Virus record (IMG/VR): IMGVR_UViG_3300025598_000023 | Location: 1 to 64,000 of that record | Length of the DNA stretch: 64,000 nt | Origin: a virus | Strand: one strand, 5' to 3' | Shown here: piece by piece, positions 1 through 64,000 of the stretch | Numbering within the stretch: the stretch's first letter is position 1 | Layout of the letters: every line of letters begins with the position of its first letter | The notes under the pieces: generated by a model | The model's input: only the letters and a program-made list of their open reading frames with translations | What the model was told of the DNA's origin: nothing | Database searches by the model: none | Translations under genes and position numbers: made by a program

Positions 1-521
1 CCTGGCCATTCTTGACCATAATATGTTGCTATATCGTTAGTAGTATTACCAGAAGTATTATAATTTAAGTTATTTGTGTTCAAACCAGTGGTGCTTCTTG
101 TAGCAGTTCCGCCAGGTGTGCTTCCTAAAAATAGAGTTTCTTTGTTGCTACTATTTCTGGTAAGAGCAAAATAATACCAAGTATTGATACTCATGGTAGG
201 CACAGTATAAGAATATGCTCCTCGTCCACCATAACTATCTGTTGAAATAGTTGTTGAATTGGTAACGAATAAACTCAAACCATAATCAGCATTAGCACCC
301 ATTATACCATATGCTTGTGTAAAGTTAGGTAATTGAAACCAACCTTCAATACAATAAGCACCACCACCAATGGTAATACCTGGACTTAAACTTAAATATG
401 AACCACCGTGACTCGTGCTACCGCCAGCAAAACTTAAACTACCAGCTAAACTTAATGAACCGTTAGGATAAATTATTACGCCGTTTCCTATTGTAATTCC
501 TGGTCCTACTATTGTTACCAT
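1..521 (-). CDS. LamG/concanavalin A-like lectin-domain virion protein (partial, runs off window)
   Basis: Not in ORF track. Manual translation from ATG at 521, just after the upstream stop: MVTIVGPGITIGNG...GAYCIEGWFQLP...INTWYYFALTRNSSNKETLFLG. The 'xIExW' and 'WxxxAxxR' motifs fit LamG folds; frame is open to the window edge. Confidence 0.7.
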   Translation of the reverse strand, partial: MVTIVGPGITIGNGVIIYPNGSLSLAGSLSFAGGSTSHGGSYLSLSPGITIGGGAYCIEGWFQLPNFTQAYGIMGANADYGLSLFVTNSTTISTDSYGGRGAYSYTVPTMSINTWYYFALTRNSSNKETLFLGSTPGGTATRSTTGLNTNNLNYNTSGNTTNDIATYYGQEWP

Positions 522-523
522 TA

Positions 524-3500
524 TTACACCAATCTCTCAATACTAATTAGGTTGTTGCTATAACCACTGCCAGTAATTGCGCTAACACGATAAGCATTTG
601 TTCCAACAGTTGCAGTAACCATATACAAATCACCAGCAGTTCCGCTTGGATTACCAATATTTGCATAGGTTGTGCTTAACGAAGTGCTGCTACTACCGCC
701 ACTTGGTGTTCCACCTGTGCCAGCTTCAAAAACATAAGTGTAAAGTATACTTGGTGTTCCACTTACGCTACCAATTTGTAGTTGGTTAGCATTGCTACTA
801 CCGTTGTTTAACCACTGAACCTTGATATTATCCATAGTAACTGCTGTATTTTGTGCAACAATTGCGGCACTCTTACCAGTTTGACTTGGACTATAAAGAT
901 TACCACTGATTGTAGCACTTGTTCCAATAAATGTGTTAGCAGTAATAACATTGGCACCAGTGATATTTCCATAACTGCCAGTAGTTATAAAGTTGCTTGC
1001 AATCACATAGTTTGCACCAGTAATATTACCACCGCTACCAGTTGTAATTAGATAACCAGCAGTTACGTTACCACTTGTAGATACGTTACCATAAGTTAGG
1101 TTTGAAGTTACGTTGATATTGCTTGCTATCACGTTGCCAGTTGCAAGAAGGTTACCAACATTGATGTTACCAGTTGTAGTAATTGGGTTGGCATTGCTCA
1201 TATAAACGTTGCCATTTGGATAGATCACCATCTGTGCAGCACCGTTATTATAGAAACTTAACGGCAAGTATGTGCCACTGCCATTTACACCACTAACCAA
1301 CTGAACATCAGTAGTTCCATTGGTAGTGATCATAATTTTACTTGCATTGTTTGCATTGCTATTATTGATTGCTTGCCAACTTGCACCTGTGCTTGTGCCA
1401 TTTGGTAGGGCATATACACCTGTTGTAGCATTTGCATTTATAGTTTGGAATACTGTTCTATAACCAAATGTGCTATTAGTAAAGTCACCAAGTATAGCAC
1501 TGTTGCTTGGCATAATAATATTGCCAGGAACAGTGATATTGCCATCATATTGACTGAATGTCCAGTTATATACTTTTGTGCTTAATACATTTGGATTATA
1601 ATTGGTAAGTATTACTGTTGAACCAAGTCCGCCAGGTAATGTTAAGACATCACCGTTTTTATATCCAGTGCCAGGATTTGTAACAACAAGTGATGCTTGT
1701 GTAACATATCCGCCAACGGAACTATATGATGCAGTCATACCACTACCATTACCGCCCGTAAGTGATTGGTTTGTATATGGTGGTGAATTATATCCACCAG
1801 CAATACCAGATATAGTAAGAACGTTATAAACACCTACTGTGCGAACAGTCATGTTAGTGCTGTTGCCAGCAACTATGTTAGCGTTTCCAACAGTTAGGTT
1901 GATATTACCAACACTTATATTACCTGTATAAGTTGGTAGATAACTTGCTACGTTGCTGTTACTGAATGTCCCAGTTATAGTAGATGCCAGCGTAGCATTA
2001 TTGTTATACCAATAGAATCCATTGGCATACATGTTAGTATTTGCTACCATATTACCTGCAACTACATAACCAGTTCCACTGATATTACCACTTGCGCCAC
2101 TTGTTATTGCAATGTTACCAGCAGATAAATTACCACTATATGTTGTTAGGTAAGCAGCAACATTTGTGTTACTATATGTTGATCCACCGCCAACGCCAGT
2201 TAGATAATAACCATTACCAAGATAGAAACTAGCATTAACATTACCTGCATAAGTTGGAAGATATGCGGCAACTTGTGTATTACCATAACTTCCACCACCA
2301 CCGCTGCTAAATGCTACACCATTTGACCAATAAACACCAGTTGCAATAACATTCCCGCCTATTGCACCGTTTGCCCAAGCAATTGTTCCACCAGGTCCAG
2401 AGAAGCTACCATCACTAGCAAATGTATATTGTTGTGTGCCATTTGGTTTGACACTAATTTGATATGTTCCAATAATTGCTAAATCAAGTGGATTATCTTC
2501 AAGTATTTGTGCACCACCAACTGTAAATTGAAGTTTTGGTGTAGCAATTTGTGTAGCAGCAAGAAAGTTATTGGCATAAACATTTGCCCAATAAAGTGTG
2601 TTATTACCAAGGTAATAAGAAGCATTGGCTTTTGGTATTAAATTACCAGTTATAATATTGCCGATATTTCCATTATAAGTTGGTAGATATGCAGCAACAT
2701 TACTGTTACTGTATGTTGATCCTACACTAATTCCCGTTAGATAATAACCATTACCCGTAAAGAAAGCAGCATTAGAATTACCACTATAAGTTGGAAGATA
2801 ACTGGCAACGTTACTGTTACCGTAATTTGAACCACCACCTCCACTGCTGTATGCAACACCATTTGACCAAAATATACCGTTCGTAGTAATTACATTGCCT
2901 ACATTTGCAGTTCCAACAGCAGTTATACCATTGCTAAAATAAGCATTTCTTGTATATCCACTTAATTCAAATATAGATTGTCCACCTGTTTGACCAATAG
3001 TAAAGCCATCTGGACCAACAGAACCTTGACCAACAACAATATCTATGGAAGTGAGAGTTGTTGTCTTGCTATAGCTATTGATACCATATCCCATTCTCCA
3101 ATTAGTGTCAGCATTAACAAAATCAATCCAGCTAGTTGGACTTATACTGATATTGCCAGCTTTCAATCCATTAGCAAGATATGCAGATACTTGTGTATTG
3201 CCATAATTTCCGCCAATGCCAGAAAGTATGCTTACGCCATTTGGATAATTGTAATTTGGTGAATAAACATTAGATACAAATAGATTACCAAAGAATGAAC
3301 TGATTCCACCAATGTTACCATAGTTATTTGCTGCACCACCATTTATGATTGCATTTTGTTGGTTACCATAAACATTAAGTTGGTAAATGCCCATTTGTCC
3401 ATTTATAGAACCATAGTTAAGCACAGCATTTCTTGTATTATTTGCAGCTAACAAATACCCACTGCCACCGATAGCAACACCAGCAAGCGCACTAGCAGCA

Positions 3501-5209
3501 GTATTTGGTGTAAGGGTAATAGTTCCACTACCAGCACTTTCATTAATAGTTCCACCAGTTGGTAGTCTAATATTACCGCTTGACAATATTTGTATATTTC
3601 CAGTAGCTACAGTATTTGCAACATAATAAGCACTTACTTGTGTATTGCCATAGGTTGCTGGTAACCCTGTAAGATAATAAGCATTTCCTGTAAAGTAAGC
3701 TGCACTAATATTACCAGCAGCAGTAATATTACCGCTTGCTATGATATTATTTGCATATTCAGTTAAAGAAATAGTTTCATAGTGTGCTGTTGTGATATTA
3801 CCAACAACAATTAAATTTCCTCCAACTGTTAAGTTTCCGCTTGTTGCAACATTTTGAAAGGATATAAGAGCATTAGTGTTTAAGAAAGACGCAACTGCTG
3901 CATTGCTGTAAGCAGTTGATTGTATACTTCCATCTGGAAAATATAGATTACCAGTTGTATCAAATTCCCATTGGGTTGGACTTCCAGATGTATTTGAAAT
4001 TAGATAAATTGGACCAGCGGTATAAACTGACGCTTGAGAACTGCTGCCTTCTGCTACATAAAAACCATTGATATCATTCTTACTATTGGCAGTCATTTCA
4101 ATGTAGTTTTGACCTTCTACATTATTATAAGTGAATATCTTCTGATGTCCACCAAAGTTTAAGTTACCGTTTAGAGAAATATTTCCATTTACAACAAACC
4201 CATTAGCTGCTTTCCAACGTCCGACTTCATTGCTTGGACTATCACCGCCAATAGCAAATACAATGTCATTAGGTTGATCAATTGTCATAATGACAAGTTT
4301 ACCACCTTCAACAAGCAAGTAACCGTCATTTGGACCATCAAGTCCTCCACCACCAGTAAAAGTGCTACTATTAATACCAAAATCAATATAATGAGTATAA
4401 TCTGTTCCATTATCGGCAGTAACAACTACGTCACCACTTGCGTTACTTCCACTGTTTTTGTTTTGTAATAAAAATTGTGTATAATTGTTTATATTATCAA
4501 CATATGTAAGTTTTGCATTTAAAGGAGTAAAGTTTGGCAATAAACCTAGTGTTGTATTATTTGGAAAAGTAACATTATTTCCTGTTACATATACATTTTG
4601 AAAAAATTGCGTATAACCATTTACTGTATTATAACCATTTGAATATGTTGTTAAACTAGGTAATCCATTTGAAGTAATGATTATTGCAGTTTGTGAGCCT
4701 ACATTCGCATGAAGCAACCCAGATGTATTATATAAACTTGAAAAAATATAGCCAGAATAATCATTAGGGCTAATTTCAATAAAACTATTTGCACTTATTG
4801 TATTACCACTTATTACTCCGTTTGATACTATTGTTGAATCTGCATATAAACGATCAGCATTTATTCTTGATGCAGTAATTCTTAAATTTGATGTATTTGT
4901 TAATTTGTCTGGATTAATCCAAGTATCAATATGCAGATTACCTAAAAAATTAGACTCATTTACCCACAAATTATTCCATTTAAATGCACTTGTTCCCAAA
5001 GTGTAAGCACTGTCTAATGCAGGACTAACATTAGTAAATTCTAAATTAAGATTAGCACTTACGTTTGCAATTTCGTGTCCACCAGGCGTGACACCATCCA
5101 TAATATAAATTTTGTCTGTTGTTTCGTCGATGACTAATTCACCATTGTGACCAACAAGATTTCCAATTTGTAGTGGGCTTATCTTACCAAAATAACGACG
5201 CAGTGCCAT
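524..5209 (-). CDS. Long fibre protein (Mtd-N-like N-terminus, repetitive Gly/Asn shaft)
   Basis: 1561 aa. N-terminal GELVIDETTDKIYIMDGVTPGG resembles the fibre attachment motif; many repeats of Y(G/S)N(T/S)(Q/N)V(A/S)(A/S)YL(PTY) and GN-rich beta strands. Confidence 0.75.
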   Translation of the reverse strand: MALRRYFGKISPLQIGNLVGHNGELVIDETTDKIYIMDGVTPGGHEIANVSANLNLEFTNVSPALDSAYTLGTSAFKWNNLWVNESNFLGNLHIDTWINPDKLTNTSNLRITASRINADRLYADSTIVSNGVISGNTISANSFIEISPNDYSGYIFSSLYNTSGLLHANVGSQTAIIITSNGLPSLTTYSNGYNTVNGYTQFFQNVYVTGNNVTFPNNTTLGLLPNFTPLNAKLTYVDNINNYTQFLLQNKNSGSNASGDVVVTADNGTDYTHYIDFGINSSTFTGGGGLDGPNDGYLLVEGGKLVIMTIDQPNDIVFAIGGDSPSNEVGRWKAANGFVVNGNISLNGNLNFGGHQKIFTYNNVEGQNYIEMTANSKNDINGFYVAEGSSSQASVYTAGPIYLISNTSGSPTQWEFDTTGNLYFPDGSIQSTAYSNAAVASFLNTNALISFQNVATSGNLTVGGNLIVVGNITTAHYETISLTEYANNIIASGNITAAGNISAAYFTGNAYYLTGLPATYGNTQVSAYYVANTVATGNIQILSSGNIRLPTGGTINESAGSGTITLTPNTAASALAGVAIGGSGYLLAANNTRNAVLNYGSINGQMGIYQLNVYGNQQNAIINGGAANNYGNIGGISSFFGNLFVSNVYSPNYNYPNGVSILSGIGGNYGNTQVSAYLANGLKAGNISISPTSWIDFVNADTNWRMGYGINSYSKTTTLTSIDIVVGQGSVGPDGFTIGQTGGQSIFELSGYTRNAYFSNGITAVGTANVGNVITTNGIFWSNGVAYSSGGGGSNYGNSNVASYLPTYSGNSNAAFFTGNGYYLTGISVGSTYSNSNVAAYLPTYNGNIGNIITGNLIPKANASYYLGNNTLYWANVYANNFLAATQIATPKLQFTVGGAQILEDNPLDLAIIGTYQISVKPNGTQQYTFASDGSFSGPGGTIAWANGAIGGNVIATGVYWSNGVAFSSGGGGSYGNTQVAAYLPTYAGNVNASFYLGNGYYLTGVGGGSTYSNTNVAAYLTTYSGNLSAGNIAITSGASGNISGTGYVVAGNMVANTNMYANGFYWYNNNATLASTITGTFSNSNVASYLPTYTGNISVGNINLTVGNANIVAGNSTNMTVRTVGVYNVLTISGIAGGYNSPPYTNQSLTGGNGSGMTASYSSVGGYVTQASLVVTNPGTGYKNGDVLTLPGGLGSTVILTNYNPNVLSTKVYNWTFSQYDGNITVPGNIIMPSNSAILGDFTNSTFGYRTVFQTINANATTGVYALPNGTSTGASWQAINNSNANNASKIMITTNGTTDVQLVSGVNGSGTYLPLSFYNNGAAQMVIYPNGNVYMSNANPITTTGNINVGNLLATGNVIASNINVTSNLTYGNVSTSGNVTAGYLITTGSGGNITGANYVIASNFITTGSYGNITGANVITANTFIGTSATISGNLYSPSQTGKSAAIVAQNTAVTMDNIKVQWLNNGSSNANQLQIGSVSGTPSILYTYVFEAGTGGTPSGGSSSTSLSTTYANIGNPSGTAGDLYMVTATVGTNAYRVSAITGSGYSNNLISIERLV

Positions 5210-5358
5210 GCTTATATCCTAATATCTTATATTTACCATAAAATTGTTGTTTGATGTTCTATGCAATTATGCATATTAGATGTTTGTGCAATGCAATCAA
5301 TTAATTATTGCACTGCAATAAATATGTGCGTATTATGCATAACAACAGGAGAATCAGT

Positions 5359-5532
5359 ATGACCAATTTAATTAAACGCATAGCTAAAGCTATTGAAAAG
5401 CATAAAAGATATAACCGCACAGTTCGTGAACTTAGTTTCTTAAGTGATCGTGATTTAGCAGATTTAGGTATTAACCGTTGTGATATTCCAAATATTGCAC
5501 ACCGTGTTACTAGAGAAATGACAATAATTTAA
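5359..5532 (+). CDS. DUF1127 (YjiS-like) small protein
   Basis: RYNRTVRELSFLSDRDLADLGINRCDI matches the DUF1127 pattern (R..R.L..L.D..L.DIG..R..I). AGGAGA RBS precedes ATG at 5359, so the start is moved from 5308. Confidence 0.85.
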   Translation: MTNLIKRIAKAIEKHKRYNRTVRELSFLSDRDLADLGINRCDIPNIAHRVTREMTII

Positions 5533-5553
5533 TTTTTAAAAAATTTAGACAAT

Positions 5554-5580
5554 AAAAAAGGGGCATTTCTGCCCCTTTTT
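5554..5580. terminator. Bidirectional intrinsic terminator
   Basis: AAAAAA-GGGGCA-TTTC-TGCCCC-TTTTT between the convergent DUF1127 and major capsid genes. Confidence 0.9.
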
Positions 5581-5603
5581 GTTTGTTAAATCCAAAACCA
5601 ATA

Positions 5604-6803
5604 TTATTGGAATGAAAGGTTGCTTACTGCGATTTCACTTAGGTAGTCAGCAGCATTACCGAAGCTGCTTGCAACGTTAGTGAGTTCGATGTAACCATAA
5701 CGAGTCATAAAGCCAACAACTGGTTCGAATGTTGATGGATCAAGGATCACACCAGATGACATTAGAGGGATGTATGGGCAATAGAACGCTGCAGCGTCTG
5801 CTTCACTTGTACCTTTGTAACCAACTAGAACTGGAATAGTGTCAGTTGCATAGCTGTCAACATAGATACGCATTGCACCGTTGAGAGTACCAACGAACTT
5901 AGTGTTTGTTGGAGCTTCAAAAGCACCTTCTGTAGTACGAGCAAATGCTGAAGTAGTTGCACTTTGTAGAACAGTTAGTGCAGCACTTGAAACAACAGCC
6001 CAGTTACCTGCACCACGACGAGTGCGTTGTGCAATTAGGTTAGCAGCGCGGTTGATAAGAACAGCTAGAGCAGCATGTTCGTCACCAACGAATGTTGCAG
6101 TACCACTTACAGTAGCTTGGTTGAATGTGAATTCACTTGCAGCTAATGAACGTAGGCTATAAAGGATTTCTTGATCGATTTCAGCAGTGATTTCTTGTGC
6201 AAGTGCTGCCATGATTTCTGCTTCAATGTCAAGACCATGCATTGCTTGAGCGTCTTGAGCAGCTTCAAAAGTCCAACGTGCGCTGAGCTTACGAGTCTTA
6301 GCTTCAACTGGTTGCTTTAGAATCTGGACGTTCAAACGACGACCTGGTGTACCTTCGAGTGCAGTAGTAAATCCAGCACGACCATCAGGGCTATTTACGC
6401 CTGGTGCAGCACCTGAATAACCACTAGCAATCTTGAATGGTGAAAGTGCTTCATCATTGATTGCAGCATTTGTACCAAACTGACCACTACCATTACTTGT
6501 GAAGTTATCTGCATAACGAACACGTAGAGTGTGAATCTGTGCGACTGGACCAGTCATTGGTTGAACACCAACGATTTCGTTAGCGATAACAGTAGGCATA
6601 ACACGGCGGATAACAGGTAGGATAACACGGTTAAGTGTTGCTACGTTACCAGCAGCAGTTGCGCCACTAGTTGCGTTTTCTGCAAGATAACGCTTTGTGT
6701 TTTCGAGCACCATGCTCATTGTTGTACGACGATTACCGCTTAGACCTTCCAACAGGGCTGCTTTGGTTTCGTCCCAACGGCTTTCAATTAGTTCTTGTGA
6801 CAT
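5604..6803 (-). CDS. gp23: Major capsid protein (T4 gp23-like)
   Basis: VGVQPMTGP, KTRKLSARWTFEAAQDAQAMHG, AFYCPYIPL and GFMTRYG motifs; position after scaffold and protease. Confidence 0.97.
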   Translation of the reverse strand: MSQELIESRWDETKAALLEGLSGNRRTTMSMVLENTKRYLAENATSGATAAGNVATLNRVILPVIRRVMPTVIANEIVGVQPMTGPVAQIHTLRVRYADNFTSNGSGQFGTNAAINDEALSPFKIASGYSGAAPGVNSPDGRAGFTTALEGTPGRRLNVQILKQPVEAKTRKLSARWTFEAAQDAQAMHGLDIEAEIMAALAQEITAEIDQEILYSLRSLAASEFTFNQATVSGTATFVGDEHAALAVLINRAANLIAQRTRRGAGNWAVVSSAALTVLQSATTSAFARTTEGAFEAPTNTKFVGTLNGAMRIYVDSYATDTIPVLVGYKGTSEADAAAFYCPYIPLMSSGVILDPSTFEPVVGFMTRYGYIELTNVASSFGNAADYLSEIAVSNLSFQ

Positions 6804-6826
6804 AGGGTCTTCTCCAATTTAATTTA

Positions 6827-7924
6827 TTACTTTACCAGACCAGCAAGACGCTTCATTTCAATAATGTTTGAAGATTCTTTCTGTTCTGTTTTTACAGCAC
6901 GGTCACCTGTAACTTCTGTTTTGCTTTCAATGATAGTCTTTTTAGTTTCTACCTTTGGTGCATTACCTTCCATTACTGGGTTTAAGTACTTTTTATATGC
7001 TGCGTCGAGTTTATCTGTTGGGACTGATTCCAGCAGTTGTGACATCACAGCGGCTTTGTCCTTGCTAAGTGGACTTAGCAATTCATTGAGCTTTCCGTTA
7101 CGAGCAATTGATTCATTGATTTTACGGATTTCTACTTCTTTTTCCTTAACTTCAGTCAACGTACGTTCTTGAGCATCACGAGCTTCACTAAGTTGATTTG
7201 CCATAGCAGCAATCTTATTAGTGAGTTTCTTGATGTCTGCGCGTTCATTAAGGTAGCTTGCGCCAAACTCAGTAGCAAAGGCTTCAAAAATCTTACGACC
7301 GAAGTTATTTTCCTTGGCTTCCTGAATATCTGTTTTGAGTTGGTTTAATTCTGTACGTAGATGATTTGTAACTGTGCTTTCTACCAAACTACTTGCCTTC
7401 TTGACAAAACTGTCACGAAGAGTTTCTAGCTTCTTGCGACCTTCGGTAACTACTGCTACCTTAGTTGCTGCAAGGTCAGCCTTGTCTGCTGCAAATTCTG
7501 CAATTTCAGCTTGTAGGTTTTCAGCAACAAATGCTTCCAACTTTGAAATTGTTTTTTGCATATTAGCACGATCACTGCGAAGTTCTGCAACTTCACTTGC
7601 AAGTGATTCACTAAGATAAGAATCAAAATTCTTAGCTTTTTGCATCATTTGCTGTGTGAACTTTACACGGTCTTCGCTTACCATTTCACGTTCAGCCTTA
7701 ATCTTTGTGAGTTCGGCTGTGAGTGATTCGTTAACCATCTTGTCCAGTGCCTCAACCATATTAGCACGGTCGTGTTGATAACGACTAGCCATTTCTTCAC
7801 GAATTTCATCACGAATTTGACCACGTGCTTCTTCTAGCTTTGCATTCCATGCTTCTTCTAGTGTCTTACGTGTATCTTCGTTCAGAAGTCCGCTTTCTAG
7901 TAATGGTTTTAGAGCTTCGAACAT
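6827..7924 (-). CDS. gp22: Prohead scaffold protein (gp22-like)
   Basis: Coiled-coil, Glu/Lys-rich, lies between gp21 and gp23. Confidence 0.85.
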   Translation of the reverse strand: MFEALKPLLESGLLNEDTRKTLEEAWNAKLEEARGQIRDEIREEMASRYQHDRANMVEALDKMVNESLTAELTKIKAEREMVSEDRVKFTQQMMQKAKNFDSYLSESLASEVAELRSDRANMQKTISKLEAFVAENLQAEIAEFAADKADLAATKVAVVTEGRKKLETLRDSFVKKASSLVESTVTNHLRTELNQLKTDIQEAKENNFGRKIFEAFATEFGASYLNERADIKKLTNKIAAMANQLSEARDAQERTLTEVKEKEVEIRKINESIARNGKLNELLSPLSKDKAAVMSQLLESVPTDKLDAAYKKYLNPVMEGNAPKVETKKTIIESKTEVTGDRAVKTEQKESSNIIEMKRLAGLVK

Positions 7925-7939
7925 TAATTTCTCCTGAAC

Positions 7940-8566
7940 TTATATCTTTAATTCAGCAATAAACTTAGCAACTTCTGCTTGCAAGTATTTCTGAACTCGT
8001 TGATCTTGATTTAAATCTTTAGCCATTTCAAGTATACGATGCCCACCTTTCATATTCATGAGTCCTTCATAGACTGCTGTTGGGTAGGCATTAGGTGCAC
8101 TTGGTTGTGCTACTATATCAACAGTAACGATATCAAAATCGCTTACTGCGCCGTCATGTTCATTAACATTACCTGATCCACGACTGCTTACTCCTAGTTT
8201 TACACCACTTTCTAACATGGTGCGAACTAAATTGCCCATTGGTGTAGGCAAAATCTTCATCTTACCATAACCGTTTGGTCCATCTAACCACATTTCTGTA
8301 ATCATATGACTAACACGGTCAAGATTGATGCGTAGGTTAGTTGGGTGATCTACTTCACCCAACACACTATAACCTGTCTTAATTTGCTTATTAAGTGTTT
8401 CAATAGCACGATTGATTTCAGTGATAGGATAAACACGTTGATTAGCGTTCTTCACACCACCTTGGATGCAAATACCCTTAAGGTAAAGGTTTTTGCCTTC
8501 ACCTTCATGGGTCATTTCCATTTTTGCTTGATCGTAGCTAAGATTTTCAATAAGCAAATTATTCAT
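7940..8566 (-). CDS. gp21: Prohead maturation protease (gp21-like)
   Basis: NANQRVYP, LGEVDHP, RVSH, GVSSRGSG and DIVAQPSAPNA motifs. Confidence 0.95.
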   Translation of the reverse strand: MNNLLIENLSYDQAKMEMTHEGEGKNLYLKGICIQGGVKNANQRVYPITEINRAIETLNKQIKTGYSVLGEVDHPTNLRINLDRVSHMITEMWLDGPNGYGKMKILPTPMGNLVRTMLESGVKLGVSSRGSGNVNEHDGAVSDFDIVTVDIVAQPSAPNAYPTAVYEGLMNMKGGHRILEMAKDLNQDQRVQKYLQAEVAKFIAELKI

Positions 8567-8575
8567 TACAATTCC

Positions 8576-9409
8576 TTACTTTGGAAGGTTATTCTTCTTG
8601 TTTACGTTCGGGCCACCGCCAGTTGCAAACTTGCCTTCTGCACTTTGTGGCTTCTTAGCATTTGAGAAACCTTTCTTACCAGCGTCACCGCCTGGTGCAT
8701 TTAAAAACTTTTCAGCGTGTGGAAGTTTACCTTCGCCCTTGCTATATTCATTGCTTGGACCTTTGTAAGCCTTGCCATTTGGGTCTTCGTTGTGTTGACC
8801 TTGTGCAAGATTCTTTGCAGTACCACCCATATCATTTTTGCTAGCTACAATACCTTTTGTATTGGTGCTGCTTGGATATGAATTAGTTGCGCCAACTGGT
8901 TGACCTTCGCTGTTGCTTGATGCTGAAACCTTTTCAACGTATTCACGAACTACGCCTTCTTCAGCATGATCTTGATGCTCTGGTTCTTCTTTTTCTTGCG
9001 CCATTAGCTTTTCAAATTCAGCCTTAAGGTCGTCAAGAGCATCTTCAAGGTCCATTACACGATATTCCATGTCTTCACCACCTTCGTGGTCACCCATGTC
9101 CATGTCGTCATGGTCCATATCCATATCATGACCATCTTCGTGATCCATACCATCATGGTCAGCTTCAATGTCATGCATCATGTCATCAGTCTGGTCCATG
9201 CTCATATCATCGCCAGCTTCATCCATGTCATGGTCATAGTTTTCTTCCATGTCTTCGGTTTCTTCGATTTCTTCGTCCATTTCTTCTGCAACGATTTGGT
9301 TGTAGATGTCACGGCTCTTTGCTACAACGAGGTTATGGAAAAGTTCCTTAGCCTCGTCATGTTGGTCATTAATAATATATTCAATAAGTTGTTCGTACTG
9401 ACTACGCAT
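8576..9409 (-). CDS. Acidic prohead core protein (positional equivalent of gp67/gp68)
   Basis: Asp/Glu/Met/His-rich; lies between portal and protease. Confidence 0.6.
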   Translation of the reverse strand: MRSQYEQLIEYIINDQHDEAKELFHNLVVAKSRDIYNQIVAEEMDEEIEETEDMEENYDHDMDEAGDDMSMDQTDDMMHDIEADHDGMDHEDGHDMDMDHDDMDMGDHEGGEDMEYRVMDLEDALDDLKAEFEKLMAQEKEEPEHQDHAEEGVVREYVEKVSASSNSEGQPVGATNSYPSSTNTKGIVASKNDMGGTAKNLAQGQHNEDPNGKAYKGPSNEYSKGEGKLPHAEKFLNAPGGDAGKKGFSNAKKPQSAEGKFATGGGPNVNKKNNLPK

Positions 9410-9514
9410 ATAAAAAACTCCTGTGGAATAATATCCTGTGTTTTTATTTAAACTATGGATTTAAATAGTGCCTCAAATAGGCTAATTTTTACGATTTTTG
9501 AAATATTTGTGAAA

Positions 9515-9739
9515 TTACAAACCAGGTCCACCACTTGGGGGTGGCGCATACATTGTGCGAACTAATTTCATTTGTTCAACGTATTCGACGGTTCGTTGAT
9601 CATTCATCTTGCGTAATTGATTTATTTGAGCCAGTGTAAGTCTTGTTTTACGCAAATCATGCAACTTTTCTACAGTGTTATCCTGAGAAAGGTCTTGATA
9701 AGCTCCGTTATTTGCATTAAACATTTCACTTAAAAACAT
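9515..9739 (-). CDS. Small head-module hypothetical protein
   Basis: 74 aa, GGAG RBS and TAAATA box upstream, within the head gene cluster. Confidence 0.7.
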   Translation of the reverse strand: MFLSEMFNANNGAYQDLSQDNTVEKLHDLRKTRLTLAQINQLRKMNDQRTVEYVEQMKLVRTMYAPPPSGGPGL

Positions 9740-9763
9740 AGTGGCTCCACTTTTTATTTAGGT

Positions 9764-11554
9764 TTATGCGCCACCTAATGCCGCACCCGCTGTAGCACCA
9801 CCTTGACCACCACCTGCTCCACCAGTTGGACTTGGTGCTCCACCAGCACCAACTTCTCCACCAGGCACGGCTGGTGGTATACCAGGACCACCAATACCAG
9901 GTCCACCTTGTGCTGCTTGAATATCACTTATTGTTTCTAAATCGGTGCCAATAGCGCCTGGTGTAACACCAACACTGCGCAAATCTACACCTTGCAGCCT
10001 ACTAGTCGGTTCTTCTGTGCCACGCTCTTCATGCCACATCTTTTCATTTTCAGCCATTTCCATTTCACTCAAACCAAGATATTTCTTTAACATAAAACGT
10101 TTTGCCAAGAAATCAGTTTGTTGTAATTGTGTAAAGGCACTGATACGACTTTGATTTAATTCTAATTCACGATATGCAGCAAAGTTTTGCGGTTCAGTAA
10201 AGCGCAATTCAAACAAGCCATTATCTAGATTAAAACCTTTATGTTTAAGATACAACTTAAACTCTGTGTCAAATTTAGGACTGATATAACGTTGCAATCG
10301 CTTGCAATATTCATTAAAACGATATTCTTGAATTAATGCGGTAGTTACTTTACCATCTGTAAATGCACGATCACTATCTTCTGGTCCAGTTGGTAGGTAG
10401 CTGCTTGGAATACGCAAGCTACGATACATTTTATTTTGGAAGTAACGCAAATCATCAATTTCACCAAGATTTTGACCACCCGGTAAAACTTCTACAGATG
10501 AACCACGACCTTCAGCAGTTTGTGGAAAGAAGAAATCTTCGTTCATACTCATTGGATTATATGAAGCATCCATTAAATTTTGACCGCCACCGCTTTGTGT
10601 TGGAATACGGCGTTGGTTAATTTCGTTCTTAACACGCTCAACAAATTGCATAGCAAGATGCGCTGGCATATTACCAACATCAATCTTAAACATACGGCGT
10701 TCTGGTGCACGACTAATACGATAAATTAGAATAGCATCTTCAAGTAATTCTTTTTGCTTGAATACCTTAAAGATTGCTTCAAAAAGACTTACACCAAACG
10801 GCCAGTTGACATCTAACCCTTCTGTTAAACTTAAGTGAACGATATGTTCTGCTGCTACAGGGAACTCATTATTACCAGCACCAAAACGTGTATTTGGAGA
10901 AAATAATTCACCACCAGCAGTATAAGTTCTGCTACCACCCATATAAGGCGCAAAAGCATAACTGTCATTTGGACCTGGTGGACGTGTAATTGTGCTGTTC
11001 TGCAAATTAGGATTAAGGTCACGAATATAATAAATTTCTGGTTCTTTACCTTTGGATTCATTAACAATAATCTTGCTAACACGATTCATTTCAGTCCAAA
11101 ACCACTTGTATGTTTCTGGATCACGAACAAATACTTGGTCACCATATTTTAATGTGTTTCGGAACATTTTAAAGATACGTTGCTCAAAATCTTGTAGTTT
11201 ATACCAAGAAACAAGCTGTTCTTTTAAAATCATCATTTCATTGTTAGTGGCTTCTTCATGGAAATGAATCGTAAAAGCAGTTTTAGTTTCATCATTAATT
11301 TGTGTGCAAAATTCACTCAAAATATCAAGTGCACTGTTGGCTTCACTATCTAAATCCATATTCTCGTATTGAGTATAACGGTCAATACGGTTAGGGTGAC
11401 CACTATAAACATCTGGCAACATACTTTGATAGTTACGATATGCAGCATTTGCTTGTGAACCAAGATAATTGTAGCTGCTGTAATCTGTTACGCTGCCGTT
11501 AACTGGACTATAAGCCCCATCACTAACGATACGCCAATGTTTTTTCCAACCCAT
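9764..11554 (-). CDS. gp20: Portal protein (gp20-like)
   Basis: LLEDAILIYRISRAPERRMFKIDVGNMP, EDFFFP, LPGGQNLGEIDDLRYF motifs. Confidence 0.96.
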   Translation of the reverse strand: MGWKKHWRIVSDGAYSPVNGSVTDYSSYNYLGSQANAAYRNYQSMLPDVYSGHPNRIDRYTQYENMDLDSEANSALDILSEFCTQINDETKTAFTIHFHEEATNNEMMILKEQLVSWYKLQDFEQRIFKMFRNTLKYGDQVFVRDPETYKWFWTEMNRVSKIIVNESKGKEPEIYYIRDLNPNLQNSTITRPPGPNDSYAFAPYMGGSRTYTAGGELFSPNTRFGAGNNEFPVAAEHIVHLSLTEGLDVNWPFGVSLFEAIFKVFKQKELLEDAILIYRISRAPERRMFKIDVGNMPAHLAMQFVERVKNEINQRRIPTQSGGGQNLMDASYNPMSMNEDFFFPQTAEGRGSSVEVLPGGQNLGEIDDLRYFQNKMYRSLRIPSSYLPTGPEDSDRAFTDGKVTTALIQEYRFNEYCKRLQRYISPKFDTEFKLYLKHKGFNLDNGLFELRFTEPQNFAAYRELELNQSRISAFTQLQQTDFLAKRFMLKKYLGLSEMEMAENEKMWHEERGTEEPTSRLQGVDLRSVGVTPGAIGTDLETISDIQAAQGGPGIGGPGIPPAVPGGEVGAGGAPSPTGGAGGGQGGATAGAALGGA

Positions 11555-11602
11555 GAGAGTTCCCTATTAAAATATTTAGTGATATATGTGCTGTTTTATT
11601 AA

Positions 11603-13876
11603 TTATGCGACACGTGCAGCAGTGCGTTCTGTATATGTTGCAACAGTTTTAGTTGCATCAATTAACTGATCTACTTTATTAATAAGTGTTTGCATTAAGT
11701 CATTTTGCTGACTTGCTGCATATTGTTGAGTACGAACAAGTTCTTGTGACTCAGCACTTGTGCCACTTGCTCTTACAAAATCAGTAAATGCTTCTGCATT
11801 AATATTGTCAGGCAGCGGAACAACTGCTTCATTGCCATGTAGTGTAGCAGGAAAACCACTTTTTGGACCACTTACTATACCACCATCTGCTAGCATTGGT
11901 CCAACAAATGTATAATCTGTTCTGTTTTCAATGTCTGCTTGTTGACGTGCTCGTTCAACATTAAATGCTTGCATATCAGCAAAACCAGCAGTTTTTAAAA
12001 TTTTGTCAATAGATGTATCAGTTACAATAGCAAGATTTTTAATCTGTGCTTCTGTAAGAGTTAATAGTTTAGCATGTGCTTGTTCAAGTTCGCTGCTTCC
12101 TAAACCAAAAACACCTCGTTCTGTGCTTAACTGTTTGTCTTCTCTTGCTTTTTGAGCAATTCCTTTTGTATAATCATCAAATTGTTCGCCATTTCCAAGC
12201 ACAGCCTTGGCTAATCGCTCCATGCCACTAGCAAGTAATCCTGTAACATCATTAAGTTTATTAACAACAGTAAGATAAGCACTTAAACTATCAAATACAG
12301 ATTGTTGAACTTTAATTTGATTTTGCATACCTAATTGTTCTGCTTCTACTAATTTTTTAGTAGTTGGGTCTTCTGTAATAGCAGCCTGCGCTACACTTTG
12401 ACGTAATTTTTCAATTTCTTCTGGTGTTTTATTAAGAAGAGCAATAGATTTTGCTAAAGTTTCAGCTTGCGCTGCAAATGCACTGCCTTCTGTTGAAGCA
12501 GCTAAACCAAAGTCACGCAAACCTTGAATTTGATTTCTTGCCTCTGTTCCATACTCTTCTAGTATTCCTAAACCTTGACCAGTTTGTACAGCACCTTGTT
12601 CAGCAGTATTAAACAACGATCTTGCCATTTTTTCAAATGCTGGTGCTTGTGAAGCAATAATTGCACTTTGTTCAGTGAATACATTGCCACCACTTTTAAC
12701 CATTTCTTTGAACATTTGTTGTGATGCTTCTGGCAGTGCACGTAGTTCATTTTCAATTGCAGCACGTTGTTCAGGTGTTTTTGTAGCCAAATATTGTTGA
12801 TAAGCTAAATCACTTGCATCTTGGTCAGCTTTTGCTTGTAGAGTTTTAGCATCTTGACCAGTTAAATCTGCAATAATTCGTAGATTTTGTGCGTATTGCG
12901 CAGTTGCACGTGCTACTTGTTCATCTGTTGCAGCACCACTACGGCGCATACGAGCACCAACATTAGCTATCAAACCTGGTAATTCTTCAAGCCCAAAACC
13001 TAATGCTTGGAATTGTGAAGGATTAATAAACTTGCTTACACTACCTATTCGCTTTGCACCTTCTGTCATACTTCCACCAAAAAGTATAACTGCATCACGA
13101 TTTTCACTTAACGCTTTACCAAATAAATCTGTTGTTAAACCAGCAGCAAATGCTGCATTTTTCAAACCACTTACACCGTCTGCAAATATAGCACCAGCAT
13201 TACTTGCTTCTTTAAAGGAACTGCTTATAGATTCTACTTGTTTATTCATAAAATCAAGTATCTTACTACCAGCATCACCAACTGCTTGAACAATTGGTCC
13301 AAGTATTGCACCAGCACCTGGTATCACACTAACCAAACCACTTGCTGCACTTGCAATTGTTTTAAACGTAAAAGAGGCATTGCTTAAAGCAGCTTGTAAT
13401 CCTGTATTGCTACTATTATAAGCAGCAGTTAAGTTACCAATAACGGTTGTAACAGCCGCCACAGTTGTTTTAGTAATTTTATTATTAATAAAAAATTCTA
13501 CTTTTGCTGCTGCATCTTCTAAACTTATAGTTGCATCAGACATAAATTTGACAAATTTACTGCTATCAAGTGATGCAATTTTTAATGAATCATTAATATC
13601 ATTCAATCTTATTGTATATTCTTCTTCGGTCATTAACCTTTCTTTATACTGACGGCGCAAAGATTCAGTTTCACGTTCACGCTGTGTTAGCGCAACTTTT
13701 AAAGCATCATTTAGTTTTTTAGTATCTGCTTTTGTTCCTTTGGACACAGAATCAGCATAAGCAGTAGTTTTATTATATAAAATAGACATTGCTTTATCAA
13801 AAGCACCTGCTCTCTCATTAAGCACTGCTAGTTGTTCTGCAAATTTTTTTAACTGTTCTTCTGTATTTTCAGCCAT
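11603..13876 (-). CDS. Tape-measure-like protein
   Basis: Ala-rich helical protein with C-terminal LADGGIVSGP...LHGNEAVVP motif common in tape measure proteins; adjacent to the chaperone pair. Start moved to ATG 13876, downstream of a TATAAATA box. Confidence 0.7.
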   Translation of the reverse strand: MAENTEEQLKKFAEQLAVLNERAGAFDKAMSILYNKTTAYADSVSKGTKADTKKLNDALKVALTQRERETESLRRQYKERLMTEEEYTIRLNDINDSLKIASLDSSKFVKFMSDATISLEDAAAKVEFFINNKITKTTVAAVTTVIGNLTAAYNSSNTGLQAALSNASFTFKTIASAASGLVSVIPGAGAILGPIVQAVGDAGSKILDFMNKQVESISSSFKEASNAGAIFADGVSGLKNAAFAAGLTTDLFGKALSENRDAVILFGGSMTEGAKRIGSVSKFINPSQFQALGFGLEELPGLIANVGARMRRSGAATDEQVARATAQYAQNLRIIADLTGQDAKTLQAKADQDASDLAYQQYLATKTPEQRAAIENELRALPEASQQMFKEMVKSGGNVFTEQSAIIASQAPAFEKMARSLFNTAEQGAVQTGQGLGILEEYGTEARNQIQGLRDFGLAASTEGSAFAAQAETLAKSIALLNKTPEEIEKLRQSVAQAAITEDPTTKKLVEAEQLGMQNQIKVQQSVFDSLSAYLTVVNKLNDVTGLLASGMERLAKAVLGNGEQFDDYTKGIAQKAREDKQLSTERGVFGLGSSELEQAHAKLLTLTEAQIKNLAIVTDTSIDKILKTAGFADMQAFNVERARQQADIENRTDYTFVGPMLADGGIVSGPKSGFPATLHGNEAVVPLPDNINAEAFTDFVRASGTSAESQELVRTQQYAASQQNDLMQTLINKVDQLIDATKTVATYTERTAARVA

Positions 13877-13925
13877 CAAATTGACCTTGTTAAATAACTT
13901 TATATTATTTATAGGTAGCAAAAAT

Positions 13926-14771
13926 ATGCAAAAATCAACTAATCCACTTGCTTCGCATTTTCGTCAACCAGCGATTTATCTTAAACTTCCAAGCGGTGGC
14001 AGATATTGGGCACCTGGCAGCTTAAACTTGCCAGCAAATGGTGAGATTGGTGTTATGCCAATGACTACTAAAGATGAGATTTTATTAAGAACTCCCGATG
14101 CTCTTATGAATGGTGATGGTGTAGTTAAGGTTATTGAGAGTTGCTGCCCTAATATTACTAATGCTTGGGGTATGCCTACTATTGACGCAGATAGCATTTT
14201 AATTGCTATTCGTATTGCAACATATGGCAGTGCTATGGATATTGACAGCAGTTGTCCTAAATGTAATCACGAAAATAGACACCAAATTCCATTAAATGAT
14301 GTGCTTATGCGAGTTCGTGCACCTGATTATTCACCAGTATTGAATATAGATGGGCTACAAATACGTTTTAAACCGATTAATTATCTACAATCTACAAAAA
14401 ACAATATCATTGATTTTGAAAATCAAAAACTTGCAGAAGTAATTCTTAATGAAAATTTAGACGAAGAAACAAAAAAAGCACAATTTGATGTTCATGTTCA
14501 AAAAATTGTAGATGCAAGCACTAATATTCTAGTAATGGGCACAGCAAGTATTACAACAGAAAATGGTGATTTAGTTACCGAACCTGAATATATTCATGAA
14601 TTTTATACAAATACTACCAACAAAAACATAAACTTGATCAAAGATAAACTGCAATCAATTAATGAAGTTGCTAATTTACCACCTGTAAAAGTTCAATGTG
14701 AAGGTTGTGAAAGTGAATATAGTGTAGGAGTCACGTTTGATTACGCAAATTTTTTCGGTCCACCATCCTAA
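13926..14771 (+). CDS. gp26: Baseplate hub/tail assembly chaperone (gp26-like)
   Basis: LKLPSGG, PMTTKDE, LIAIRIATYG, CPKC and CEGC zinc motifs, ends ..ANFF. ATG start at 13926. Confidence 0.75.
   Translation: MQKSTNPLASHFRQPAIYLKLPSGGRYWAPGSLNLPANGEIGVMPMTTKDEILLRTPDALMNGDGVVKVIESCCPNITNAWGMPTIDADSILIAIRIATYGSAMDIDSSCPKCNHENRHQIPLNDVLMRVRAPDYSPVLNIDGLQIRFKPINYLQSTKNNIIDFENQKLAEVILNENLDEETKKAQFDVHVQKIVDASTNILVMGTASITTENGDLVTEPEYIHEFYTNTTNKNINLIKDKLQSINEVANLPPVKVQCEGCESEYSVGVTFDYANFFGPPS
14747..14756 (+). other. Candidate programmed -1 ribosomal frameshift site (A AAT TTT TTC)
   Basis: Two overlapping X-XXY-YYZ heptamers (AAATTTT, TTTTTTC) in register with the gp26-like ORF; the -1 frame is open into the next ORF. 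Confidence 0.65.
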
Positions 14772-14791
14772 AACTCTCACTTGAAGAGACA

Positions 14792-14986
14792 ATGGCACTG
14801 GTGGAACGATACGAAAAAGACGTAAAAAATATTAAACAAAATATTTTAAGGATCGTTTGGTATATGCGTGGTGGGGTTACTTATTCAGAAGCAATGGATA
14901 TGAGTATTCAGGAACGTGAAATAATTAGTAAAATTATTGACGAAAATTTAGAAACTACAAAAAAGATAAATTTACCTTTTTTCTAA
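14792..14986 (+). CDS. gp51-like assembly catalyst; probably the -1 frameshift extension of the upstream ORF
   Basis: WYMRGGVTYSEAMDMSIQERE resembles gp51/GT-type chaperone C-termini; its frame is open back to the slippery site at 14747. Confidence 0.7.
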   Translation: MALVERYEKDVKNIKQNILRIVWYMRGGVTYSEAMDMSIQEREIISKIIDENLETTKKINLPFF

Positions 14987-15294
14987 CCAAAAAGTATCCA
15001 AAGTTCAACCAATAATCCTAAAAGTGGTCCCCATCCAAGAAATAGAAAAAATAGTAATCCTACAAATAATTCACCTTCGCTGATAGGAAGTATAATCAAA
15101 TACCACCATAACACTCCACCAACTACAACATATGAAATTATTTTAAACCAACTTGGTAAATCTGCATTAGAACCTGATGAACCAGAACTGTTTTGTGATT
15201 CCACTGCTACTGATTGGCGTCTTAATAATTCTGCTTTTTCACAATCAGGACAACGCAACCTGAAAGTAGTTCCATGAAGATAACACGTAGCCAT
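14983..15294 (-). CDS. Small membrane protein with N-terminal CxxH/CxxC motif
   Basis: Two C-terminal hydrophobic segments; GGGAG RBS before ATG 15294; has its own sigma70-like promoter. Confidence 0.7.
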   Translation of the reverse strand: MATCYLHGTTFRLRCPDCEKAELLRRQSVAVESQNSSGSSGSNADLPSWFKIISYVVVGGVLWWYLIILPISEGELFVGLLFFLFLGWGPLLGLLVELWILFG

Positions 15295-15313
15295 AAGCAA
15301 CTCCCTATACTTT

Positions 15314-15341
15314 ATATTACCACAAAATCAGTATTAGTCAA
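15314..15341 (-). promoter_or_regulatory. Sigma70-like promoter
   Basis: TTGACT-16 nt-TAATAT with extended -10 TG. Confidence 0.55.
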
Positions 15342-15352
15342 GAAGTATTAGA

Positions 15353-15777
15353 TGATGTGCTACGCACATCAGTTCAGGTGCTATCGCACCTTCACCTTTT
15401 TTCAGTTCTTCTTTATAATCAATCTTTTTAGTTTCATTTAGACTGGATTTCAGACATAGATTCCCTTAAGCAGGAAATCTATGCCCTTGATGCTTCATTT
15501 GAGCTATCAAACAGACACTAACAAAAGGAACTTGTTTCCAAGTGGGGCGGTTAGCCTATACCCCTTTACATCCAGTAGATTATACCAACGGTTCCTACAT
15601 ATACCCTTGTTAGCGAATATATGTAAGCTGAGGTTGCTTATTCTCAGAGCCTCATCGTTTAGCCTATCGTTTGGCCAAACGTTGTCCATCACAGCAATGT
15701 CGGGGTGCTGACAACCTTCAAACTATTCATATTTGGGACTATGCTGCCTGAAATGCCTATGTGCCTATGGAGCCAAT
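15353..15777 (-). ncRNA. Candidate large structured RNA and/or replication-origin region
   Basis: ~430 nt without a credible ORF, with at least 8 stems, a GAAA tetraloop, long-range pairings and an upstream promoter. Confidence 0.6.
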
Positions 15778-15783
15778 GGGATA

Positions 15784-15812
15784 ATAGTATATATGTAAAT
15801 TGCCTTTGTCAA
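15784..15812 (-). promoter_or_regulatory. Sigma70-like promoter reading into the structured region
   Basis: TTGACA (15812-15807), 17 nt, TACTAT (15789-15784). Confidence 0.65.
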
Positions 15813-16927
15813 TAACTTTTTTGAAAATCTTTAACAAAATATGCTTTGCTTATAAGTGTTGCATTTAATTCTGTGCTATTATTGATTTTTTTAATATTTT
15901 CTAGTCCATTCATATAAGTTTTGTATACTTTAATTTCATTGTTTTTTGCATAATTTAATAATTTTAAACTATCTGGACTATCAGTATTATTTGTATGTAA
16001 AAACTTTTGAGAACCAATAACGCTGCTTATATCGCTATGATATAAAGGATATCTACCCATTGCTATATTCCAAGCTGAATAATATTTTGTATATGGACCA
16101 TTTTTACTCATATCTTTGCCTTGAATTAAATGTACAAGTTCTGGTGAAAATTCAGGCAGAGTTTCAAACCATTTACATACATTCCATGCTTGTTTTATGA
16201 ATAATTCTGGTAAATCTTCACTTAAATAAAAACTTTCTTGTTTACTACCAACAATATCAGACAAGTTATCATCGAGAAAAAAACAATACCATTTATTATC
16301 ATGTAGATATACTTTTGCTTTTTCGTGACCCATTATGTCAGCACGTGTGGTATATTTGTTTAAATTTTTGATAATATTTTCATGATAATTAGTAAGGTAA
16401 TATTTGGTTGTTTTATTAAACCTTAAAGTGCTACCAATATGATATATCCAATAATCACCCATACTATCATAAAAATTTATTATATCAGAGTAATGGATTG
16501 GAATAATATTGATTTTTATATTTGGAAAATAATTTTTTTTGATGGTCTTTGCGTGTTCAACAGCAAATTTATATTCAGGATCATCATATAGTGATGTCCT
16601 GTCAATTATTACTAATTCATCTAACAATATATGATTATCTACAAAAGTTTTTAATATAGTGTGACTATCATAACCACCGCTATACCAAAGAGACACATAT
16701 GAATAACGTTCTCTTATTTGTTCACATCTTATTTTAACTAGCTCTTGCCAAGTTTGTTGCGGCTCAATGTGCCAACTTGACTTATTCCATGTATTCTCCA
16801 TCCATTTGAAGCTAATCTTGGAAACATCACCAGAACTTAATTCAATAGCGCGTATTTTACTGTAGGTTTTTTCTCCATTTACATCATAATAACTATCTTC
16901 ATGGTTATACACTTGTGTTTTATTCAT
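15809..16927 (-). CDS. PP-loop (adenine nucleotide alpha-hydrolase-like) enzyme
   Basis: SLWYSGGYDS motif (SGGxDS, as in asparagine synthetase/QueC/TilS-type ATP pyrophosphatases); substrate unknown. Confidence 0.7.
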   Translation of the reverse strand: MNKTQVYNHEDSYYDVNGEKTYSKIRAIELSSGDVSKISFKWMENTWNKSSWHIEPQQTWQELVKIRCEQIRERYSYVSLWYSGGYDSHTILKTFVDNHILLDELVIIDRTSLYDDPEYKFAVEHAKTIKKNYFPNIKINIIPIHYSDIINFYDSMGDYWIYHIGSTLRFNKTTKYYLTNYHENIIKNLNKYTTRADIMGHEKAKVYLHDNKWYCFFLDDNLSDIVGSKQESFYLSEDLPELFIKQAWNVCKWFETLPEFSPELVHLIQGKDMSKNGPYTKYYSAWNIAMGRYPLYHSDISSVIGSQKFLHTNNTDSPDSLKLLNYAKNNEIKVYKTYMNGLENIKKINNSTELNATLISKAYFVKDFQKSY

Positions 16928-16928
16928 T

Positions 16929-17513
16929 TTAATCCAAAGTTAAACCTTCAATACTATCTAATCCAATTTGGATACTAATTCTTTTCTTAGGTATATTTCG
17001 CACACCATGTAATATTGCTGAATTAAGAACACACCACTTGCGTAATGGAATTTTTACGCTACAAATTTCTGTAAGAACATCGTGGTTAAAAACTCTATGA
17101 CCTTTGTGTCTTACAATTGGATAACCTTTTTCTTGATAAAACATTGTTTCGTGGTCATCACCACCACTTTCTAATAGGTAAAGTAGTGTATACAAACGTG
17201 ATGAATCGCAGTGTGCTCCTTTAAAATCACGCACATCTTGCTCACTTGTTTCGCTTTCTGCAACCCTAACATTGACTACACTTTTATCAGTTATGTTTTT
17301 GTATACCCATTCTTTGATCTCTTCATCAAGATGATATGATGTAAAAGCAGTATTTTTTAGTTGAATACCATTAATCGTGATGATTTCTTGGTTAATTTTC
17401 TCCCAATCAATTGTAGTATCAATGTTTCTTTTAATACTTTTATATGCTCGTTCTATAAAATCTTCTGGAACATCTGGTAAATTTTTTGGAAACTTATAAA
17501 ACCATTCATTCAT
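16929..17513 (-). CDS. Putative 2OG-Fe(II) oxygenase-like protein (paralog 3)
   Basis: GAHCD...LHGV...RISIQ: HxD..H triad plus C-terminal Arg. Confidence 0.65.
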   Translation of the reverse strand: MNEWFYKFPKNLPDVPEDFIERAYKSIKRNIDTTIDWEKINQEIITINGIQLKNTAFTSYHLDEEIKEWVYKNITDKSVVNVRVAESETSEQDVRDFKGAHCDSSRLYTLLYLLESGGDDHETMFYQEKGYPIVRHKGHRVFNHDVLTEICSVKIPLRKWCVLNSAILHGVRNIPKKRISIQIGLDSIEGLTLD

Positions 17514-18108
17514 TTTTAAACTCCTTGATATCTTTAACGCTTACAAAACCAACCTGTAATGCAATCCGTGGTTCTGGAATATTAATTACGCTGTGCAAAA
17601 TGCGTGAATTTAATATAATCCACTTTTTAAGAGGAATTTGTATTCTGCCTAGTTCTTCCAACTTATCGGTTTCTAATGCTGTTACACAATTTTCTCTTAT
17701 GATTGGTTTATTTTTTTCTTTATAAAAAACAGTGGCATGATCTGGTCCGCCGCTTTCAAGCAACCAAATTAATACATAATTGCGAGTAGTATCAGTGTGT
17801 GGACCACGCCAATCACGTGGATCATCGGGATTAAAATATGTCTTTGATGATTTTACATTAGCTATTCCTGTTTTAGCAACATTGTCATATACCCATTTTT
17901 TCATTTCTTTTTCGGTTTCATATTGGAAAAAAGCAACTGATTTTTTCAATTCACCGTTTTTAATAAAAGGTGCTTGTAACGTTGCATTAAAATCAACATA
18001 TTCAATAACTTCTTTATTAACACTATCATAAATCATTTTTTCTAATTCATCAGGCAAATCTGGTAAATCTGGAAATTTCCATAGCCATTCTTCTATTTGA
18101 TCACTCAT
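17506..18108 (-). CDS. Putative 2OG-Fe(II) oxygenase-like protein (paralog 2)
   Basis: GPHTD...LHSV...RIALQ. Confidence 0.65.
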   Translation of the reverse strand: MSDQIEEWLWKFPDLPDLPDELEKMIYDSVNKEVIEYVDFNATLQAPFIKNGELKKSVAFFQYETEKEMKKWVYDNVAKTGIANVKSSKTYFNPDDPRDWRGPHTDTTRNYVLIWLLESGGPDHATVFYKEKNKPIIRENCVTALETDKLEELGRIQIPLKKWIILNSRILHSVINIPEPRIALQVGFVSVKDIKEFKNE

Positions 18109-18117
18109 TGTATTCTC

Positions 18118-18876
18118 CTACCATTTTAATTTTTGTGACACTTTGTCGAATAATTTTGATATTACATAACCATTAATTGCAATAATACATACTATAACAT
18201 ACATTTTATCAATATCCATAGTAGATTTTACATCTATCATGTATGTTCCTAAACCATGATATCCACCAATGTTACCAAATACTACTTCAAGGGAAATCAG
18301 TGTTCGCCACATATATGCCCAACTTGTGCTACAAAGTGAAATGATAATTGGTGCAGTGGCTGGCAAATATACATGAATAAAACTTTGTTTTATACCCCAA
18401 TTTAAATTCTGCACATGCTTTTCCCATGTCAGCTTTATTGTGTCAAAAGCAGATAATATCTGGTAACAAGTTGCAAAATATACACTAAAAACAACTACTA
18501 CAATTACAACATTGCTTGATAATCCAAAAATTAAAACTAAAAAAGGGATTAGGACAAAACTTGGTAGCGGAGTAAAATATCCACAATAACATTCTATTAT
18601 TTTGCGAAAAAATGGAAATATCCAACATAAACATATTGTTATAGCAATACTAATACATAAAATTGCCCACGCAGTAAACAACATTATGATAGTGTCGAAA
18701 TAAGTTATCCATAGCAATTTTGTTTGTAGCATATTAATTGCAGTTGTTGTTATTGTAATAATACTTGGAAAAACTAATGTTTCATTAATGGCAAAACAAA
18801 TGCACTGCCAAGCAACTATTAATAAACCAATGGCTATAATATTAATGATGTAGTTTTTTGATAAAATCTTTTTCAT
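18118..18876 (-). CDS. ABC transporter permease (NitT/TauT type)
   Basis: About 6 TM segments, PLPSFVLIP, HVYLPA, WRTLISLE...GLG motifs like TauC/SsuC. Confidence 0.85.
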   Translation of the reverse strand: MKKILSKNYIINIIAIGLLIVAWQCICFAINETLVFPSIITITTTAINMLQTKLLWITYFDTIIMLFTAWAILCISIAITICLCWIFPFFRKIIECYCGYFTPLPSFVLIPFLVLIFGLSSNVVIVVVVFSVYFATCYQILSAFDTIKLTWEKHVQNLNWGIKQSFIHVYLPATAPIIISLCSTSWAYMWRTLISLEVVFGNIGGYHGLGTYMIDVKSTMDIDKMYVIVCIIAINGYVISKLFDKVSQKLKW

Positions 18877-19462
18877 CTATATCTTTTGGTAATTTCGTTA
18901 ATCCATTGTATGAAAGTAATAGTATTTCATCTGCGATTTGCTTTGCTTCGTGTATATTGTGTGTAATATATAAAACATTTAAGTTAAGTTGTATAATCTT
19001 TTCCTTAAAGTCACTTAATACATTATAACTGGTCATTGCATCAAGACCGCTAAGCGGTTCGTCACATAATATAGTTTCTGCACCACTGCATATTGCTCGT
19101 ATCAAAGTAAATCTTTGACGTTGACCACCACTTATACTATTTGGTTTTTTATCAATTAAATCTGTTAATTTCCATTCAGAAGCTATATCATACCAATTAT
19201 TTTTGCATGTAATTTCCATATTTTTCTTTACACTATACCATGGAAATAATTGATGACTATCTTGAAATACAGTAAAAATATTATTGCTTTTGATATAACC
19301 AGTATATTGCATCACACCACGAATAGCATTAATTATACTGGTTTTACCCACACCACTACTACCCATAATAACTGTAATAGTTTGCGGCTTTAATTCAATA
19401 CTGATGGGAGAAAATAAACTTCTCCCATCAACACTGATTGTAAGGTTTTTAACAGCGAGCAT
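18842..19462 (-). CDS. ABC transporter ATP-binding protein
   Basis: Walker A GSSGVGKT, VFQ..QLFPW, signature ISGGQRQR, Walker B ILCDEP, H-loop ITH. Confidence 0.92.
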   Translation of the reverse strand: MLAVKNLTISVDGRSLFSPISIELKPQTITVIMGSSGVGKTSIINAIRGVMQYTGYIKSNNIFTVFQDSHQLFPWYSVKKNMEITCKNNWYDIASEWKLTDLIDKKPNSISGGQRQRFTLIRAICSGAETILCDEPLSGLDAMTSYNVLSDFKEKIIQLNLNVLYITHNIHEAKQIADEILLLSYNGLTKLPKDIDEKDFIKKLHH

Positions 19463-20469
19463 TAATTAATTTTTACCAATTTAGTATCAAACACTTTTTG
19501 AGAATCAGGCATCTTGTCAGGATCAACTTTAAGTGTTCCGCTCGTATACATTAATCTAAGTGTAGAAAGAGCAGCTTTTAAACTTGTATCGTAGGTGTCA
19601 TTATTCTCTTTCTTCATTTTCAGCACATCTTCTGGTGTAATATCTTCTACTTTGTCATTATTCAAGTATACTTTAATAGCAGATACAGGGTCTTTAGTAT
19701 ACTCTTTGATTGCCTCACTTTGTGCTTCAATCCATGCACGTGCTAATTCTGGATTTTCTTTTGCCCACTTTGCTGTAGTATAGCTTATGTTTGCAAAACC
19801 AAAACTTTTTACGTTGTCAGGTTTAGATACGATATGCGCTTTTTTCATAGCAACAATAGTATTTTGAAGCGGTGAACCAAGAAAAGCACAAGCTAATTTT
19901 GGCGTATCTGCTGTCATAAGTTGAAATGCTTCTTCTCTTGTTAGAATAACAAGGTTGTTATTGAGTTTTTCGGTTTGATTAGCACCGACCTCTGCTGCCA
20001 AATACTGTCGTAACATAAGTTGTTCACCAGCATTTAACGATTTTACCATAATTTTATCGTTTGGTCCTATGTCAGTAATCTTTTTAATATTAGGATCAGC
20101 ACATACTAACCAAAAATCAAATGTCTCCCATCCAGAAAGCAATACTAACTTGCTTGGGTCTTTTTCTAAAATAGGTGAATAACCGTTAATACCACCAATA
20201 ACAATATCAAGACGCCCTAATAATAAACTATCATTGGCTGTTGAAGCATTGGTAACTTCATCTAAAACTACTTTTAAATCTTTAATTCCGTGCTTGGCAG
20301 CAAATTTTGGAAGAAGTTCAACAGTTTTATAAAGTAGCGGTTGAATAGTAGCAAGTTTACTTGTTTTGCTTATATGAATTTCTGTAGCAAAAACTCCGCA
20401 TGTGGTTGCAATTAATGTAAAAATTGTCAATAATGCAATTTTAGTATTAGAAATAAACCTGTTAATCAT
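19462..20469 (-). CDS. ABC transporter substrate-binding protein (NitT/TauT/NMT1-like)
   Basis: Signal-peptide-like N-terminus, ANDSLLLGRLD, KWAKENPELARA pattern. AAGGAG RBS places the start at ATG 20469. Confidence 0.85.
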   Translation of the reverse strand: MINRFISNTKIALLTIFTLIATTCGVFATEIHISKTSKLATIQPLLYKTVELLPKFAAKHGIKDLKVVLDEVTNASTANDSLLLGRLDIVIGGINGYSPILEKDPSKLVLLSGWETFDFWLVCADPNIKKITDIGPNDKIMVKSLNAGEQLMLRQYLAAEVGANQTEKLNNNLVILTREEAFQLMTADTPKLACAFLGSPLQNTIVAMKKAHIVSKPDNVKSFGFANISYTTAKWAKENPELARAWIEAQSEAIKEYTKDPVSAIKVYLNNDKVEDITPEDVLKMKKENNDTYDTSLKAALSTLRLMYTSGTLKVDPDKMPDSQKVFDTKLVKIN

Positions 20470-20502
20470 ATTTTTCTCCTTTCTTACGTTAACAGATAAC
20501 AC

Positions 20503-20527
20503 AAAAAACATCAATATAAATTGATGT
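20503..20527 (-). terminator. Intrinsic terminator/attenuator upstream of ABC operon
   Basis: On - strand ACATCAAT-TTAT-ATTGATGT followed by TTTTT; stem is AU-rich. Confidence 0.55.
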
Positions 20528-20552
20528 CACAATGTTAAATTTTAATATGAAA

Positions 20553-20673
20553 GGAGTTTGCAGTTAGTGGGTTGACTGCTACGGTCGGCGTTTAGTAAGG
20601 CTATACTTACTTTACAAGGCTTGCGCCTTTTGCGTCGATGTGGGTTCCGAGGTCACTGGTGTGGCCTTACTCC
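20553..20673 (-). ncRNA. Candidate riboswitch-like leader or small structured RNA
   Basis: GC-richer 121-nt block closed by GGAGT/ACTCC with 4-5 internal helices; starts 5 nt after TATAAATA. Strand uncertain because G.U pairs favour +. Confidence 0.6.
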
Positions 20674-20678
20674 AAAAT

Positions 20679-20686
20679 TATTTATA
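20679..20686 (-). promoter_or_regulatory. T4-type late promoter TATAAATA
   Basis: Exact T4 late consensus immediately upstream of the structured block and ABC operon. Confidence 0.6.
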
Positions 20687-20696
20687 ATTAAATTTC

Positions 20697-21278
20697 TTAC
20701 TCTATAAATTTACCACGCAATTCAAAAATTTCATCTAACCCAATTTGAAATCCAATTCTATTTTCAGTGAGTAAATCTACGCCGTGTATAATTCTACTAT
20801 TGAGAATACACCAAGTATTTAATGGAATATGAACACGGTCTATTTCTGTTAAAAGATTATAATCGTGAACTCTTGCTTTTTTTTCTCTAATAATTGGGTA
20901 ATTTTTTTCTTGATACCAAACTGTATATGGTTTTTCACCGCCAAGCCTAAGCAAATAAATTAAAACATAATCACGTGTTTTATCTGTATGTGCACCCTTG
21001 TGTTCCCCATCAGTAGTTTTTGTAATACTAACTGCATTGCATCCAGATACAACAATATTTTCATAAAACCAATTTTTAATATTTTCTGTTAATTTATACT
21101 GAACAAACGAAACATTTTGTTTTGATTTATTATCTACTACATCAATTTCGCTGGCTGTTTTCGGCCACCACCAACGGTCTTCACGTATATTATTAGCTGA
21201 TATTAATTTTAAACTTTCAGTAATAATTTCTTGTGGAACTTGTGGTAAATCAACAAACTTATAACACCATTGCTGCAT
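20697..21278 (-). CDS. Putative 2OG-Fe(II) oxygenase-like protein (paralog 1)
   Basis: GAHTD...IHGV...RIGFQ; same N-terminal W..KF..LP..P motif as the other two paralogs. Confidence 0.65.
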   Translation of the reverse strand: MQQWCYKFVDLPQVPQEIITESLKLISANNIREDRWWWPKTASEIDVVDNKSKQNVSFVQYKLTENIKNWFYENIVVSGCNAVSITKTTDGEHKGAHTDKTRDYVLIYLLRLGGEKPYTVWYQEKNYPIIREKKARVHDYNLLTEIDRVHIPLNTWCILNSRIIHGVDLLTENRIGFQIGLDEIFELRGKFIE

Positions 21279-21289
21279 TTAATAATCCC

Positions 21290-21931
21290 TTATATTGGTT
21301 TTGTTGAAATTACAATTTCTTGAGTGTAATGTTCATCATCAAACAATGCAAGTGGTATACGTTCTTGAATATCGGTCATTGATAAGTGTAAGTCGCTATA
21401 ATACTTATTATCAATTTCTTGAGTCCAAGATTCAAGAAGTCTATTTTTAAGTAAGTTTGTTTTAGCTTTGCCTATGCGTATTAATAAAACGCCATGTTGT
21501 GGGTCTTGTATTTCATGTCTTAGTGCATTTATATAAGCACGTTGTGCAAATCTAGTTAATCCATATGCTAGTCGATTAGGCAGTATATGATCACCATTAT
21601 GTGCACTACCAATAAAGATAACTTTACTCCACTTTTCTGCACGTTGTTTCAAATAACTGTGCGTAAATTTAATTTGTCCAATTAAATTAGTATACAAAAT
21701 AGTTTCAATATCATCCCATTTTTGTTCAAGATGTGGTCTGTCACCATGTGGATCAACCCCACAACTCAACACCAAATAATCATATTGACTTAAATCTGTA
21801 TTATAATCAGCAGTTCTTATATCAAATTCTTTTCTCCCAACTGCAGTTACTTCTATATCAATATTATTCATCAATTCTGCAATGGCAGCACCAACGCCTG
21901 TTGTTCCACCAATAATTAAAGCCTTACGCAC
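21290..21931 (-). CDS. Short-chain dehydrogenase/reductase
   Basis: ALIIGGTTGVG Rossmann motif, TNLIG, VIFIGS; catalytic motif is YGLTR (YxxxR variant). Confidence 0.8.
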   Translation of the reverse strand: MRKALIIGGTTGVGAAIAELMNNIDIEVTAVGRKEFDIRTADYNTDLSQYDYLVLSCGVDPHGDRPHLEQKWDDIETILYTNLIGQIKFTHSYLKQRAEKWSKVIFIGSAHNGDHILPNRLAYGLTRFAQRAYINALRHEIQDPQHGVLLIRIGKAKTNLLKNRLLESWTQEIDNKYYSDLHLSMTDIQERIPLALFDDEHYTQEIVISTKPI

Positions 21932-22439
21932 AAGAAATCCTCACAAATTCACTATTTAATTTCCAAAAACGATCATATTCCATAATAGCCCAACGAACAT
22001 CTTTATATTGATATAACATATGATATTCTACAAATAACGGCATATCATAATAAGAATCAAATTCTACTGCAACAAATTTGCCTTTTCGATTAAACTTCAT
22101 AATAAGAATGTTAAAGTCATTATCATCTGCTACTTCTAGAAGTTGGTCTAACCATACATTAAGTTGTTTACATTCGCCATTAAACAACTGATGGAAGGGA
22201 AAATCAGCATAGCTTTTACATTCGCAATTAAACTTAGGGAAACTTTGACCAGGTATAATATCGCCTTTGAAACTACGAATTTGACCTTCGTGTAGAACTT
22301 CTTTGCGTTTTGTATTGGCACCGCCAATATACGCACCACTGTTTGGTACGCGTATAAATGTTTCACCATATAGTTCTGTTAAATGCTTGGCAACATCACG
22401 TTCCCAACTGTTGCCTTTGTTTTTACTTTTACTTGTCAT
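21924..22439 (-). CDS. Holliday junction resolvase-like PD-(D/E)xK nuclease
   Basis: SKNKGNSWER...GDII...ECK pattern of Hjc-like phage resolvases; follows gp46. Confidence 0.8.
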   Translation of the reverse strand: MTSKSKNKGNSWERDVAKHLTELYGETFIRVPNSGAYIGGANTKRKEVLHEGQIRSFKGDIIPGQSFPKFNCECKSYADFPFHQLFNGECKQLNVWLDQLLEVADDNDFNILIMKFNRKGKFVAVEFDSYYDMPLFVEYHMLYQYKDVRWAIMEYDRFWKLNSEFVRISCA

Positions 22440-24208
22440 ACTGTAGTTATATCGCTTCCATAACTAGTAAAACCATTTTCTTTAGTAACGGTTAAAATAT
22501 TATTAACACGACCACTTAGTTCTTCACGATGACTAACCAAGAAAATACTCTTACCACGTTCACGGTTCATACGTTTTAGGATTGCCAGGGAGTTTTCAAC
22601 TCCACTGGCATCCATACCACTATCAATAAGTTCATCGATAAACAGGAGATTTATGTGTTGATAGAGGTTTTCCCAAACATCACGGAAAGCCCAACTTAAT
22701 GATAGTATTAAACGATTACGTTCGCCACGAGATAAGTTATCAAAGTCAAGGTCACGACCAAGTTCTGTGATTTCTGTAGACAAATCATTTAAGAACTTAA
22801 CTTCATGTGGCAGTCCAATAGCACTCAAGTAAGCACCAAGGCGACTGTTTAGATATGCCAGGTTCTGGTCAATAATCTTCTTGCGCACAAAACTATCTTT
22901 GCTTGTCAACATTTTTAACAAAAATTCTTGGTGTTCTTGTAGTTGTGTAAGAGCATTAATAGTATCCCAACTTACTTCAACAAGTGCAGTTGATTCCATA
23001 TCAGAAATTTGTTCTGCATAAGGATCATGTTCATTATTTTTTTGTTCTAAAGTTGCTGCCAAATTATCAAGTGTATTTCGATGTTCTAATGCTTGTTCAA
23101 GCGTATCATAGATTACAGTAGGCGCATCACCTATTTCACCAATTTCTTGCAATGTGTTATAATGATCTTCTTTTTGACTTTCATTTGCAAGAAATTGCAG
23201 TGAACTTTCACATAGTGTAGCTTCTTTTGCTTGCAAAATTGTTTCTTGATTATCATCGTGAAGTTGTGAGCCACATGCATAACACTTGTGATTTTTAAGG
23301 TCTTCTATTTCTTTTTTAAGTTTTGCTTGTGTTTTTTCTTCTTTAGAATTAGCGGCATCAATAGATGCAATCCAACGTTTAGCTTGGTCACGGCGTTTTA
23401 CTGCATCATGATATAGTGCAAGCGCACGGTGATTAGCAATTTCTTGTTCAATATCAATTTCTACAAGCTGTTGTAGATGTTTTTCTAACGTGCGCATATC
23501 TTCTTCACGCTTTACATACCACAGCTTTTGACGTTTTTTTAATGCTTCAATTTGTTGTGCAATGCGTTCATTAGCATCTTGTTGCGCTTTTATACGAATT
23601 TTTTCTTCTTGAATGGCATCTTTTGTGCCTTTGATTTGTGCTTTTAATTGTTCAGCCTTTTCACTTAAGATAGTAACACCTAATAATTGTTCAATTATTT
23701 GACGCTGATCATTGGCTCGCATGCTTAAAAAAGGCTCTGTATATGTGTTTAATGCCACAACATGCTTAAACATATCATGTGACATACCAAGTAGCCGTTC
23801 AATATCACTTTGTGTTTCACGGCTATCACCTTGGCTATCATCTACATAACCTGTTTGTTCTTCACCATTGATATAAAGTTTAGTAATATTTGGTTTACGA
23901 CCACGTTCAATACGATATTCTACGCCATTTACTTCAAAATCAATAGTAACAATCATGTTCTTACCATTGGTTTTGTTGATTAAATTATCTTTTTTGATAT
24001 TAGTGAGGGCTTGACCGTAGAGACCATAACTCAATGCGTTGATGATTGTTGTTTTACCTGTGCCATTTCTAGCACCTGTGTCATCACCCCCTAAATCTAA
24101 GTTTTCACCTAACACAAGAGTTAGGTCACTACGGTCAAAATGCACAGCTTGGGTCGCATTACCCACGCTCATAAAGTTTTTAGCAGTAAGGCTACGAATT
24201 TTTAACAT
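22436..24208 (-). CDS. gp46: Recombination nuclease ATPase subunit (gp46/SbcC/Rad50)
   Basis: KNFMSVG, NGTGKT, CYAC zinc hook, LSRGE, FIDELID, VSH. Confidence 0.95.
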   Translation of the reverse strand: MLKIRSLTAKNFMSVGNATQAVHFDRSDLTLVLGENLDLGGDDTGARNGTGKTTIINALSYGLYGQALTNIKKDNLINKTNGKNMIVTIDFEVNGVEYRIERGRKPNITKLYINGEEQTGYVDDSQGDSRETQSDIERLLGMSHDMFKHVVALNTYTEPFLSMRANDQRQIIEQLLGVTILSEKAEQLKAQIKGTKDAIQEEKIRIKAQQDANERIAQQIEALKKRQKLWYVKREEDMRTLEKHLQQLVEIDIEQEIANHRALALYHDAVKRRDQAKRWIASIDAANSKEEKTQAKLKKEIEDLKNHKCYACGSQLHDDNQETILQAKEATLCESSLQFLANESQKEDHYNTLQEIGEIGDAPTVIYDTLEQALEHRNTLDNLAATLEQKNNEHDPYAEQISDMESTALVEVSWDTINALTQLQEHQEFLLKMLTSKDSFVRKKIIDQNLAYLNSRLGAYLSAIGLPHEVKFLNDLSTEITELGRDLDFDNLSRGERNRLILSLSWAFRDVWENLYQHINLLFIDELIDSGMDASGVENSLAILKRMNRERGKSIFLVSHREELSGRVNNILTVTKENGFTSYGSDITTV

Positions 24209-24214
24209 TGTTTT

Positions 24215-24243
24215 ATTATACCACGATTAAAGGTTGTTGTAAA
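24215..24243 (-). promoter_or_regulatory. Sigma70-like promoter, leaderless gp46 transcript
   Basis: TTTACA-17-TATAAT with extended TG; 6 nt to ATG; no SD. Confidence 0.7.
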
Positions 24244-25240
24244 TTTCCATTAACAACTTAGTATCATAATGTTGCGTATCTAAGTTTTGGATTTGACTTA
24301 GCACAATTTGGTCCACACTTTCAAACTTTACATCACCAATTGTGTTTTCTGTTAGCACTTCACCACGATTTTGAATCAAACTTAATTCACGAACATTATA
24401 CGTTTTAACCATTTCTTCTTTAATAAAGGTAGCTTCTTCATAAGAAATACCAATATCAATGTTTACTCGTGCATAAGTTTTATCGCTCAAATGCACATCT
24501 GGTTCATCAAGTAGTTGTGATAGTGTAAGAATACGATATCGTGGACCTTCATTCCAGTCATGATAAACAGGGTCTTCACCCCATTCTAATATCATCGCCC
24601 CACGAGTGTCGTCCCAAGCATCAGCATAATTATGAGGAAAAGCATTACCAATGTAGTGTACATTTCCCCGTTGCTGGCGTTTATGAAAATGCCCCGTAAA
24701 AACCGTTCCAACATTGCCGAAATCATCGCTTTTTAATCCCCCATGGTCTGGCATTTCTACCATTGCGTTCATCATGAACTGTGGTAGTTCAAAATGTCCC
24801 ATCACATATCGTGATTTGATTTTGTTCATATTCTTATGTTCTTCACCAATCAACCATGGCACAAAAGTTACATCACCTTCGGTATGTTGGTCCATAATCA
24901 ATTCAATATTCTTGAATTTCTCAATATAACGAATACTTGTTATAGTTCGTCTGTCTTTGTGATAAAGATCATGGTTACCAGGAATAAAAAGTACACGTGT
25001 GCCAAGATTATTAAGGCGTTCAAGAATCCGTATTGAATGGTCCATAGTATTAATATTAAGACTATTGCGGGTGTCATGAAAATCTCCCAGAAATAAGATT
25101 GTGTCACATTCTTGGGTTTTAACTAAATCTAAAAACCAATCAATATAACGATCACAGTCGTTTAAGAACAATTGGCTATTTTGCTTATAACCAAGGTGAA
25201 GATCGGTAAAAACCGCTGCTTTTTTGAACAAGTTTGACAT
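24227..25240 (-). CDS. gp47: Recombination nuclease subunit (gp47/SbcD/Mre11)
   Basis: DLHLG, GDFHD, GNHD, GHFH metallophosphoesterase motifs. Confidence 0.95.
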   Translation of the reverse strand: MSNLFKKAAVFTDLHLGYKQNSQLFLNDCDRYIDWFLDLVKTQECDTILFLGDFHDTRNSLNINTMDHSIRILERLNNLGTRVLFIPGNHDLYHKDRRTITSIRYIEKFKNIELIMDQHTEGDVTFVPWLIGEEHKNMNKIKSRYVMGHFELPQFMMNAMVEMPDHGGLKSDDFGNVGTVFTGHFHKRQQRGNVHYIGNAFPHNYADAWDDTRGAMILEWGEDPVYHDWNEGPRYRILTLSQLLDEPDVHLSDKTYARVNIDIGISYEEATFIKEEMVKTYNVRELSLIQNRGEVLTENTIGDVKFESVDQIVLSQIQNLDTQHYDTKLLMEIYNNL

Positions 25241-25246
25241 GTTACT

Positions 25247-25275
25247 AATATAACAAGTTATCTATTGGTTGTCAA
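25247..25275 (-). promoter_or_regulatory. Sigma70-like promoter, leaderless gp47 transcript
   Basis: TTGACA-17-TATATT with extended TG; 6 nt to ATG. Confidence 0.7.
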
Positions 25276-26225
25276 TAACTTTTAATTCCACAGTGTTTGG
25301 CACAAACCCGTAACTTTGGTTCTTTTTCTATAGTATTATAAAAACTATCAAAATATTGCAAAATTTCACTTAATGTATGGTGTTGCAAACTATTATTTGT
25401 ATAGTCATTTTGCAAGATTTGTTTCTTCCATATAGATAAATCAAAATAATTTTTTGTTTTTGCAGCAAATACTCCAGTCATACAACATGGAAAAACTTCA
25501 CCGTCCCAATTTATAAAAATTTCTTTTTTTTCTAAACTCTGACATATAACACTTTTATTAACTATATTTTTTATTATATGATTTCTTTCAGTATCTTTTG
25601 TTATACTTTTATCACTGTTATAATTTCGTGTAAATTCATTTTCAACTGTTCTATCGCTATAGATAGTAAAAAAACGTTTAAACCCAAGTTTTTGTGATAA
25701 ATTTCTTGCTTGTTCTATTTGGTGTTCATTGTGTTTAAAAATAATATATTGCCAACGAGCATTGCCGCCATTTTCTATAAAAATTTTAGCATTATTAATA
25801 ATCTTATTAAAATCTGTATTAACTCTATATATCGAATGAGTATCTTCTAAACCATCAATAGCAAATGTAACTTTAGAACCCGTTGGCAAATTAAGTGCTA
25901 ACCATTTCCAAAAATTTTTATTGCGTAAGCTACCGTTTGTATGAATTGAAATTTTAGCAGATGCGCAATTTTCTTTTATCCATTCTATAATATCTATAAA
26001 ATGTTTAGATATGAGCGGATCACTAAAAGTGCCTTTAAAAATTATATGTTTTAAATTACTGTAAATTTCTTGTGGTAACCACGTTTGTAAGTTATCTACA
26101 GTAATTTCTCTTTTATGATTTAATTCGGATAAAAAATCTGAGTTTGTTCGTGGACATTGTGGACAAGCTGCATTACATCGACTTGTTAATTCCAATTCAA
26201 TTGATTCAATGTCACTAACATTCAT
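25272..26225 (-). CDS. Radical SAM protein with SPASM/twitch-type Cys cluster
   Basis: CNAACPQC, TNGS, FAIDG; C-terminal C..GEVFPCC..CAKHC. Confidence 0.9.
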   Translation of the reverse strand: MNVSDIESIELELTSRCNAACPQCPRTNSDFLSELNHKREITVDNLQTWLPQEIYSNLKHIIFKGTFSDPLISKHFIDIIEWIKENCASAKISIHTNGSLRNKNFWKWLALNLPTGSKVTFAIDGLEDTHSIYRVNTDFNKIINNAKIFIENGGNARWQYIIFKHNEHQIEQARNLSQKLGFKRFFTIYSDRTVENEFTRNYNSDKSITKDTERNHIIKNIVNKSVICQSLEKKEIFINWDGEVFPCCMTGVFAAKTKNYFDLSIWKKQILQNDYTNNSLQHHTLSEILQYFDSFYNTIEKEPKLRVCAKHCGIKSY

Positions 26226-27052
26226 TCATTAAAACCAAAATCACCGCCGCCGCCACCTCTTATGGCATTGTCTGTTTGGCGGGTATAACTTGGGTTGAGT
26301 CCATTGGCTTCAAGGATATCGTCACGAAGGTGTTGGTTCCGCTTCTCAACGTTAAGAACTCTAGTAAAACTATTGGTGATAGTAGCAGTATAATAAGCAA
26401 AAGGATTATTAGATTTGCTTTCATCAAATTGTAGCCCTACCTGTGATAACTGTAGCAATGCCTGAGAACGCATCTCATCATTGTATGTATAACCACGCCA
26501 GTTACCTTTTGAACCATAACGTTCACATAGTTTCATAAACATACGAGCAAGATTAGGTGTCATCTTGCCATGGTCACGATTAAACCAACCATTTTCAATA
26601 CCGCCTTCCCAATGGCTCTTGGCTACACACATTAATTCATCATTTTCATTGAATCTAAAATGTTGAAATGGTGGAAAGTTTACTTTTACATGATGGTCGG
26701 CAGTTGTTTTAAGACTTTTCTTACGACCTGGTGCTAACGGAATGTGATCCCATGTTGTGATTCTAAAAACCAAATCGGTTTTTGAAATACTGTGCCAATC
26801 TACTGCATGTTGGTCTAATTTTGTTTTTACGCCGCTTGATTGTGCAGCCTCCCATGCTTGTTTAGCTAATCTATCAGCACGTGCACGTTTTGCTTCTGCA
26901 ATTGTTTTTTGATTAATTTTACTAACACTAGGCAATATTAAATCATAAACTTGATCTTCTGGCGTTAGGAATGTGCAAAATGTATTTTTACTTTTTGCTA
27001 TCTCTTTTAATAAATCTTTGTTGGTTAAGTATGGTGTGCGTTTTGTTGTCAT
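26222..27052 (-). CDS. gp55: Late-transcription sigma factor (gp55-like)
   Basis: YLTNKDLL, NWRGYTYNDEM, FDESKSNNPFAYYT motifs; gp55-gp47-gp46 synteny as in T4. Confidence 0.88.
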   Translation of the reverse strand: MTTKRTPYLTNKDLLKEIAKSKNTFCTFLTPEDQVYDLILPSVSKINQKTIAEAKRARADRLAKQAWEAAQSSGVKTKLDQHAVDWHSISKTDLVFRITTWDHIPLAPGRKKSLKTTADHHVKVNFPPFQHFRFNENDELMCVAKSHWEGGIENGWFNRDHGKMTPNLARMFMKLCERYGSKGNWRGYTYNDEMRSQALLQLSQVGLQFDESKSNNPFAYYTATITNSFTRVLNVEKRNQHLRDDILEANGLNPSYTRQTDNAIRGGGGGDFGFNE

Positions 27053-27106
27053 GGTTACTATTATATATGGTTATTTTAACAAAATAAATATTTAATTGAG
27101 ATAGCT

Positions 27107-28165
27107 ATGGCATTATTTAATTTAACACCAAACCAATATTATAGTAGAACACCAAATACCAATCAAGCTACAACACCGTTTGATTTGATTCAACGTGATG
27201 TAGTTAATTTTGGTTATGGTAATCCTACTTCTATTGCTTCTTTTAACGGATATAATAGCAGAAGTAGTGCTTATACTTTACCTGGCACTAGTGGATATAA
27301 ATTGCCAGCACAAAATTACTACAACTATGGTGTAAACAATCCTGGTGGATTTGGTGTTCAAACTTTAAAAAACAGTTTAGTTAATACTGCAATTAATAGT
27401 GCTCTACAAGGTTTAGTTTATGGTCTAACTGGTGGACCATCTAATGATCCTACAAATGGTCGTTTGAGTGGCACAGGTGTAGCACAAGGCGGAACACAGC
27501 AAGATTTGCTACAACCAGTAAATGACAGCAGTAGAACAGCTTGGCAAGATGATACCGAAGATCGTGTAATTATAAGTGACCAAACAGGCAGATTTATTGG
27601 GCAAAGTCCGCTATTTGAACCACTTAACCAAACAGGCGGCGTATTATTTCCATATACACCCGTAATTCAAGTTGCACACAAAGCAAGTTATGACATGATG
27701 AATTTGGTTCATACAAACTATACAACACCAGCTTATCAACACAGTTCTGTTGACAGTATATCAATACAAGCACAATTCACGGCAAATTATGCTGCTGAAG
27801 CTGAGTATGTAATTGCAATGTTACACTTCTTTAGAACAGTAACCAAAATGTTTTATGGTCAGGATCAATTAGCTGGCACACCACCACCTGTCTTGTTCCT
27901 AGATGGATATGGACCATACACATTTGACCATATACCTATTGTCATCACAAATTTTGATTATTCATTGCCTAATGATGTTGATTACATAAGTTGCACTATT
28001 AAGGGTAGTTCTACTACTGATAAACAAAAAGTTCCTACAAGTTTAAATGTTAATATAAGTGCTGTGCCTACATACAGCCGCAACAAGATTAGCAATCAAT
28101 TTGGATTGGAAAAATTCTCAACTGGATCACTTCTTTCTAATGGCAGTAGCGGAGGATGGATTTAA
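27107..28165 (+). CDS. Baseplate/tail tube-initiator-like protein
   Basis: FPYTP, GTPPPVLFLDGYG, IVITNFDYSLP motifs; precedes the gp53-like gene. Confidence 0.6.
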   Translation: MALFNLTPNQYYSRTPNTNQATTPFDLIQRDVVNFGYGNPTSIASFNGYNSRSSAYTLPGTSGYKLPAQNYYNYGVNNPGGFGVQTLKNSLVNTAINSALQGLVYGLTGGPSNDPTNGRLSGTGVAQGGTQQDLLQPVNDSSRTAWQDDTEDRVIISDQTGRFIGQSPLFEPLNQTGGVLFPYTPVIQVAHKASYDMMNLVHTNYTTPAYQHSSVDSISIQAQFTANYAAEAEYVIAMLHFFRTVTKMFYGQDQLAGTPPPVLFLDGYGPYTFDHIPIVITNFDYSLPNDVDYISCTIKGSSTTDKQKVPTSLNVNISAVPTYSRNKISNQFGLEKFSTGSLLSNGSSGGWI

Positions 28166-28482
28166 TGGCATTTAATCCTGCAAATTATTCTACGGCGAGT
28201 TTTTATTATAGCACACCAAGTTTTGATAATGGTCAATTTTTAGATTTATGGAACAGTCGTGCTATTCCAAAGTTAGCAAATGATGTGGTCTTTACCATAC
28301 CGCCACAGTATGAATATCGTCCAGACTTATTAGCTTTTGACTTATATGGCAATCCTGCGCTTTGGTGGGTATTTGCTGTTCGTAACCCTAATACGCTAAT
28401 TGATCCACTATGGGATTTTACTGCTGATACTGTAATATATTTGCCAACTAAAAGCACATTACAAAGTTCATTAGGTACATAA
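28165..28482 (+). CDS. gp53: Baseplate wedge protein gp53-like (LysM-type)
   Basis: YRPDLLAFDLYGNPALWWVF motif; start at ATG overlapping the previous TAA. Confidence 0.8.
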   Translation: MAFNPANYSTASFYYSTPSFDNGQFLDLWNSRAIPKLANDVVFTIPPQYEYRPDLLAFDLYGNPALWWVFAVRNPNTLIDPLWDFTADTVIYLPTKSTLQSSLGT

Positions 28483-31400
28483 ATGCCAACAACATTAACG
28501 CCTACACAACAGTTGACTGCAGCACAGAATCAACTTAATACTTGGAAAAATCAGCAGATAGCTTTAGGAAATCAACCAACTGTTGGCGATGTCAATAGAC
28601 AAATGGCTGCAATATTAAACAGTGGAGCTTACCCTGATATTGATATGGGTAAACTTAACCTTGGTTCACAAAATAGTGAAGGTTTAGTGATTAATCTTGC
28701 ACCAGATAGTTTTGTAATAAGTGGAAGTGGCGGATATGTGCAAGACACAAGCAGTGGTTATAACGGAACGCCACTGTTATCAAATGATGGACTTATAGTA
28801 AGCAGTCAAAATAGTGATGCAGTTGCAGCGGCGCAAGCAGCTTCAGTAGCAGCACAACAAGTAGCAAACGATGCAGCAACTACGCAAAGTGGTGTAGATT
28901 TAGCAAATGCGCAAACTGCACTTGAAGCCGCACGTGCACGTGTTGCTGCACTGCAAGCACAAGCAAATAATACACCAGCAAGCGATACTACACCAACAAG
29001 TAGCAGTGAAGCACAAGCTGCAAGTAGTGCGGTCAATCAACAACAAGGCATTGAAATAAGCAGTGTTACAACAGCTAATGCACAAAATACTGCCGCAATC
29101 GCTCAACAAAATGCAGCCGCAAGTGCAGCACAACAAGCAGATTTAGCAACACTACAAGCACAATATGCTGCGAGTAATACAAATAATACAGCACAAAGCA
29201 GCGATACAGGAACGCCAAATGGTGGTTTTAATACTCTAACAAGTGGCACTGGACCTACACAAATACCGCCTGGCGATGCAACTGTTATTGTTCCAAATCA
29301 AACAATTAACGCTGCTACCAATGGTCTAACTGAAGATGCAAGCAGCAACGCAGTTACATCTATTACTAATACTACTAGGTTTGCAGACCAAACTAGTGGC
29401 AGTGGCATTAAAAGTGACAGTAGCGCACCACAAACAAATAGCATAGCAGTAGCTAGCAGCAATAACAATAATAACACTTCTAAAATTACAAGTAGTGGAC
29501 CTGCATCATCAATTGACAACAGTGGCAGCACTAATGGTTCACCGCAACCATCTACCACTTATGCAGGTCGCACTAATAAATTGCATGATTATACAAATTA
29601 TACCTATCGTATTTCAATTTATGCAATACCACGTGAAACTATTAATCAAATTTATGCACAAAAAATTTATCCTGGCAATGAATTTGCGCTTATGAATAAT
29701 GCCGTATTTGTCGCAAGTGATAGTGGAATGAGTGCCTCTGTAGCAAATCGCTCTTATTTTCCTACAGATTTAACTATTGACAATTTGGAAATTCAAACTA
29801 TTGTTAATAGTAGCGGTGACCAAACACGTGCTACAGATGTTATTAAACTTAAATTTGATATTATTGAGCCATACACGGTAAGTTTCTTGGCAAGATTACA
29901 AAAATGTGCTGCATCACTTAATCCTGAACCAAACTTTAATTGGTCAAACACATTCTTTGTTATGAAGATAGAATTTTTAGGTTATAATGACAAAGGTGAG
30001 CCAATTGCGCCTACTATATCAAGCGATGGCTCTGCACAAGTTATACCCAACACAACAAAATATATACCATTTACTTTTGTTAATATGAAGTTTAAAATAA
30101 CATCTAGTGGTGGAGTTTATACCTGCGATGCGATACCTGCAAATTCTATGGCATTAAGTGCACTTGATAATACAATACCATTCCATATTGAAATTAAAGG
30201 TGGTAGTATTTTAGATTTGTTTAATGGTGATTTAGCTAGCACTACTACAACAACTGAACTAGTAAGACCTAACAGTGCTGACCAAGAATTGCGAACAACA
30301 ACTACTCAAAATACAGTAAGTGGCAATCAAACTACTGTTAAAAAAGGTATTAAAGACGCTCTTAATATTGGTGAAGTAGAAAAAACAAATCAAAAAGATG
30401 ACAAAGGCAATCACACAGGTCAAAATTTGGCAAACACGTATGCATTTGAGTTTACTAATGATTTGTTAAGTGCTAAAGTCATTGACCCACAAACATTCAA
30501 AGACCAAAGCGTTGCCATTGGTGGTTCCACAGATGCCAATGCTAAAAAACAAGGTCAAACTGGTGTTTTAACCATTACAACTGATAGTCAATCATTTCGT
30601 GCCAGTGCTGGCACACGCATCACTGATTTTATTGGCAGTGTTATTACAGTAAGTGATTATATGACTGGTCAAAATACTACAAGTGGTCACGATAGTCAGC
30701 CTGTAAAAACTTGGAAAATTACTCCTGTAATTAAATTTGGGTCAATTGATCCTGGCACAGGTTATTACCAACGTGATATCAAATATGTTGTAATGCCATA
30801 CACAATGTATGGTCATGATGCGCCTGGTTTTGGACAAGCACCAGTAAGTAAGTCACAAATAGTAAAAACCTACACTTATCTGTATAGTGGTCAAAACCGT
30901 GATGTTATAGATGCTAATATCGAGTTTAACATGGCTTTCTTTGAGTATAAGAATGGTGTGCCAGCAAATTATATTAATAAAGCAAATGATGAAAGCGGTA
31001 ACAAATCACAACAAACATATAGCGGCGGCAGTTATAATGATGCTGCAGATGGGCGTTTTTTCAAACCACGTTATCACTATGTTCGTGGTTTAGCTGACCG
31101 TCAAAACACAGGACCAACAACAGTAAGCGCACAAACTATTGCTGTTCAAGAATTAATGGAAAAATTGCTTGATAATCGTGGTGATATGATTACACTTGAT
31201 TTTACTATTATTGGTGACCCTGATTGGATAAGTCAAGATTACGCACTTATGCATCCATCTGTTGTTGGCACAGCGCCATATATTGGTAGTAACGGCAGCG
31301 GTAGTATAAACTATAACAACCCTGTTTATTTTAACTTTTACTTTGCTACACCAAATGCTGATTATGATGACAATACTGGGTTGTTTAATGTTAATGGTGC

Positions 31401-31767
31401 GTATAGTGAGTTTAGTGGAATTTATCGTGTAGTTCAAGTTACAAGCACATTTAGTGGTGGTAAATTTACGCAAAAACTAAAAAATTACCGTGTTCGTAAT
31501 CAACAAGAAGTTCAATCAACACCAGTAAGAGCTGATAATGTGAATAATTCAGCTCCAACAAGCACAGATAATTCTAATAATCCACCAGCAGAACCTGCAA
31601 AACATACAGCAAAAACTGCAGTTAATCGTCCTGATAATGGCGGCGGCGGTTCAACTACAAGCCCATCTACTACTATTTTTAATGATAACACTGGACAACC
31701 ATTTGTTGCTCCTACACCTAAAACAGGCATAGCAGAAGATCATGGTTATATTTTAGGAAATGACTAA
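28483..31767 (+). CDS. Baseplate hub-like protein with long low-complexity N-terminus
   Basis: Lies between gp53 and gp5; C-terminal IIGDP and GIYRVVQVTSTFSGGKFTQKL pattern of gp27/Mu gp44-like hubs. Confidence 0.6.
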   Translation: MPTTLTPTQQLTAAQNQLNTWKNQQIALGNQPTVGDVNRQMAAILNSGAYPDIDMGKLNLGSQNSEGLVINLAPDSFVISGSGGYVQDTSSGYNGTPLLSNDGLIVSSQNSDAVAAAQAASVAAQQVANDAATTQSGVDLANAQTALEAARARVAALQAQANNTPASDTTPTSSSEAQAASSAVNQQQGIEISSVTTANAQNTAAIAQQNAAASAAQQADLATLQAQYAASNTNNTAQSSDTGTPNGGFNTLTSGTGPTQIPPGDATVIVPNQTINAATNGLTEDASSNAVTSITNTTRFADQTSGSGIKSDSSAPQTNSIAVASSNNNNNTSKITSSGPASSIDNSGSTNGSPQPSTTYAGRTNKLHDYTNYTYRISIYAIPRETINQIYAQKIYPGNEFALMNNAVFVASDSGMSASVANRSYFPTDLTIDNLEIQTIVNSSGDQTRATDVIKLKFDIIEPYTVSFLARLQKCAASLNPEPNFNWSNTFFVMKIEFLGYNDKGEPIAPTISSDGSAQVIPNTTKYIPFTFVNMKFKITSSGGVYTCDAIPANSMALSALDNTIPFHIEIKGGSILDLFNGDLASTTTTTELVRPNSADQELRTTTTQNTVSGNQTTVKKGIKDALNIGEVEKTNQKDDKGNHTGQNLANTYAFEFTNDLLSAKVIDPQTFKDQSVAIGGSTDANAKKQGQTGVLTITTDSQSFRASAGTRITDFIGSVITVSDYMTGQNTTSGHDSQPVKTWKITPVIKFGSIDPGTGYYQRDIKYVVMPYTMYGHDAPGFGQAPVSKSQIVKTYTYLYSGQNRDVIDANIEFNMAFFEYKNGVPANYINKANDESGNKSQQTYSGGSYNDAADGRFFKPRYHYVRGLADRQNTGPTTVSAQTIAVQELMEKLLDNRGDMITLDFTIIGDPDWISQDYALMHPSVVGTAPYIGSNGSGSINYNNPVYFNFYFATPNADYDDNTGLFNVNGAYSEFSGIYRVVQVTSTFSGGKFTQKLKNYRVRNQQEVQSTPVRADNVNNSAPTSTDNSNNPPAEPAKHTAKTAVNRPDNGGGGSTTSPSTTIFNDNTGQPFVAPTPKTGIAEDHGYILGND

Positions 31768-34700
31768 TGACCGACATTTTTGAACAAGAATATAAAAAAG
31801 CACCACATCACACACGTCACGAAAGTGCCAGCGGCGTTCGTATATCGCCTGGTCCCTATGTTGGAATTGTTAAAAATAATACTGATCCGCTGCGAAGCGG
31901 TAAACTTCAAGTATGGATTGCTGAACTCGGTGGTAGTCCTACAGATGAAGGCAGTTGGAAAACCGTAAGTTATTGCACACCATTTTATGGTGTAACAAAT
32001 AATCGTGACAATAGCGGGTATGACCATCATCCACACAGTTATGGTATGTGGTTTGTGCCACCTGACATTGGTGTAAAAGTTCTTTGCACATTTGCTAATG
32101 GTAATCCATTTGATGGTTACTGGTTTGGTTGTATTCCTGAATGGCCTAATATGTATAATATGCCTGGTTTGGCTGGTGCATTAGATGGTTCAATACCAGC
32201 ACCAGTAACAAATGGTTATACAGATAATTTAACACCTGGCACATTGTCTAATATTGGTCCACTCAAGGACCAAAATGGTAATAATATTCGTATAGCTCAT
32301 GATTATCAAAAAAAGATATGGGATAAGCAAAATCTAACCAATGACCCAGATCGTGGACCTGGTACAAGCAGTGCGTTCCGTGAAACACCAAGCAGTGTTT
32401 TTGGTATTTCTACGCCAGGTCAACCTATAAACCCCAATGATCCACAGTTTTTTACAAATAAAAATGGTGACCAAGAGTATGGCGTAAGTGGTCGCAAAGG
32501 CGGTCATACACTGGTTATGGACGATGGTGATGCAAACGTCAAAAACGCAATGTTTAGATTGCGTAGTGCCAATGGTCATATGATTTTGATGAATGACACT
32601 AAAGATTTCATTTACATTATCAATAGTAAAGGCACAGCTTGGGTAGAAATTAATGCTGCTGGCGATATCAATGTTTATGCGCAAAGCAATCTTAATATTG
32701 AAGCTAAAGGTGGTATGCAATTAGAAACACAAGGCGCACTTAAACTACATGGTAAGACTGTAGATATCGTAAGTGATGGCGCTTTTAACATGCAAGGCAC
32801 AGATATTAATATTTTAGGCAGTGGCAGCACAAAAGTTACAGGCAAATCATCGCTGCATCTAAAAGGCATGAATACATATCTTACTGGAGATAGTTGTATT
32901 CAAATTAAAAGTGATGGTCACATTGACCTTAAAGGCGCATGTCACACAATTAATACAGCAGATGCTAATAAAGCCACCGAAGCAAGCGGCGCATCACAGC
33001 CAAGCAATATGCCAACTGCTGAACCTTGGACTGGTCATAATAGTCCAACTGCACCCACAAGTCAACCAGCATACGGTCAACAACAAGGTTTACCACCATC
33101 AAATGGTTCAAATAGTACAAGTGCAGGTCAATTTGGTGCTGCTAATAATTTCGGTAGTAGCAATGTTCAACAAAGCTATGGTCCAATGACTAATAATATA
33201 CCGCCTGTAACATATTCAAATTATGGTTATAACTCTGCAGGTGCTGGCAGCATTGCTGGCAGTTACACTGATTTAAATTCTACACCAGGCACAAGTTATC
33301 TTGTAAGTGGTGCTATTGCAGGTGCAGTAGCAGGCATTGTTTTTGGAAGTGGAGCTAGCTTTGATGTATCAGATATATCAACAGGCAGCAGCAATCCAAA
33401 ATATAGCACTGGTGAGGCACAAAATAATCCTGGTAATTTACCTTATAACAATAGTGATTCTTATGCAGTTGGTTTTGCTAATGGTCTAGCAGTTTACACT
33501 AAACCTGAATCAGGTATTGCAGCGTTGGCTAAACTTTTCCAAGGTTACAATACAAGTACATCAGTGACTTGTATTGATTTAATAACTAAGTTCTTAAACG
33601 CACAAAGTAGCAGTGATCCAAATGTAATTAATATGACACGTTATATGCAAACAAATTTAGGTATCAACAGCAAAGACCATGTTGCATTAACTGATCCAAC
33701 TACGCTACTTGGTTGGGTATCTACTGTAATAAAATATGTGCAAGGACGCCTTATCTATACATATGACCAAATTGTTAGTGGTTGTGCGATAAGTCTGAAT
33801 GAAAGTAATACTACATTCTTGAATGGTTTACAACCTATTACACAGCCTTGGCAAAACAATGGCGGCACTAACCAGTATAGTGGATTTGTTAATCCAGCAA
33901 CTACACCTAGTGTGGCAAATAAAGGCAGTAGTCCACTGCAACAAATTGCAAATCGTGTAATTACTAATCTTGTAGGTGGTGCAGCATTTGGTGTTGGAAA
34001 TGCTATTGGTCAAGCTCTAAATGGTCAACAGCAAACTGGGGGCGGCAGTTATGGATTTGTTGATTCACCAGTTAATAATATAGGAACAACTGCTGGTCAG
34101 ACTGCTTATACTAATTATTTGGGACAAAGTGTAGGCAGTGGTCAGTGCGTAGCACTTGTTCAAGCCGCAAGCGGAGTTGGTAATACAAGCACTTGGGTGC
34201 CAGGTAATAGCGTTCTAAATGGCACTACACAACCTGGAACAGTTATTGCTTGTGGATTTACTGGACCAGGCGGAACCTATGCTAACCAAAGCGGCGAATC
34301 GCATGCTGCTATTTTTTTAGGTTATCAGTATGATACAAATGGTAATATAAGCGGTATTCGTGTTCAAGACCAATGGGCTGGTCAGCCTTGTGGAACACGC
34401 ACTATAAGTATAGATCAAGCAAAAGCAGAAGGTGCACAAAACTTTAGCGAAGTTACACATGATGGCAGCACAGCAATTCAAGCTGCTGGCTCACCACAAG
34501 TAGTAACACAAAATCAAATTGATCAGATTAATGGTAACTCACCAACTTATAGTTCACAGTCACAAAATGTAAGTGGCAGTAGTCCAACAAGCGAATCAAA
34601 CGCTTATAATTATGATAACACTGGTTATCGTGATTTGAGCGCAACAGGCACAACTGGTCCAGTGCCACTACCACCAAGTAATCCTTCGGTTATAAGTGCT

Positions 34701-35618
34701 AACAGTCCTACTGCAAGTAACGGCACAATTGCTTATAATGGTGGTGCTACTGCAAGCGACAACGTGGCTGCAAGTGTTCCAAATTATCCAGTTACACCAC
34801 AAGGTGCTAATCCAGCAGATATTGCTGGTGGTGGTTTTGGTGCACCAAGCAGTGGCAGCGGCGGCGTAGCATATCAACAGATTACATCACTGCAAGGGTT
34901 GCAACGAGTTTATGATCCTACAACTGACAGTTACAATTTTATTGGTAAAACAAGCAATGGTTCTACTGTAAGTATAAGCCAATCAACAGTAGATCAGCTT
35001 ACAATACAAGGTCAAGATAAAGCAAGTCTCAATGAAATTGGTGTTGATGGACTTTATCAAATACAACAAAATAATGCAGCGGCTACAAGTTCAACTGATT
35101 ATAGTGGCGTTGTAAATCAAGGTGTCAGTTCTACACCTACCCCAAGCACTGATTATGTTCCACTTGATACAGGTATTGCGGCACAACAACATAATTATGC
35201 AAATGACACCAGTTATCTATATGACACCACTGCTCGTCGTGATCCAATTAGTAGTCCAGATGCTGCTGCATATGGTGACAAGTATAGCGCAACTGTTGTA
35301 AATGCTCCAACCAATACGCCTACAAATATAGCAGCAAATCCTGGTGATATTGCATCTGGAGGATACGGCACAGGTGATAATCAAAGTTCAACTGGCAGTG
35401 TAGTTGGCACAAAATCACCATCAACCAATACTGCACAAGCTACATCAAACCCTGGTGATTTAGCTGGCGGAGGTTTTGGAAGTGGCAGCAGTGGCGGCAC
35501 AACATCGGTTGCACCTATTACTGGTAATCAACCAGCGCCAGCAACGGGTGGTCAAACTGGTGCACAAAGCACACCAAGCGGCAGTGCATCTACTGGTGCT
35601 GCAGGTAAGAGTTGTTAA
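31767..35618 (+). CDS. gp5: Central spike gp5/VgrG-like protein with added hydrolase domains
   Basis: DPLRSGKLQVWI OB-fold, GMWFVPPDIG, GH-repeat beta-helix; NNPGN domain and CVALVQ..HAAIFLG..DQW domain. Confidence 0.8.
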   Translation: MTDIFEQEYKKAPHHTRHESASGVRISPGPYVGIVKNNTDPLRSGKLQVWIAELGGSPTDEGSWKTVSYCTPFYGVTNNRDNSGYDHHPHSYGMWFVPPDIGVKVLCTFANGNPFDGYWFGCIPEWPNMYNMPGLAGALDGSIPAPVTNGYTDNLTPGTLSNIGPLKDQNGNNIRIAHDYQKKIWDKQNLTNDPDRGPGTSSAFRETPSSVFGISTPGQPINPNDPQFFTNKNGDQEYGVSGRKGGHTLVMDDGDANVKNAMFRLRSANGHMILMNDTKDFIYIINSKGTAWVEINAAGDINVYAQSNLNIEAKGGMQLETQGALKLHGKTVDIVSDGAFNMQGTDINILGSGSTKVTGKSSLHLKGMNTYLTGDSCIQIKSDGHIDLKGACHTINTADANKATEASGASQPSNMPTAEPWTGHNSPTAPTSQPAYGQQQGLPPSNGSNSTSAGQFGAANNFGSSNVQQSYGPMTNNIPPVTYSNYGYNSAGAGSIAGSYTDLNSTPGTSYLVSGAIAGAVAGIVFGSGASFDVSDISTGSSNPKYSTGEAQNNPGNLPYNNSDSYAVGFANGLAVYTKPESGIAALAKLFQGYNTSTSVTCIDLITKFLNAQSSSDPNVINMTRYMQTNLGINSKDHVALTDPTTLLGWVSTVIKYVQGRLIYTYDQIVSGCAISLNESNTTFLNGLQPITQPWQNNGGTNQYSGFVNPATTPSVANKGSSPLQQIANRVITNLVGGAAFGVGNAIGQALNGQQQTGGGSYGFVDSPVNNIGTTAGQTAYTNYLGQSVGSGQCVALVQAASGVGNTSTWVPGNSVLNGTTQPGTVIACGFTGPGGTYANQSGESHAAIFLGYQYDTNGNISGIRVQDQWAGQPCGTRTISIDQAKAEGAQNFSEVTHDGSTAIQAAGSPQVVTQNQIDQINGNSPTYSSQSQNVSGSSPTSESNAYNYDNTGYRDLSATGTTGPVPLPPSNPSVISANSPTASNGTIAYNGGATASDNVAASVPNYPVTPQGANPADIAGGGFGAPSSGSGGVAYQQITSLQGLQRVYDPTTDSYNFIGKTSNGSTVSISQSTVDQLTIQGQDKASLNEIGVDGLYQIQQNNAAATSSTDYSGVVNQGVSSTPTPSTDYVPLDTGIAAQQHNYANDTSYLYDTTARRDPISSPDAAAYGDKYSATVVNAPTNTPTNIAANPGDIASGGYGTGDNQSSTGSVVGTKSPSTNTAQATSNPGDLAGGGFGSGSSGGTTSVAPITGNQPAPATGGQTGAQSTPSGSASTGAAGKSC

Positions 35619-35626
35619 ATACTGAC

Positions 35627-36013
35627 ATGGCATTGTATAAAGGTTATAGCAGCGTAAATCGTGATTTTGGACCGTTTAATATCACTGACAATGATTTAAT
35701 CGTTCAAGACCTATTGAACTATCTTAGTATTCGCAAAGGTGAAAAACTTCATAACCCAAATTTTGGCACAATTATTTGGAATAGGTTGTTTGATCCACTT
35801 ACGCCAGCACTAAAAAGTGAAATCAAGCAAGATATTGATCGTATCATTGCTTATGACCCACGCTTTAGTGTAGTAACACAAACTATAGTGCAAGAAAGTC
35901 CAGATGGTCAAGGATTAATTTTAAATTTTAGTTTGCGTTTTGCAACTGACAACAAGATTGCAGACCTTAATGTTTTATTCAATAAAACCAGTAATCAATT
36001 ATATGTGTTGTAA
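35627..36013 (+). CDS. gp25: Baseplate wedge subunit gp25-like
   Basis: RKGEKLHNPNFGT..LFDP..YDPR motif. Confidence 0.9.
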   Translation: MALYKGYSSVNRDFGPFNITDNDLIVQDLLNYLSIRKGEKLHNPNFGTIIWNRLFDPLTPALKSEIKQDIDRIIAYDPRFSVVTQTIVQESPDGQGLILNFSLRFATDNKIADLNVLFNKTSNQLYVL

Positions 36014-36059
36014 TAATAGTCGCATATTATTTTACAAATAAATACATTGAGGTTTTATA

Positions 36060-39000
36060 ATGGCAACTAATACTCGTCAAACCAACATTTTTGCGGCTGA
36101 AGACTGGAAAAAAATCTACACAACATTCAGTAACGCAGACTTTCAATCTTATGACTTTGAAACGCTACGCAAAGTTATGGTTGACTATATCAAAACCTAT
36201 TATGCAGAAGATTTCAATGACTTCATTGAAAGCAGCGAATATGTTGCACTATTAGATTTAATTGCATTTATGGGTCAAAGTGTTGCGTTCCGCACAGACC
36301 TTAATGCTCGTGAAAACTTTCTTGACACAGCAGAACGCCGTGATAGCGTCCTGAAACTAGTAAAACAATTAAATTATGTGCCTAACCGTAATGTTGCTGC
36401 AAGTGGTGTTTTAAAAATTAATAGTCTTAACACAACTGAAAATATTTTTGACATCAATGGTGCTAATTTAAGTCGTGTTACAGTAAATTGGAATGACGCA
36501 AATAATGCAAGTTGGGTTAGTCAGTTTACTCAAATATTAAACGCGGCAATTACAAAATCAACAAAAGTTGGTCAGCCATATGCAAGCAAAACAATCAATG
36601 GTATTAGAACAGAACAATACAATATTGCTATACCAAATACAATTTTGCCTATCTTTAATTTTTCTACAACAATTAATGATGTTGCAACTGATTTTGAAAT
36701 TGTAAGTGCAAACATTCTTAATACTGATACTATTACAGAATATGATCCTGGCAGTCGTGGTCAATTTGGTATTCTGTATCAAAACGATAGTCGTGGCAAT
36801 GCTAGTGCCAATACTGGATTTTTCCTATACTTCAAACAAGGTACACTAAACAGCACAGATTTTATTATTACAGAAAAAGTTGCTAATCGTGTATTTCCAA
36901 TTAATACAGCAAATATCAACAATAGTGATATTTGGATGTATGAAATTACAAATGGAACAATTGGTACACGTTGGACACAAGTTCCTGCAACCAGTAGTAG
37001 CAGTGCAATTTATAATAGTGTAGCACGTGGTGTTCGCACACTGTATAGTGTAGATACACGCATCAATGACCAAATTGATTTAATCTTTGGTGATGGCACA
37101 TTCAGTGATATTCCACTTGGCACTTATCGCACATATTATCGTGTAAGCAATGGCTTAACATATCGTATTACGCCAAGCGATATGAGCAGCATTACTGCTG
37201 CAATTCCATATATTGATAACACTGGCAAACCGCAAACTCTTACAATTAATGCAAGTTTACAATATACAGTAAGTAACAGTTCACGCCGTGATTTAACTAA
37301 CGAAATTAAACTTAAAGCACCACAGGCTTATTATAGTCAAAATCGTATGGTTAATGGTGAAGATTATAATACTTTCCCATACACAAGTTATAGTGACATT
37401 GTTAAAGTAAAAAGTGTAAATCGTTATGCAAGTGGTGTAAGTCGTGGTCTAGATATTACTGATCCAACTGGCAAATATACTTCAACTGATTTATATGGAC
37501 GTGATGGTGTTATCTATGAAGATGTTTTTGACCAAGCGTTTAATTTTACTTACACAAGTCGTAATGATGTAATCAATGTAATTGATACAAGAATATTACC
37601 AATTATTCAAGATTATCCAATGCGTCAATTTTATTTTGAAAATTATACACCATTGGATTTTACTACACTGCAACCAACTGTTTGGTCACGCAGCACTGAT
37701 GATACTACTACATCTACTGGATTCTTTTTAGATGCAAACAACACAGGAAATGGTCCACAACAAATTTCAACATCAACAACAAGTTATCGCAAATACTTGC
37801 AAGTAAACAGTTTGATTAAGTTTGTAGCACCAACAGGTCAATATTTTGATGCAACTAATACTCTTATTACTGGCACACCTACACTTACTAGTGATAGAAC
37901 TTATATCTGGGCAAGTATTCAAAGTATTACTGGAACTGGTGCTAGCAGTGTGCTTGTGGCTGGCCGCAATATTGGTGCAGTAACGCTAAGCGAAAGTATT
38001 CCAAGTAACGCAATTGTTAGCCAAGTATATGTGCCATTTGCTACTACTTTCCAATATACAACTACAAATACATTGGTAAGTTATATACTAAACAAAACTG
38101 AATTTGCTCTGATTTATGATTATACTAAAACTGCTGGTGTAAACGACCCTTGGACCATTATTCCAATTTCAAGTGTTAATACTATGAATGACTTTGATTT
38201 GGCTACACAATATTCTACAAGTGATACCAGTTGGTTAATACGTTTTAATACTGATGGTCAAAAATACACAGTAACATATCGCCAATTAAATTATGTTTTT
38301 GGTAGTGGTGGTCAAGTTAGTTTTATAAGCACTAACCCTACTCCTGTTTATGATGCAGCAACAAATACTCTTGTTCGTGATAATATCAGATTAACAACTG
38401 TAAACAGTAATATTACTAAAGATGTAAACATGAGTGTTTATAAAAATTATATTACTAGCGATGGCTATACTGATAGTAGTAGAATTTATGTAACTTATCC
38501 TACTAGTGCTACAAGTGGATTACCTACTGACCCAAACATTTTTACTGAATCTGCAAGTGCAAATCCTAATTACGTATTCTTTAAGTTATACACAGATAGC
38601 GACAATTTATTGCGTTGGCAGTTAGTTCCAGTTGGTGGAGTAGTATCAATTTACGCAACACTTGCAGATATTAATTATGTTCGCAATAATTTTCCATCTG
38701 GCACTGTATTTTATGCAACAACTGATGATACATTTTATCAAACCCAATCAACAAACGGCGTTATAAGTGTTGTAAGTGCAGATGGTTATTGGGAAGTTTA
38801 TTATGGACGCCAAGATTTAGTATTTGAGTACCAACACAATGCAGAAAATACTCGTCGCCTTGATCCTGCTGCCACCAATCTTATTGATACTTACATCCTT
38901 ACACGAAGCTATGATGAAAGTTATCGTAACTACGTTTATGACAATACTGGAACGGTTGCGAAACCCACTGACTTAGACAGTGTTCAGTTAAACAGTAGTT

Positions 39001-39452
39001 ATAGTGGATTGTTTAATTATAAAATGCTTAGTGATGAAATGGTTTTGAACGCTGGTGTTTATAAATTATTATTTGGTTCTAAGTCTGAATTACAATTACA
39101 AGCAAACTTCCAAGTAGTAAAAAATTCTTCAACTACACTAAGTGACACTGAAATTAAAACACGTGTGATTGATGCAATCAACACTTATTTTAGTTTAGAT
39201 AATTGGGATTTTGGTGATACTTTCTATTTTAGCGAATTGGCAGCATACCTACATCAACAGTTAAGCAGTTATATCAGTAGTATTATTTTAGTTCCTATTG
39301 ATACAAATAGTTATTTTGGTAGTCTTTATGAAATTCGTTGTCAACCAAATGAAATCTTTTTAAGTGCAGCAACTGTTGATAACGTGCAAATTGTTCAAAG
39401 TGTATTAAGCGGTATTAATACTGCTGGCGTAAATCTGTATACAGGATATTAA
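36060..39452 (+). CDS. gp6: Baseplate wedge subunit gp6-like
   Basis: DFIESSE, ENFLDTAERRDSV, FGDG, APQAYYSQNRMVNGEDY motifs. Confidence 0.88.
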   Translation: MATNTRQTNIFAAEDWKKIYTTFSNADFQSYDFETLRKVMVDYIKTYYAEDFNDFIESSEYVALLDLIAFMGQSVAFRTDLNARENFLDTAERRDSVLKLVKQLNYVPNRNVAASGVLKINSLNTTENIFDINGANLSRVTVNWNDANNASWVSQFTQILNAAITKSTKVGQPYASKTINGIRTEQYNIAIPNTILPIFNFSTTINDVATDFEIVSANILNTDTITEYDPGSRGQFGILYQNDSRGNASANTGFFLYFKQGTLNSTDFIITEKVANRVFPINTANINNSDIWMYEITNGTIGTRWTQVPATSSSSAIYNSVARGVRTLYSVDTRINDQIDLIFGDGTFSDIPLGTYRTYYRVSNGLTYRITPSDMSSITAAIPYIDNTGKPQTLTINASLQYTVSNSSRRDLTNEIKLKAPQAYYSQNRMVNGEDYNTFPYTSYSDIVKVKSVNRYASGVSRGLDITDPTGKYTSTDLYGRDGVIYEDVFDQAFNFTYTSRNDVINVIDTRILPIIQDYPMRQFYFENYTPLDFTTLQPTVWSRSTDDTTTSTGFFLDANNTGNGPQQISTSTTSYRKYLQVNSLIKFVAPTGQYFDATNTLITGTPTLTSDRTYIWASIQSITGTGASSVLVAGRNIGAVTLSESIPSNAIVSQVYVPFATTFQYTTTNTLVSYILNKTEFALIYDYTKTAGVNDPWTIIPISSVNTMNDFDLATQYSTSDTSWLIRFNTDGQKYTVTYRQLNYVFGSGGQVSFISTNPTPVYDAATNTLVRDNIRLTTVNSNITKDVNMSVYKNYITSDGYTDSSRIYVTYPTSATSGLPTDPNIFTESASANPNYVFFKLYTDSDNLLRWQLVPVGGVVSIYATLADINYVRNNFPSGTVFYATTDDTFYQTQSTNGVISVVSADGYWEVYYGRQDLVFEYQHNAENTRRLDPAATNLIDTYILTRSYDESYRNYVYDNTGTVAKPTDLDSVQLNSSYSGLFNYKMLSDEMVLNAGVYKLLFGSKSELQLQANFQVVKNSSTTLSDTEIKTRVIDAINTYFSLDNWDFGDTFYFSELAAYLHQQLSSYISSIILVPIDTNSYFGSLYEIRCQPNEIFLSAATVDNVQIVQSVLSGINTAGVNLYTGY

Positions 39453-39455
39453 TAA

Positions 39456-42400
39456 ATGGCAAAACGTAAAAGTGAAAACTTTTTACCACAAGTTTTTAGA
39501 ACTTTAGGAAATAAGCGTTTCTTAAATGCCACAATGGACCCACTTATTCAGGAACCAAGCCTGAAAAAGATGTATGGTTATATTGGTCAACAAGACCAAA
39601 GTCCTGTGTATAGTACAAGTGATTATTATATAAACGAGAATGACAGCTATAGTCAATTCTACCAACTTGAACCAGGCGTAGTAATTAAGAAACGTCAGTT
39701 AGGCACAAACACATACAAAGTTAGTAATGTTTATAACTATGTGGATTTATTAAATCAAATTTCTGCTGATGGTGGTCTTAATAATAATCATGACCGTCTT
39801 TTTACAAATCGTTATTATAGTTATAACGGATTTGTAGACCTTGATAAACTTACAAACTATCGTCAATATTATTGGGTGCCTGGCGGTCCTATGCCTGTTG
39901 ATGTTACTGCTGATTTAACACCAACACAAAAAGATTTTTATTTTCATCGTGTAAGTTATGTTGCTAACAATCAAACTGAATTACAAAGTGCTGCACTTGG
40001 TGAAACTGGTTATAGTGTTGATGGATACAACAATGTTGTTAATCCAACTATCACTCTGGTTCGTGGTGGCAGTTATAATTTTTATGTAAATCAAACAACA
40101 CAATTTTGGATTCAAACAGAAATTGAAACAAGTGGTACAAGCACTGTCCAAAGTAATATTTCTACTCGTGATGTTCTTGGTGTATCAAATAATGGAACTG
40201 AAAGTGGTATTGTTACTTTTACTGTTCCACTAAGCACTGCACAGGATTATCTAATAAATTATCCTACTTTGGGACAAACTGTAGATATTATCGTTGATGA
40301 TATTACTTACGAAGAGCTACAAGGCGTTAACTATGATAACTTTGTTTTACAATACAGTTTAGATGGTGTGCGTAGTTTTGATGGCAAATATGTAGTCTTG
40401 ACAAGTAATACAGGCTGGGCGGATGTTGACTCTAGCCAATGGCACGGTGTTTGGCGCATTAATGTCGATCCAGTAACACGATTAATGAATTTAACTTACA
40501 TTGCTGCTTGGGATAACCTTTATAAAGTATTTGTGAATCAAGGTGATGTGTATGGTCACGTTTATGCTTATAAAAACAACGTTGGTGTAGTCACTAAGTT
40601 TCCAACTCTTAGCGCAGCACAAAATGTGCTTTATTATGTTGATGCAGAAAATCAACTAGTTTATGGAACTATACGTTTAGTTGACCCTACACCAAATAGT
40701 TTGCTTAATGTAAATGACATTATAGGTAAAACAAATTACACAAGCCCAAATGGTGTGCAATTTACAACAGGACTAAAAGTTAAATTTACTGGTCTTGTTG
40801 TGCCAAGTGAGTATCAAGGCAATGAATATATTGTAGAAGGTGTTGGCAGTAGTATTAAACTTGTCAAATACAGTGATTTGGTAACACCAGAAACTATTAA
40901 TACTAATTTGGGAAGTAGTTTTGGTAATAGTCGAGGTTTTGATGCTGATGGCACTGGATTTGATGGAACCACTAATAGTCCAGAAATTAAAGATTATATC
41001 ACAATTAATCGTGCAAGCGTAGACGGAAATAGTTGGAGTCGCAACAATCGTTGGTTCCATCGTGATGTGCTACAAGCAGCAGCAAATTACAACAACACAA
41101 ACTATGCATTTGATAGCAATCAACAAGCAAAGCGTCCAATTGTAGAATTTTTACCAAACCTTAAACTTTATAATTATGGTCAAAATTATCGTGGTTATAT
41201 TACTTGTTTTGATAATGTAACAACAAGTGCCTTTTCGCAAATTGAAGGTGTCAATAGTTATGCTGTGCCTAAAGGCACATATGATAGTAAAAACAATAGA
41301 TTCGTTTATAACAGTGATGGTATACAACTATTAAATGGTGTAACAGTTGTTTTTATTAATGATATTGATCCAACTGTTCGTGCTACTCTATATCAAGTTC
41401 AAAATAACAAAACTCGCACTGCTGCAACATATAATCCTATTACTATAGGTTATTCAGGTGCAGATTCAACTCAACTTTTTATTAATGAATTAGGCAATAT
41501 TACTTTGGGTCAACATGTTACTGGCACTGGTATTGCTCAAAATACTACTGTTTTAAATGTTGATACCGTTAATAATGTTGTTACAATCAGTAATCCTATC
41601 ACAAGCGAAATACCAATTGGTCAAACAATTTATTTTGATAATAGTTTTGACCAAATTCATCTGGTTCCAATTAAAACATTTAGCGATGGTGATACTGTTG
41701 TTGCTATGGAAGGTGTTAATAATCAAGGCAATATGTATTATTACGCAAATGGCACTTGGACACTTGCACAAATTCGCAATAGTCGTCCACAGGCTCCGCT
41801 ATTTGATATCGTGGATGCAAACAGTATAAGTTTAAGTGACCAAACAGCTTATCCAAGCAGTAATTTTACTGGTAGCCAATTATTTGGATATGCAGTCAAT
41901 TTAACTCCAAATGCAAAACGTGATAGTGAATTGGGTTTTGCTCTTGTTTATAAAAGTATAGGTAATTTGGGAGATATTGTATTCCAAAATTACTATGCAA
42001 CCGACACATTTGATTATAATTTAAATCAAATTGACACTGTAAAAAATGTAAACACAGGCTATGCTGCTGTAATTAATAGTTATAATAATTATAGTTTTGC
42101 TAATGGTTGGTTCCGTGTTAGCGATAAAACAAAACAATACATCACCAAAACTTATAATGCTACAGTTATACAACTTAATAATTTTGATTTGGGTGTTGTT
42201 TATAACAATAGCTACTATGAAAACAATATCTTTGTTTATGTTAATGGTGTTTTGCAATCACGTGACAAATATACGCTACAAACAAGTTCTATAACAAGTG
42301 TTGTTAAATTTACAAATGATGTAGTGATAGGTGATCGCATATTTGTTAAAATATATGGCACAAGTGCACAGTATAAGCAAACTTACACTATGCCTCGCAA

Positions 42401-45400
42401 TTTAACTAACAACAGTGAAAATTCAGAATTTACAACAATTACACTAGGCCAGGTTCGCAATCATTTGATTGAAGTTGGTAATAATCTACTTAATTTAGTG
42501 GGTGAACCAGCAGGCGCTAATAATTTCCGTGATTTGAATTTTAACTATGTTGGTGGAAAATTACTACAACATAGCTCAAGTTTGCGACCAGCGGCATTGC
42601 TGTTTGCAAATAGTGATGTTGATCCTGTTCAAATTATACGCTTCGCAGCAGATAGCTATACAAATTTTAAAAATCAGTTGCTTGATTACATAAACAATCG
42701 TGAATTTGCTGATCCAACTAACTATGCAGCTTGCTTAGATTCCGTTCTCAAAGAGTTTGTAAATTTAAGCATTATCAGTTCACCTTTTTATTATACCGAT
42801 ATGGCTGCAAGTGGAAATGATTATTTAAAAAACACATACACCGTTAACAATACAACATATCGCAGTTATAATTTAACCCAAGATTTTAGTGATAATAACA
42901 AAGGTTATCGTTCACTATTAGTATACTTAAATGGTGTTCTGTTATTGAAAAACATTGATTATGTAATTAACTCAAAAGTAATTACTATCAATGATAGCGT
43001 CACTATTTCACGCAATGATGTTATTGAAGTTGTAGAGTATAGCAGCACTGCAGGTTGTAATATACCAGCTACACCAACAAAATTAGGCATTTATCCTAAA
43101 TTTACTCCACAGATTACTGTAGATGATAGCTATGTTGTGCCTACTACTGTTATCATTGGACATGATGGCAGTATTACCACTGCTTATGGTGACTACCGTG
43201 ATAATATTTTATTAGAATTTGAAAAACGTGTATACAACAATATCACAGTCACCTATGCCAATAATACTGATTACGATTTGCCAAGTGTTGTGCCTGGTGC
43301 TTTTCGCAAAACTGATTATAGCCTTACTGAATGGACACAATTACTTACACCTGCATATTTGCGTTGGAGCACTATCAACAATGTAAATGTATTTGATAAT
43401 ACAACTACTACTGGAAATGAGTTTACTTGGAATTACAGTAGTGGTGTAGATAAGTTGTTTTACAATCCAGTGCCAGGTTACTGGCGTGGAATTTATAGCT
43501 ATTTTTATGATACTGATAGACCACATACACATCCATGGGAAATGTTGGGTTTTGCAGAAAAACCAACTTGGTGGGAATTGCGTTATGGACCAGCACCATA
43601 TAGTAGTGCTAACAATGTTTTATGGACTGATCTTGAATTAGGTTTTGTATATGGCGGAAATCCAAATTTAAGTTATATTAACAGTCGTTACAGCCGTCCT
43701 GGTCTAAGTCAAATTATTCCAGTAGATGAACATGGTAATCTTGTGCCGCCAAACTTAAGTGTCATTACAAATTATGATGTTGCTACAGCAAGTCAAAATT
43801 GGCAAGTAGGTGACCAAAGCCCACAAGAAACTGCTTGGCGTCGTAGTGTAGATTTTCCATTTGCTGTCATGATTGCATGGTGTTTAGCAAGACCAGCAGA
43901 ATGGTGTGCGTTAAAATATAATACTCGTGATTTGACATATGTTGCAGCACTAAATCAAATAATCAATACAAAGACAAATAATCGCACATTTGATTTTACT
44001 GCTACAAGTGCAAATGATTATATACCAGGTTACAATGTATGGTTGCGTGATTATCTTACAAGCAATAACCTTGATATAATTGAAAACTGGAATAATGTCG
44101 TTAACAACAGCACATTCAATCTTGTTTACAAGATGGGTGCTTATACTGATAAAAGTTATCTAACAGTTGTTGCAGATCAAGTTAGTCCACAAAGCACAAA
44201 TAGTAGTGTTATTATTCCACAAGAAAATTACCAAGTTAAAGTTACTAAAAGTGCGCCTGTAGCACGTGCAGTATATAGTGCGGTTGTTGTTCAAAAAGTA
44301 ACTAATGGTTTCCAAATTACTGGATTTGACAAAGAACGTCCTTACTTCTTGACAATACCAAGTCGTGTCAGCAGTAACAATTATGGAATTGCAGTTGGAA
44401 ATCAAACAGCCATTATCTATCTTGATGCAGCAGAAGGTATTGTTACATATCCTTATGGCACTATCTTTAATACTACACAACAAGTAGTAGACTTCTTAAT
44501 AAGTTATGGTCGTTATCTTGAATCACAAGGATTTAGTTTTAATGAATTTTTAAGTGATAATTCAACTAAAAGCGATTGGACACTTGCTGCAAAAGAATTT
44601 TTATTCTGGGAACAACAAGATTGGGGTGATAGCACAGTTATAAGTTTAACCCCAACTGGCACCAGTGTTAATTTTAATAGTCTGTTTGGTATCGTTGACA
44701 CTATCACTAACACAAACAATTACACTAAAATTATCAATAGTGATAATGTCACGCTTACTGGTCGTGATTATCGTGTGTATCGTGATGACAACAACTTTAG
44801 TGTAACGCTGAAAAATGCGCAAAAAGGTATACACTTACTGGATATTGCTATTGTTCAGTATGAGCATACACTTATTTTTGATAATAACACTGTGTTTAAT
44901 GATATTCTTTATGATGAACAAACAGGCAGTCGTCAATTCCGACTGCGTATTGATGGCAGCAAAACACAAGATTGGAATGGTTCACTTTATGCGCCTGGTT
45001 TCTTTGTTAATGTAAGCGATATACCACAATGGGCTGCTTATACTGATTATTACACAGGCGATATTGTTCTATTCAAAGACAAGTATTATGCAGCACAAAA
45101 GTTTATACCAGGCACACAAAAGTTTGCAACCAGTGACTGGTATCTCATTAACGGCGATTTACTGTCTAAAAACCTAATTCCAAATATGGCAAGTGGTGCT
45201 GCACAGTTTATTAATTTCCATGATCCTGATGCAACTGACTTAAACAGTGCAGCAGATGCACTAAGCAAGAGTGAAACTGGATTTAGTCCACGCCAATACT
45301 TCACAGATTTGGGATTAGATAATACAAGCCAATATAAATTTTATCTTGGTATGATAGCTCAAAAAGGAACACAAGCTGTTCTTAATGCTTATCTACGCAA

Positions 45401-48400
45401 TTATCAAAAGCGTATTGATAGTAACATTAAAGTTAATGAACAGTGGGCTATTAAACTTGACAATTATGGTGGCACAAACGATAATGATAAATTAGAATTT
45501 AATATTGGTAATGCAACAAGTATCAATAACCAATACTTGTTCCAATTTATTAATGACACAGATGTTAGAAGTGTTGAATATAATAGTGTAAAACCAAGCG
45601 ATTTGTTATACAAGCCTCGCAGCTATACTACTGAAATCTTTGCACTTACTGAGCCACGCAAGCAAATTATACCTACTGCTGGTCCAGTCAATACAAGTGA
45701 TGTATCTGCCACAGTTTTTGATATTAGCAAGATTTACAATATATCAGCACTAAGTTCAATTCTTGGCGAAGGCAGTAAAATATGGATTGCTGCCGATACT
45801 AGCAATCAATGGGGCGTTTATCGCTTAAGTTCTACTGCTCCGCTTACTGTAGTTTCAGTTACCCAAGTAAGTCCAACAGAATTACAATTTACTACTAATG
45901 TTGCGCATAATCTATCACAATTTGATTATATTATGCTTAAAAATGGCAAAGTTCTTGGAACTGTAAGCAGTGCAACTGTTGTAGATTTAAGTGGATTTTA
46001 CAAAGTAAGCAGCGCAACCAATAACACATTCAACGTTAAAATCATGAATAATATAAGCATTGGCACTGGCTCTTTAGCAGCGACTATGCTTAAGTTAATT
46101 AATGTTCGTTATTCTACAGGCAATGACTTTGCAAACTTTATTCCAGTTCGTGGTTGGAATAGTGGCGAAATTGTTTATATTGATAACGGACCAAATGGCT
46201 ATAATGTTCTACAGAATACAAACAATTGGGCATATGCACAAACTAAAAGCCCAACATACACTGTTCCAAGTGACAACTATGGCAGTAGTGTAAAAATTAA
46301 TCATAGCCAAGGTTTTGCAATAGTTGGTGCGCCAAATAAAAATACAAGTGGCAGTGCTTTCATCTATGGCAAGCGTCAAGACAATACTTGGCAAGAAATT
46401 GGTATTCTAACTCCTGATAGTCGTGTCCGTGGTTTTGGTAGTAACGTTGATATTAATACTAACGATATAGCGTTTTTAAGTGCACCAACCACAAATAAAG
46501 GTGTAGTTTATACTGCTAATGTAAGCAGCCAGCAAATACAATTAACACAAGCTATTCACTATGATAATCTATATGTCATAAGTGCTGGTATTTCTCAAAG
46601 TAATGCATATTTGTTAATAAGCAATGTTAATGTTTTTGATGCTACCGCTAACATTGCTGTTCAAGCAAATTATAGCTTGGCTAATTTTGCTAATGGTATG
46701 GCAGTTGCCGTGCCTGGTGCAAACTCAACTATACAAATTGCAAATATTAGCTATGGATATCCATATCATAAGATTGGTTTAACTGCAAACTTAGCAACTC
46801 TTGGTCTTACTATCAGCGGTTCAACTAAGGTTGCAATTTACTCTAATGTAACACCACAAAGTCAGTTCGGATATAGCATTAGCGCAAGTGGCGATGGTAA
46901 TTGGTTGTATGTTGGCGAACCAACTACAAATAGTGTGTATGTTTACAAATATAATACTGTAGCACCCGTTACTTCATTGCGTCAAGGTGACGGTGTATCA
47001 ACCAGTTTCTCATATCCAAGTGGTGCTACTGGCAGTGAAAATGATGTTAAAGTATATGTTGATGGTGCGCTTAAGATTCCTTATCTTGATTATATTAAAA
47101 CACCAGGTCAAAATGCAATCACATTTGATGTAGCACCAACTGGTGGTTATGTAGCAAACGTGCTTACAACAAGTGGCGGTGTTGGCTATTATTATGGCAA
47201 TACAAGTGTTACGTTTAGTCCACCTTTAAGTGGTGTGACTGCTACAGGTAATGTTTGGATTTACCCAAACACAGCAATTGGTGGTGTGATTATCACAAAT
47301 CCTGGTAAAGGATATGGTTCTTTAGCACCTACTGCAACTATTAGTAGCACAAGTGGCAGCGGTGCTATTCTTACACCTGTACTCTACAATGCAAACATTG
47401 CAATTGTTTATGAAAGCCATTGGACAGAGACAAATAGAATTGTCACTGATGACCCACAAGTCGGTGGTTTTGGAACAAGTGTAAGCACAAACTATGATGG
47501 CAGTGTTGTTGTAATTGGTGCAGCTAATAGCAGTGCAACATTTAGTTCAACATATAACAATGCAGGTAAAACTTATATCTATGACCGCACTGCGGAAGTA
47601 TTTGTTGCTGATGGTGCTACAACCACATTCCAATTAAGCAATGCATTAGCTAATTTAACAACTATTACTACACCTACTCTTACTACAAATCCAACTATAT
47701 TTGTAGATGGTGTAATTGCACAACCCACAGTCAATTATAGCACAAATTCAATTACTTTTGGTAATGCGCCTGCACGTGGTAGCACTATCACTGTTCAGAC
47801 AAACCAATTCATTAATACTAAAATTGGCACAACTGATGTTGGACAACAAAATAGCAATTATGGAACTGCTGTTAAAATTAGTAGCGATGGTAGCAGTGTG
47901 TTCTCATCAGCTACTGGTTATGGTTTAAGTTCAAGTCAGAATGGTGTTGTTTTCTATCTGCTTAACATACCACAAAAGTATGGCACTGCAATAGGTAGTA
48001 AATCAAACTTTACAATGACAGCTAACAATGCTGTGCGTATAAATGACCAATTAGTTACATTTACTGGTGGTAGTGTAACACAAACTGTCAATGATATCAA
48101 TGCGGCAAATATTCCACATGTTACTGCTTCTGTATTGTCTAACAATGCAATCTCAATCACTACAACTGATGTTAACAGTGCAGCAAAATTGCGTCTGCGC
48201 AATGAAGTAGGTGATCCATTAAACACTATGGGTATTGTTCAATGGCACACAATTCAACGTTTGAACAACCCTATTGCACAAGACACAGCACACTTTGGTG
48301 AAATCTTAAGTTTAAGTCCAGATGGCAATAGTTTGGTTGTTGGCAGCACATTAAGTAACACCAAAGCAAAAACAACATTTGATAACAATACTACAACATT

Positions 48401-51400
48401 TGATATCAATAATATCAAATTTATTGATACAGTGTATCGCAGTGGTGCTGCACACATCTATGAATACCAAACACTAAGTGATGAAAACTATTCAAGCTAT
48501 GGAAGTTATGCATATGGAACATTAATTAATGACCAATTTGCAAACAGCTTTGACCGTTATTCAACTGGTGTTGATATTAGCGATAACTTTATTTTAGTTG
48601 GTGCTCCACAAGCAAAAATACTTGGAAACCAAACAGGCGCACTATATGTCTATTACAATCCTAATGCTCAACCAATTTGGCAAAGCATACGCAGCGGTGG
48701 TGTAGATTATGATAGTCGTAAGATTGACCGTGCTTACATTTATAATAGCACAACTGCAAAACTTATTGCAGATTTGCCAGTTTATGATTTAACAAATGGC
48801 TATTTGCCAAATGAAAGTGAGACATATCTTGATTTTGTTATCAACTATGATCCAGCAGTTTATAACAAGGTTCCAACTACAATTAGCTTTAACTATGATC
48901 GTAAAAATGCTTGGGGCAAAGAAAAAGTTGGAAAACTTTGGTGGGATATTAATAGTATAAAATACTATGACAACACACAAGGCTCTACACTTGATAGATT
49001 TAACTATTGGGGATTAGCTTTTCCAGCAAGCACAGTTAATGTGTATGAATGGATTGAAAGTAGTGTTCCGCCAAGTCAATATGTTGGCTCAAGTGCAAAC
49101 AATACTCCACTTTACACTATTAATGAAGTGTATAGTTCACATGTAGAGATTGATAGTGCAACTGGTTTGGCTGTTACAAAGTATTACTTCTGGGTAAAAA
49201 ATAGCACACTAAGTTCTGGTTCACGACCAAGTGCATTGGAAATTCAAGGTCAAATCAGCCTACCTCGTGCAAGCAGTGAACCATTTGCAGCAGTAATATC
49301 ACCAAATGCAATTGCACTATTCAATGCTAAAAATCTAATCAGCATTGATACCAATATGGTTATTGAATATAAAGATGTTCTGAAACCACAGCTAACTCAT
49401 GCCGAATGGACTATGTTTGATGATGGCACAGATTTAGGTGTGGCATATGAGTTCTTGAATAAACTTAATGATAGTCTAACTGGTCAAGATAGTAGCGGTA
49501 GAATTGTTCCTGATCCAAAACTTCCTATTGGTCAACGTTATGGCATGGATGTAAAACTACGTCAAAGTTTATTCAAAGATCAATATACTGGACGCAAGCT
49601 GTTTGTTGAAAATGTAAATCAAGTTTGCACAACATATCCAATGGTTCTTACTCGTGGAGCAGCAATTGCAGCATTGGACAGTTATGATCCAATTCCAGAT
49701 TCAACTCATTATAAAACTGTAGTAGCTAATATTACTGAATTGGGTTATCTTGATACCAATACATATCTTGCTGGTGACCAAGTTCTTGTTTTAAGCGATA
49801 GCAACAGCTATAATAACGGTTGGAGTTTATATAGACTAAATGTTGTATTCCCTAATACTAGAACATGGGAAATTATACAAGTTCAAACTTATAACTTAAA
49901 CAATTATTGGAGTTATGCTGATTGGTATAGCAATCAATATAATCCACAAGCACAACCAAAATATACTGTTACAACAGAAAATGATATTAGCAATTTACAA
50001 CTTAATGTTGGTGATATCATTTATGTTACTAACAGTTCTAATGGAGGTTGGAAACTTGTTCTTGTGACAATTAATAGTCTAGAACTATTAGCTCAGCAAA
50101 ATGCTACAATACAATTTAATACTAATTTGTATGATCTAGTTGCTGCAAACCAAGGATTCCAAACAAGTAGTTTCCAAAGTGTTGGATTTGATAGCGATAG
50201 CAATTTAGAATTTAATAAAATATTCAATATTATTCGTGATGAATTATTAATCAATGAATATCGCAGCAACTTTAAAGATTTAGTAAAACTCATGATTGAT
50301 ACGATTGCTACACAGCATCAGCAAACAGATTGGTTAATGAAGACCAGTCTAGTTGATTTGTATCATCGTGTTCGTGGTTTGGATCAATTACCAGTTTACC
50401 TTCCACAGCCAGAAACTACTGTCACAAGTTTCTTTAGTGAAGTAAAACCATATCACACTAAGCTAAAACAATATATTGCAACATATGATAATACTGATTC
50501 TATTGATGTTGCATACAACAATGTAACTGATTTTGATTTACAACCATATAAAAACAGTGTTGTAAACAAATATCGCAGTCCACAATTAGGCAATAGCTTG
50601 GATACTAACGCTTTAGAAACACAAAGTGTTTATCAACCATGGCTAAACAACCATTCTTATGGCGTTAAACGTGTTGATACAGTCACTGGCGGAGTTGGTT
50701 ATGATGCAAATACCACAGTAACTATTGTTGGTGATGGCACTGGTGCAACAGCACAAGCGTATGTTGTCAATGGCAGTGTTTACACAATTACTGTTACTAA
50801 TAGCGGTGTAGGCTACACTTATGCAAAAGCATATATTTTTGGTGTTGGAACTGGTGCAACAGCTACTGTGATTCTTGGCAATGGATTGGCTCGTACAACA
50901 AACACAATTATTAAGTATGACCGATATACATATTTTAATAATATTCAAGATTGGGCTGCTAATACTTCCTATACTGTAAACACGGTAGTAGTGTATAATG
51001 CTCAACCATACCGTGTTATTACTGCTCATACAAGCGGAACTACATTTGATTCAACTAAGTTTGTGCAACTTGTAGTAAAAGTTTGGTATCCAGAAACACA
51101 ATATGCACTCAATGATGTAGTCATTTATAAAAATACAAGTTATACAGTCAATGAAACATTTACAAGTGCTCTTACATTTGATACAGCCAATTTGACAGCG
51201 TATAACGGTCTATGGCTTGATAATGCATGTGACCGTGTTTGGGCATACTATGCCCCAAAAAGCGGTATGGCTGGTCGCGATTTAGCGCAAGTTATGACTG
51301 GAATGGAGTATAGTGGCAATCAAATTATTGGTCCTAACTTTAATCAAACACCAGGTTATGATGTAAACAATTACGACTACATAGCTTATGATTATGAAAC

Positions 51401-53453
51401 ATTTAACGTAGAAAATGTTGCAGACGTTTATGGTTCACAAGCAGAAGACACATACATTCAAAGTTTGTTTACTGACACTGGTTTAGGATTGCGACCAGAA
51501 GATATTAATATTGTTGGCGGTGATTTCTATGATGCTTACAGCAGCCATGCACCAGAAGAATTTGTGCCTGGTCAAGTATTAGATACACTTGATATTAAAG
51601 TAACTACCACTCCTATTGCAAATGGCGGACCAGATATTAAAATCTTTACTGTAAATTATCAAGGTTTAAAAACATTTAGTTTTGATAAAGCAATAACTGG
51701 TGTTGACTATCCAGTTGGTGGTATTGAAAAGTTTTATATCGTTGACCATTTACAAGGTCCACTTGCTGAATCTGTTAATTATAGTGTAAACTGGCAAAAT
51801 AAAACTATCAGTCTAAACTACACACCACAGAGCGGAACTTATTTTTATTCCATGATGATTGGCTCAAACGGTGTAAATCCAGTATATGATCAAGATTATT
51901 ATGGTGATGGTGTTCAAACTGATTTTGCTGTAAACGGTTGGACTCTAAACACAGTTAAGCAAGCATATGTTAAAGTAAATGGTATAGCTGTATCTAATTG
52001 GAGTTTAGTGAATATTACACAGAATGGTGTTGGAACTCTGGCAGTTCGTTTTGCAACACCTCCACATGTTAATGATTATATTCAAGTTCATTTATATAAT
52101 GTTGCACTTGGAACTCGTGCGTATAGCGAATGGTATGAGCAAACATTTACTGTGCCAAATGCAAGTTATCCAAGTGGATATAATTTTACTTTAGCCAATC
52201 CAGAAATATACTCACAGCCAATCTCTGCTTATGCTATTGTAAGATTGAATAATAGTGACTTATTACCACCACAACAAAGTTATTATATTGGGGATGGTAT
52301 CACAACAAACTATAGTTTAACAAACAGTTGGACAGAAACAATTGCAAATATTGTTGATACAGAAATTATGGTTTTGGTTAATAAGGTTCTACTTACACGT
52401 AATATTGATTACACTGTGTATCATGATCCACTTAATATTGCAACACCTGTAATACAATTCACAACTGCACCAGCAAGCGGAACTTCAATTGTAATAAGTG
52501 ATGCAAGCCAATGTGATTTTAGAATTTATGATGGAAATCAACTTTGGATTAGCCAAAACGTTGTAATACCACAAAATAGTGTAATTACTGTTTTATCTCA
52601 AGGCAATCACGATGCAAATAATCAATATACCAAGTTGTTTAGTGGTAGCACAAGCAATAATAGCTTCTTGGATAACGGTTTAGATAGTGGTGGATTTGAT
52701 GCTCTTGGTTTTGATAATGAACTTTCTAATTTGATTGGACAAGTTTACTATACATTGCCTACTGCTGTATCAAATATAAATCAAATCTATATAACTTTGA
52801 AAACACCTAATACAACTGGTGGTAAACCATTGTTACCATATACAGATTATGTGTTAGTAAACCCAACAACTATCGTATTAAGTAGCACACTTAATATCAG
52901 TGGCGCAAGTGTTATTGCGGTTCGTATTTTTGGTAATCCAATACGTGAACATAACGTAGAATTTAGAATATTCAAAGATATGCGTGATACTACTCGTTAT
53001 TATGCGGTGAAAAATAATAAAACAATTCTGTCTGCAAATTTAATGCCAAGCGACAGTTGGGTTTATGTTGAAAACGTGGATGTATTACAGAATCCAGAAC
53101 CATCAACAAATACTGCTGGTGTTGTTATTATTAATGGTGAACGTATTACATATGGCGTTATTGACACTATAAACAAGCGTTTAGGAAACTTGCGCCGTGG
53201 CACGGCTGGCACAGGATTGTATAATAACCATGTTGCTGGCAGTGTTGTATATGATAGTGGCAACTTATTAGAAATTCCAAATAGTCGTGAAACTTACACA
53301 GTGGCAACTAACCCAACATATATAACAAATGGAAACATTTCACTTTATGTTGCTGCCAATAGCACAATACGACAAAGCCACATGTTTGTAAATTTGGGTG
53401 AAAGTATTCAAACAAGTAACACACCATATGCACAATTTATTAGGGCACAGTAA
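39456..53453 (+). CDS. Giant 4665-aa baseplate wedge/structural protein (gp7 position)
   Basis: Follows gp6; VKPYHT motif; FG-GAP-like, GDG..T.F and W....Y..D/N.V repeats. Confidence 0.7.
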   Translation: MAKRKSENFLPQVFRTLGNKRFLNATMDPLIQEPSLKKMYGYIGQQDQSPVYSTSDYYINENDSYSQFYQLEPGVVIKKRQLGTNTYKVSNVYNYVDLLNQISADGGLNNNHDRLFTNRYYSYNGFVDLDKLTNYRQYYWVPGGPMPVDVTADLTPTQKDFYFHRVSYVANNQTELQSAALGETGYSVDGYNNVVNPTITLVRGGSYNFYVNQTTQFWIQTEIETSGTSTVQSNISTRDVLGVSNNGTESGIVTFTVPLSTAQDYLINYPTLGQTVDIIVDDITYEELQGVNYDNFVLQYSLDGVRSFDGKYVVLTSNTGWADVDSSQWHGVWRINVDPVTRLMNLTYIAAWDNLYKVFVNQGDVYGHVYAYKNNVGVVTKFPTLSAAQNVLYYVDAENQLVYGTIRLVDPTPNSLLNVNDIIGKTNYTSPNGVQFTTGLKVKFTGLVVPSEYQGNEYIVEGVGSSIKLVKYSDLVTPETINTNLGSSFGNSRGFDADGTGFDGTTNSPEIKDYITINRASVDGNSWSRNNRWFHRDVLQAAANYNNTNYAFDSNQQAKRPIVEFLPNLKLYNYGQNYRGYITCFDNVTTSAFSQIEGVNSYAVPKGTYDSKNNRFVYNSDGIQLLNGVTVVFINDIDPTVRATLYQVQNNKTRTAATYNPITIGYSGADSTQLFINELGNITLGQHVTGTGIAQNTTVLNVDTVNNVVTISNPITSEIPIGQTIYFDNSFDQIHLVPIKTFSDGDTVVAMEGVNNQGNMYYYANGTWTLAQIRNSRPQAPLFDIVDANSISLSDQTAYPSSNFTGSQLFGYAVNLTPNAKRDSELGFALVYKSIGNLGDIVFQNYYATDTFDYNLNQIDTVKNVNTGYAAVINSYNNYSFANGWFRVSDKTKQYITKTYNATVIQLNNFDLGVVYNNSYYENNIFVYVNGVLQSRDKYTLQTSSITSVVKFTNDVVIGDRIFVKIYGTSAQYKQTYTMPRNLTNNSENSEFTTITLGQVRNHLIEVGNNLLNLVGEPAGANNFRDLNFNYVGGKLLQHSSSLRPAALLFANSDVDPVQIIRFAADSYTNFKNQLLDYINNREFADPTNYAACLDSVLKEFVNLSIISSPFYYTDMAASGNDYLKNTYTVNNTTYRSYNLTQDFSDNNKGYRSLLVYLNGVLLLKNIDYVINSKVITINDSVTISRNDVIEVVEYSSTAGCNIPATPTKLGIYPKFTPQITVDDSYVVPTTVIIGHDGSITTAYGDYRDNILLEFEKRVYNNITVTYANNTDYDLPSVVPGAFRKTDYSLTEWTQLLTPAYLRWSTINNVNVFDNTTTTGNEFTWNYSSGVDKLFYNPVPGYWRGIYSYFYDTDRPHTHPWEMLGFAEKPTWWELRYGPAPYSSANNVLWTDLELGFVYGGNPNLSYINSRYSRPGLSQIIPVDEHGNLVPPNLSVITNYDVATASQNWQVGDQSPQETAWRRSVDFPFAVMIAWCLARPAEWCALKYNTRDLTYVAALNQIINTKTNNRTFDFTATSANDYIPGYNVWLRDYLTSNNLDIIENWNNVVNNSTFNLVYKMGAYTDKSYLTVVADQVSPQSTNSSVIIPQENYQVKVTKSAPVARAVYSAVVVQKVTNGFQITGFDKERPYFLTIPSRVSSNNYGIAVGNQTAIIYLDAAEGIVTYPYGTIFNTTQQVVDFLISYGRYLESQGFSFNEFLSDNSTKSDWTLAAKEFLFWEQQDWGDSTVISLTPTGTSVNFNSLFGIVDTITNTNNYTKIINSDNVTLTGRDYRVYRDDNNFSVTLKNAQKGIHLLDIAIVQYEHTLIFDNNTVFNDILYDEQTGSRQFRLRIDGSKTQDWNGSLYAPGFFVNVSDIPQWAAYTDYYTGDIVLFKDKYYAAQKFIPGTQKFATSDWYLINGDLLSKNLIPNMASGAAQFINFHDPDATDLNSAADALSKSETGFSPRQYFTDLGLDNTSQYKFYLGMIAQKGTQAVLNAYLRNYQKRIDSNIKVNEQWAIKLDNYGGTNDNDKLEFNIGNATSINNQYLFQFINDTDVRSVEYNSVKPSDLLYKPRSYTTEIFALTEPRKQIIPTAGPVNTSDVSATVFDISKIYNISALSSILGEGSKIWIAADTSNQWGVYRLSSTAPLTVVSVTQVSPTELQFTTNVAHNLSQFDYIMLKNGKVLGTVSSATVVDLSGFYKVSSATNNTFNVKIMNNISIGTGSLAATMLKLINVRYSTGNDFANFIPVRGWNSGEIVYIDNGPNGYNVLQNTNNWAYAQTKSPTYTVPSDNYGSSVKINHSQGFAIVGAPNKNTSGSAFIYGKRQDNTWQEIGILTPDSRVRGFGSNVDINTNDIAFLSAPTTNKGVVYTANVSSQQIQLTQAIHYDNLYVISAGISQSNAYLLISNVNVFDATANIAVQANYSLANFANGMAVAVPGANSTIQIANISYGYPYHKIGLTANLATLGLTISGSTKVAIYSNVTPQSQFGYSISASGDGNWLYVGEPTTNSVYVYKYNTVAPVTSLRQGDGVSTSFSYPSGATGSENDVKVYVDGALKIPYLDYIKTPGQNAITFDVAPTGGYVANVLTTSGGVGYYYGNTSVTFSPPLSGVTATGNVWIYPNTAIGGVIITNPGKGYGSLAPTATISSTSGSGAILTPVLYNANIAIVYESHWTETNRIVTDDPQVGGFGTSVSTNYDGSVVVIGAANSSATFSSTYNNAGKTYIYDRTAEVFVADGATTTFQLSNALANLTTITTPTLTTNPTIFVDGVIAQPTVNYSTNSITFGNAPARGSTITVQTNQFINTKIGTTDVGQQNSNYGTAVKISSDGSSVFSSATGYGLSSSQNGVVFYLLNIPQKYGTAIGSKSNFTMTANNAVRINDQLVTFTGGSVTQTVNDINAANIPHVTASVLSNNAISITTTDVNSAAKLRLRNEVGDPLNTMGIVQWHTIQRLNNPIAQDTAHFGEILSLSPDGNSLVVGSTLSNTKAKTTFDNNTTTFDINNIKFIDTVYRSGAAHIYEYQTLSDENYSSYGSYAYGTLINDQFANSFDRYSTGVDISDNFILVGAPQAKILGNQTGALYVYYNPNAQPIWQSIRSGGVDYDSRKIDRAYIYNSTTAKLIADLPVYDLTNGYLPNESETYLDFVINYDPAVYNKVPTTISFNYDRKNAWGKEKVGKLWWDINSIKYYDNTQGSTLDRFNYWGLAFPASTVNVYEWIESSVPPSQYVGSSANNTPLYTINEVYSSHVEIDSATGLAVTKYYFWVKNSTLSSGSRPSALEIQGQISLPRASSEPFAAVISPNAIALFNAKNLISIDTNMVIEYKDVLKPQLTHAEWTMFDDGTDLGVAYEFLNKLNDSLTGQDSSGRIVPDPKLPIGQRYGMDVKLRQSLFKDQYTGRKLFVENVNQVCTTYPMVLTRGAAIAALDSYDPIPDSTHYKTVVANITELGYLDTNTYLAGDQVLVLSDSNSYNNGWSLYRLNVVFPNTRTWEIIQVQTYNLNNYWSYADWYSNQYNPQAQPKYTVTTENDISNLQLNVGDIIYVTNSSNGGWKLVLVTINSLELLAQQNATIQFNTNLYDLVAANQGFQTSSFQSVGFDSDSNLEFNKIFNIIRDELLINEYRSNFKDLVKLMIDTIATQHQQTDWLMKTSLVDLYHRVRGLDQLPVYLPQPETTVTSFFSEVKPYHTKLKQYIATYDNTDSIDVAYNNVTDFDLQPYKNSVVNKYRSPQLGNSLDTNALETQSVYQPWLNNHSYGVKRVDTVTGGVGYDANTTVTIVGDGTGATAQAYVVNGSVYTITVTNSGVGYTYAKAYIFGVGTGATATVILGNGLARTTNTIIKYDRYTYFNNIQDWAANTSYTVNTVVVYNAQPYRVITAHTSGTTFDSTKFVQLVVKVWYPETQYALNDVVIYKNTSYTVNETFTSALTFDTANLTAYNGLWLDNACDRVWAYYAPKSGMAGRDLAQVMTGMEYSGNQIIGPNFNQTPGYDVNNYDYIAYDYETFNVENVADVYGSQAEDTYIQSLFTDTGLGLRPEDINIVGGDFYDAYSSHAPEEFVPGQVLDTLDIKVTTTPIANGGPDIKIFTVNYQGLKTFSFDKAITGVDYPVGGIEKFYIVDHLQGPLAESVNYSVNWQNKTISLNYTPQSGTYFYSMMIGSNGVNPVYDQDYYGDGVQTDFAVNGWTLNTVKQAYVKVNGIAVSNWSLVNITQNGVGTLAVRFATPPHVNDYIQVHLYNVALGTRAYSEWYEQTFTVPNASYPSGYNFTLANPEIYSQPISAYAIVRLNNSDLLPPQQSYYIGDGITTNYSLTNSWTETIANIVDTEIMVLVNKVLLTRNIDYTVYHDPLNIATPVIQFTTAPASGTSIVISDASQCDFRIYDGNQLWISQNVVIPQNSVITVLSQGNHDANNQYTKLFSGSTSNNSFLDNGLDSGGFDALGFDNELSNLIGQVYYTLPTAVSNINQIYITLKTPNTTGGKPLLPYTDYVLVNPTTIVLSSTLNISGASVIAVRIFGNPIREHNVEFRIFKDMRDTTRYYAVKNNKTILSANLMPSDSWVYVENVDVLQNPEPSTNTAGVVIINGERITYGVIDTINKRLGNLRRGTAGTGLYNNHVAGSVVYDSGNLLEIPNSRETYTVATNPTYITNGNISLYVAANSTIRQSHMFVNLGESIQTSNTPYAQFIRAQ

Positions 53454-53515
53454 TGAAAAAACCAGAGATTATTAAACCAATAAATACTAATAATACAAAA
53501 ATCGGAAGTGAAAAG

Positions 53516-54136
53516 ATGAATCGTCCTAATGAAACAAGTGGTATTGCACTAAGTGGTCATATTAAAATCTTTGATCCGCAAAGTGGCGAAGTGTTTGTGA
53601 ACAAGCGCAATGCAATTCACTATGAAAACTTCTCACTTGCACTTGCTCAAAGTATAAGCAACCAACAACAAGGTTGGATAAGTGAGATGGCATTTGGTAA
53701 TGGTGGTACAAGCGTTGACCCAACTGGTGTAATTACATACCTTCCAACTAATACTACTGGTAGTAATAGTGCTCTGTACAACCAAACTTATTATAAAGTA
53801 GTTGATAATTATAGCAATTATAATACTGACCCCACAAGAAATAATATTAGTATTCGCCACACCAGTGGCACTGTTTATAGCGATATTTTTGTAACTTGCA
53901 CACTGGATTATGGTGAGCCAAGTGGTCAGCAAGCATTTGACAATACTACAAATTTTAATGATACTTTTGTATTTGATGAACTTGGACTTAAAGCATGGAA
54001 TGGCGTTGCAGTCGATCAAGGTATGTTGCTAACTCATGTTATTTTCCACCCAATACAAAAAAGTCTCAACCGTTTAATTCAAATTGATTATACGGTTCGT
54101 ATTCAAACTCTAACTAACTTGACTTCACAGGTATAA
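53516..54136 (+). CDS. Baseplate-associated structural protein
   Basis: KRNAIH, FDELGL, LLTHVIFHPIQKS, IDYTVRI. Start is either 53453 or 53516 (after TAAATA at 53481). Confidence 0.65.
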   Translation: MNRPNETSGIALSGHIKIFDPQSGEVFVNKRNAIHYENFSLALAQSISNQQQGWISEMAFGNGGTSVDPTGVITYLPTNTTGSNSALYNQTYYKVVDNYSNYNTDPTRNNISIRHTSGTVYSDIFVTCTLDYGEPSGQQAFDNTTNFNDTFVFDELGLKAWNGVAVDQGMLLTHVIFHPIQKSLNRLIQIDYTVRIQTLTNLTSQV

Positions 54137-54138
54137 TC

Positions 54139-55092
54139 ATGACATTTTACATTAACTATACTAACGGTGCAAATTTAGCAGCAATAAGTGATGGAACAAT
54201 TAATACAAGTGCAACTAGTATTACACTTATTGGAAAGAATTTTCCAACTTATGGACAATTATTAAACCAAAATTTAGTTAGTATGTTAGAGAATTTTGCA
54301 AATACAACAAGTCCAAATAATCCATTAGTTGGACAAATTTGGTATAATTCAAGCAATACAAGTTTGCAATTTTATCGTAGTGGTGCTACTAGTAATTTCT
54401 GGCAGTATATTCCAAATATTACATATAGTGCATCTACACCTGAAAGTCCACAGCAAAATGATATTTGGTGGGACAGCACAAATCAACAGTTGAAATATTA
54501 TGACCAAATGAATTGGATTACAATTGGTCCACAAACTACTAATGATGGACTAAATCGTGTAAGTGGAACTAATAGTTTTATTGTTCAGATCGGTGGCAAT
54601 AACGTCTTTACTGTTGATGCTTATGGTCGTTTGAATGCTGCATATAATCCAGTTGTTCAAATGCTTGGAGCATCAAGCCCAACTACAAGCAGTGGATTAA
54701 CATCTCCTACTACATTTACAAACACAACGATGTATCTAAACATTGGTAACTTTTTTAATTCATCTACTGGTATTTTTACTTGTCCAGTCTCTGGAATTTA
54801 TCAAGTAAGTGCTAGTATATCAACTATTGGCAATCCATCCAGTCCAAACAGCCAACTTAACACAAAGATTAGTTGGTGGAAAAACCAAGCTGATAGTGGT
54901 ATTTTGAGTGCATCTATTACTGAAAATGTAGTAACAAGTGGTGGTGGTAGTGTAAGCACAAAAATACCACTTAATGCTTTTGGTTATCTACAATGCAGTG
55001 CTGGTGATTTACTACAATGTGTTTGGTATGGTGATGTTGGTGACCAAGTAGATAATGCTACTCTAAACCTGAGCATAAGATTAGTTCAATAA
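54139..55092 (+). CDS. Short fibre with C1q-like C-terminal domain
   Basis: Shared N-terminal LIGKN..YG..NQN..LENFA domain; FNSSTGIFTCPVSGIYQVSA is gC1q-like. Confidence 0.7.
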   Translation: MTFYINYTNGANLAAISDGTINTSATSITLIGKNFPTYGQLLNQNLVSMLENFANTTSPNNPLVGQIWYNSSNTSLQFYRSGATSNFWQYIPNITYSASTPESPQQNDIWWDSTNQQLKYYDQMNWITIGPQTTNDGLNRVSGTNSFIVQIGGNNVFTVDAYGRLNAAYNPVVQMLGASSPTTSSGLTSPTTFTNTTMYLNIGNFFNSSTGIFTCPVSGIYQVSASISTIGNPSSPNSQLNTKISWWKNQADSGILSASITENVVTSGGGSVSTKIPLNAFGYLQCSAGDLLQCVWYGDVGDQVDNATLNLSIRLVQ

Positions 55093-55121
55093 CCAATAAA
55101 TAATAATGTTGGGAAGTTGCA

Positions 55122-56750
55122 ATGTCTTATAGCGTTAAAAATTCAGCACAAACAGTTACATACACAGTTGCAGATGGCGCAGCTAATACAAATGCTATAA
55201 GTTTAACATTTCTTGGAAAAAATGAAACCAATTACGGAACATATCTAAATCAAAACTTTTTATGGTTATTAGAAAACTTTAGTAATACAAGTTCTAATCC
55301 ACCAAACTATCCTGTGCAAGGTCAATTGTGGTGGGACAGCACTCATAAGTTTTTGAATGTATATGACGGTGTTAACTGGAATACAGTTTATGGCAATATT
55401 GCAAACTTAAATGTCAATAATAGTGCAAGTTTTAGCACAATTACTGCTGCCACAATAGGTAATAGTGGAACCATCTATACAGGTTTGAGTGCAAATCTTG
55501 TTGGCGGAGTTACAAGTGTTGGACAAAATTTTAATGCTAATCCTGTAAGCACAGACGCTGGCAGAATATTTGGGGTTTATAATCTTAACTACATGCCAGG
55601 CGCTAGTTATAGCCCTTCTGATAATCGTATTTTTGATTTTGGAGTTACTACTGGTAATATTGCATATGTTAGAACAAATGGTTCTAATGGAGTACAATGG
55701 TATGCGGCTGGTAATGGAACAAGTTTTAATAATGCAGTGCTCCCAATTAGTAACGCGAGTATAAACCTTGGCAGTACAACTAATTACTGGAATAACATTT
55801 ATGGTGCTAATGTTTATGGTGTAAATGTTAACGCAGCCAATGGAACATTTCTTACAAGTTTGGGTGTTGGAACAAATTCGCCGCTGTATACACTTGACGT
55901 AAAGAGTCCAAGTGGCGAGTACCGAACTGCTATTTTTGAAACAGCAAGCACACTTGGTCCATCAGTTCAAATTAAAGGTAGTAAAATTTACGAACTAAGA
56001 AGCACTGATACTGGTGCAAGTGAAGGTGCTGGATTATTTTTTATCTATGATAAAGATAATAATGTTTCTCGCTTTACTGTGAATAGTAACGGTTATATAG
56101 GTATCGGTGGAGTAACATCACCAACTGCACCATTAGATGTAAATGGTAATATTACTGCACGTGCTGCAAATATCTATGCAGCAAATCAAATTGCAAATAC
56201 TGCAATATACAGTGCATCATATTATTGGGCAAATGGCACACCATTTGTAAGTTCAAATTATGGCAACACACAAGTTGCTGGTTATCTTGGTGTTGTTGCA
56301 ACAAGTATTGTTCCTTCTGTTAGCAACACTTATACTTTAGGTAGTTCAACAAATTGGTGGACTACAGCCTATACGCAAAGCGTACAGGCAAAATACGCTG
56401 ACTTGGCTGAAAAATACTTACCTGATGCTGATTATGAAGTTGGCACCGTAATGATGGTTGGTGGCGTCAATGAAGTAACACAGCACGATGGCAGCAACGT
56501 TCGTGCTATTGGAGTTATAAGTGAATATCCAGCTTATACGATGAATAGTGATCAAGAAGGCGGTGTATACATTGCACTTAAAGGTCGTGTGCCCGTTAGA
56601 GCTATCGGTCCTATTAAAAAAGGTCAAGCACTTATTGGAACTGCTCATGGTTTAGCAATCGCGCAAACAGATGACAGCCAGTGGATGTTTGCAATATCAC
56701 TACAAGACTTGAATGATAGTGTAGGCATAGTAGAAGCTGTAATACTTTAA
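55122..56750 (+). CDS. Fibre protein with C-terminal YADLAE intramolecular-chaperone-like domain
   Basis: Same N-terminal domain; GVGT..P...LDV repeats; KYADLAEKY..IALKGRVPV. Confidence 0.75.
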   Translation: MSYSVKNSAQTVTYTVADGAANTNAISLTFLGKNETNYGTYLNQNFLWLLENFSNTSSNPPNYPVQGQLWWDSTHKFLNVYDGVNWNTVYGNIANLNVNNSASFSTITAATIGNSGTIYTGLSANLVGGVTSVGQNFNANPVSTDAGRIFGVYNLNYMPGASYSPSDNRIFDFGVTTGNIAYVRTNGSNGVQWYAAGNGTSFNNAVLPISNASINLGSTTNYWNNIYGANVYGVNVNAANGTFLTSLGVGTNSPLYTLDVKSPSGEYRTAIFETASTLGPSVQIKGSKIYELRSTDTGASEGAGLFFIYDKDNNVSRFTVNSNGYIGIGGVTSPTAPLDVNGNITARAANIYAANQIANTAIYSASYYWANGTPFVSSNYGNTQVAGYLGVVATSIVPSVSNTYTLGSSTNWWTTAYTQSVQAKYADLAEKYLPDADYEVGTVMMVGGVNEVTQHDGSNVRAIGVISEYPAYTMNSDQEGGVYIALKGRVPVRAIGPIKKGQALIGTAHGLAIAQTDDSQWMFAISLQDLNDSVGIVEAVIL

Positions 56751-56778
56751 CTAAATATATTTAAAGTGGGTTTTTGCA

Positions 56779-57975
56779 ATGTCTTATACATTAACAGTAG
56801 TTAATCACACACCAATTACGATTCAAAACGGCTCAACCGATAATACAACAAGTTTAACTTTGGTTGGTAAAAATTATCCGAATTATGGTCAACTACTACA
56901 ACAAGATTTAATTAATTTGCTACAAAATTGGGCTGGTTCAAGTCAGCCCGTGAGTGCAGTAACAGGTCAACTTTGGTGGAATACAACATCAAATTCTCTA
57001 CAAATCTATACTGGATCAGCTTTTAAAACAGTTGGTGGTGCCACTGTAAGTGCTACAGCACCTACTGCAACTCCAATACAAGGTGATTTTTGGTTCAAGA
57101 GCGATGACCAGACTGTTTATGTCTATAATGGCAGCAGTTGGGCATTAGTGGGACCAAGTTATACAAGTGCACAGCAGTATACTACTTCAATTGGTATGAC
57201 TATTACTGATAATACTAGTTCAAGTCATACTGTTTTGGCTTACTTTGTGGGTAACTACCTTACTGGTATTCTAAGCAAAGACCCTGCATTTACACCAGTA
57301 AATGGTGTAACTACAGATGGAAAGACCATAAGCACTTTGTCAACAAGTGGTTTTAGCACTATATTACCTGGTTATAATATCAATACTACAATCTTTGGTG
57401 GTTCAACTCCACCACTAAGTGGATTGCTTGTAACTAATGCACAACCTTATATTACAAGCCTTGGAAATTTAACTTCACTTAATGTTAATGGCACGTCTAC
57501 TTTTACAGGTTCTATTCTTCCAAGTACAAGTAATGCTTATACATTGGGTAGTTCAACATATTGGTGGGCAACTGCTTATACCCAAAGTATTCAGGCAAAG
57601 TATGCTGACTTGGCAGAAAATTATTTAAGTGATGATTTGTATGAGCCAGGCACAGTAGTTGAATTTGGCGGTGATGCAGAAATTACAATTTCTACCACAA
57701 TAGGCGGAACAAATGTTGCTGGCGTTATCTCTACAAAACCAGCTTATCTTATGAATCAGAATGATAATCCATTTATGTTACCAGTTGCTCTACAAGGACG
57801 TGTTCCATGTAAAGTAGTTGGACCAGTAACTAAAGGTGACCTTTTAGTAAGTAATGGTTCAGGAGCAGCAATGGCTACTGCAGAACCAAAAGTAGGTAGT
57901 GTAATTGGCAAAGCATTGCAATCAATAGCTGATACAAATATTCAAACAATAGAAGTGGTGGTTGGGGTAAGATAA
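56779..57975 (+). CDS. Fibre protein with C-terminal YADLAE domain
   Basis: Paralog of the previous gene; KYADLAENY..VALQGRVPCKV. Confidence 0.75.
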   Translation: MSYTLTVVNHTPITIQNGSTDNTTSLTLVGKNYPNYGQLLQQDLINLLQNWAGSSQPVSAVTGQLWWNTTSNSLQIYTGSAFKTVGGATVSATAPTATPIQGDFWFKSDDQTVYVYNGSSWALVGPSYTSAQQYTTSIGMTITDNTSSSHTVLAYFVGNYLTGILSKDPAFTPVNGVTTDGKTISTLSTSGFSTILPGYNINTTIFGGSTPPLSGLLVTNAQPYITSLGNLTSLNVNGTSTFTGSILPSTSNAYTLGSSTYWWATAYTQSIQAKYADLAENYLSDDLYEPGTVVEFGGDAEITISTTIGGTNVAGVISTKPAYLMNQNDNPFMLPVALQGRVPCKVVGPVTKGDLLVSNGSGAAMATAEPKVGSVIGKALQSIADTNIQTIEVVVGVR

Positions 57976-58370
57976 TGTCTACATTAGCAATTGCAAATTA
58001 TACAGAAGATTCTTATGATACAAATTTACTTGTTGTAATTGATGGTGACAAAAGTGGTGTTGCACTTGCAACACAATCACACGACCCACGTGTTTTGGGT
58101 GTAACTACTGATTTAACAAATGCTGAATTAGTTTTAGGTGAATTTGGTAATGATGGAACATTACCTATGATTGCTGTTGGTGGCAAAGTTCAACTTTATG
58201 TTCAAGGACCAGTAAATCGTGGTGATTGTATTGTTACAAGCAACCAACCTGGTATTGGTCAAAAACTTGATCCTACAAAGTGGGTACCTGGTTGTATCGT
58301 TGGTAAAACACTTGATAATATTGATGATTCAAGTGTAAGTTTAGTAACAGTGGTGGTTGGTTTACACTAA
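57975..58370 (+). CDS. Stand-alone YADLAE-like (peptidase G2/IMC-like) domain protein
   Basis: LAIANY..VLGV..IAVGGKVQLYVQGPVNRGDCIVTS..IVGKTL aligns by eye to the C-termini of the two upstream fibres. Confidence 0.6.
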   Translation: MSTLAIANYTEDSYDTNLLVVIDGDKSGVALATQSHDPRVLGVTTDLTNAELVLGEFGNDGTLPMIAVGGKVQLYVQGPVNRGDCIVTSNQPGIGQKLDPTKWVPGCIVGKTLDNIDDSSVSLVTVVVGLH

Positions 58371-58391
58371 ATATACTGTGGGAAATAGAAT

Positions 58392-59297
58392 ATGACTTAT
58401 GCTAGTGGTGGTTTAATTCAGGCAAGTGATTATAATGGTTTTGCAACCAGTGTAAACCAATTATGGGGCACTGGTAGCGGTAGCTATGGTTATGGTCAAA
58501 GCACAACTATCTCACAATCACAAACTGCTGGCACTGTTGTTCCTGCTTCTGATTGGGCAACACTTATTGCTCGTATGAGCACTATGCAACAACATCAGTA
58601 TAATAATACGACTGGCATTCCTTCACAACCAAGCAGCGGTGGTATTGTAACTTATCTTAGTCAGATTTCTACAGCTATCACGAGTTTGCAAAATAACCGC
58701 TTCCAATCATATACATCAACAATAAGTCCTGTTATAGCAAGCACAACCAATTCATCATCTTGGTATACAAGCAGTGTGAAAACATTTACTATAGCTTTTG
58801 GCAGCGATAACCAAGCTCGATATTTCTTTAATTGTGGTGGATACATTAAAATTGATTCCAGTGGTAATAGTATAACCAGTCCAAACGGTGGAACTGCGTG
58901 GAATAGTTTTGTTAATACTGGATTTAATAATTATTTTCTTTTTGCTACAAGTTCTCAACATAGCGGAACTGTTGGAACTTATACTCGTAGCACTTATTTA
59001 AGTGCAAGCGGGTTTTATAATTTAACAAGCACACCTACATCATTTTTGACAATGACGGAAACTGGAACTGGTAACACAAACTACAACGCTAACTCTATTG
59101 ATTTAAAATATAGTTATAATGGAAGTGGAACAATTACTGTAACATTAACACTAACGGATAATGATACAAATCCATTTGGTTACACAAATACTGGTTCAAC
59201 TAATGCTTTTATTCAATATTGGTATCCTGAAACTACGTACATATCTAATACGTGGGGTTCTACTACAACTGTTAATACCGTAAATACCCAAAGTTAA
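58392..59297 (+). CDS. Virion structural protein (short fibre/baseplate-associated)
   Basis: Ser/Thr-rich, ARYFFNCGG motif, TAAATA box upstream. Confidence 0.6.
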   Translation: MTYASGGLIQASDYNGFATSVNQLWGTGSGSYGYGQSTTISQSQTAGTVVPASDWATLIARMSTMQQHQYNNTTGIPSQPSSGGIVTYLSQISTAITSLQNNRFQSYTSTISPVIASTTNSSSWYTSSVKTFTIAFGSDNQARYFFNCGGYIKIDSSGNSITSPNGGTAWNSFVNTGFNNYFLFATSSQHSGTVGTYTRSTYLSASGFYNLTSTPTSFLTMTETGTGNTNYNANSIDLKYSYNGSGTITVTLTLTDNDTNPFGYTNTGSTNAFIQYWYPETTYISNTWGSTTTVNTVNTQS

Positions 59298-59298
59298 T

Positions 59299-59327
59299 TT
59301 GACATTACTATTAACATTTGATAAAAT
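59299..59327 (+). promoter_or_regulatory. Sigma70-like promoter, leaderless transcript
   Basis: TTGACA-17-TAAAAT with extended TG; 6 nt to ATG 59334. Confidence 0.75.
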
Positions 59328-59333
59328 TATCAC

Positions 59334-59654
59334 ATGACTCCAGAAGAACTGCGTGAACGGGCTATTGAAGCCTACAATCGTGATTTAGCAAAACAAAATA
59401 TTCTAACTGCCATGGAATCACGCATGACAGTAAATTATAATGATGGCGTATTCATCGTAACACAAGAACTTATAAGTTTCTTACATGCTTGGCAAGATGA
59501 ATTGATTTATATGCTTGATGCGTATGATGTTCCAATCCAAGTTGATGCCAACTATCTTAAAAAACTTTGCAAGCAACGCTGGCATGAAGTTATGAATGAA
59601 TTTGCGTTAGAATACGAAGAGTATAAAAAGATTCGTAATGCAAAACAACTCTAA
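59334..59654 (+). CDS. Hypothetical protein
   Basis: 106-aa ORF, first gene of an overlapping operon. Confidence 0.7.
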   Translation: MTPEELRERAIEAYNRDLAKQNILTAMESRMTVNYNDGVFIVTQELISFLHAWQDELIYMLDAYDVPIQVDANYLKKLCKQRWHEVMNEFALEYEEYKKIRNAKQL

Positions 59655-60387
59655 AGGTTGTATCATATTTGCATACAACACAGATACTACTGACTATTTT
59701 AGTCAAGCAGTAGCGGCTGCTGACAGGGTAGAGCATTATCTTAACATACCTACAACTATTTTTACAAACGAACCAAGAACTTGTAAACACAATGTCATAC
59801 TTACGGAAACACCAGAAACCAATTATAAACTTAAAAAACTTTGGCTCAATCGTAGCCGAACACGTGCTTTTGAACTTTCACCGTATGATAAGACGCTAGT
59901 AATTGATAGTGATTACTTTTTATGCACCGATAATCTAAACTATCACTTGCAAAGTTCTAAACAATTTTTAATAGCAAGTGAAGTTTATGAACCACTTACT
60001 GGCAAACGCACAGTCTATAATCTTGGTAAAACACAAATACCTATGATGTGGGCAACGGTAATGATTTTTGATAAGAGTGATGAAGCACGATGCATATTTG
60101 AGTGTGCAAGTTATGCTGAAAAACATTATAATTATTATAGTGATTTCTATGGTTTTAAACGACATCCAATACGCAACGACTATATTTTTACAATAGCCTG
60201 TCATCTTATGGGTGGTTATGGCAGCAAGTCATATGCACTACAAAATTATCCACTTGTAAATTGTTATGATATGGCATATCATAGTTGGGATAATAATAAG
60301 TTAGTTTACAAATACGATAGCGGTAAAGTTTATGGCAATCGGTTACAAAATATGGATTTGCATCTTATGAACAAGGATCAACTATGA
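59638..60387 (+). CDS. GT-A fold glycosyltransferase-like protein
   Basis: GCIIFA, LSPYDKTLVIDSD (DxD), WATVMIF, RND. Confidence 0.7.
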   Translation: MQNNSKGCIIFAYNTDTTDYFSQAVAAADRVEHYLNIPTTIFTNEPRTCKHNVILTETPETNYKLKKLWLNRSRTRAFELSPYDKTLVIDSDYFLCTDNLNYHLQSSKQFLIASEVYEPLTGKRTVYNLGKTQIPMMWATVMIFDKSDEARCIFECASYAEKHYNYYSDFYGFKRHPIRNDYIFTIACHLMGGYGSKSYALQNYPLVNCYDMAYHSWDNNKLVYKYDSGKVYGNRLQNMDLHLMNKDQL

Positions 60388-61229
60388 GTCGAGGATTTTT
60401 ATGCATTGCACAGAATAGTGGTGAAACAGATTATTTGCGCATGGCATATCTACAAGCATTAAGTTGCAAGATAACACAATATGCACATCGTAATAGTTTT
60501 AGTGTTATTGTTGATCGTGAAACTGCTGATTGTCTTGAACAAAAACACATTGATGTATTTGATAATATCATTGTTTTAAAAAATGATCTTGCACAAAACA
60601 GCAAGGTAAAAATGCAGAATGAATGTCAAGTTTTTAAGTATAGTCCTTATAAACAAACAATTAAAACCGAAGCAGATATGCTTTTTACGTCTAATTATGA
60701 TTTTATTTGGGATCATTGGGCTTTTGACAAGTTCCACTTTTGCACCCATGTTTATACATATGATGGACATTTAATCAAAGACCGTAGTCAGCGTCAATTG
60801 TTTGATGATAGTTTATTGCCTGATGTGTATAGTGCTTGGACATACTTTACATATGACTTGGAATGCAAAGAATTTTATGATACAATGCGTTTAATTATAG
60901 ATGATTGGGATTATTATCGTGACAGTTATCTTGTAAATTGTCGCTATGATGAACCACGAACCGATGAAGTATATGCGCTGGCTTGTAAAATATTAGATAT
61001 ACCTTATAAAGGAAGCGGTTATGGTTTCTTACATATGAAACCAAAATTACAAAGACTTGGATTACATCAGTCATGGACTGAACAGTTAGATTTAGATGTC
61101 AACGCAGACTTAAATGTAACTATTGGTGGTTATAGACAAAATAAACCGCTGCATTATGTAGAAAAAACCTTTGTTACAGACGAATTGTTAAGTAGATATG
61201 AATATGGATATAAGCGAACAAGAGATTAA
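60384..61229 (+). CDS. GT-A fold glycosyltransferase-like protein (paralog)
   Basis: GFLCIAQN, SPYKQTIKTEADML (ExD variant), HMKP, LHY. Confidence 0.65.
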   Translation: MSRGFLCIAQNSGETDYLRMAYLQALSCKITQYAHRNSFSVIVDRETADCLEQKHIDVFDNIIVLKNDLAQNSKVKMQNECQVFKYSPYKQTIKTEADMLFTSNYDFIWDHWAFDKFHFCTHVYTYDGHLIKDRSQRQLFDDSLLPDVYSAWTYFTYDLECKEFYDTMRLIIDDWDYYRDSYLVNCRYDEPRTDEVYALACKILDIPYKGSGYGFLHMKPKLQRLGLHQSWTEQLDLDVNADLNVTIGGYRQNKPLHYVEKTFVTDELLSRYEYGYKRTRD

Positions 61230-61428
61230 AGCGTGGTGGGATGAGTTTGAACGTGAACTTGCTACTATGGTTAAACCAAATGATCCAAATCCACCGCCAA
61301 AACCAAGTATGGAACCACCTAGACTACCTTCTTGGAAACGTGGCAACACATATTACACATTGGCAAATGACCGCCAGTTTCCTGTAGAACCCGAACACCC
61401 TAACGCCGTAGGCTGGAATTATGACTGA
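61198..61428 (+). CDS. Small Pro-rich hypothetical protein
   Basis: Overlaps both neighbours in operon orientation. Confidence 0.55.
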   Translation: MNMDISEQEIKAWWDEFERELATMVKPNDPNPPPKPSMEPPRLPSWKRGNTYYTLANDRQFPVEPEHPNAVGWNYD

Positions 61429-62359
61429 ATTAATTGATATAAGTGAGTTAGATTGTATTTTTTTGAGTTACAAAGAACCAAATGCTGATAGTAATTGGGC
61501 ATATTTGCGTTCTTTTGTCCCGTGGGCTAAACGTGTGCATGGCATAGAAGGCAGTGATGCAGCGCATAAAGCTGCCGCTGCTGTTAGTGAAACCGAACGT
61601 TTTATTTTGATTGATGGTGATAATCAACCAAATCCAGAGTTTTTTAATCAACAGTTGCGCATTAATCAAACAAATGACCGTTGCGTATTTCGTTGGCGCG
61701 CTAGGAATGTAATAAACGGTCTTTGTTATGGCAACGGTGGGATCAGCAGTTGGACAAAAACTTTTGTAAACAATATGCGAACACATGAAGCCAGTGAAGG
61801 CGATGCCGACACTGTTGTAGAATTTTGCTTTGATGACAACTATTGGGCTATGCATGATGTTTGGAGTACTACTATTCCTAATGGTAGTCCACAACAAGCA
61901 TGGCAAGCTGGATTCCGCGAAGGAGTTAAACTTTGTCTTGACCGTGGTCGTCGTCCTACACCAGAAGAATTTGAAAGTGTTACATGGGTAGGCAATAGAA
62001 CTAATCTTGTTATTTGGTGCACAGTTGGCGCAGATGTAGATTATGGAAAACATGCCATTCTTGGTGCAAGACAAGGTGCTTATAAAACCATGTTTGATGA
62101 TAGTTGGGATTATACTGAAGTGCGTGATTTTAATAAACTTGACAAATTATGGAATAATAGTTTAGAATATAGCGATAAAGAAAGTGAAGGATTTGCTCGT
62201 ATTTTGCGCAACCGTTTAAACCTTGATATTGCAACATACAATGCAGAACAAAGCAAATGGTTTAAAAAGCATCAGCGAACATACCAGAATATTGATATTA
62301 TGTTACCAGAAAGAGACGTAGGAAATGTCATCAAAAGCGCAGCTAGACAACTCTGGTGA
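61421..62359 (+). CDS. Glycosyltransferase-like protein
   Basis: FLSYKEP, AHKAAA, FILIDGDN (DxD), YGNGG, AWQAGFREGVKL. Confidence 0.6.
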   Translation: MTELIDISELDCIFLSYKEPNADSNWAYLRSFVPWAKRVHGIEGSDAAHKAAAAVSETERFILIDGDNQPNPEFFNQQLRINQTNDRCVFRWRARNVINGLCYGNGGISSWTKTFVNNMRTHEASEGDADTVVEFCFDDNYWAMHDVWSTTIPNGSPQQAWQAGFREGVKLCLDRGRRPTPEEFESVTWVGNRTNLVIWCTVGADVDYGKHAILGARQGAYKTMFDDSWDYTEVRDFNKLDKLWNNSLEYSDKESEGFARILRNRLNLDIATYNAEQSKWFKKHQRTYQNIDIMLPERDVGNVIKSAARQLW

Positions 62360-63764
62360 TGTCGCCACAGTAAATGTGGACAACACTCTTAAAAGTGATT
62401 TTTTATCTGCTGCTGAAAAGATGCAGTCAAAACTTGGTCATGCCCTTTGTCTTGCAAAGTGGCAACAAACTAGTTTGCATCTAACAACTGGTCATACAAA
62501 TAGTTGTTACCATCCACCACTACACAGGATTAATGTAGATGATCTCACCGATAACCCCAGTGCGCTACACAACACTGAATACAAAAAAGCGCAAAGACAG
62601 CGAATGTTACGTGGCGAACGTCCAGAAGAGTGCAGTTATTGTTGGCGAGTCGAAGCAACAGGAAACCTTAGTGATAGACACTACCGCAGTGGAGAGCCGT
62701 GGGCTGCCGATCATTACGATACAATTATTGCTAGCGACCCTAATACTTGGAATGTTAATCCTGCTTATGTAGAAGTTAATTTTAGCAATGTATGTAACTT
62801 ACAGTGCAGTTATTGCTCGCCACAATTTAGCAGTGCGTGGCAAAAGGAAATAAATGAGCACGGTGCTTATCCTACTTCTAACCTTCATAATAGTCCTACT
62901 TACTTTGGGGGTGATCGTAAACCTATACCGAATCGTGAAGTTAATCCTTATGTTGATGCGTTTTGGAGATGGTGGCCAGAACTCTACCCAAATCTAAAAC
63001 ATTTCCGTATGACAGGTGGTGAACCGTTGTTAGATAAAAACACATACCGTGTTTTTGATTATGTGTTAGATAATCCTAAAAAAGATTTGCATCTTAATGT
63101 CACTAGTAACTTTAGTCAAGATGAATATGTATTTGACAAATATCTAACTTACGTCAAACATATGTGTGGCAATGGTGTATTAGAACACTTTATGCAATTT
63201 GTTAGTATTGATGGTTATGGTGAACGTGGTGAATATGGTCGTCATGGTTTAGATTTTGAACTCATGAAAAGGAATGTAGAACGGTTTTTGACAGAAGTTC
63301 CTAGCCGCAATAGCGTGACATTTATTATTACAATGAATGTTTTAAATGTAACAAGCATACGTGAATTGCTGCAATGGATTACTGAATTGCGCAGCAAATA
63401 CAGCACGACCTATCAACGTATTTGGTTTGATACACCTATTTTGCGTGAACCAGCTTGGCAATGTATTGATATACTACCTGAAAGTTATGCTTGGTTTTTA
63501 CAGAACGTTGTTCATTGGATGCAACCACAAACTGAAACAGTAGATACTCGATTCAATGGATTTAAAGATTATGAAGTTGTGAAACTACAGCGTGTTGTAG
63601 ATTGGATGCACGAACATCGTCGTGAAGATAAAAAAACTATGGCAGACTTTTATCGCTTCTTTAATGAACATGATTCTCGTCGCAAAACTAATTTCTTAAA
63701 AATCTTTCCAGAAATGAGTGATTGGTATAACACTTGTAAATATTGGGCTGATAGCAATGTATAA
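62325..63764 (+). CDS. Radical SAM protein with N-terminal twitch-like Cys cluster
   Basis: CLAKW..SCYH..CSYCW, then CNLQCSYC, GGEP, SIDG. Confidence 0.9.
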   Translation: MSSKAQLDNSGDVATVNVDNTLKSDFLSAAEKMQSKLGHALCLAKWQQTSLHLTTGHTNSCYHPPLHRINVDDLTDNPSALHNTEYKKAQRQRMLRGERPEECSYCWRVEATGNLSDRHYRSGEPWAADHYDTIIASDPNTWNVNPAYVEVNFSNVCNLQCSYCSPQFSSAWQKEINEHGAYPTSNLHNSPTYFGGDRKPIPNREVNPYVDAFWRWWPELYPNLKHFRMTGGEPLLDKNTYRVFDYVLDNPKKDLHLNVTSNFSQDEYVFDKYLTYVKHMCGNGVLEHFMQFVSIDGYGERGEYGRHGLDFELMKRNVERFLTEVPSRNSVTFIITMNVLNVTSIRELLQWITELRSKYSTTYQRIWFDTPILREPAWQCIDILPESYAWFLQNVVHWMQPQTETVDTRFNGFKDYEVVKLQRVVDWMHEHRREDKKTMADFYRFFNEHDSRRKTNFLKIFPEMSDWYNTCKYWADSNV

Positions 63765-64000
63765 ATTTCCACTTTGGCATTGGCACATTGAAAATAGTAG
63801 TATTTGTAGCTTGCGTTGTCCTCGCTGCCCTCGCGCAGAAATTCCCGATACACTTGTTCAAACTAGTCTTGGTTTAGATTTTTTTAAGAAGAATTTTAAT
63901 CCAGAATTTATGCAAGACGTTTGGCAAATTAGTTTTTGTGGTGATGATGGAGACCCAATTTATGGTAAGGAATTTTTAGAAGTAGTTGAATATTTAAAAA
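63757..64000 (+). CDS. Radical SAM protein (partial, runs off window)
   Basis: Manual translation MYKFPLWHWHIENSSICSLRCPRCPR...FCGDDGDP; CxxxCxxC motif. Confidence 0.85.
   Translation, partial: MYKFPLWHWHIENSSICSLRCPRCPRAEIPDTLVQTSLGLDFFKKNFNPEFMQDVWQISFCGDDGDPIYGKEFLEVVEYLK

Follow-up and report, generated by a model that had tools for sequence, protein, structure and literature searches.

The largest ORF-free gap of the analysed window holds a gene, inferred from sequence comparison, for a multiply pseudoknotted non-coding RNA of roughly 400 nt. It lies at the same genomic position in hundreds of uncultured T4-related phages from lakes and oceans, is kept far better than the neighbouring proteins and matches no Rfam family. 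The window is a stretch of 64,000 nucleotides, positions 1 to 64,000 of IMG/VR record IMGVR_UViG_3300025598_000023, a 111-kb record rated 33% complete by CheckV. The element occupies about 15353-15770 on the minus strand, and there is one copy in this record. Sequencing runs that contain the window's own sequence are freshwater and lake-water metagenomes.

An earlier note had described the region as a densely structured non-coding element behind a promoter sequence, in the largest gap of a gene-dense window; the observation holds, and its structural description is largely correct. The gap between ORFs of 100 aa or more spans 508 nt (15301-15808), the next largest being 394 nt (5210-5603) and 354 nt (9410-9763). 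Every frame on both strands carries 5-18 stop codons, of all three kinds, so an altered genetic code does not rescue a gene. The G+C content is 0.42, against 0.25-0.35 in the flanks. The minus strand folds at -135.8 kcal/mol, with z = -4.6 against dinucleotide shuffles (0 of 100 as good), whereas the plus strand gives z = -2.45. The promoter and the three AGGCA repeats reported in the note are present, but the promoter match is not above chance on its own (6 promoter-like sites found against 6.6 expected), and it is not conserved in most relatives. The features of the locus are collected in the table below.

Features of the locus, in window coordinates; percentages and covarying pairs are from 91 distinct cores or 19 full-length relatives
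Position	Strand	Feature	Observation
18118..18876	-	ABC-transporter inner-membrane permease family gene (Pfam BPD_transp_1, E = 8.8e-14)	Unusual cargo for a lytic myophage; part of a conserved block (neighbour clusters c9, c12, c13) upstream of the RNA in this subfamily
15809..16927	-	372-aa protein with PP-loop-like motif (W/F)SGG(Y/W)DS	Motif invariant in 18 homologues
15784..15812	-	Sigma-70-like promoter: TTGACA (15807-15812), 17-nt spacer, TACTAT (15784-15789)	10 of 12 matches; would start transcription near 15777
15745..15767	-	Three (U)AGGCA repeats, TAGGCA-CA-TAGGCA-TTTC-AGGCA, spaced 9-10 nt apart	Only such cluster in the window; GGCA/GGCU repeats at 10-11-nt spacing sit at the same relative position across the phage subfamilies
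15735..15744	-	GCAUAGUCCC box	An (A/U)AUAG motif sits at a fixed 3-5 nt after the last GGCA repeat throughout the family
15692..15710	-	5' domain, hairpin CAGCA...UGCUG	95.8% paired; 3 pairs with compensatory changes
15668..15681	-	5' domain, hairpin CGUUUG-GC-CAAACG	89% paired; 2 pairs with compensatory changes
15630..15653	-	P1, 4-bp stem GAGG/CCUC closing the loop in GCUCUGAGAAUAAGCAAC	100% paired, 3 of 4 pairs covary; loop near-invariant in the main subfamilies, replaced by a short loop in diverged ones
15594..15627	-	P2, 10-bp hairpin with the 14-nt loop UUCGCUAACAAGGG (15604-15617)	87% paired; all 10 pairs show compensatory changes
15544..15591	-	Core pseudoknot: CCG, X 5' strand GUUGG (15585-15589), Y 5' strand GGGG (15561-15564), UAUAGG, X 3' strand CUAAC (15550-15554), CG, Y 3' strand CCCC (15544-15547)	X 97% paired, 4 of 5 pairs covary; Y 100% paired in the 19 full-length relatives, 3 of 4 covary
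15530..15543	-	Hairpin ACUUG-GAAA-CAAGU	89.5% paired; 3 pairs covary
15516..15528	-	3' strand of the second pseudoknot (PK-A): CUUUUGUUAGUG, pairing with the P2 loop CGCUAACAAGGG	6 pairs covary
15455..15483	-	Hairpin CAUAGAUUUCC-UGCUUAA-GGGAAUCUAUG	85% paired; 8 pairs covary
15397..15442	-	Conserved UCUAAAUGAAAC, then an A-rich linker	Linker poorly conserved in sequence
15372..15396	-	3'-terminal hairpin H1, with tandem G.A pairs	6 pairs covary
15353..15371	-	3'-terminal hairpin H2	6 pairs covary; no U-tract follows and conservation ends here
14983..15341	-	Downstream 103-aa gene with promoter-like site (TTGACT-16-TAATAT) and GGGAG ribosome-binding site	Not part of the RNA and not conserved beside it
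13881..14771	+	Baseplate hub-like ORF	Downstream, as in the syntenic order
9764..11554		Portal	Downstream, with a 772-aa ORF

Relatives were sought through the adjacent proteins. Locus searches with either of the two flanking proteins alone found nothing, but the upstream 372-aa protein has 17 homologues at 34-80% identity, and an alignment of the 18 sequences retrieved 42 viral loci. Just downstream of that gene, 17 of these loci carry the element (16 directly after it) at 66-94% nucleotide identity, although the protein is only 27-49% identical. Among them the RNA is 83-94% identical where the protein is 44-49% identical; in L011, one of these loci, the values are 94% and 46%. This inversion of the usual pattern is the strongest single sign of a functional RNA. 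The near-invariant loop GCUNUGAGAANAAGCAAC occurs in at least 120 IMG/VR contigs, and a 20-mer version of it in at least 120 metagenome contigs, which include Tara Oceans and lake samples. A covariance model of the 124-position core (R1) found one full-length match in each of 93 loci out of 93 (E <= 5e-12), the window scoring 116.9 bits (E = 7e-33) over the full model. A second, looser motif from the pseudoknot (TACAGGNCAACCGCC) brought in 68 further loci, of which 42 were hit by the core model and are family members with a much shorter P1 loop; those inspected share the same gene neighbourhood.

RNAalifold on sequence-only alignments missed P2 and helix Y, and these helices were therefore set by hand and then tested. 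Homolog alignment with covariation had been named beforehand as a check on the element. On 91 distinct core sequences, 627 cells are changed on both sides against 202 +/- 12 in shuffles (0 of 500 as high), and sliding the partners by one to three columns drops pairing from 90% to 39-53%. On the full length, in 19 relatives, 56 pairs showed compensatory change against 34 in shuffles (0 of 500). Helix Y suffers a one-column register shift in one subfamily of the large alignment, where pairing is 80%. The P2 loop pairs with a segment 10-24 nt past the core in nearly every subfamily; there are 35 distinct duplexes of 7 bp or more, and the mean best duplex is 7.58 against 5.72 +/- 0.13 when loops are matched to unrelated members' downstream segments. 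In one marine subfamily (locus L046, about 7814-7824, and equivalents in L142, L098 and L089) a second segment (AACGGGCGAA, or CCCUGUUGGGCGAA in L142) lies 72-121 nt past the core, is complementary to the whole P2 loop and covaries with it. It competes with the proximal partner and could represent an alternative conformation. The first 3' hairpin carries one tandem G.A/A.G mismatch in the window and two in most relatives (GUGAGUGAGCG...CGAACGAAC; columns 471-495 of the alignment A6), a regular motif which may be a protein-binding or tertiary-contact site.

Of the stems listed in the earlier note, covariation supports CGTTTG/CAAACG, (T)GAGG/CCTC(A) (P1), TACATAT/ATATGTA (P2), GGGG/CCCC (Y), ACTTG/CAAGT and CATAGATT/AATCTATG, as well as the pseudoknot-like pairing of loop 15604-15614 with 15517-15528. 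Two are not supported, GTTGTC/GACAAC being 71% paired and ACTGGAT/ATCCAGT 70.5% paired, both without compensatory change; nor is TTGAT/ATCAA supported in the full-length alignment. Helix X, which turns GGGG/CCCC into a pseudoknot, had been missed. A pairing of AUAGUCC with GGCUA, considered as an RNase P P4-like interaction, was dropped since the partner is not conserved in other subfamilies.

No Rfam 15 family, including GOLLD, ROOL, OLE, raiA, RNase P, tmRNA, group I/II introns, 6S, pRNA, riboswitches and small ribozymes, matched at the gathering threshold in the whole window or in 12 diverged loci. At E <= 10 the locus gave only three chance-level hits of 13-15 bits, and nothing lay on the RNA in the bacterial copies described below. 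ARAGORN found no tRNA or tmRNA gene in the window, in 35 related loci or in 3 bacterial loci. Group I introns have a P3/P7 pseudoknot with P8 between P3' and P7', a P4-P6 domain and a location inside a gene; here only two nucleotides (CG) separate X 3' from Y 3', leaving no P8 and excluding this arrangement, and the element is intergenic in all loci. No paper in the library searched contains the invariant motifs. The candidate structured RNAs of Fremin et al. 2023 (PMC10690425), more than 10,000 in number, derive from IMG/VR as well and may include this family as an unnamed member; the text of that paper mentions no T4-like, jumbo or baseplate-linked large RNA.

Clustering the neighbours of 97 loci revealed a fixed gene order: a gp55-like late sigma factor, SbcD (gp47-like), SbcC (gp46-like), a small ORF, a 141-aa SegE-type GIY-YIG protein, the RNA, variable genes and then, on the opposite strand, a small ORF and a T4-type baseplate hub, followed by a 650-800-aa protein and the portal. 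In the window's subfamily a block of genes that includes the 372-aa protein is inserted just upstream of the RNA. The PP-loop-like motif of this protein is of the SGGxDS ATP-binding type; the protein has no Pfam family above threshold, and a profile search against PDB sequences gave no hit. It is duplicated in tandem in loci L002/L138, and is found beside the RNA in the window's subfamily and a few related lineages, but not in most of the family. Elsewhere the upstream neighbour is usually the GIY-YIG protein, but can be other proteins or an integrase. The gene that follows the RNA differs in family between subfamilies and is often on the other strand.

The closest cultured phages by portal protein are Agrobacterium phage Atu_ph07, the Pseudomonas PA5oct group, Erwinia phage pEa_SNUABM_49 and Sinorhizobium phage Phosso, at about 46-49% identity. 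A blastn search of cultured phages (INPHARED) with five different family members, the window's own copy among them, gave no match. However, a second covariance model built from 58 diverse members (R2) found PA5oct 13113-13307 (28.9 bits, E = 2.5e-5 for the genome), in an unannotated 911-nt gap of the long terminal repeat (locus L410, 1810-2722; NC_071039.1 12809-13721). This diverged copy looks intact and lies behind a perfect TTGACA-17-TATAAT promoter, which is followed by P1 with a GCUCUGguAGAAA loop, P2, CCG-GGGAU...GAGG-AAAAAG-GUCCC-CG-CCUC (helices X and Y) and a 7-bp partner for the P2 loop. Weaker matches fall exactly in the syntenic gaps of PA5oct (76333-76423) and of the Erwinia phage (175374-175490; 15.9 bits), and another in an 840-nt unannotated gap of Atu_ph07. 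The two PA5oct copies share the stretch AAAUUAUGAUUUUGGGUGCUG; the weaker one (locus L165, 7040-7300; record about 76.25-76.5 kb) lies where only very small ORFs (gp338-gp341) are annotated and overlaps gp338. Unannotated gaps of 0.8-1.0 kb occur at the syntenic position in both Phosso (L402, 6126-7141) and the Erwinia phage (L401, 7910-8714); that of Phosso, flanked by a Holliday-junction resolvase and RNase HI, gave no model match.

Two of about 185,000 species genomes carry the exact 20-mer, namely a contig of a Legionellales metagenome-assembled genome and scaffold 36 of Alsobacter soli SH9 (locus L180, 6562-10717). In A. soli a G+C-rich full-length copy, with the second pseudoknot and two 3' hairpins recognisable, starts right after a large serine recombinase, 1.5 kb from a truncated ChlI/ComM-like ORF. 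In a sample of 151 genomes of the same bacterial order two more matched: one (31.5 bits; L178, 4926-7363) lies in a 770-nt gap just after a tyrosine integrase and an AlpA gene, while the other lies inside a 1160-aa ORF and is probably false. None of 150 other genomes of the same phylum matched. The RNA is thus rare in bacteria and, where present, rides on integrative elements, which suggests that it is cargo at their edge. PADLOC gave no hit for 9 neighbouring proteins, and no protein family is shared between the bacterial and phage contexts.

With moderate confidence, we propose that the gap encodes a stand-alone gene for a structured RNA of about 380-425 nt on the minus strand (about 15353-15777). 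The analysis demonstrates a conserved, multiply pseudoknotted and non-coding RNA with P1, P2, the compact X/Y pseudoknot with its conserved joining nucleotides and the second pseudoknot, flanked by a 5' domain and two 3' hairpins, present as one copy in this record, widespread in T4-related phages and not tied to any one neighbouring gene. That it is transcribed, and on its own, is inferred from sequence, as is a host sigma-70-type promoter in this member and in PA5oct; since the neighbouring genes differ between members, we also infer that it acts in trans as a folded RNA rather than as a regulator of a neighbour. In the mechanism we favour, the near-invariant unpaired nucleotides (UAAAnGA, CCG, UACAGG, CG and, in most members, the 16-nt P1 loop) and the pseudoknot pocket would bind a conserved phage or host macromolecule, or form a catalytic site, during infection; nothing found here identifies a binding partner or a catalytic activity. 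The GGCA repeats would then be a binding array for a protein, either on the DNA (promoter control or iterons) or on the 5' end of the RNA. A role of the AGGCA...ATAG arrangement as a general promoter of this phage was rejected, because the cluster is unique in the window.

The interpretation in the earlier note is supported in part: a large phage ncRNA is strongly supported, whereas its alternative, a structured primer RNA for an R-loop origin, is neither shown nor excluded, and we consider it unlikely. In that view a specialised promoter with iteron-like repeats would make a transcript that forms a persistent R-loop at the A-rich tract and is processed into a leading-strand primer, as with ColE1 RNA II or the T4 oriF/oriG transcripts. 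The repeats are spaced 9-11 nt apart, about one DNA helical turn, and are conserved in position across the phage family; an A-rich tract lies between the core and the 3' hairpins; and the locus sits at the junction of recombination and baseplate genes, loosely resembling T4 oriF beside uvsY and genes 25/26. RNase HI and the resolvase beside the Phosso gap point the same way. However, T4 origin transcripts are not known to have a conserved fold, whereas here loop nucleotides, two pseudoknots and 3' hairpins are conserved across phages whose proteins share only 25-45% identity. The A-rich tract is not conserved in sequence, the copies beside integrases and in the PA5oct terminal repeat also fit poorly, and GC skew simply follows gene direction, with no switch at the locus. 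A 10-of-12 sigma-70 match is present in the window; it is absent from most relatives, and the match is not above chance in this region.

A ribozyme, self-processing or acting on another RNA, with the X/Y pseudoknot and its invariant CCG, UACAGG and CG joiners as the active site, is similarly doubtful. The size, architecture and invariant unpaired nucleotides are typical of catalytic RNAs, and since no terminator-like site was found on the minus strand the 3' end may be made by processing; yet no ribozyme family in Rfam matches even at E <= 10, the P1 loop is dispensable in diverged subfamilies and no cleavage site can be inferred from sequence. Also unlikely is a cis-acting riboswitch or leader of the downstream gene, or a 3' UTR stabilising or terminating the upstream operon. 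The element always lies downstream of, and on the same strand as, the preceding genes, in some subfamilies (for example L046) a gene follows on the same strand within 50 nt, and group A members have a second segment complementary to the P2 loop, which could be an alternative pairing. Against this, both neighbours vary, in the window the next gene has its own promoter-like site and ribosome-binding site 50 nt past the RNA, and about 400 nt with two pseudoknots is far more than a terminator or stabiliser needs. That the 61-aa or 76-aa ORFs inside the gap are the functional unit is very improbable. These ORFs exist, and an antisense ORF of 60-77 aa is open in the closest relatives (neighbour cluster c14), but stop-free stretches range from 34 to 96 codons with no consistent frame across 19 relatives, 241 of 261 alignment gap runs are not multiples of three, there are no Pfam hits and the substitutions in helices are compensatory.

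Among described systems, GOLLD and ROOL are likewise large, intricately folded, pseudoknotted RNAs of unknown function, carried mainly by phages or mobile elements, found in environmental sequence and standing alone as genes; cryo-EM shows that they form RNA-only multimers (PMC12286853). No sequence or structure match to them was found at E <= 10. They are larger, at about 580 and 800 nt, and the present RNA has no tRNA genes nearby and a fixed syntenic position in T4-related myophages. ColE1 RNA II and the T4 oriF/oriG transcripts are promoter-driven non-coding transcripts in gene gaps, as this RNA would be, and RNA II needs a defined fold. Here, however, no origin activity is known, tertiary RNA structure is conserved over very deep divergence, the RNA also occurs in integrated bacterial elements and no homology was found. 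The four ncRNAs of PA5oct (Lood et al. 2020, PMC7318152) are abundant transcripts of 235-620 nt, of unknown function, in a T4-related jumbo phage, but their coordinates (8263-8498, 21951-22401, 103065-103368, 246116-246734) do not overlap the copies found here. As an analogy only, phi29 pRNA is a phage-encoded structured RNA whose loop-loop pairing covaries, and the present gene lies a few kb from the portal gene; there is no Rfam match, T4-type packaging motors are not known to need RNA, and the loop pairing here can be explained within one molecule.

By every test applied here, this is a new RNA family with no described relative. It remains possible, though tentative, that it is a new class of large functional RNA, either a ribozyme or the RNA core of a ribonucleoprotein. 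It would then be a core gene of a major clade of aquatic and soil T4-related (many jumbo) myophages, occasionally captured by integrative elements, and its double-pseudoknot core would carry out a task in infection that no known RNA class performs. If instead the origin-primer reading were right, this would be the first conserved structured origin RNA in T4-like phages. Large, intricately folded RNAs without a known function are rare, and each one solved so far has revealed new biochemistry; the copies in the cultivable phage PA5oct and in the A. soli SH9 assembly make the question experimentally tractable. The RNA is abundant in lake and ocean viromes, is kept at one genomic position across a very deep phage clade and is conserved far better than the proteins around it, which implies strong selection on the RNA itself.

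Follow-up and report, generated by a model that had tools for sequence, protein, structure and literature searches.

The window, the whole 64,000-nucleotide stretch of DNA that was analyzed, is a fragment of a T4-like jumbo myovirus, an uncultured freshwater phage, in agreement with the phage source given in the original prediction. Between its DNA-metabolism genes and its baseplate genes lie eight co-oriented minus-strand genes (15809-21931), which encode an atypical short-chain dehydrogenase/reductase (SDR), three small 2-oxoglutarate (2OG)/Fe(II) oxygenase paralogs, a NitT/TauT-type ABC importer made up of a substrate-binding protein (SBP), an ATPase and a permease, and a PP-loop enzyme. 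All eight open reading frames, mostly abutting or overlapping as had been predicted, were verified at the coordinates given here, together with the promoter and RNA features.

21290..21931, minus strand: atypical SDR, 213 aa; adh_short 6.2e-12
20697..21278, minus strand: oxygenase paralog A, 193 aa, encoded ahead of the promoter and leader; HxD...H...R in alignment A2
20679..20686, minus strand: T4-type late promoter TATAAATA, core ATAAATA; exact match ahead of the ABC genes
20553..20673, minus strand: structured leader RNA of ~120 nt, a riboswitch candidate; covariation, 93.5 bits with model R1
20503..20527, minus strand: AT-rich hairpin ACATCAAT/ATTGATGT with a U-run after it, located 3' of the leader and 5' of the ribosome-binding site, as read from the sequence
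19462..20469, minus strand: secreted NMT1/SsuA-like SBP, 335 aa from a conserved ATG; weak family matches
18842..19462, minus strand: short ABC ATPase, 206 aa, without a C-terminal regulatory domain; ABC_tran 3.8e-20
18118..18876, minus strand: ABC permease, 252 aa; BPD_transp_1 8.8e-14
17506..18108, minus strand: oxygenase paralog B, 200 aa; paralog identity and motif alignment
16929..17513, minus strand: oxygenase paralog C, 194 aa; structure model and motif
15809..16927, minus strand: PP-loop ATP pyrophosphatase-fold enzyme, 372 aa; predicted AsnB/beta-lactam-synthetase-like synthetase domain without a glutaminase domain
15345..15790, minus strand: adjacent structured non-coding RNA of ~400 nt with its own TTGACA-17-TACTAT promoter; conserved

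Layout and integrity of the locus

The genes had been described as a single island, and while their content and orientation held, they form two transcription units rather than one. The SDR and oxygenase A are carried by the RusA/gp46/gp47 operon, the SDR being assigned to this upstream operon because it overlaps the RusA-like gene by 8 nt. The SDR, whose assignment stands at the level of fold or motif, is optional (present in 9 of 16 related loci). A 182-nt gap containing the promoter and the structured leader separates oxygenase A from the second unit, a tight six-gene operon running from the SBP to the PP-loop gene with stop/start overlaps throughout; for example, the ATPase start and the SBP stop share one base, and the permease and ATPase genes overlap by 35 nt. 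The island is more AT-rich, as noted originally, with a GC content of 30.9% compared to 35.8% for the window (the lowest 0.4 percentile of 6.1-kb windows). The SBP, ATPase, permease, oxygenase and PP-loop genes occurred together in 15 of 15 related IMG/VR contigs, where they are syntenic and occupy the same position, with RusA/gp46 on one side and the baseplate hub on the other. Both island borders were also bridged by contigs of other runs, indicating that the region is not chimeric. The adjacent non-coding RNA, which has a promoter-like site at 15812-15784, showed 72-94% nucleotide identity across 15 loci and covariation in 30 of 95 predicted pairs, with no match in Rfam; it is probably a separate gene that bounds the variable cassette.

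The importer and the enzymes

The importer is complete, as predicted, based on Pfam matches, motifs and a signal peptide. The ATPase matched the TauB model across its full length (8.5e-24) as well as Pfam ABC_tran, and its Walker A (GSSGVGKT), signature (ISGGQ), Walker B (ILCDEP) and H-loop (ITHN) motifs are readable, while the permease matched SaoP (3e-10), TauC (2.7e-5) and SsuC (2.6e-4). Matches of the SBP were weak (TIGR01728 SsuA_fam, 3e-5, nearly full length; NMT1, E 0.0087; profile against PDB, NrtA 0.022 and TauA 0.085), and its homologues are annotated with PF09084/PF13379 or, by JGI, as NitT/TauT SBP. The signal peptide ends at VFA before TE (AHA before ETE in relatives) and, along with porins in sister operons, suggests a Gram-negative host. 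A start at TTG 20514 was rejected in favor of the conserved ATG at 20469 behind AAGGAG. The best named models for the three parts were SsuA_fam, TauB, TauC and SsuC, with all scores far under the subfamily cut-offs, and the divergence of the SBP precludes inferring its ligand.

The three oxygenases are paralogs with a mutual identity of 39-45% (A and C, 45%; A and B, 39%) that share an invariant H101-x-D103...H169...R178 motif and a DSBH fold, which upholds the predicted 2OG oxygenase assignment at the motif and fold level. Orthologues of paralog A were found in L006, L013 and L015-17 (53-79% identity), and paralog C is the copy kept beside the PP-loop gene in relatives, with an orthologue in 14 of 15 close loci. 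The model of paralog C (pLDDT 92.7) has a 2OG oxygenase fold, with VIA Z scores of 10.7-11.2 to the BesD/HalA-type lysine halogenase/hydroxylase group, AspH and proline 3-hydroxylase, and its top Foldseek matches were prolyl hydroxylases (~1e-4). In the PP-loop enzyme, W81, G85, D87 and S88 of LWYSGGYDS are invariant and the model (pLDDT 89.9) agrees with a PP-loop/AsnB-like fold, so that this assignment likewise held. By its model, the protein is closest to the asparagine synthetase B/beta-lactam synthetase group: VIA Z scores were 10.2, 10.1 and 9.8 for human ASNS, E. coli AsnB and beta-lactam synthetase, respectively (269-294 residues), and 5-7.7 for the remaining PP-loop enzymes, and Foldseek matched LarE, ASNS, CarA and TilS. 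PF00733 membership was not found at the sequence level. Since neither the PP-loop nor the oxygenase proteins matched a family in Pfam, NCBIfam or PHROG, their chemistry is read solely from folds and motifs. The SDR exceeded the Pfam adh_short cut-off (45.8 bits) and has an invariant GGTxGxG, but the catalytic YxxxK is replaced by Y123-G-L-x-R127 in all 5 orthologues.

The late promoter, the leader RNA and its cargo

The late promoter reported ahead of the ABC genes was confirmed as an exact match, and ATAAATA keeps its position in 10 of 10 aligned relatives. Structural genes at 27107, 36060 and 55122 have the identical ATAAATA 22-26 nt in front of them, and the phage has its own gene for a gp55-like late sigma factor (26222-27052). 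The leader that follows folds into a closing helix, a long-range helix enclosing two hairpins and one further hairpin, and has a GC content of 52% within a region of 31% GC. Covariation was seen in 16 of 31 pairs with 11 sequences and in 22 of 29 pairs with 70 distinct sequences, in which 89.6% of the cells were paired compared to 23-52% with the partners slid. The leader, which gave no Rfam match at E<=1, is a previously undescribed structured RNA, present in at least 120 viral stretches and so far in viral contigs only; ATAAATA lies 2-6 nt before it in 43 of 67 distinct instances. Its helices covary, whereas the unpaired GACGC, UUUAC, AACGCC and CCGUA show little or no variation, the usual pattern of a riboswitch, for which the leader is a candidate by sequence comparison. 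The AT-rich hairpin and U-run downstream, also present in L004 and L018 and replaced by other sequence in L006-L016, are possibly a terminator or expression platform; the hairpin was not called by the terminator scan because it has too few G-C pairs.

We regard the leader as the strongest functional clue for the locus. Model R1 found it in 80 of 80 further viral loci and placed it ahead of ABC-type, TTT-type and porin-led operons, with a cargo of TRAP (DctP), TTT (TctC/TctA) and other ABC binding proteins and porins, often together with the same PP-loop and oxygenase families. At least 3 kb of downstream sequence was available for 33 instances, of which 30 had uptake genes and 19 had the PP-loop gene, which was always accompanied by uptake genes. 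The five-part gene set of the close relatives recurs in the distant locus L020 at a transporter protein identity of only 24-44%, and elsewhere the PP-loop gene is adjoined by TctC (10 loci), TctA (3 loci) or a porin (L019). Because the type of transporter has been swapped repeatedly while the enzymes and the leader were kept, uptake appears tied to the enzymes, supporting the predicted link between import and modification. Among solved structures, the closest relatives of the other leader-linked binding proteins differ in their ligands, which include dicarboxylates, isethionate and sialic acid in the TRAP type, nicotinate, terephthalate and aspartate in the TTT type, and polyamine, GABA and opines in the SBP_bac_8 type. 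A single imported compound may therefore not be what the leader reports. The SBP, PP-loop and oxygenase proteins had no match in 50,697 GenBank phage records.

Proposed function and comparison with known systems

We favor, at somewhat better than even, a late-expressed auxiliary operon by which a small organic anion is imported, hydroxylated and ATP-activated. A gp55-like late sigma factor would start transcription at ATAAATA, and the ~120-nt leader opening the transcript would gate expression in a riboswitch-like manner. The SBP, permease and ATPase would then form a self-sufficient NitT/TauT-type importer for a carboxylate or sulfonate, two or three small hydroxylases would be made from the operon, and the AsnB/beta-lactam-synthetase-type enzyme would activate a carboxyl group, or its equivalent, by adenylation for transfer to ammonia or an amine, with the atypical SDR and one more oxygenase copy supplied by the upstream DNA-metabolism operon. 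We infer that the enzymes act on the imported molecule, and likewise infer the chemical class of that molecule, the sequence of reactions and the sensing of a metabolite by the leader. TRAP and TTT binding proteins typically bind carboxylates, and AsnB-type and AMP-binding enzymes adenylate them; accordingly, the TRAP/TTT partners, the AsnB-type fold, an AMP-binding enzyme in one leader-led operon (L122) and a UDP-sugar dehydrogenase (which makes uronates) adjoining a distant PP-loop subgroup hint at an anion or carboxylate. Counted against import followed by tailoring are the likeness of the oxygenase fold to the protein hydroxylases P4H and AspH, that of the PP-loop fold to tRNA modifiers, the missing canonical catalytic lysine of the SDR, and leaders that precede a fatty-acid-desaturase-like gene or a hexapeptide transferase.

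The two fold likenesses bear on an unlikely alternative, in which the oxygenases hydroxylate virion or host proteins, the PP-loop enzyme modifies tRNA, DNA or a protein carboxyl, and the transporter supplies a co-substrate (e.g., 2-oxoglutarate or an amine) or is only co-regulated. Prolyl 4-hydroxylases (including the viral PBCV-1 enzyme, Z 10.1) and AspH are among the oxygenase fold neighbors, TilS, TtuA, NcsA and Cap9 among those of the PP-loop enzyme, and the late promoter common to structural genes and the position next to baseplate and DNA-metabolism genes also fit. However, even in deeply diverged phages the PP-loop and oxygenase genes remain within operons that have uptake proteins of three unrelated families and the same leader, hydroxylases and halogenases of free amino acids are also among the top oxygenase matches, and no tRNA- or DNA-binding domain is recognizable in the 372-aa protein. 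Quite improbable, in our estimate, is that the leader is a general late-mRNA element (protein-binding, stabilizing or anti-termination) for auxiliary cassettes and the eight genes are loose host-derived morons with no common pathway. The diverse cargo (four SBP families, porins, a desaturase-like gene, an acyltransferase and an AMP-binding ligase), the non-conserved expression platform and a low-GC cassette swapped among otherwise near-identical phages would agree with this, but the cargo is strongly biased to uptake proteins and one PP-loop family, the near-invariant unpaired nucleotides with covarying helices follow the riboswitch pattern, and both enzyme families, PP-loop and oxygenase, appear specific to viruses and not recently borrowed from hosts. 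Sulfonates are carried by ABC, TRAP and TTT systems. Least probable of the alternatives is organosulfonate sulfur scavenging by a phage counterpart of tauABCD/ssuABC, with sulfite released by the oxygenases and a CysD/CysH-like PP-loop enzyme in sulfur activation or reduction: the named transporter models and PDB profiles, the PP-loop fold matches to ATP sulfurylase CysD (Z 7.1) and APS/PAPS reductases (Z 6.2-6.5) and an isethionate-binding TRAP protein among the relatives of leader-linked DctP favor it, but every transporter score is far under its subfamily cut-off, the oxygenases are nearest to prolyl/lysyl/aspartyl hydroxylase and BesD/HalA halogenase folds, the PP-loop enzyme aligns far better to AsnB/beta-lactam synthetase (Z ~10, 270-294 residues) than to CysD/CysH (~155 residues), and PF01507 had no match in this genome.

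The proposed import with subsequent hydroxylation and activation has partial parallels in known systems. E. coli tauABCD and ssuEADCB also encode a NitT/TauT-type importer with an Fe(II)/2OG- or O2-dependent oxygenase, which acts on the imported anion. In contrast, the phage oxygenases are ~195 aa and prolyl/lysyl-hydroxylase-like, with no TauD/TfdA (PF02668) match in the Pfam search, so that the originally proposed tauABCD analogy holds for architecture (importer plus oxygenase) only; moreover, tau and ssu lack a PP-loop enzyme and are controlled by Cbl/CysB rather than by a late promoter and RNA leader, and the phage relatives exchange the ABC system for TTT or TRAP parts. Pairing of an AsnB-like synthetase with 2OG oxygenases is typical of carbapenem and clavam pathways (CarA/CarC; beta-lactam synthetase/clavaminate synthase), and AsnB, beta-lactam synthetase and carbapenam synthetase are the top structural matches of the phage protein (Z 7.8-10.2). 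Unlike those synthetases, it lacks an N-terminal (pseudo)glutaminase domain, is not accompanied by a crotonase- or CEAS-type partner and is linked to an importer instead of an exporter or resistance gene; the locus gives no indication of a beta-lactam product. As in riboswitch-controlled transporter operons (TPP, xanthine/NMT1-motif before NMT1-type ABC importers), a multi-helix 5' leader precedes uptake genes, with invariant junction nucleotides, covarying stems and, in some loci, a hairpin and U-run after it, whereas the phage leader starts at a late promoter and has an unusually varied cargo. Phages are also known to express binding proteins and 2OG oxygenases of their own during infection, as with cyanophage PstS and with the orphan 2OG-Fe(II) oxygenases and tctA of marine phages, the latter two listed as viral AMGs with no role assigned (PMC4164917, PMC6359870). 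Here, a complete three-part importer rather than one component is joined in an operon to oxygenases, a ligase-like enzyme and an RNA leader, with related phages keeping the enzymes and the leader while exchanging the type of uptake protein.

Organization of the island and its late promoter

Judged by its PHROG matches in the window (major head protein, prohead protease, portal, baseplate hub and wedge, gp46/gp47-like SbcCD and a gp55-like late sigma factor), the virus is a T4-like myovirus, and its major capsid protein is 68% identical to that of Pseudomonas jumbo phage PA5oct and 63-68% identical to those of other 280-470-kb phages. The IMG/VR virus record is linear and 111 kb long, with the window as its first 64 kb and a CheckV completeness of about 33%, and window DNA was detected in many freshwater metagenome runs. 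Neither the island DNA nor the binding protein (SBP), PP-loop and oxygenase proteins had a match among 50,697 GenBank phage records, and no tRNAs were found in the 64-kb window. Eight co-oriented genes had been predicted, and eight minus-strand ORFs fill 15809-21931; the expected AT-richness was borne out by the GC profile (30.9% compared to 35.8% for the window), which places the island in the lowest 0.4 percentile of 6.1-kb windows. Both island borders are bridged by contigs from four other runs, which disposes of the concern that the contig might be chimeric at these points. Since PADLOC returned only generic ABC-ATPase matches, no tie to a defence system was found.

The view of these genes as one island held for their position and orientation, but they fall into two transcription units. 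The SDR gene overlaps a RusA-like gene and is followed by oxygenase A, so both belong to the gp47-gp46-RusA unit, while the six genes from the SBP through the PP-loop enzyme, abutting or overlapping, lie behind a leader RNA. The 182-nt gap after oxygenase A opens with TATAAATA at 20679-20686, a -10 element of the type that, together with the gp55-like sigma factor, marks a T4-type late unit. The heptamer ATAAATA is also found 22-26 nt ahead of structural genes at 27107, 36060 and 55122, and it is conserved in relatives ahead of the leader, where it lies 2-6 nt 5' of the leader motif in 43 of 67 distinct instances. Because the heptamer precedes both the leader and structural genes and the phage encodes a gp55 homologue, the predicted T4-type late promoter ahead of the ABC genes is well supported. 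The 64 kb contain just two copies of the full octamer TATAAATA (about 11 expected), and the structural genes carry ATAAATA; thus, the late promoter core seems to be the heptamer. The ATAAATA sites are at 27084, 36038 and 55096 on the plus strand and at 13906 on the minus strand; the last falls 15 nt into a 772-aa ORF as annotated from a TTG, and this ORF may therefore really start later.

The ABC importer and the enzymes

An importer with all three parts had been proposed, and for the ATPase and permease this was upheld by Pfam scores above the curated cut-offs. The ATPase matched PF00005 (3.8e-20) and carries the ABC-ATPase motifs GSSGVGKT, ISGGQRQR, ILCDEP and ITHN; its match to the TauB model was full-length (8.5e-24), yet far under the model cut-off. 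The permease matched PF00528 (BPD_transp_1; 8.8e-14) and, below all cut-offs, the SaoP, TauC and SsuC models; the 'Sao' transporter models refer to a selenoprotein-linked operon and were discarded as an uninformative functional clue. For the SBP, the signal peptide was seen but the family scores were weak: NMT1 matched at E 0.0087 (16.4 bits; cut-off 20.5), and TIGR01728 SsuA_fam matched across almost the full length at 3e-5 with 23 bits (cut-off 163). SBP homologues are annotated with PF09084/PF13379 or named 'NitT/TauT family SBP' by JGI. By alignment, the true start is the ATG at 20469, with AAGGAG ahead of it, and the signal peptide, as read by eye, ends in VFA before TE (AHA before ETE in relatives). 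A search of GTDB with the SBP profile returned a single relative, an orphan NMT1_2 protein of 27% identity from a Hyphomicrobiales MAG; its gene adjoins TauD/TfdA-, FAA-hydrolase- and TctC-type genes and gives no information on the ligand. The parallel that had been drawn with tauABCD holds for architecture only, the oxygenases having no TauD family match.

The three oxygenase paralogs were recovered as ORFs of ~195 aa with 39-45% mutual identity. Across 21 oxygenase sequences, H101-x-D103, H169 and R178 are invariant, corresponding to the iron triad and the basic residue for the 2OG C5-carboxylate, and the motif HxD rather than HxG/A argues for the hydroxylase type rather than the halogenase type. 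The AlphaFold model of paralog C (pLDDT 92.7) has the double-stranded beta-helix, and its top structural matches were all 2OG/Fe(II) oxygenases: Foldseek returned prolyl hydroxylases at about 1e-4 (1.5e-4), and VIA-align gave Z 10.7-11.2 to the BesD/HalA lysine halogenase/hydroxylase group, AspH and proline 3-hydroxylase, with an rmsd of 2.8-4.0 over 133-167 residues in the top matches. No curated family for the three paralogs was found in Pfam (2OG-FeII_Oxy series, TauD), NCBIfam or PHROG, PDB sequence and profile searches with them gave nothing meaningful, and their Atlas neighbours offered PF13640 and PF05118 as weak leads only.

The PP-loop enzyme was confirmed by both motif and model. In its LWYSGGYDS motif, of the SGGxDS type, G85, D87 and S88 are invariant in 18 sequences, with an SSGYDS variant in six relatives. 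The model (pLDDT 89.9) shows the alpha-hydrolase fold and the C-terminal helical part of the AsnB type, and a VIA wide search placed human ASNS (Z 10.2; 287 aligned, rmsd 5.9), E. coli AsnB (Z 10.1; 294 aligned) and beta-lactam synthetase (Z 9.8) on top; alignments to this group span 269-294 residues, the next PP-loop enzymes scored Z 5-7.7, and the high rmsd values limit the likeness to the domain level. The N-terminal Ntn glutaminase domain is absent, the enzyme having 372 aa with ~55 residues before the PP-loop domain, compared to ~500-550 aa for AsnB or beta-lactam synthetase. A Pfam scan of the protein gave no match, PDB sequence and profile searches gave nothing meaningful, PF00733, PF06508 and PF01507 (positive controls included) returned nothing at E<=10 in the phage's own record, and its profile found no relative in GTDB genome contigs. 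Atlas neighbours of the PP-loop and oxygenase families were 93-100% viral and mostly without a Pfam family, and both families look virus-specific. In two viral contigs (L004:4394-6591 and L005:10001-12198), a tandem pair of PP-loop paralogs (368 and 367 aa) takes the place of the window's single gene.

The SDR was recognized by PF00106 (adh_short; 45.8 bits, cut-off 26.6) and an invariant dinucleotide motif, GGTTGVG, but its catalytic site departs from the Ser...YxxxK pattern: S109 and Y123 are invariant, and R127 occupies the lysine position in 5/5 orthologues, giving YxxxR.

Conserved RNA elements and exchange of uptake genes

Two structured RNAs accompany the six-gene cassette, and neither matched Rfam.

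RNA elements (window coordinates)
20553-20673, minus strand: leader RNA, ~120 nt, GC-rich, directly after the promoter
15345-15790, minus strand: ~400-nt non-coding element between the PP-loop stop and a 105-aa ORF (14983-15300)

The leader is conserved far above the proteins it precedes, with 80-84% nucleotide identity where the SBPs are ~41% identical. Its structure, derived from 11 sequences, consists of a closing helix, a hairpin and a long-range helix around two hairpins, with 16/31 pairs covarying. Among 70 distinct sequences, in an alignment fitted to the model and thereby favouring the structure somewhat, 22/29 pairs covary and 89.6% of cells are paired, compared to 23-52% with slid partners. 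In the junctions, the strands GACGC, UUUAC, AACGCC and CCGUA show little or no variation, and a single-sequence fold of the region was not significant alone (z -1.5). An AT-rich hairpin with a U-run at 20503-20527 is shared with L004 and L018 and absent in other loci, so the platform is not conserved. With its covarying, aptamer-like fold, conserved in 5' UTRs ahead of transport or metabolic genes, the leader is a riboswitch candidate and apparently represents a new class of cis-acting RNA. An exact core pattern found it in at least 120 IMG/VR stretches, and the full covariance model confirmed 80/80 fetched loci. Two copies ~1 kb apart occur in L065 (4999-5114 and 6061-6171) and L128 (8261-8377 and 9254-9364), each preceding its own gene: TctC then DctP in L065, and a gene of unknown type then DctP in L128.

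The ~400-nt element has its own promoter (TTGACA-17-TACTAT) and 72-94% nucleotide identity across 15 related contigs whose flanking proteins are only 44-49% identical; 30/95 predicted pairs covary. Since it is also present in L024 and L025, relatives without the ABC genes, it is probably an independent RNA gene.

The PP-loop alignment profile retrieved 42 viral loci, where a single-protein scan of viral contigs had retrieved none. At 15 of these (about nine distinct lineages), SBP, ATPase, permease, oxygenase and PP-loop genes occur together at one site between RusA/gp46 and the baseplate hub, so the fear that the genes do not co-occur in relatives proved unfounded; the SDR is present in 9/16 loci and the oxygenase in one to three copies. 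The same ABC/PP-loop set recurs in a distant contig, L020, whose SBP and permease are only 24-27% identical. When L013:7705-11095 was compared with window 15809-20469, gp46, gp47 and gp55 were 93-95% identical and the downstream RNA 94%, whereas the SBP, ATPase, permease and PP-loop proteins were only 38-46% identical. The cassette thus appears to be an exchangeable, fast-turning-over unit, and the operon looks like an exchangeable allele flanked by two conserved RNA elements.

PP-loop loci without ABC genes have other uptake genes adjoining the PP-loop gene: TctC-type in 10 loci (including L024 and L025, which share the same flanking genes), TctA in 3 and a Gram-negative porin in L019. The leader covariance model also matches ahead of these TctC/TctA/porin operons.

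First gene after the leader, in instances with at least 1 kb downstream
TRAP DctP binding protein: 18 instances
TctC: 9 instances
Unassigned: 7 instances
NMT1-type SBP: 5 instances
PP-loop gene: 5 instances
Porin: 3 instances
PotD-like SBP: 3 instances
Fatty-acid-desaturase-like gene: 3 instances
Hexapeptide transferase: 2 instances
TctA: 1 instance

With at least 3 kb downstream (n=33), uptake genes were present in 30 instances, the PP-loop gene in 19, always with uptake genes, and an oxygenase in 9. The transporter has thus been exchanged repeatedly for unrelated types while enzyme and leader stayed constant, and this is the best available evidence for a single function shared by uptake and enzymes.

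Proposed function of the cassette

The ligands of TRAP and TTT binding proteins are typically carboxylates, the substrates of NitT/TauT systems are small anions, AsnB-type enzymes transfer an adenylated carboxylate to ammonia or an amine, and UDP-sugar dehydrogenase makes uronates. A distant PP-loop subgroup adjoins a UDP-sugar dehydrogenase gene, and one leader-led operon includes an AMP-binding ligase. Taken together, these transporters, the AsnB-type chemistry, the dehydrogenase neighbour and the ligase led us to propose an import-and-modify role, which is the best supported reading and, on balance, a likely one. Expression would start at the late promoter, the leader would gate import of a small organic anion, the 2OG enzymes would hydroxylate it, and the PP-loop enzyme would carry out ATP-dependent activation or amidation; we infer the substrate, the product and the order of steps. 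A broader version is possible, though doubtful: a phage-specific late-promoter riboswitch class would govern modular uptake systems (complete ABC importers, orphan TRAP/TTT binding proteins, porins) together with a virus-only AsnB-like ligase and small 2OG hydroxylases, rewiring late host import toward a hydroxylated, amidated metabolite that the phage needs, with no cellular counterpart found among GTDB genomes.

The fold neighbours also leave room for enzymes that act on a macromolecular target, which we consider unlikely. The nearest solved relatives of leader-linked DctP, TctC and PotD-like proteins have unlike ligands, so ligand inference did not converge, and non-transporter cargo also follows the leader; both points count against a single substrate, and the leader may instead respond to a general signal or serve as the binding site of a phage protein. 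It is quite improbable that the genes are morons without a common pathway, loosely gathered behind a generic late leader. A route for obtaining sulfonate sulfur, for which the fold neighbours likewise leave room, is the least probable of these alternatives.

Compared with known systems, carbapenem and clavam synthesis shares the pairing of an AsnB-like enzyme and a 2OG oxygenase with the phage, which has no other feature of that pathway. When phages carry auxiliary genes for taking up nutrients, these usually encode one component, such as PstS; in this phage, a predicted self-sufficient three-part importer is wired to enzymes, and the same enzymes and leader recur in at least 120 viral stretches with other uptake families. 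The operon would thus be a phage auxiliary uptake cassette joined to this RNA class, pointing to a widespread, so far undescribed strategy by which freshwater phages control uptake by the host cell late in infection. Our literature search found no description of the cassette or leader; viral AMGs without an assigned role have previously included tctA and 2OG oxygenases (PMC4164917, PMC6359870). The soluble binding protein, the compact RNA and the two enzyme families, which look virus-specific and have clear catalytic motifs, offer experimental handles. Finding the ligand would allow a function to be assigned to thousands of viral proteins now called 'hypothetical', and a new riboswitch class might come of it.

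Several minor observations concern neighbouring genes. The distant PP-loop subgroup (24-26% identical; L032:3526-4791 and neighbours, also L033-L036, L038 and L040) lies directly 3' of a UDP-glucose/GDP-mannose dehydrogenase-family gene, and next in line come four conserved genes of unknown type and one for a SPASM radical SAM protein; this could be an amidation route for uronic-acid sugars. In the window, a radical SAM gene with a SPASM domain (25272-26225, minus strand) lies between gp47 and gp55, and in relatives between gp46 and RusA; it is mobile inside one neighbourhood, and no functional connection with the island emerged. Because this gene is not QueE-like, the idea of a 7-deazaguanine pathway was abandoned. 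A 4665-aa single ORF (39456-53453, plus strand) follows a 1130-aa baseplate wedge homologue in the baseplate/tail-fibre module. Finally, L099, a 6.5-kb viral contig with the leader, DctP and TctC genes, also encodes a Betaproteobacteria-type two-piece tmRNA (L099:6168-6505; 132.8 bits to the permuted tmRNA model, E 5e-36 to beta_tmRNA), which hints that some phages with the leader and uptake system infect Betaproteobacteria.
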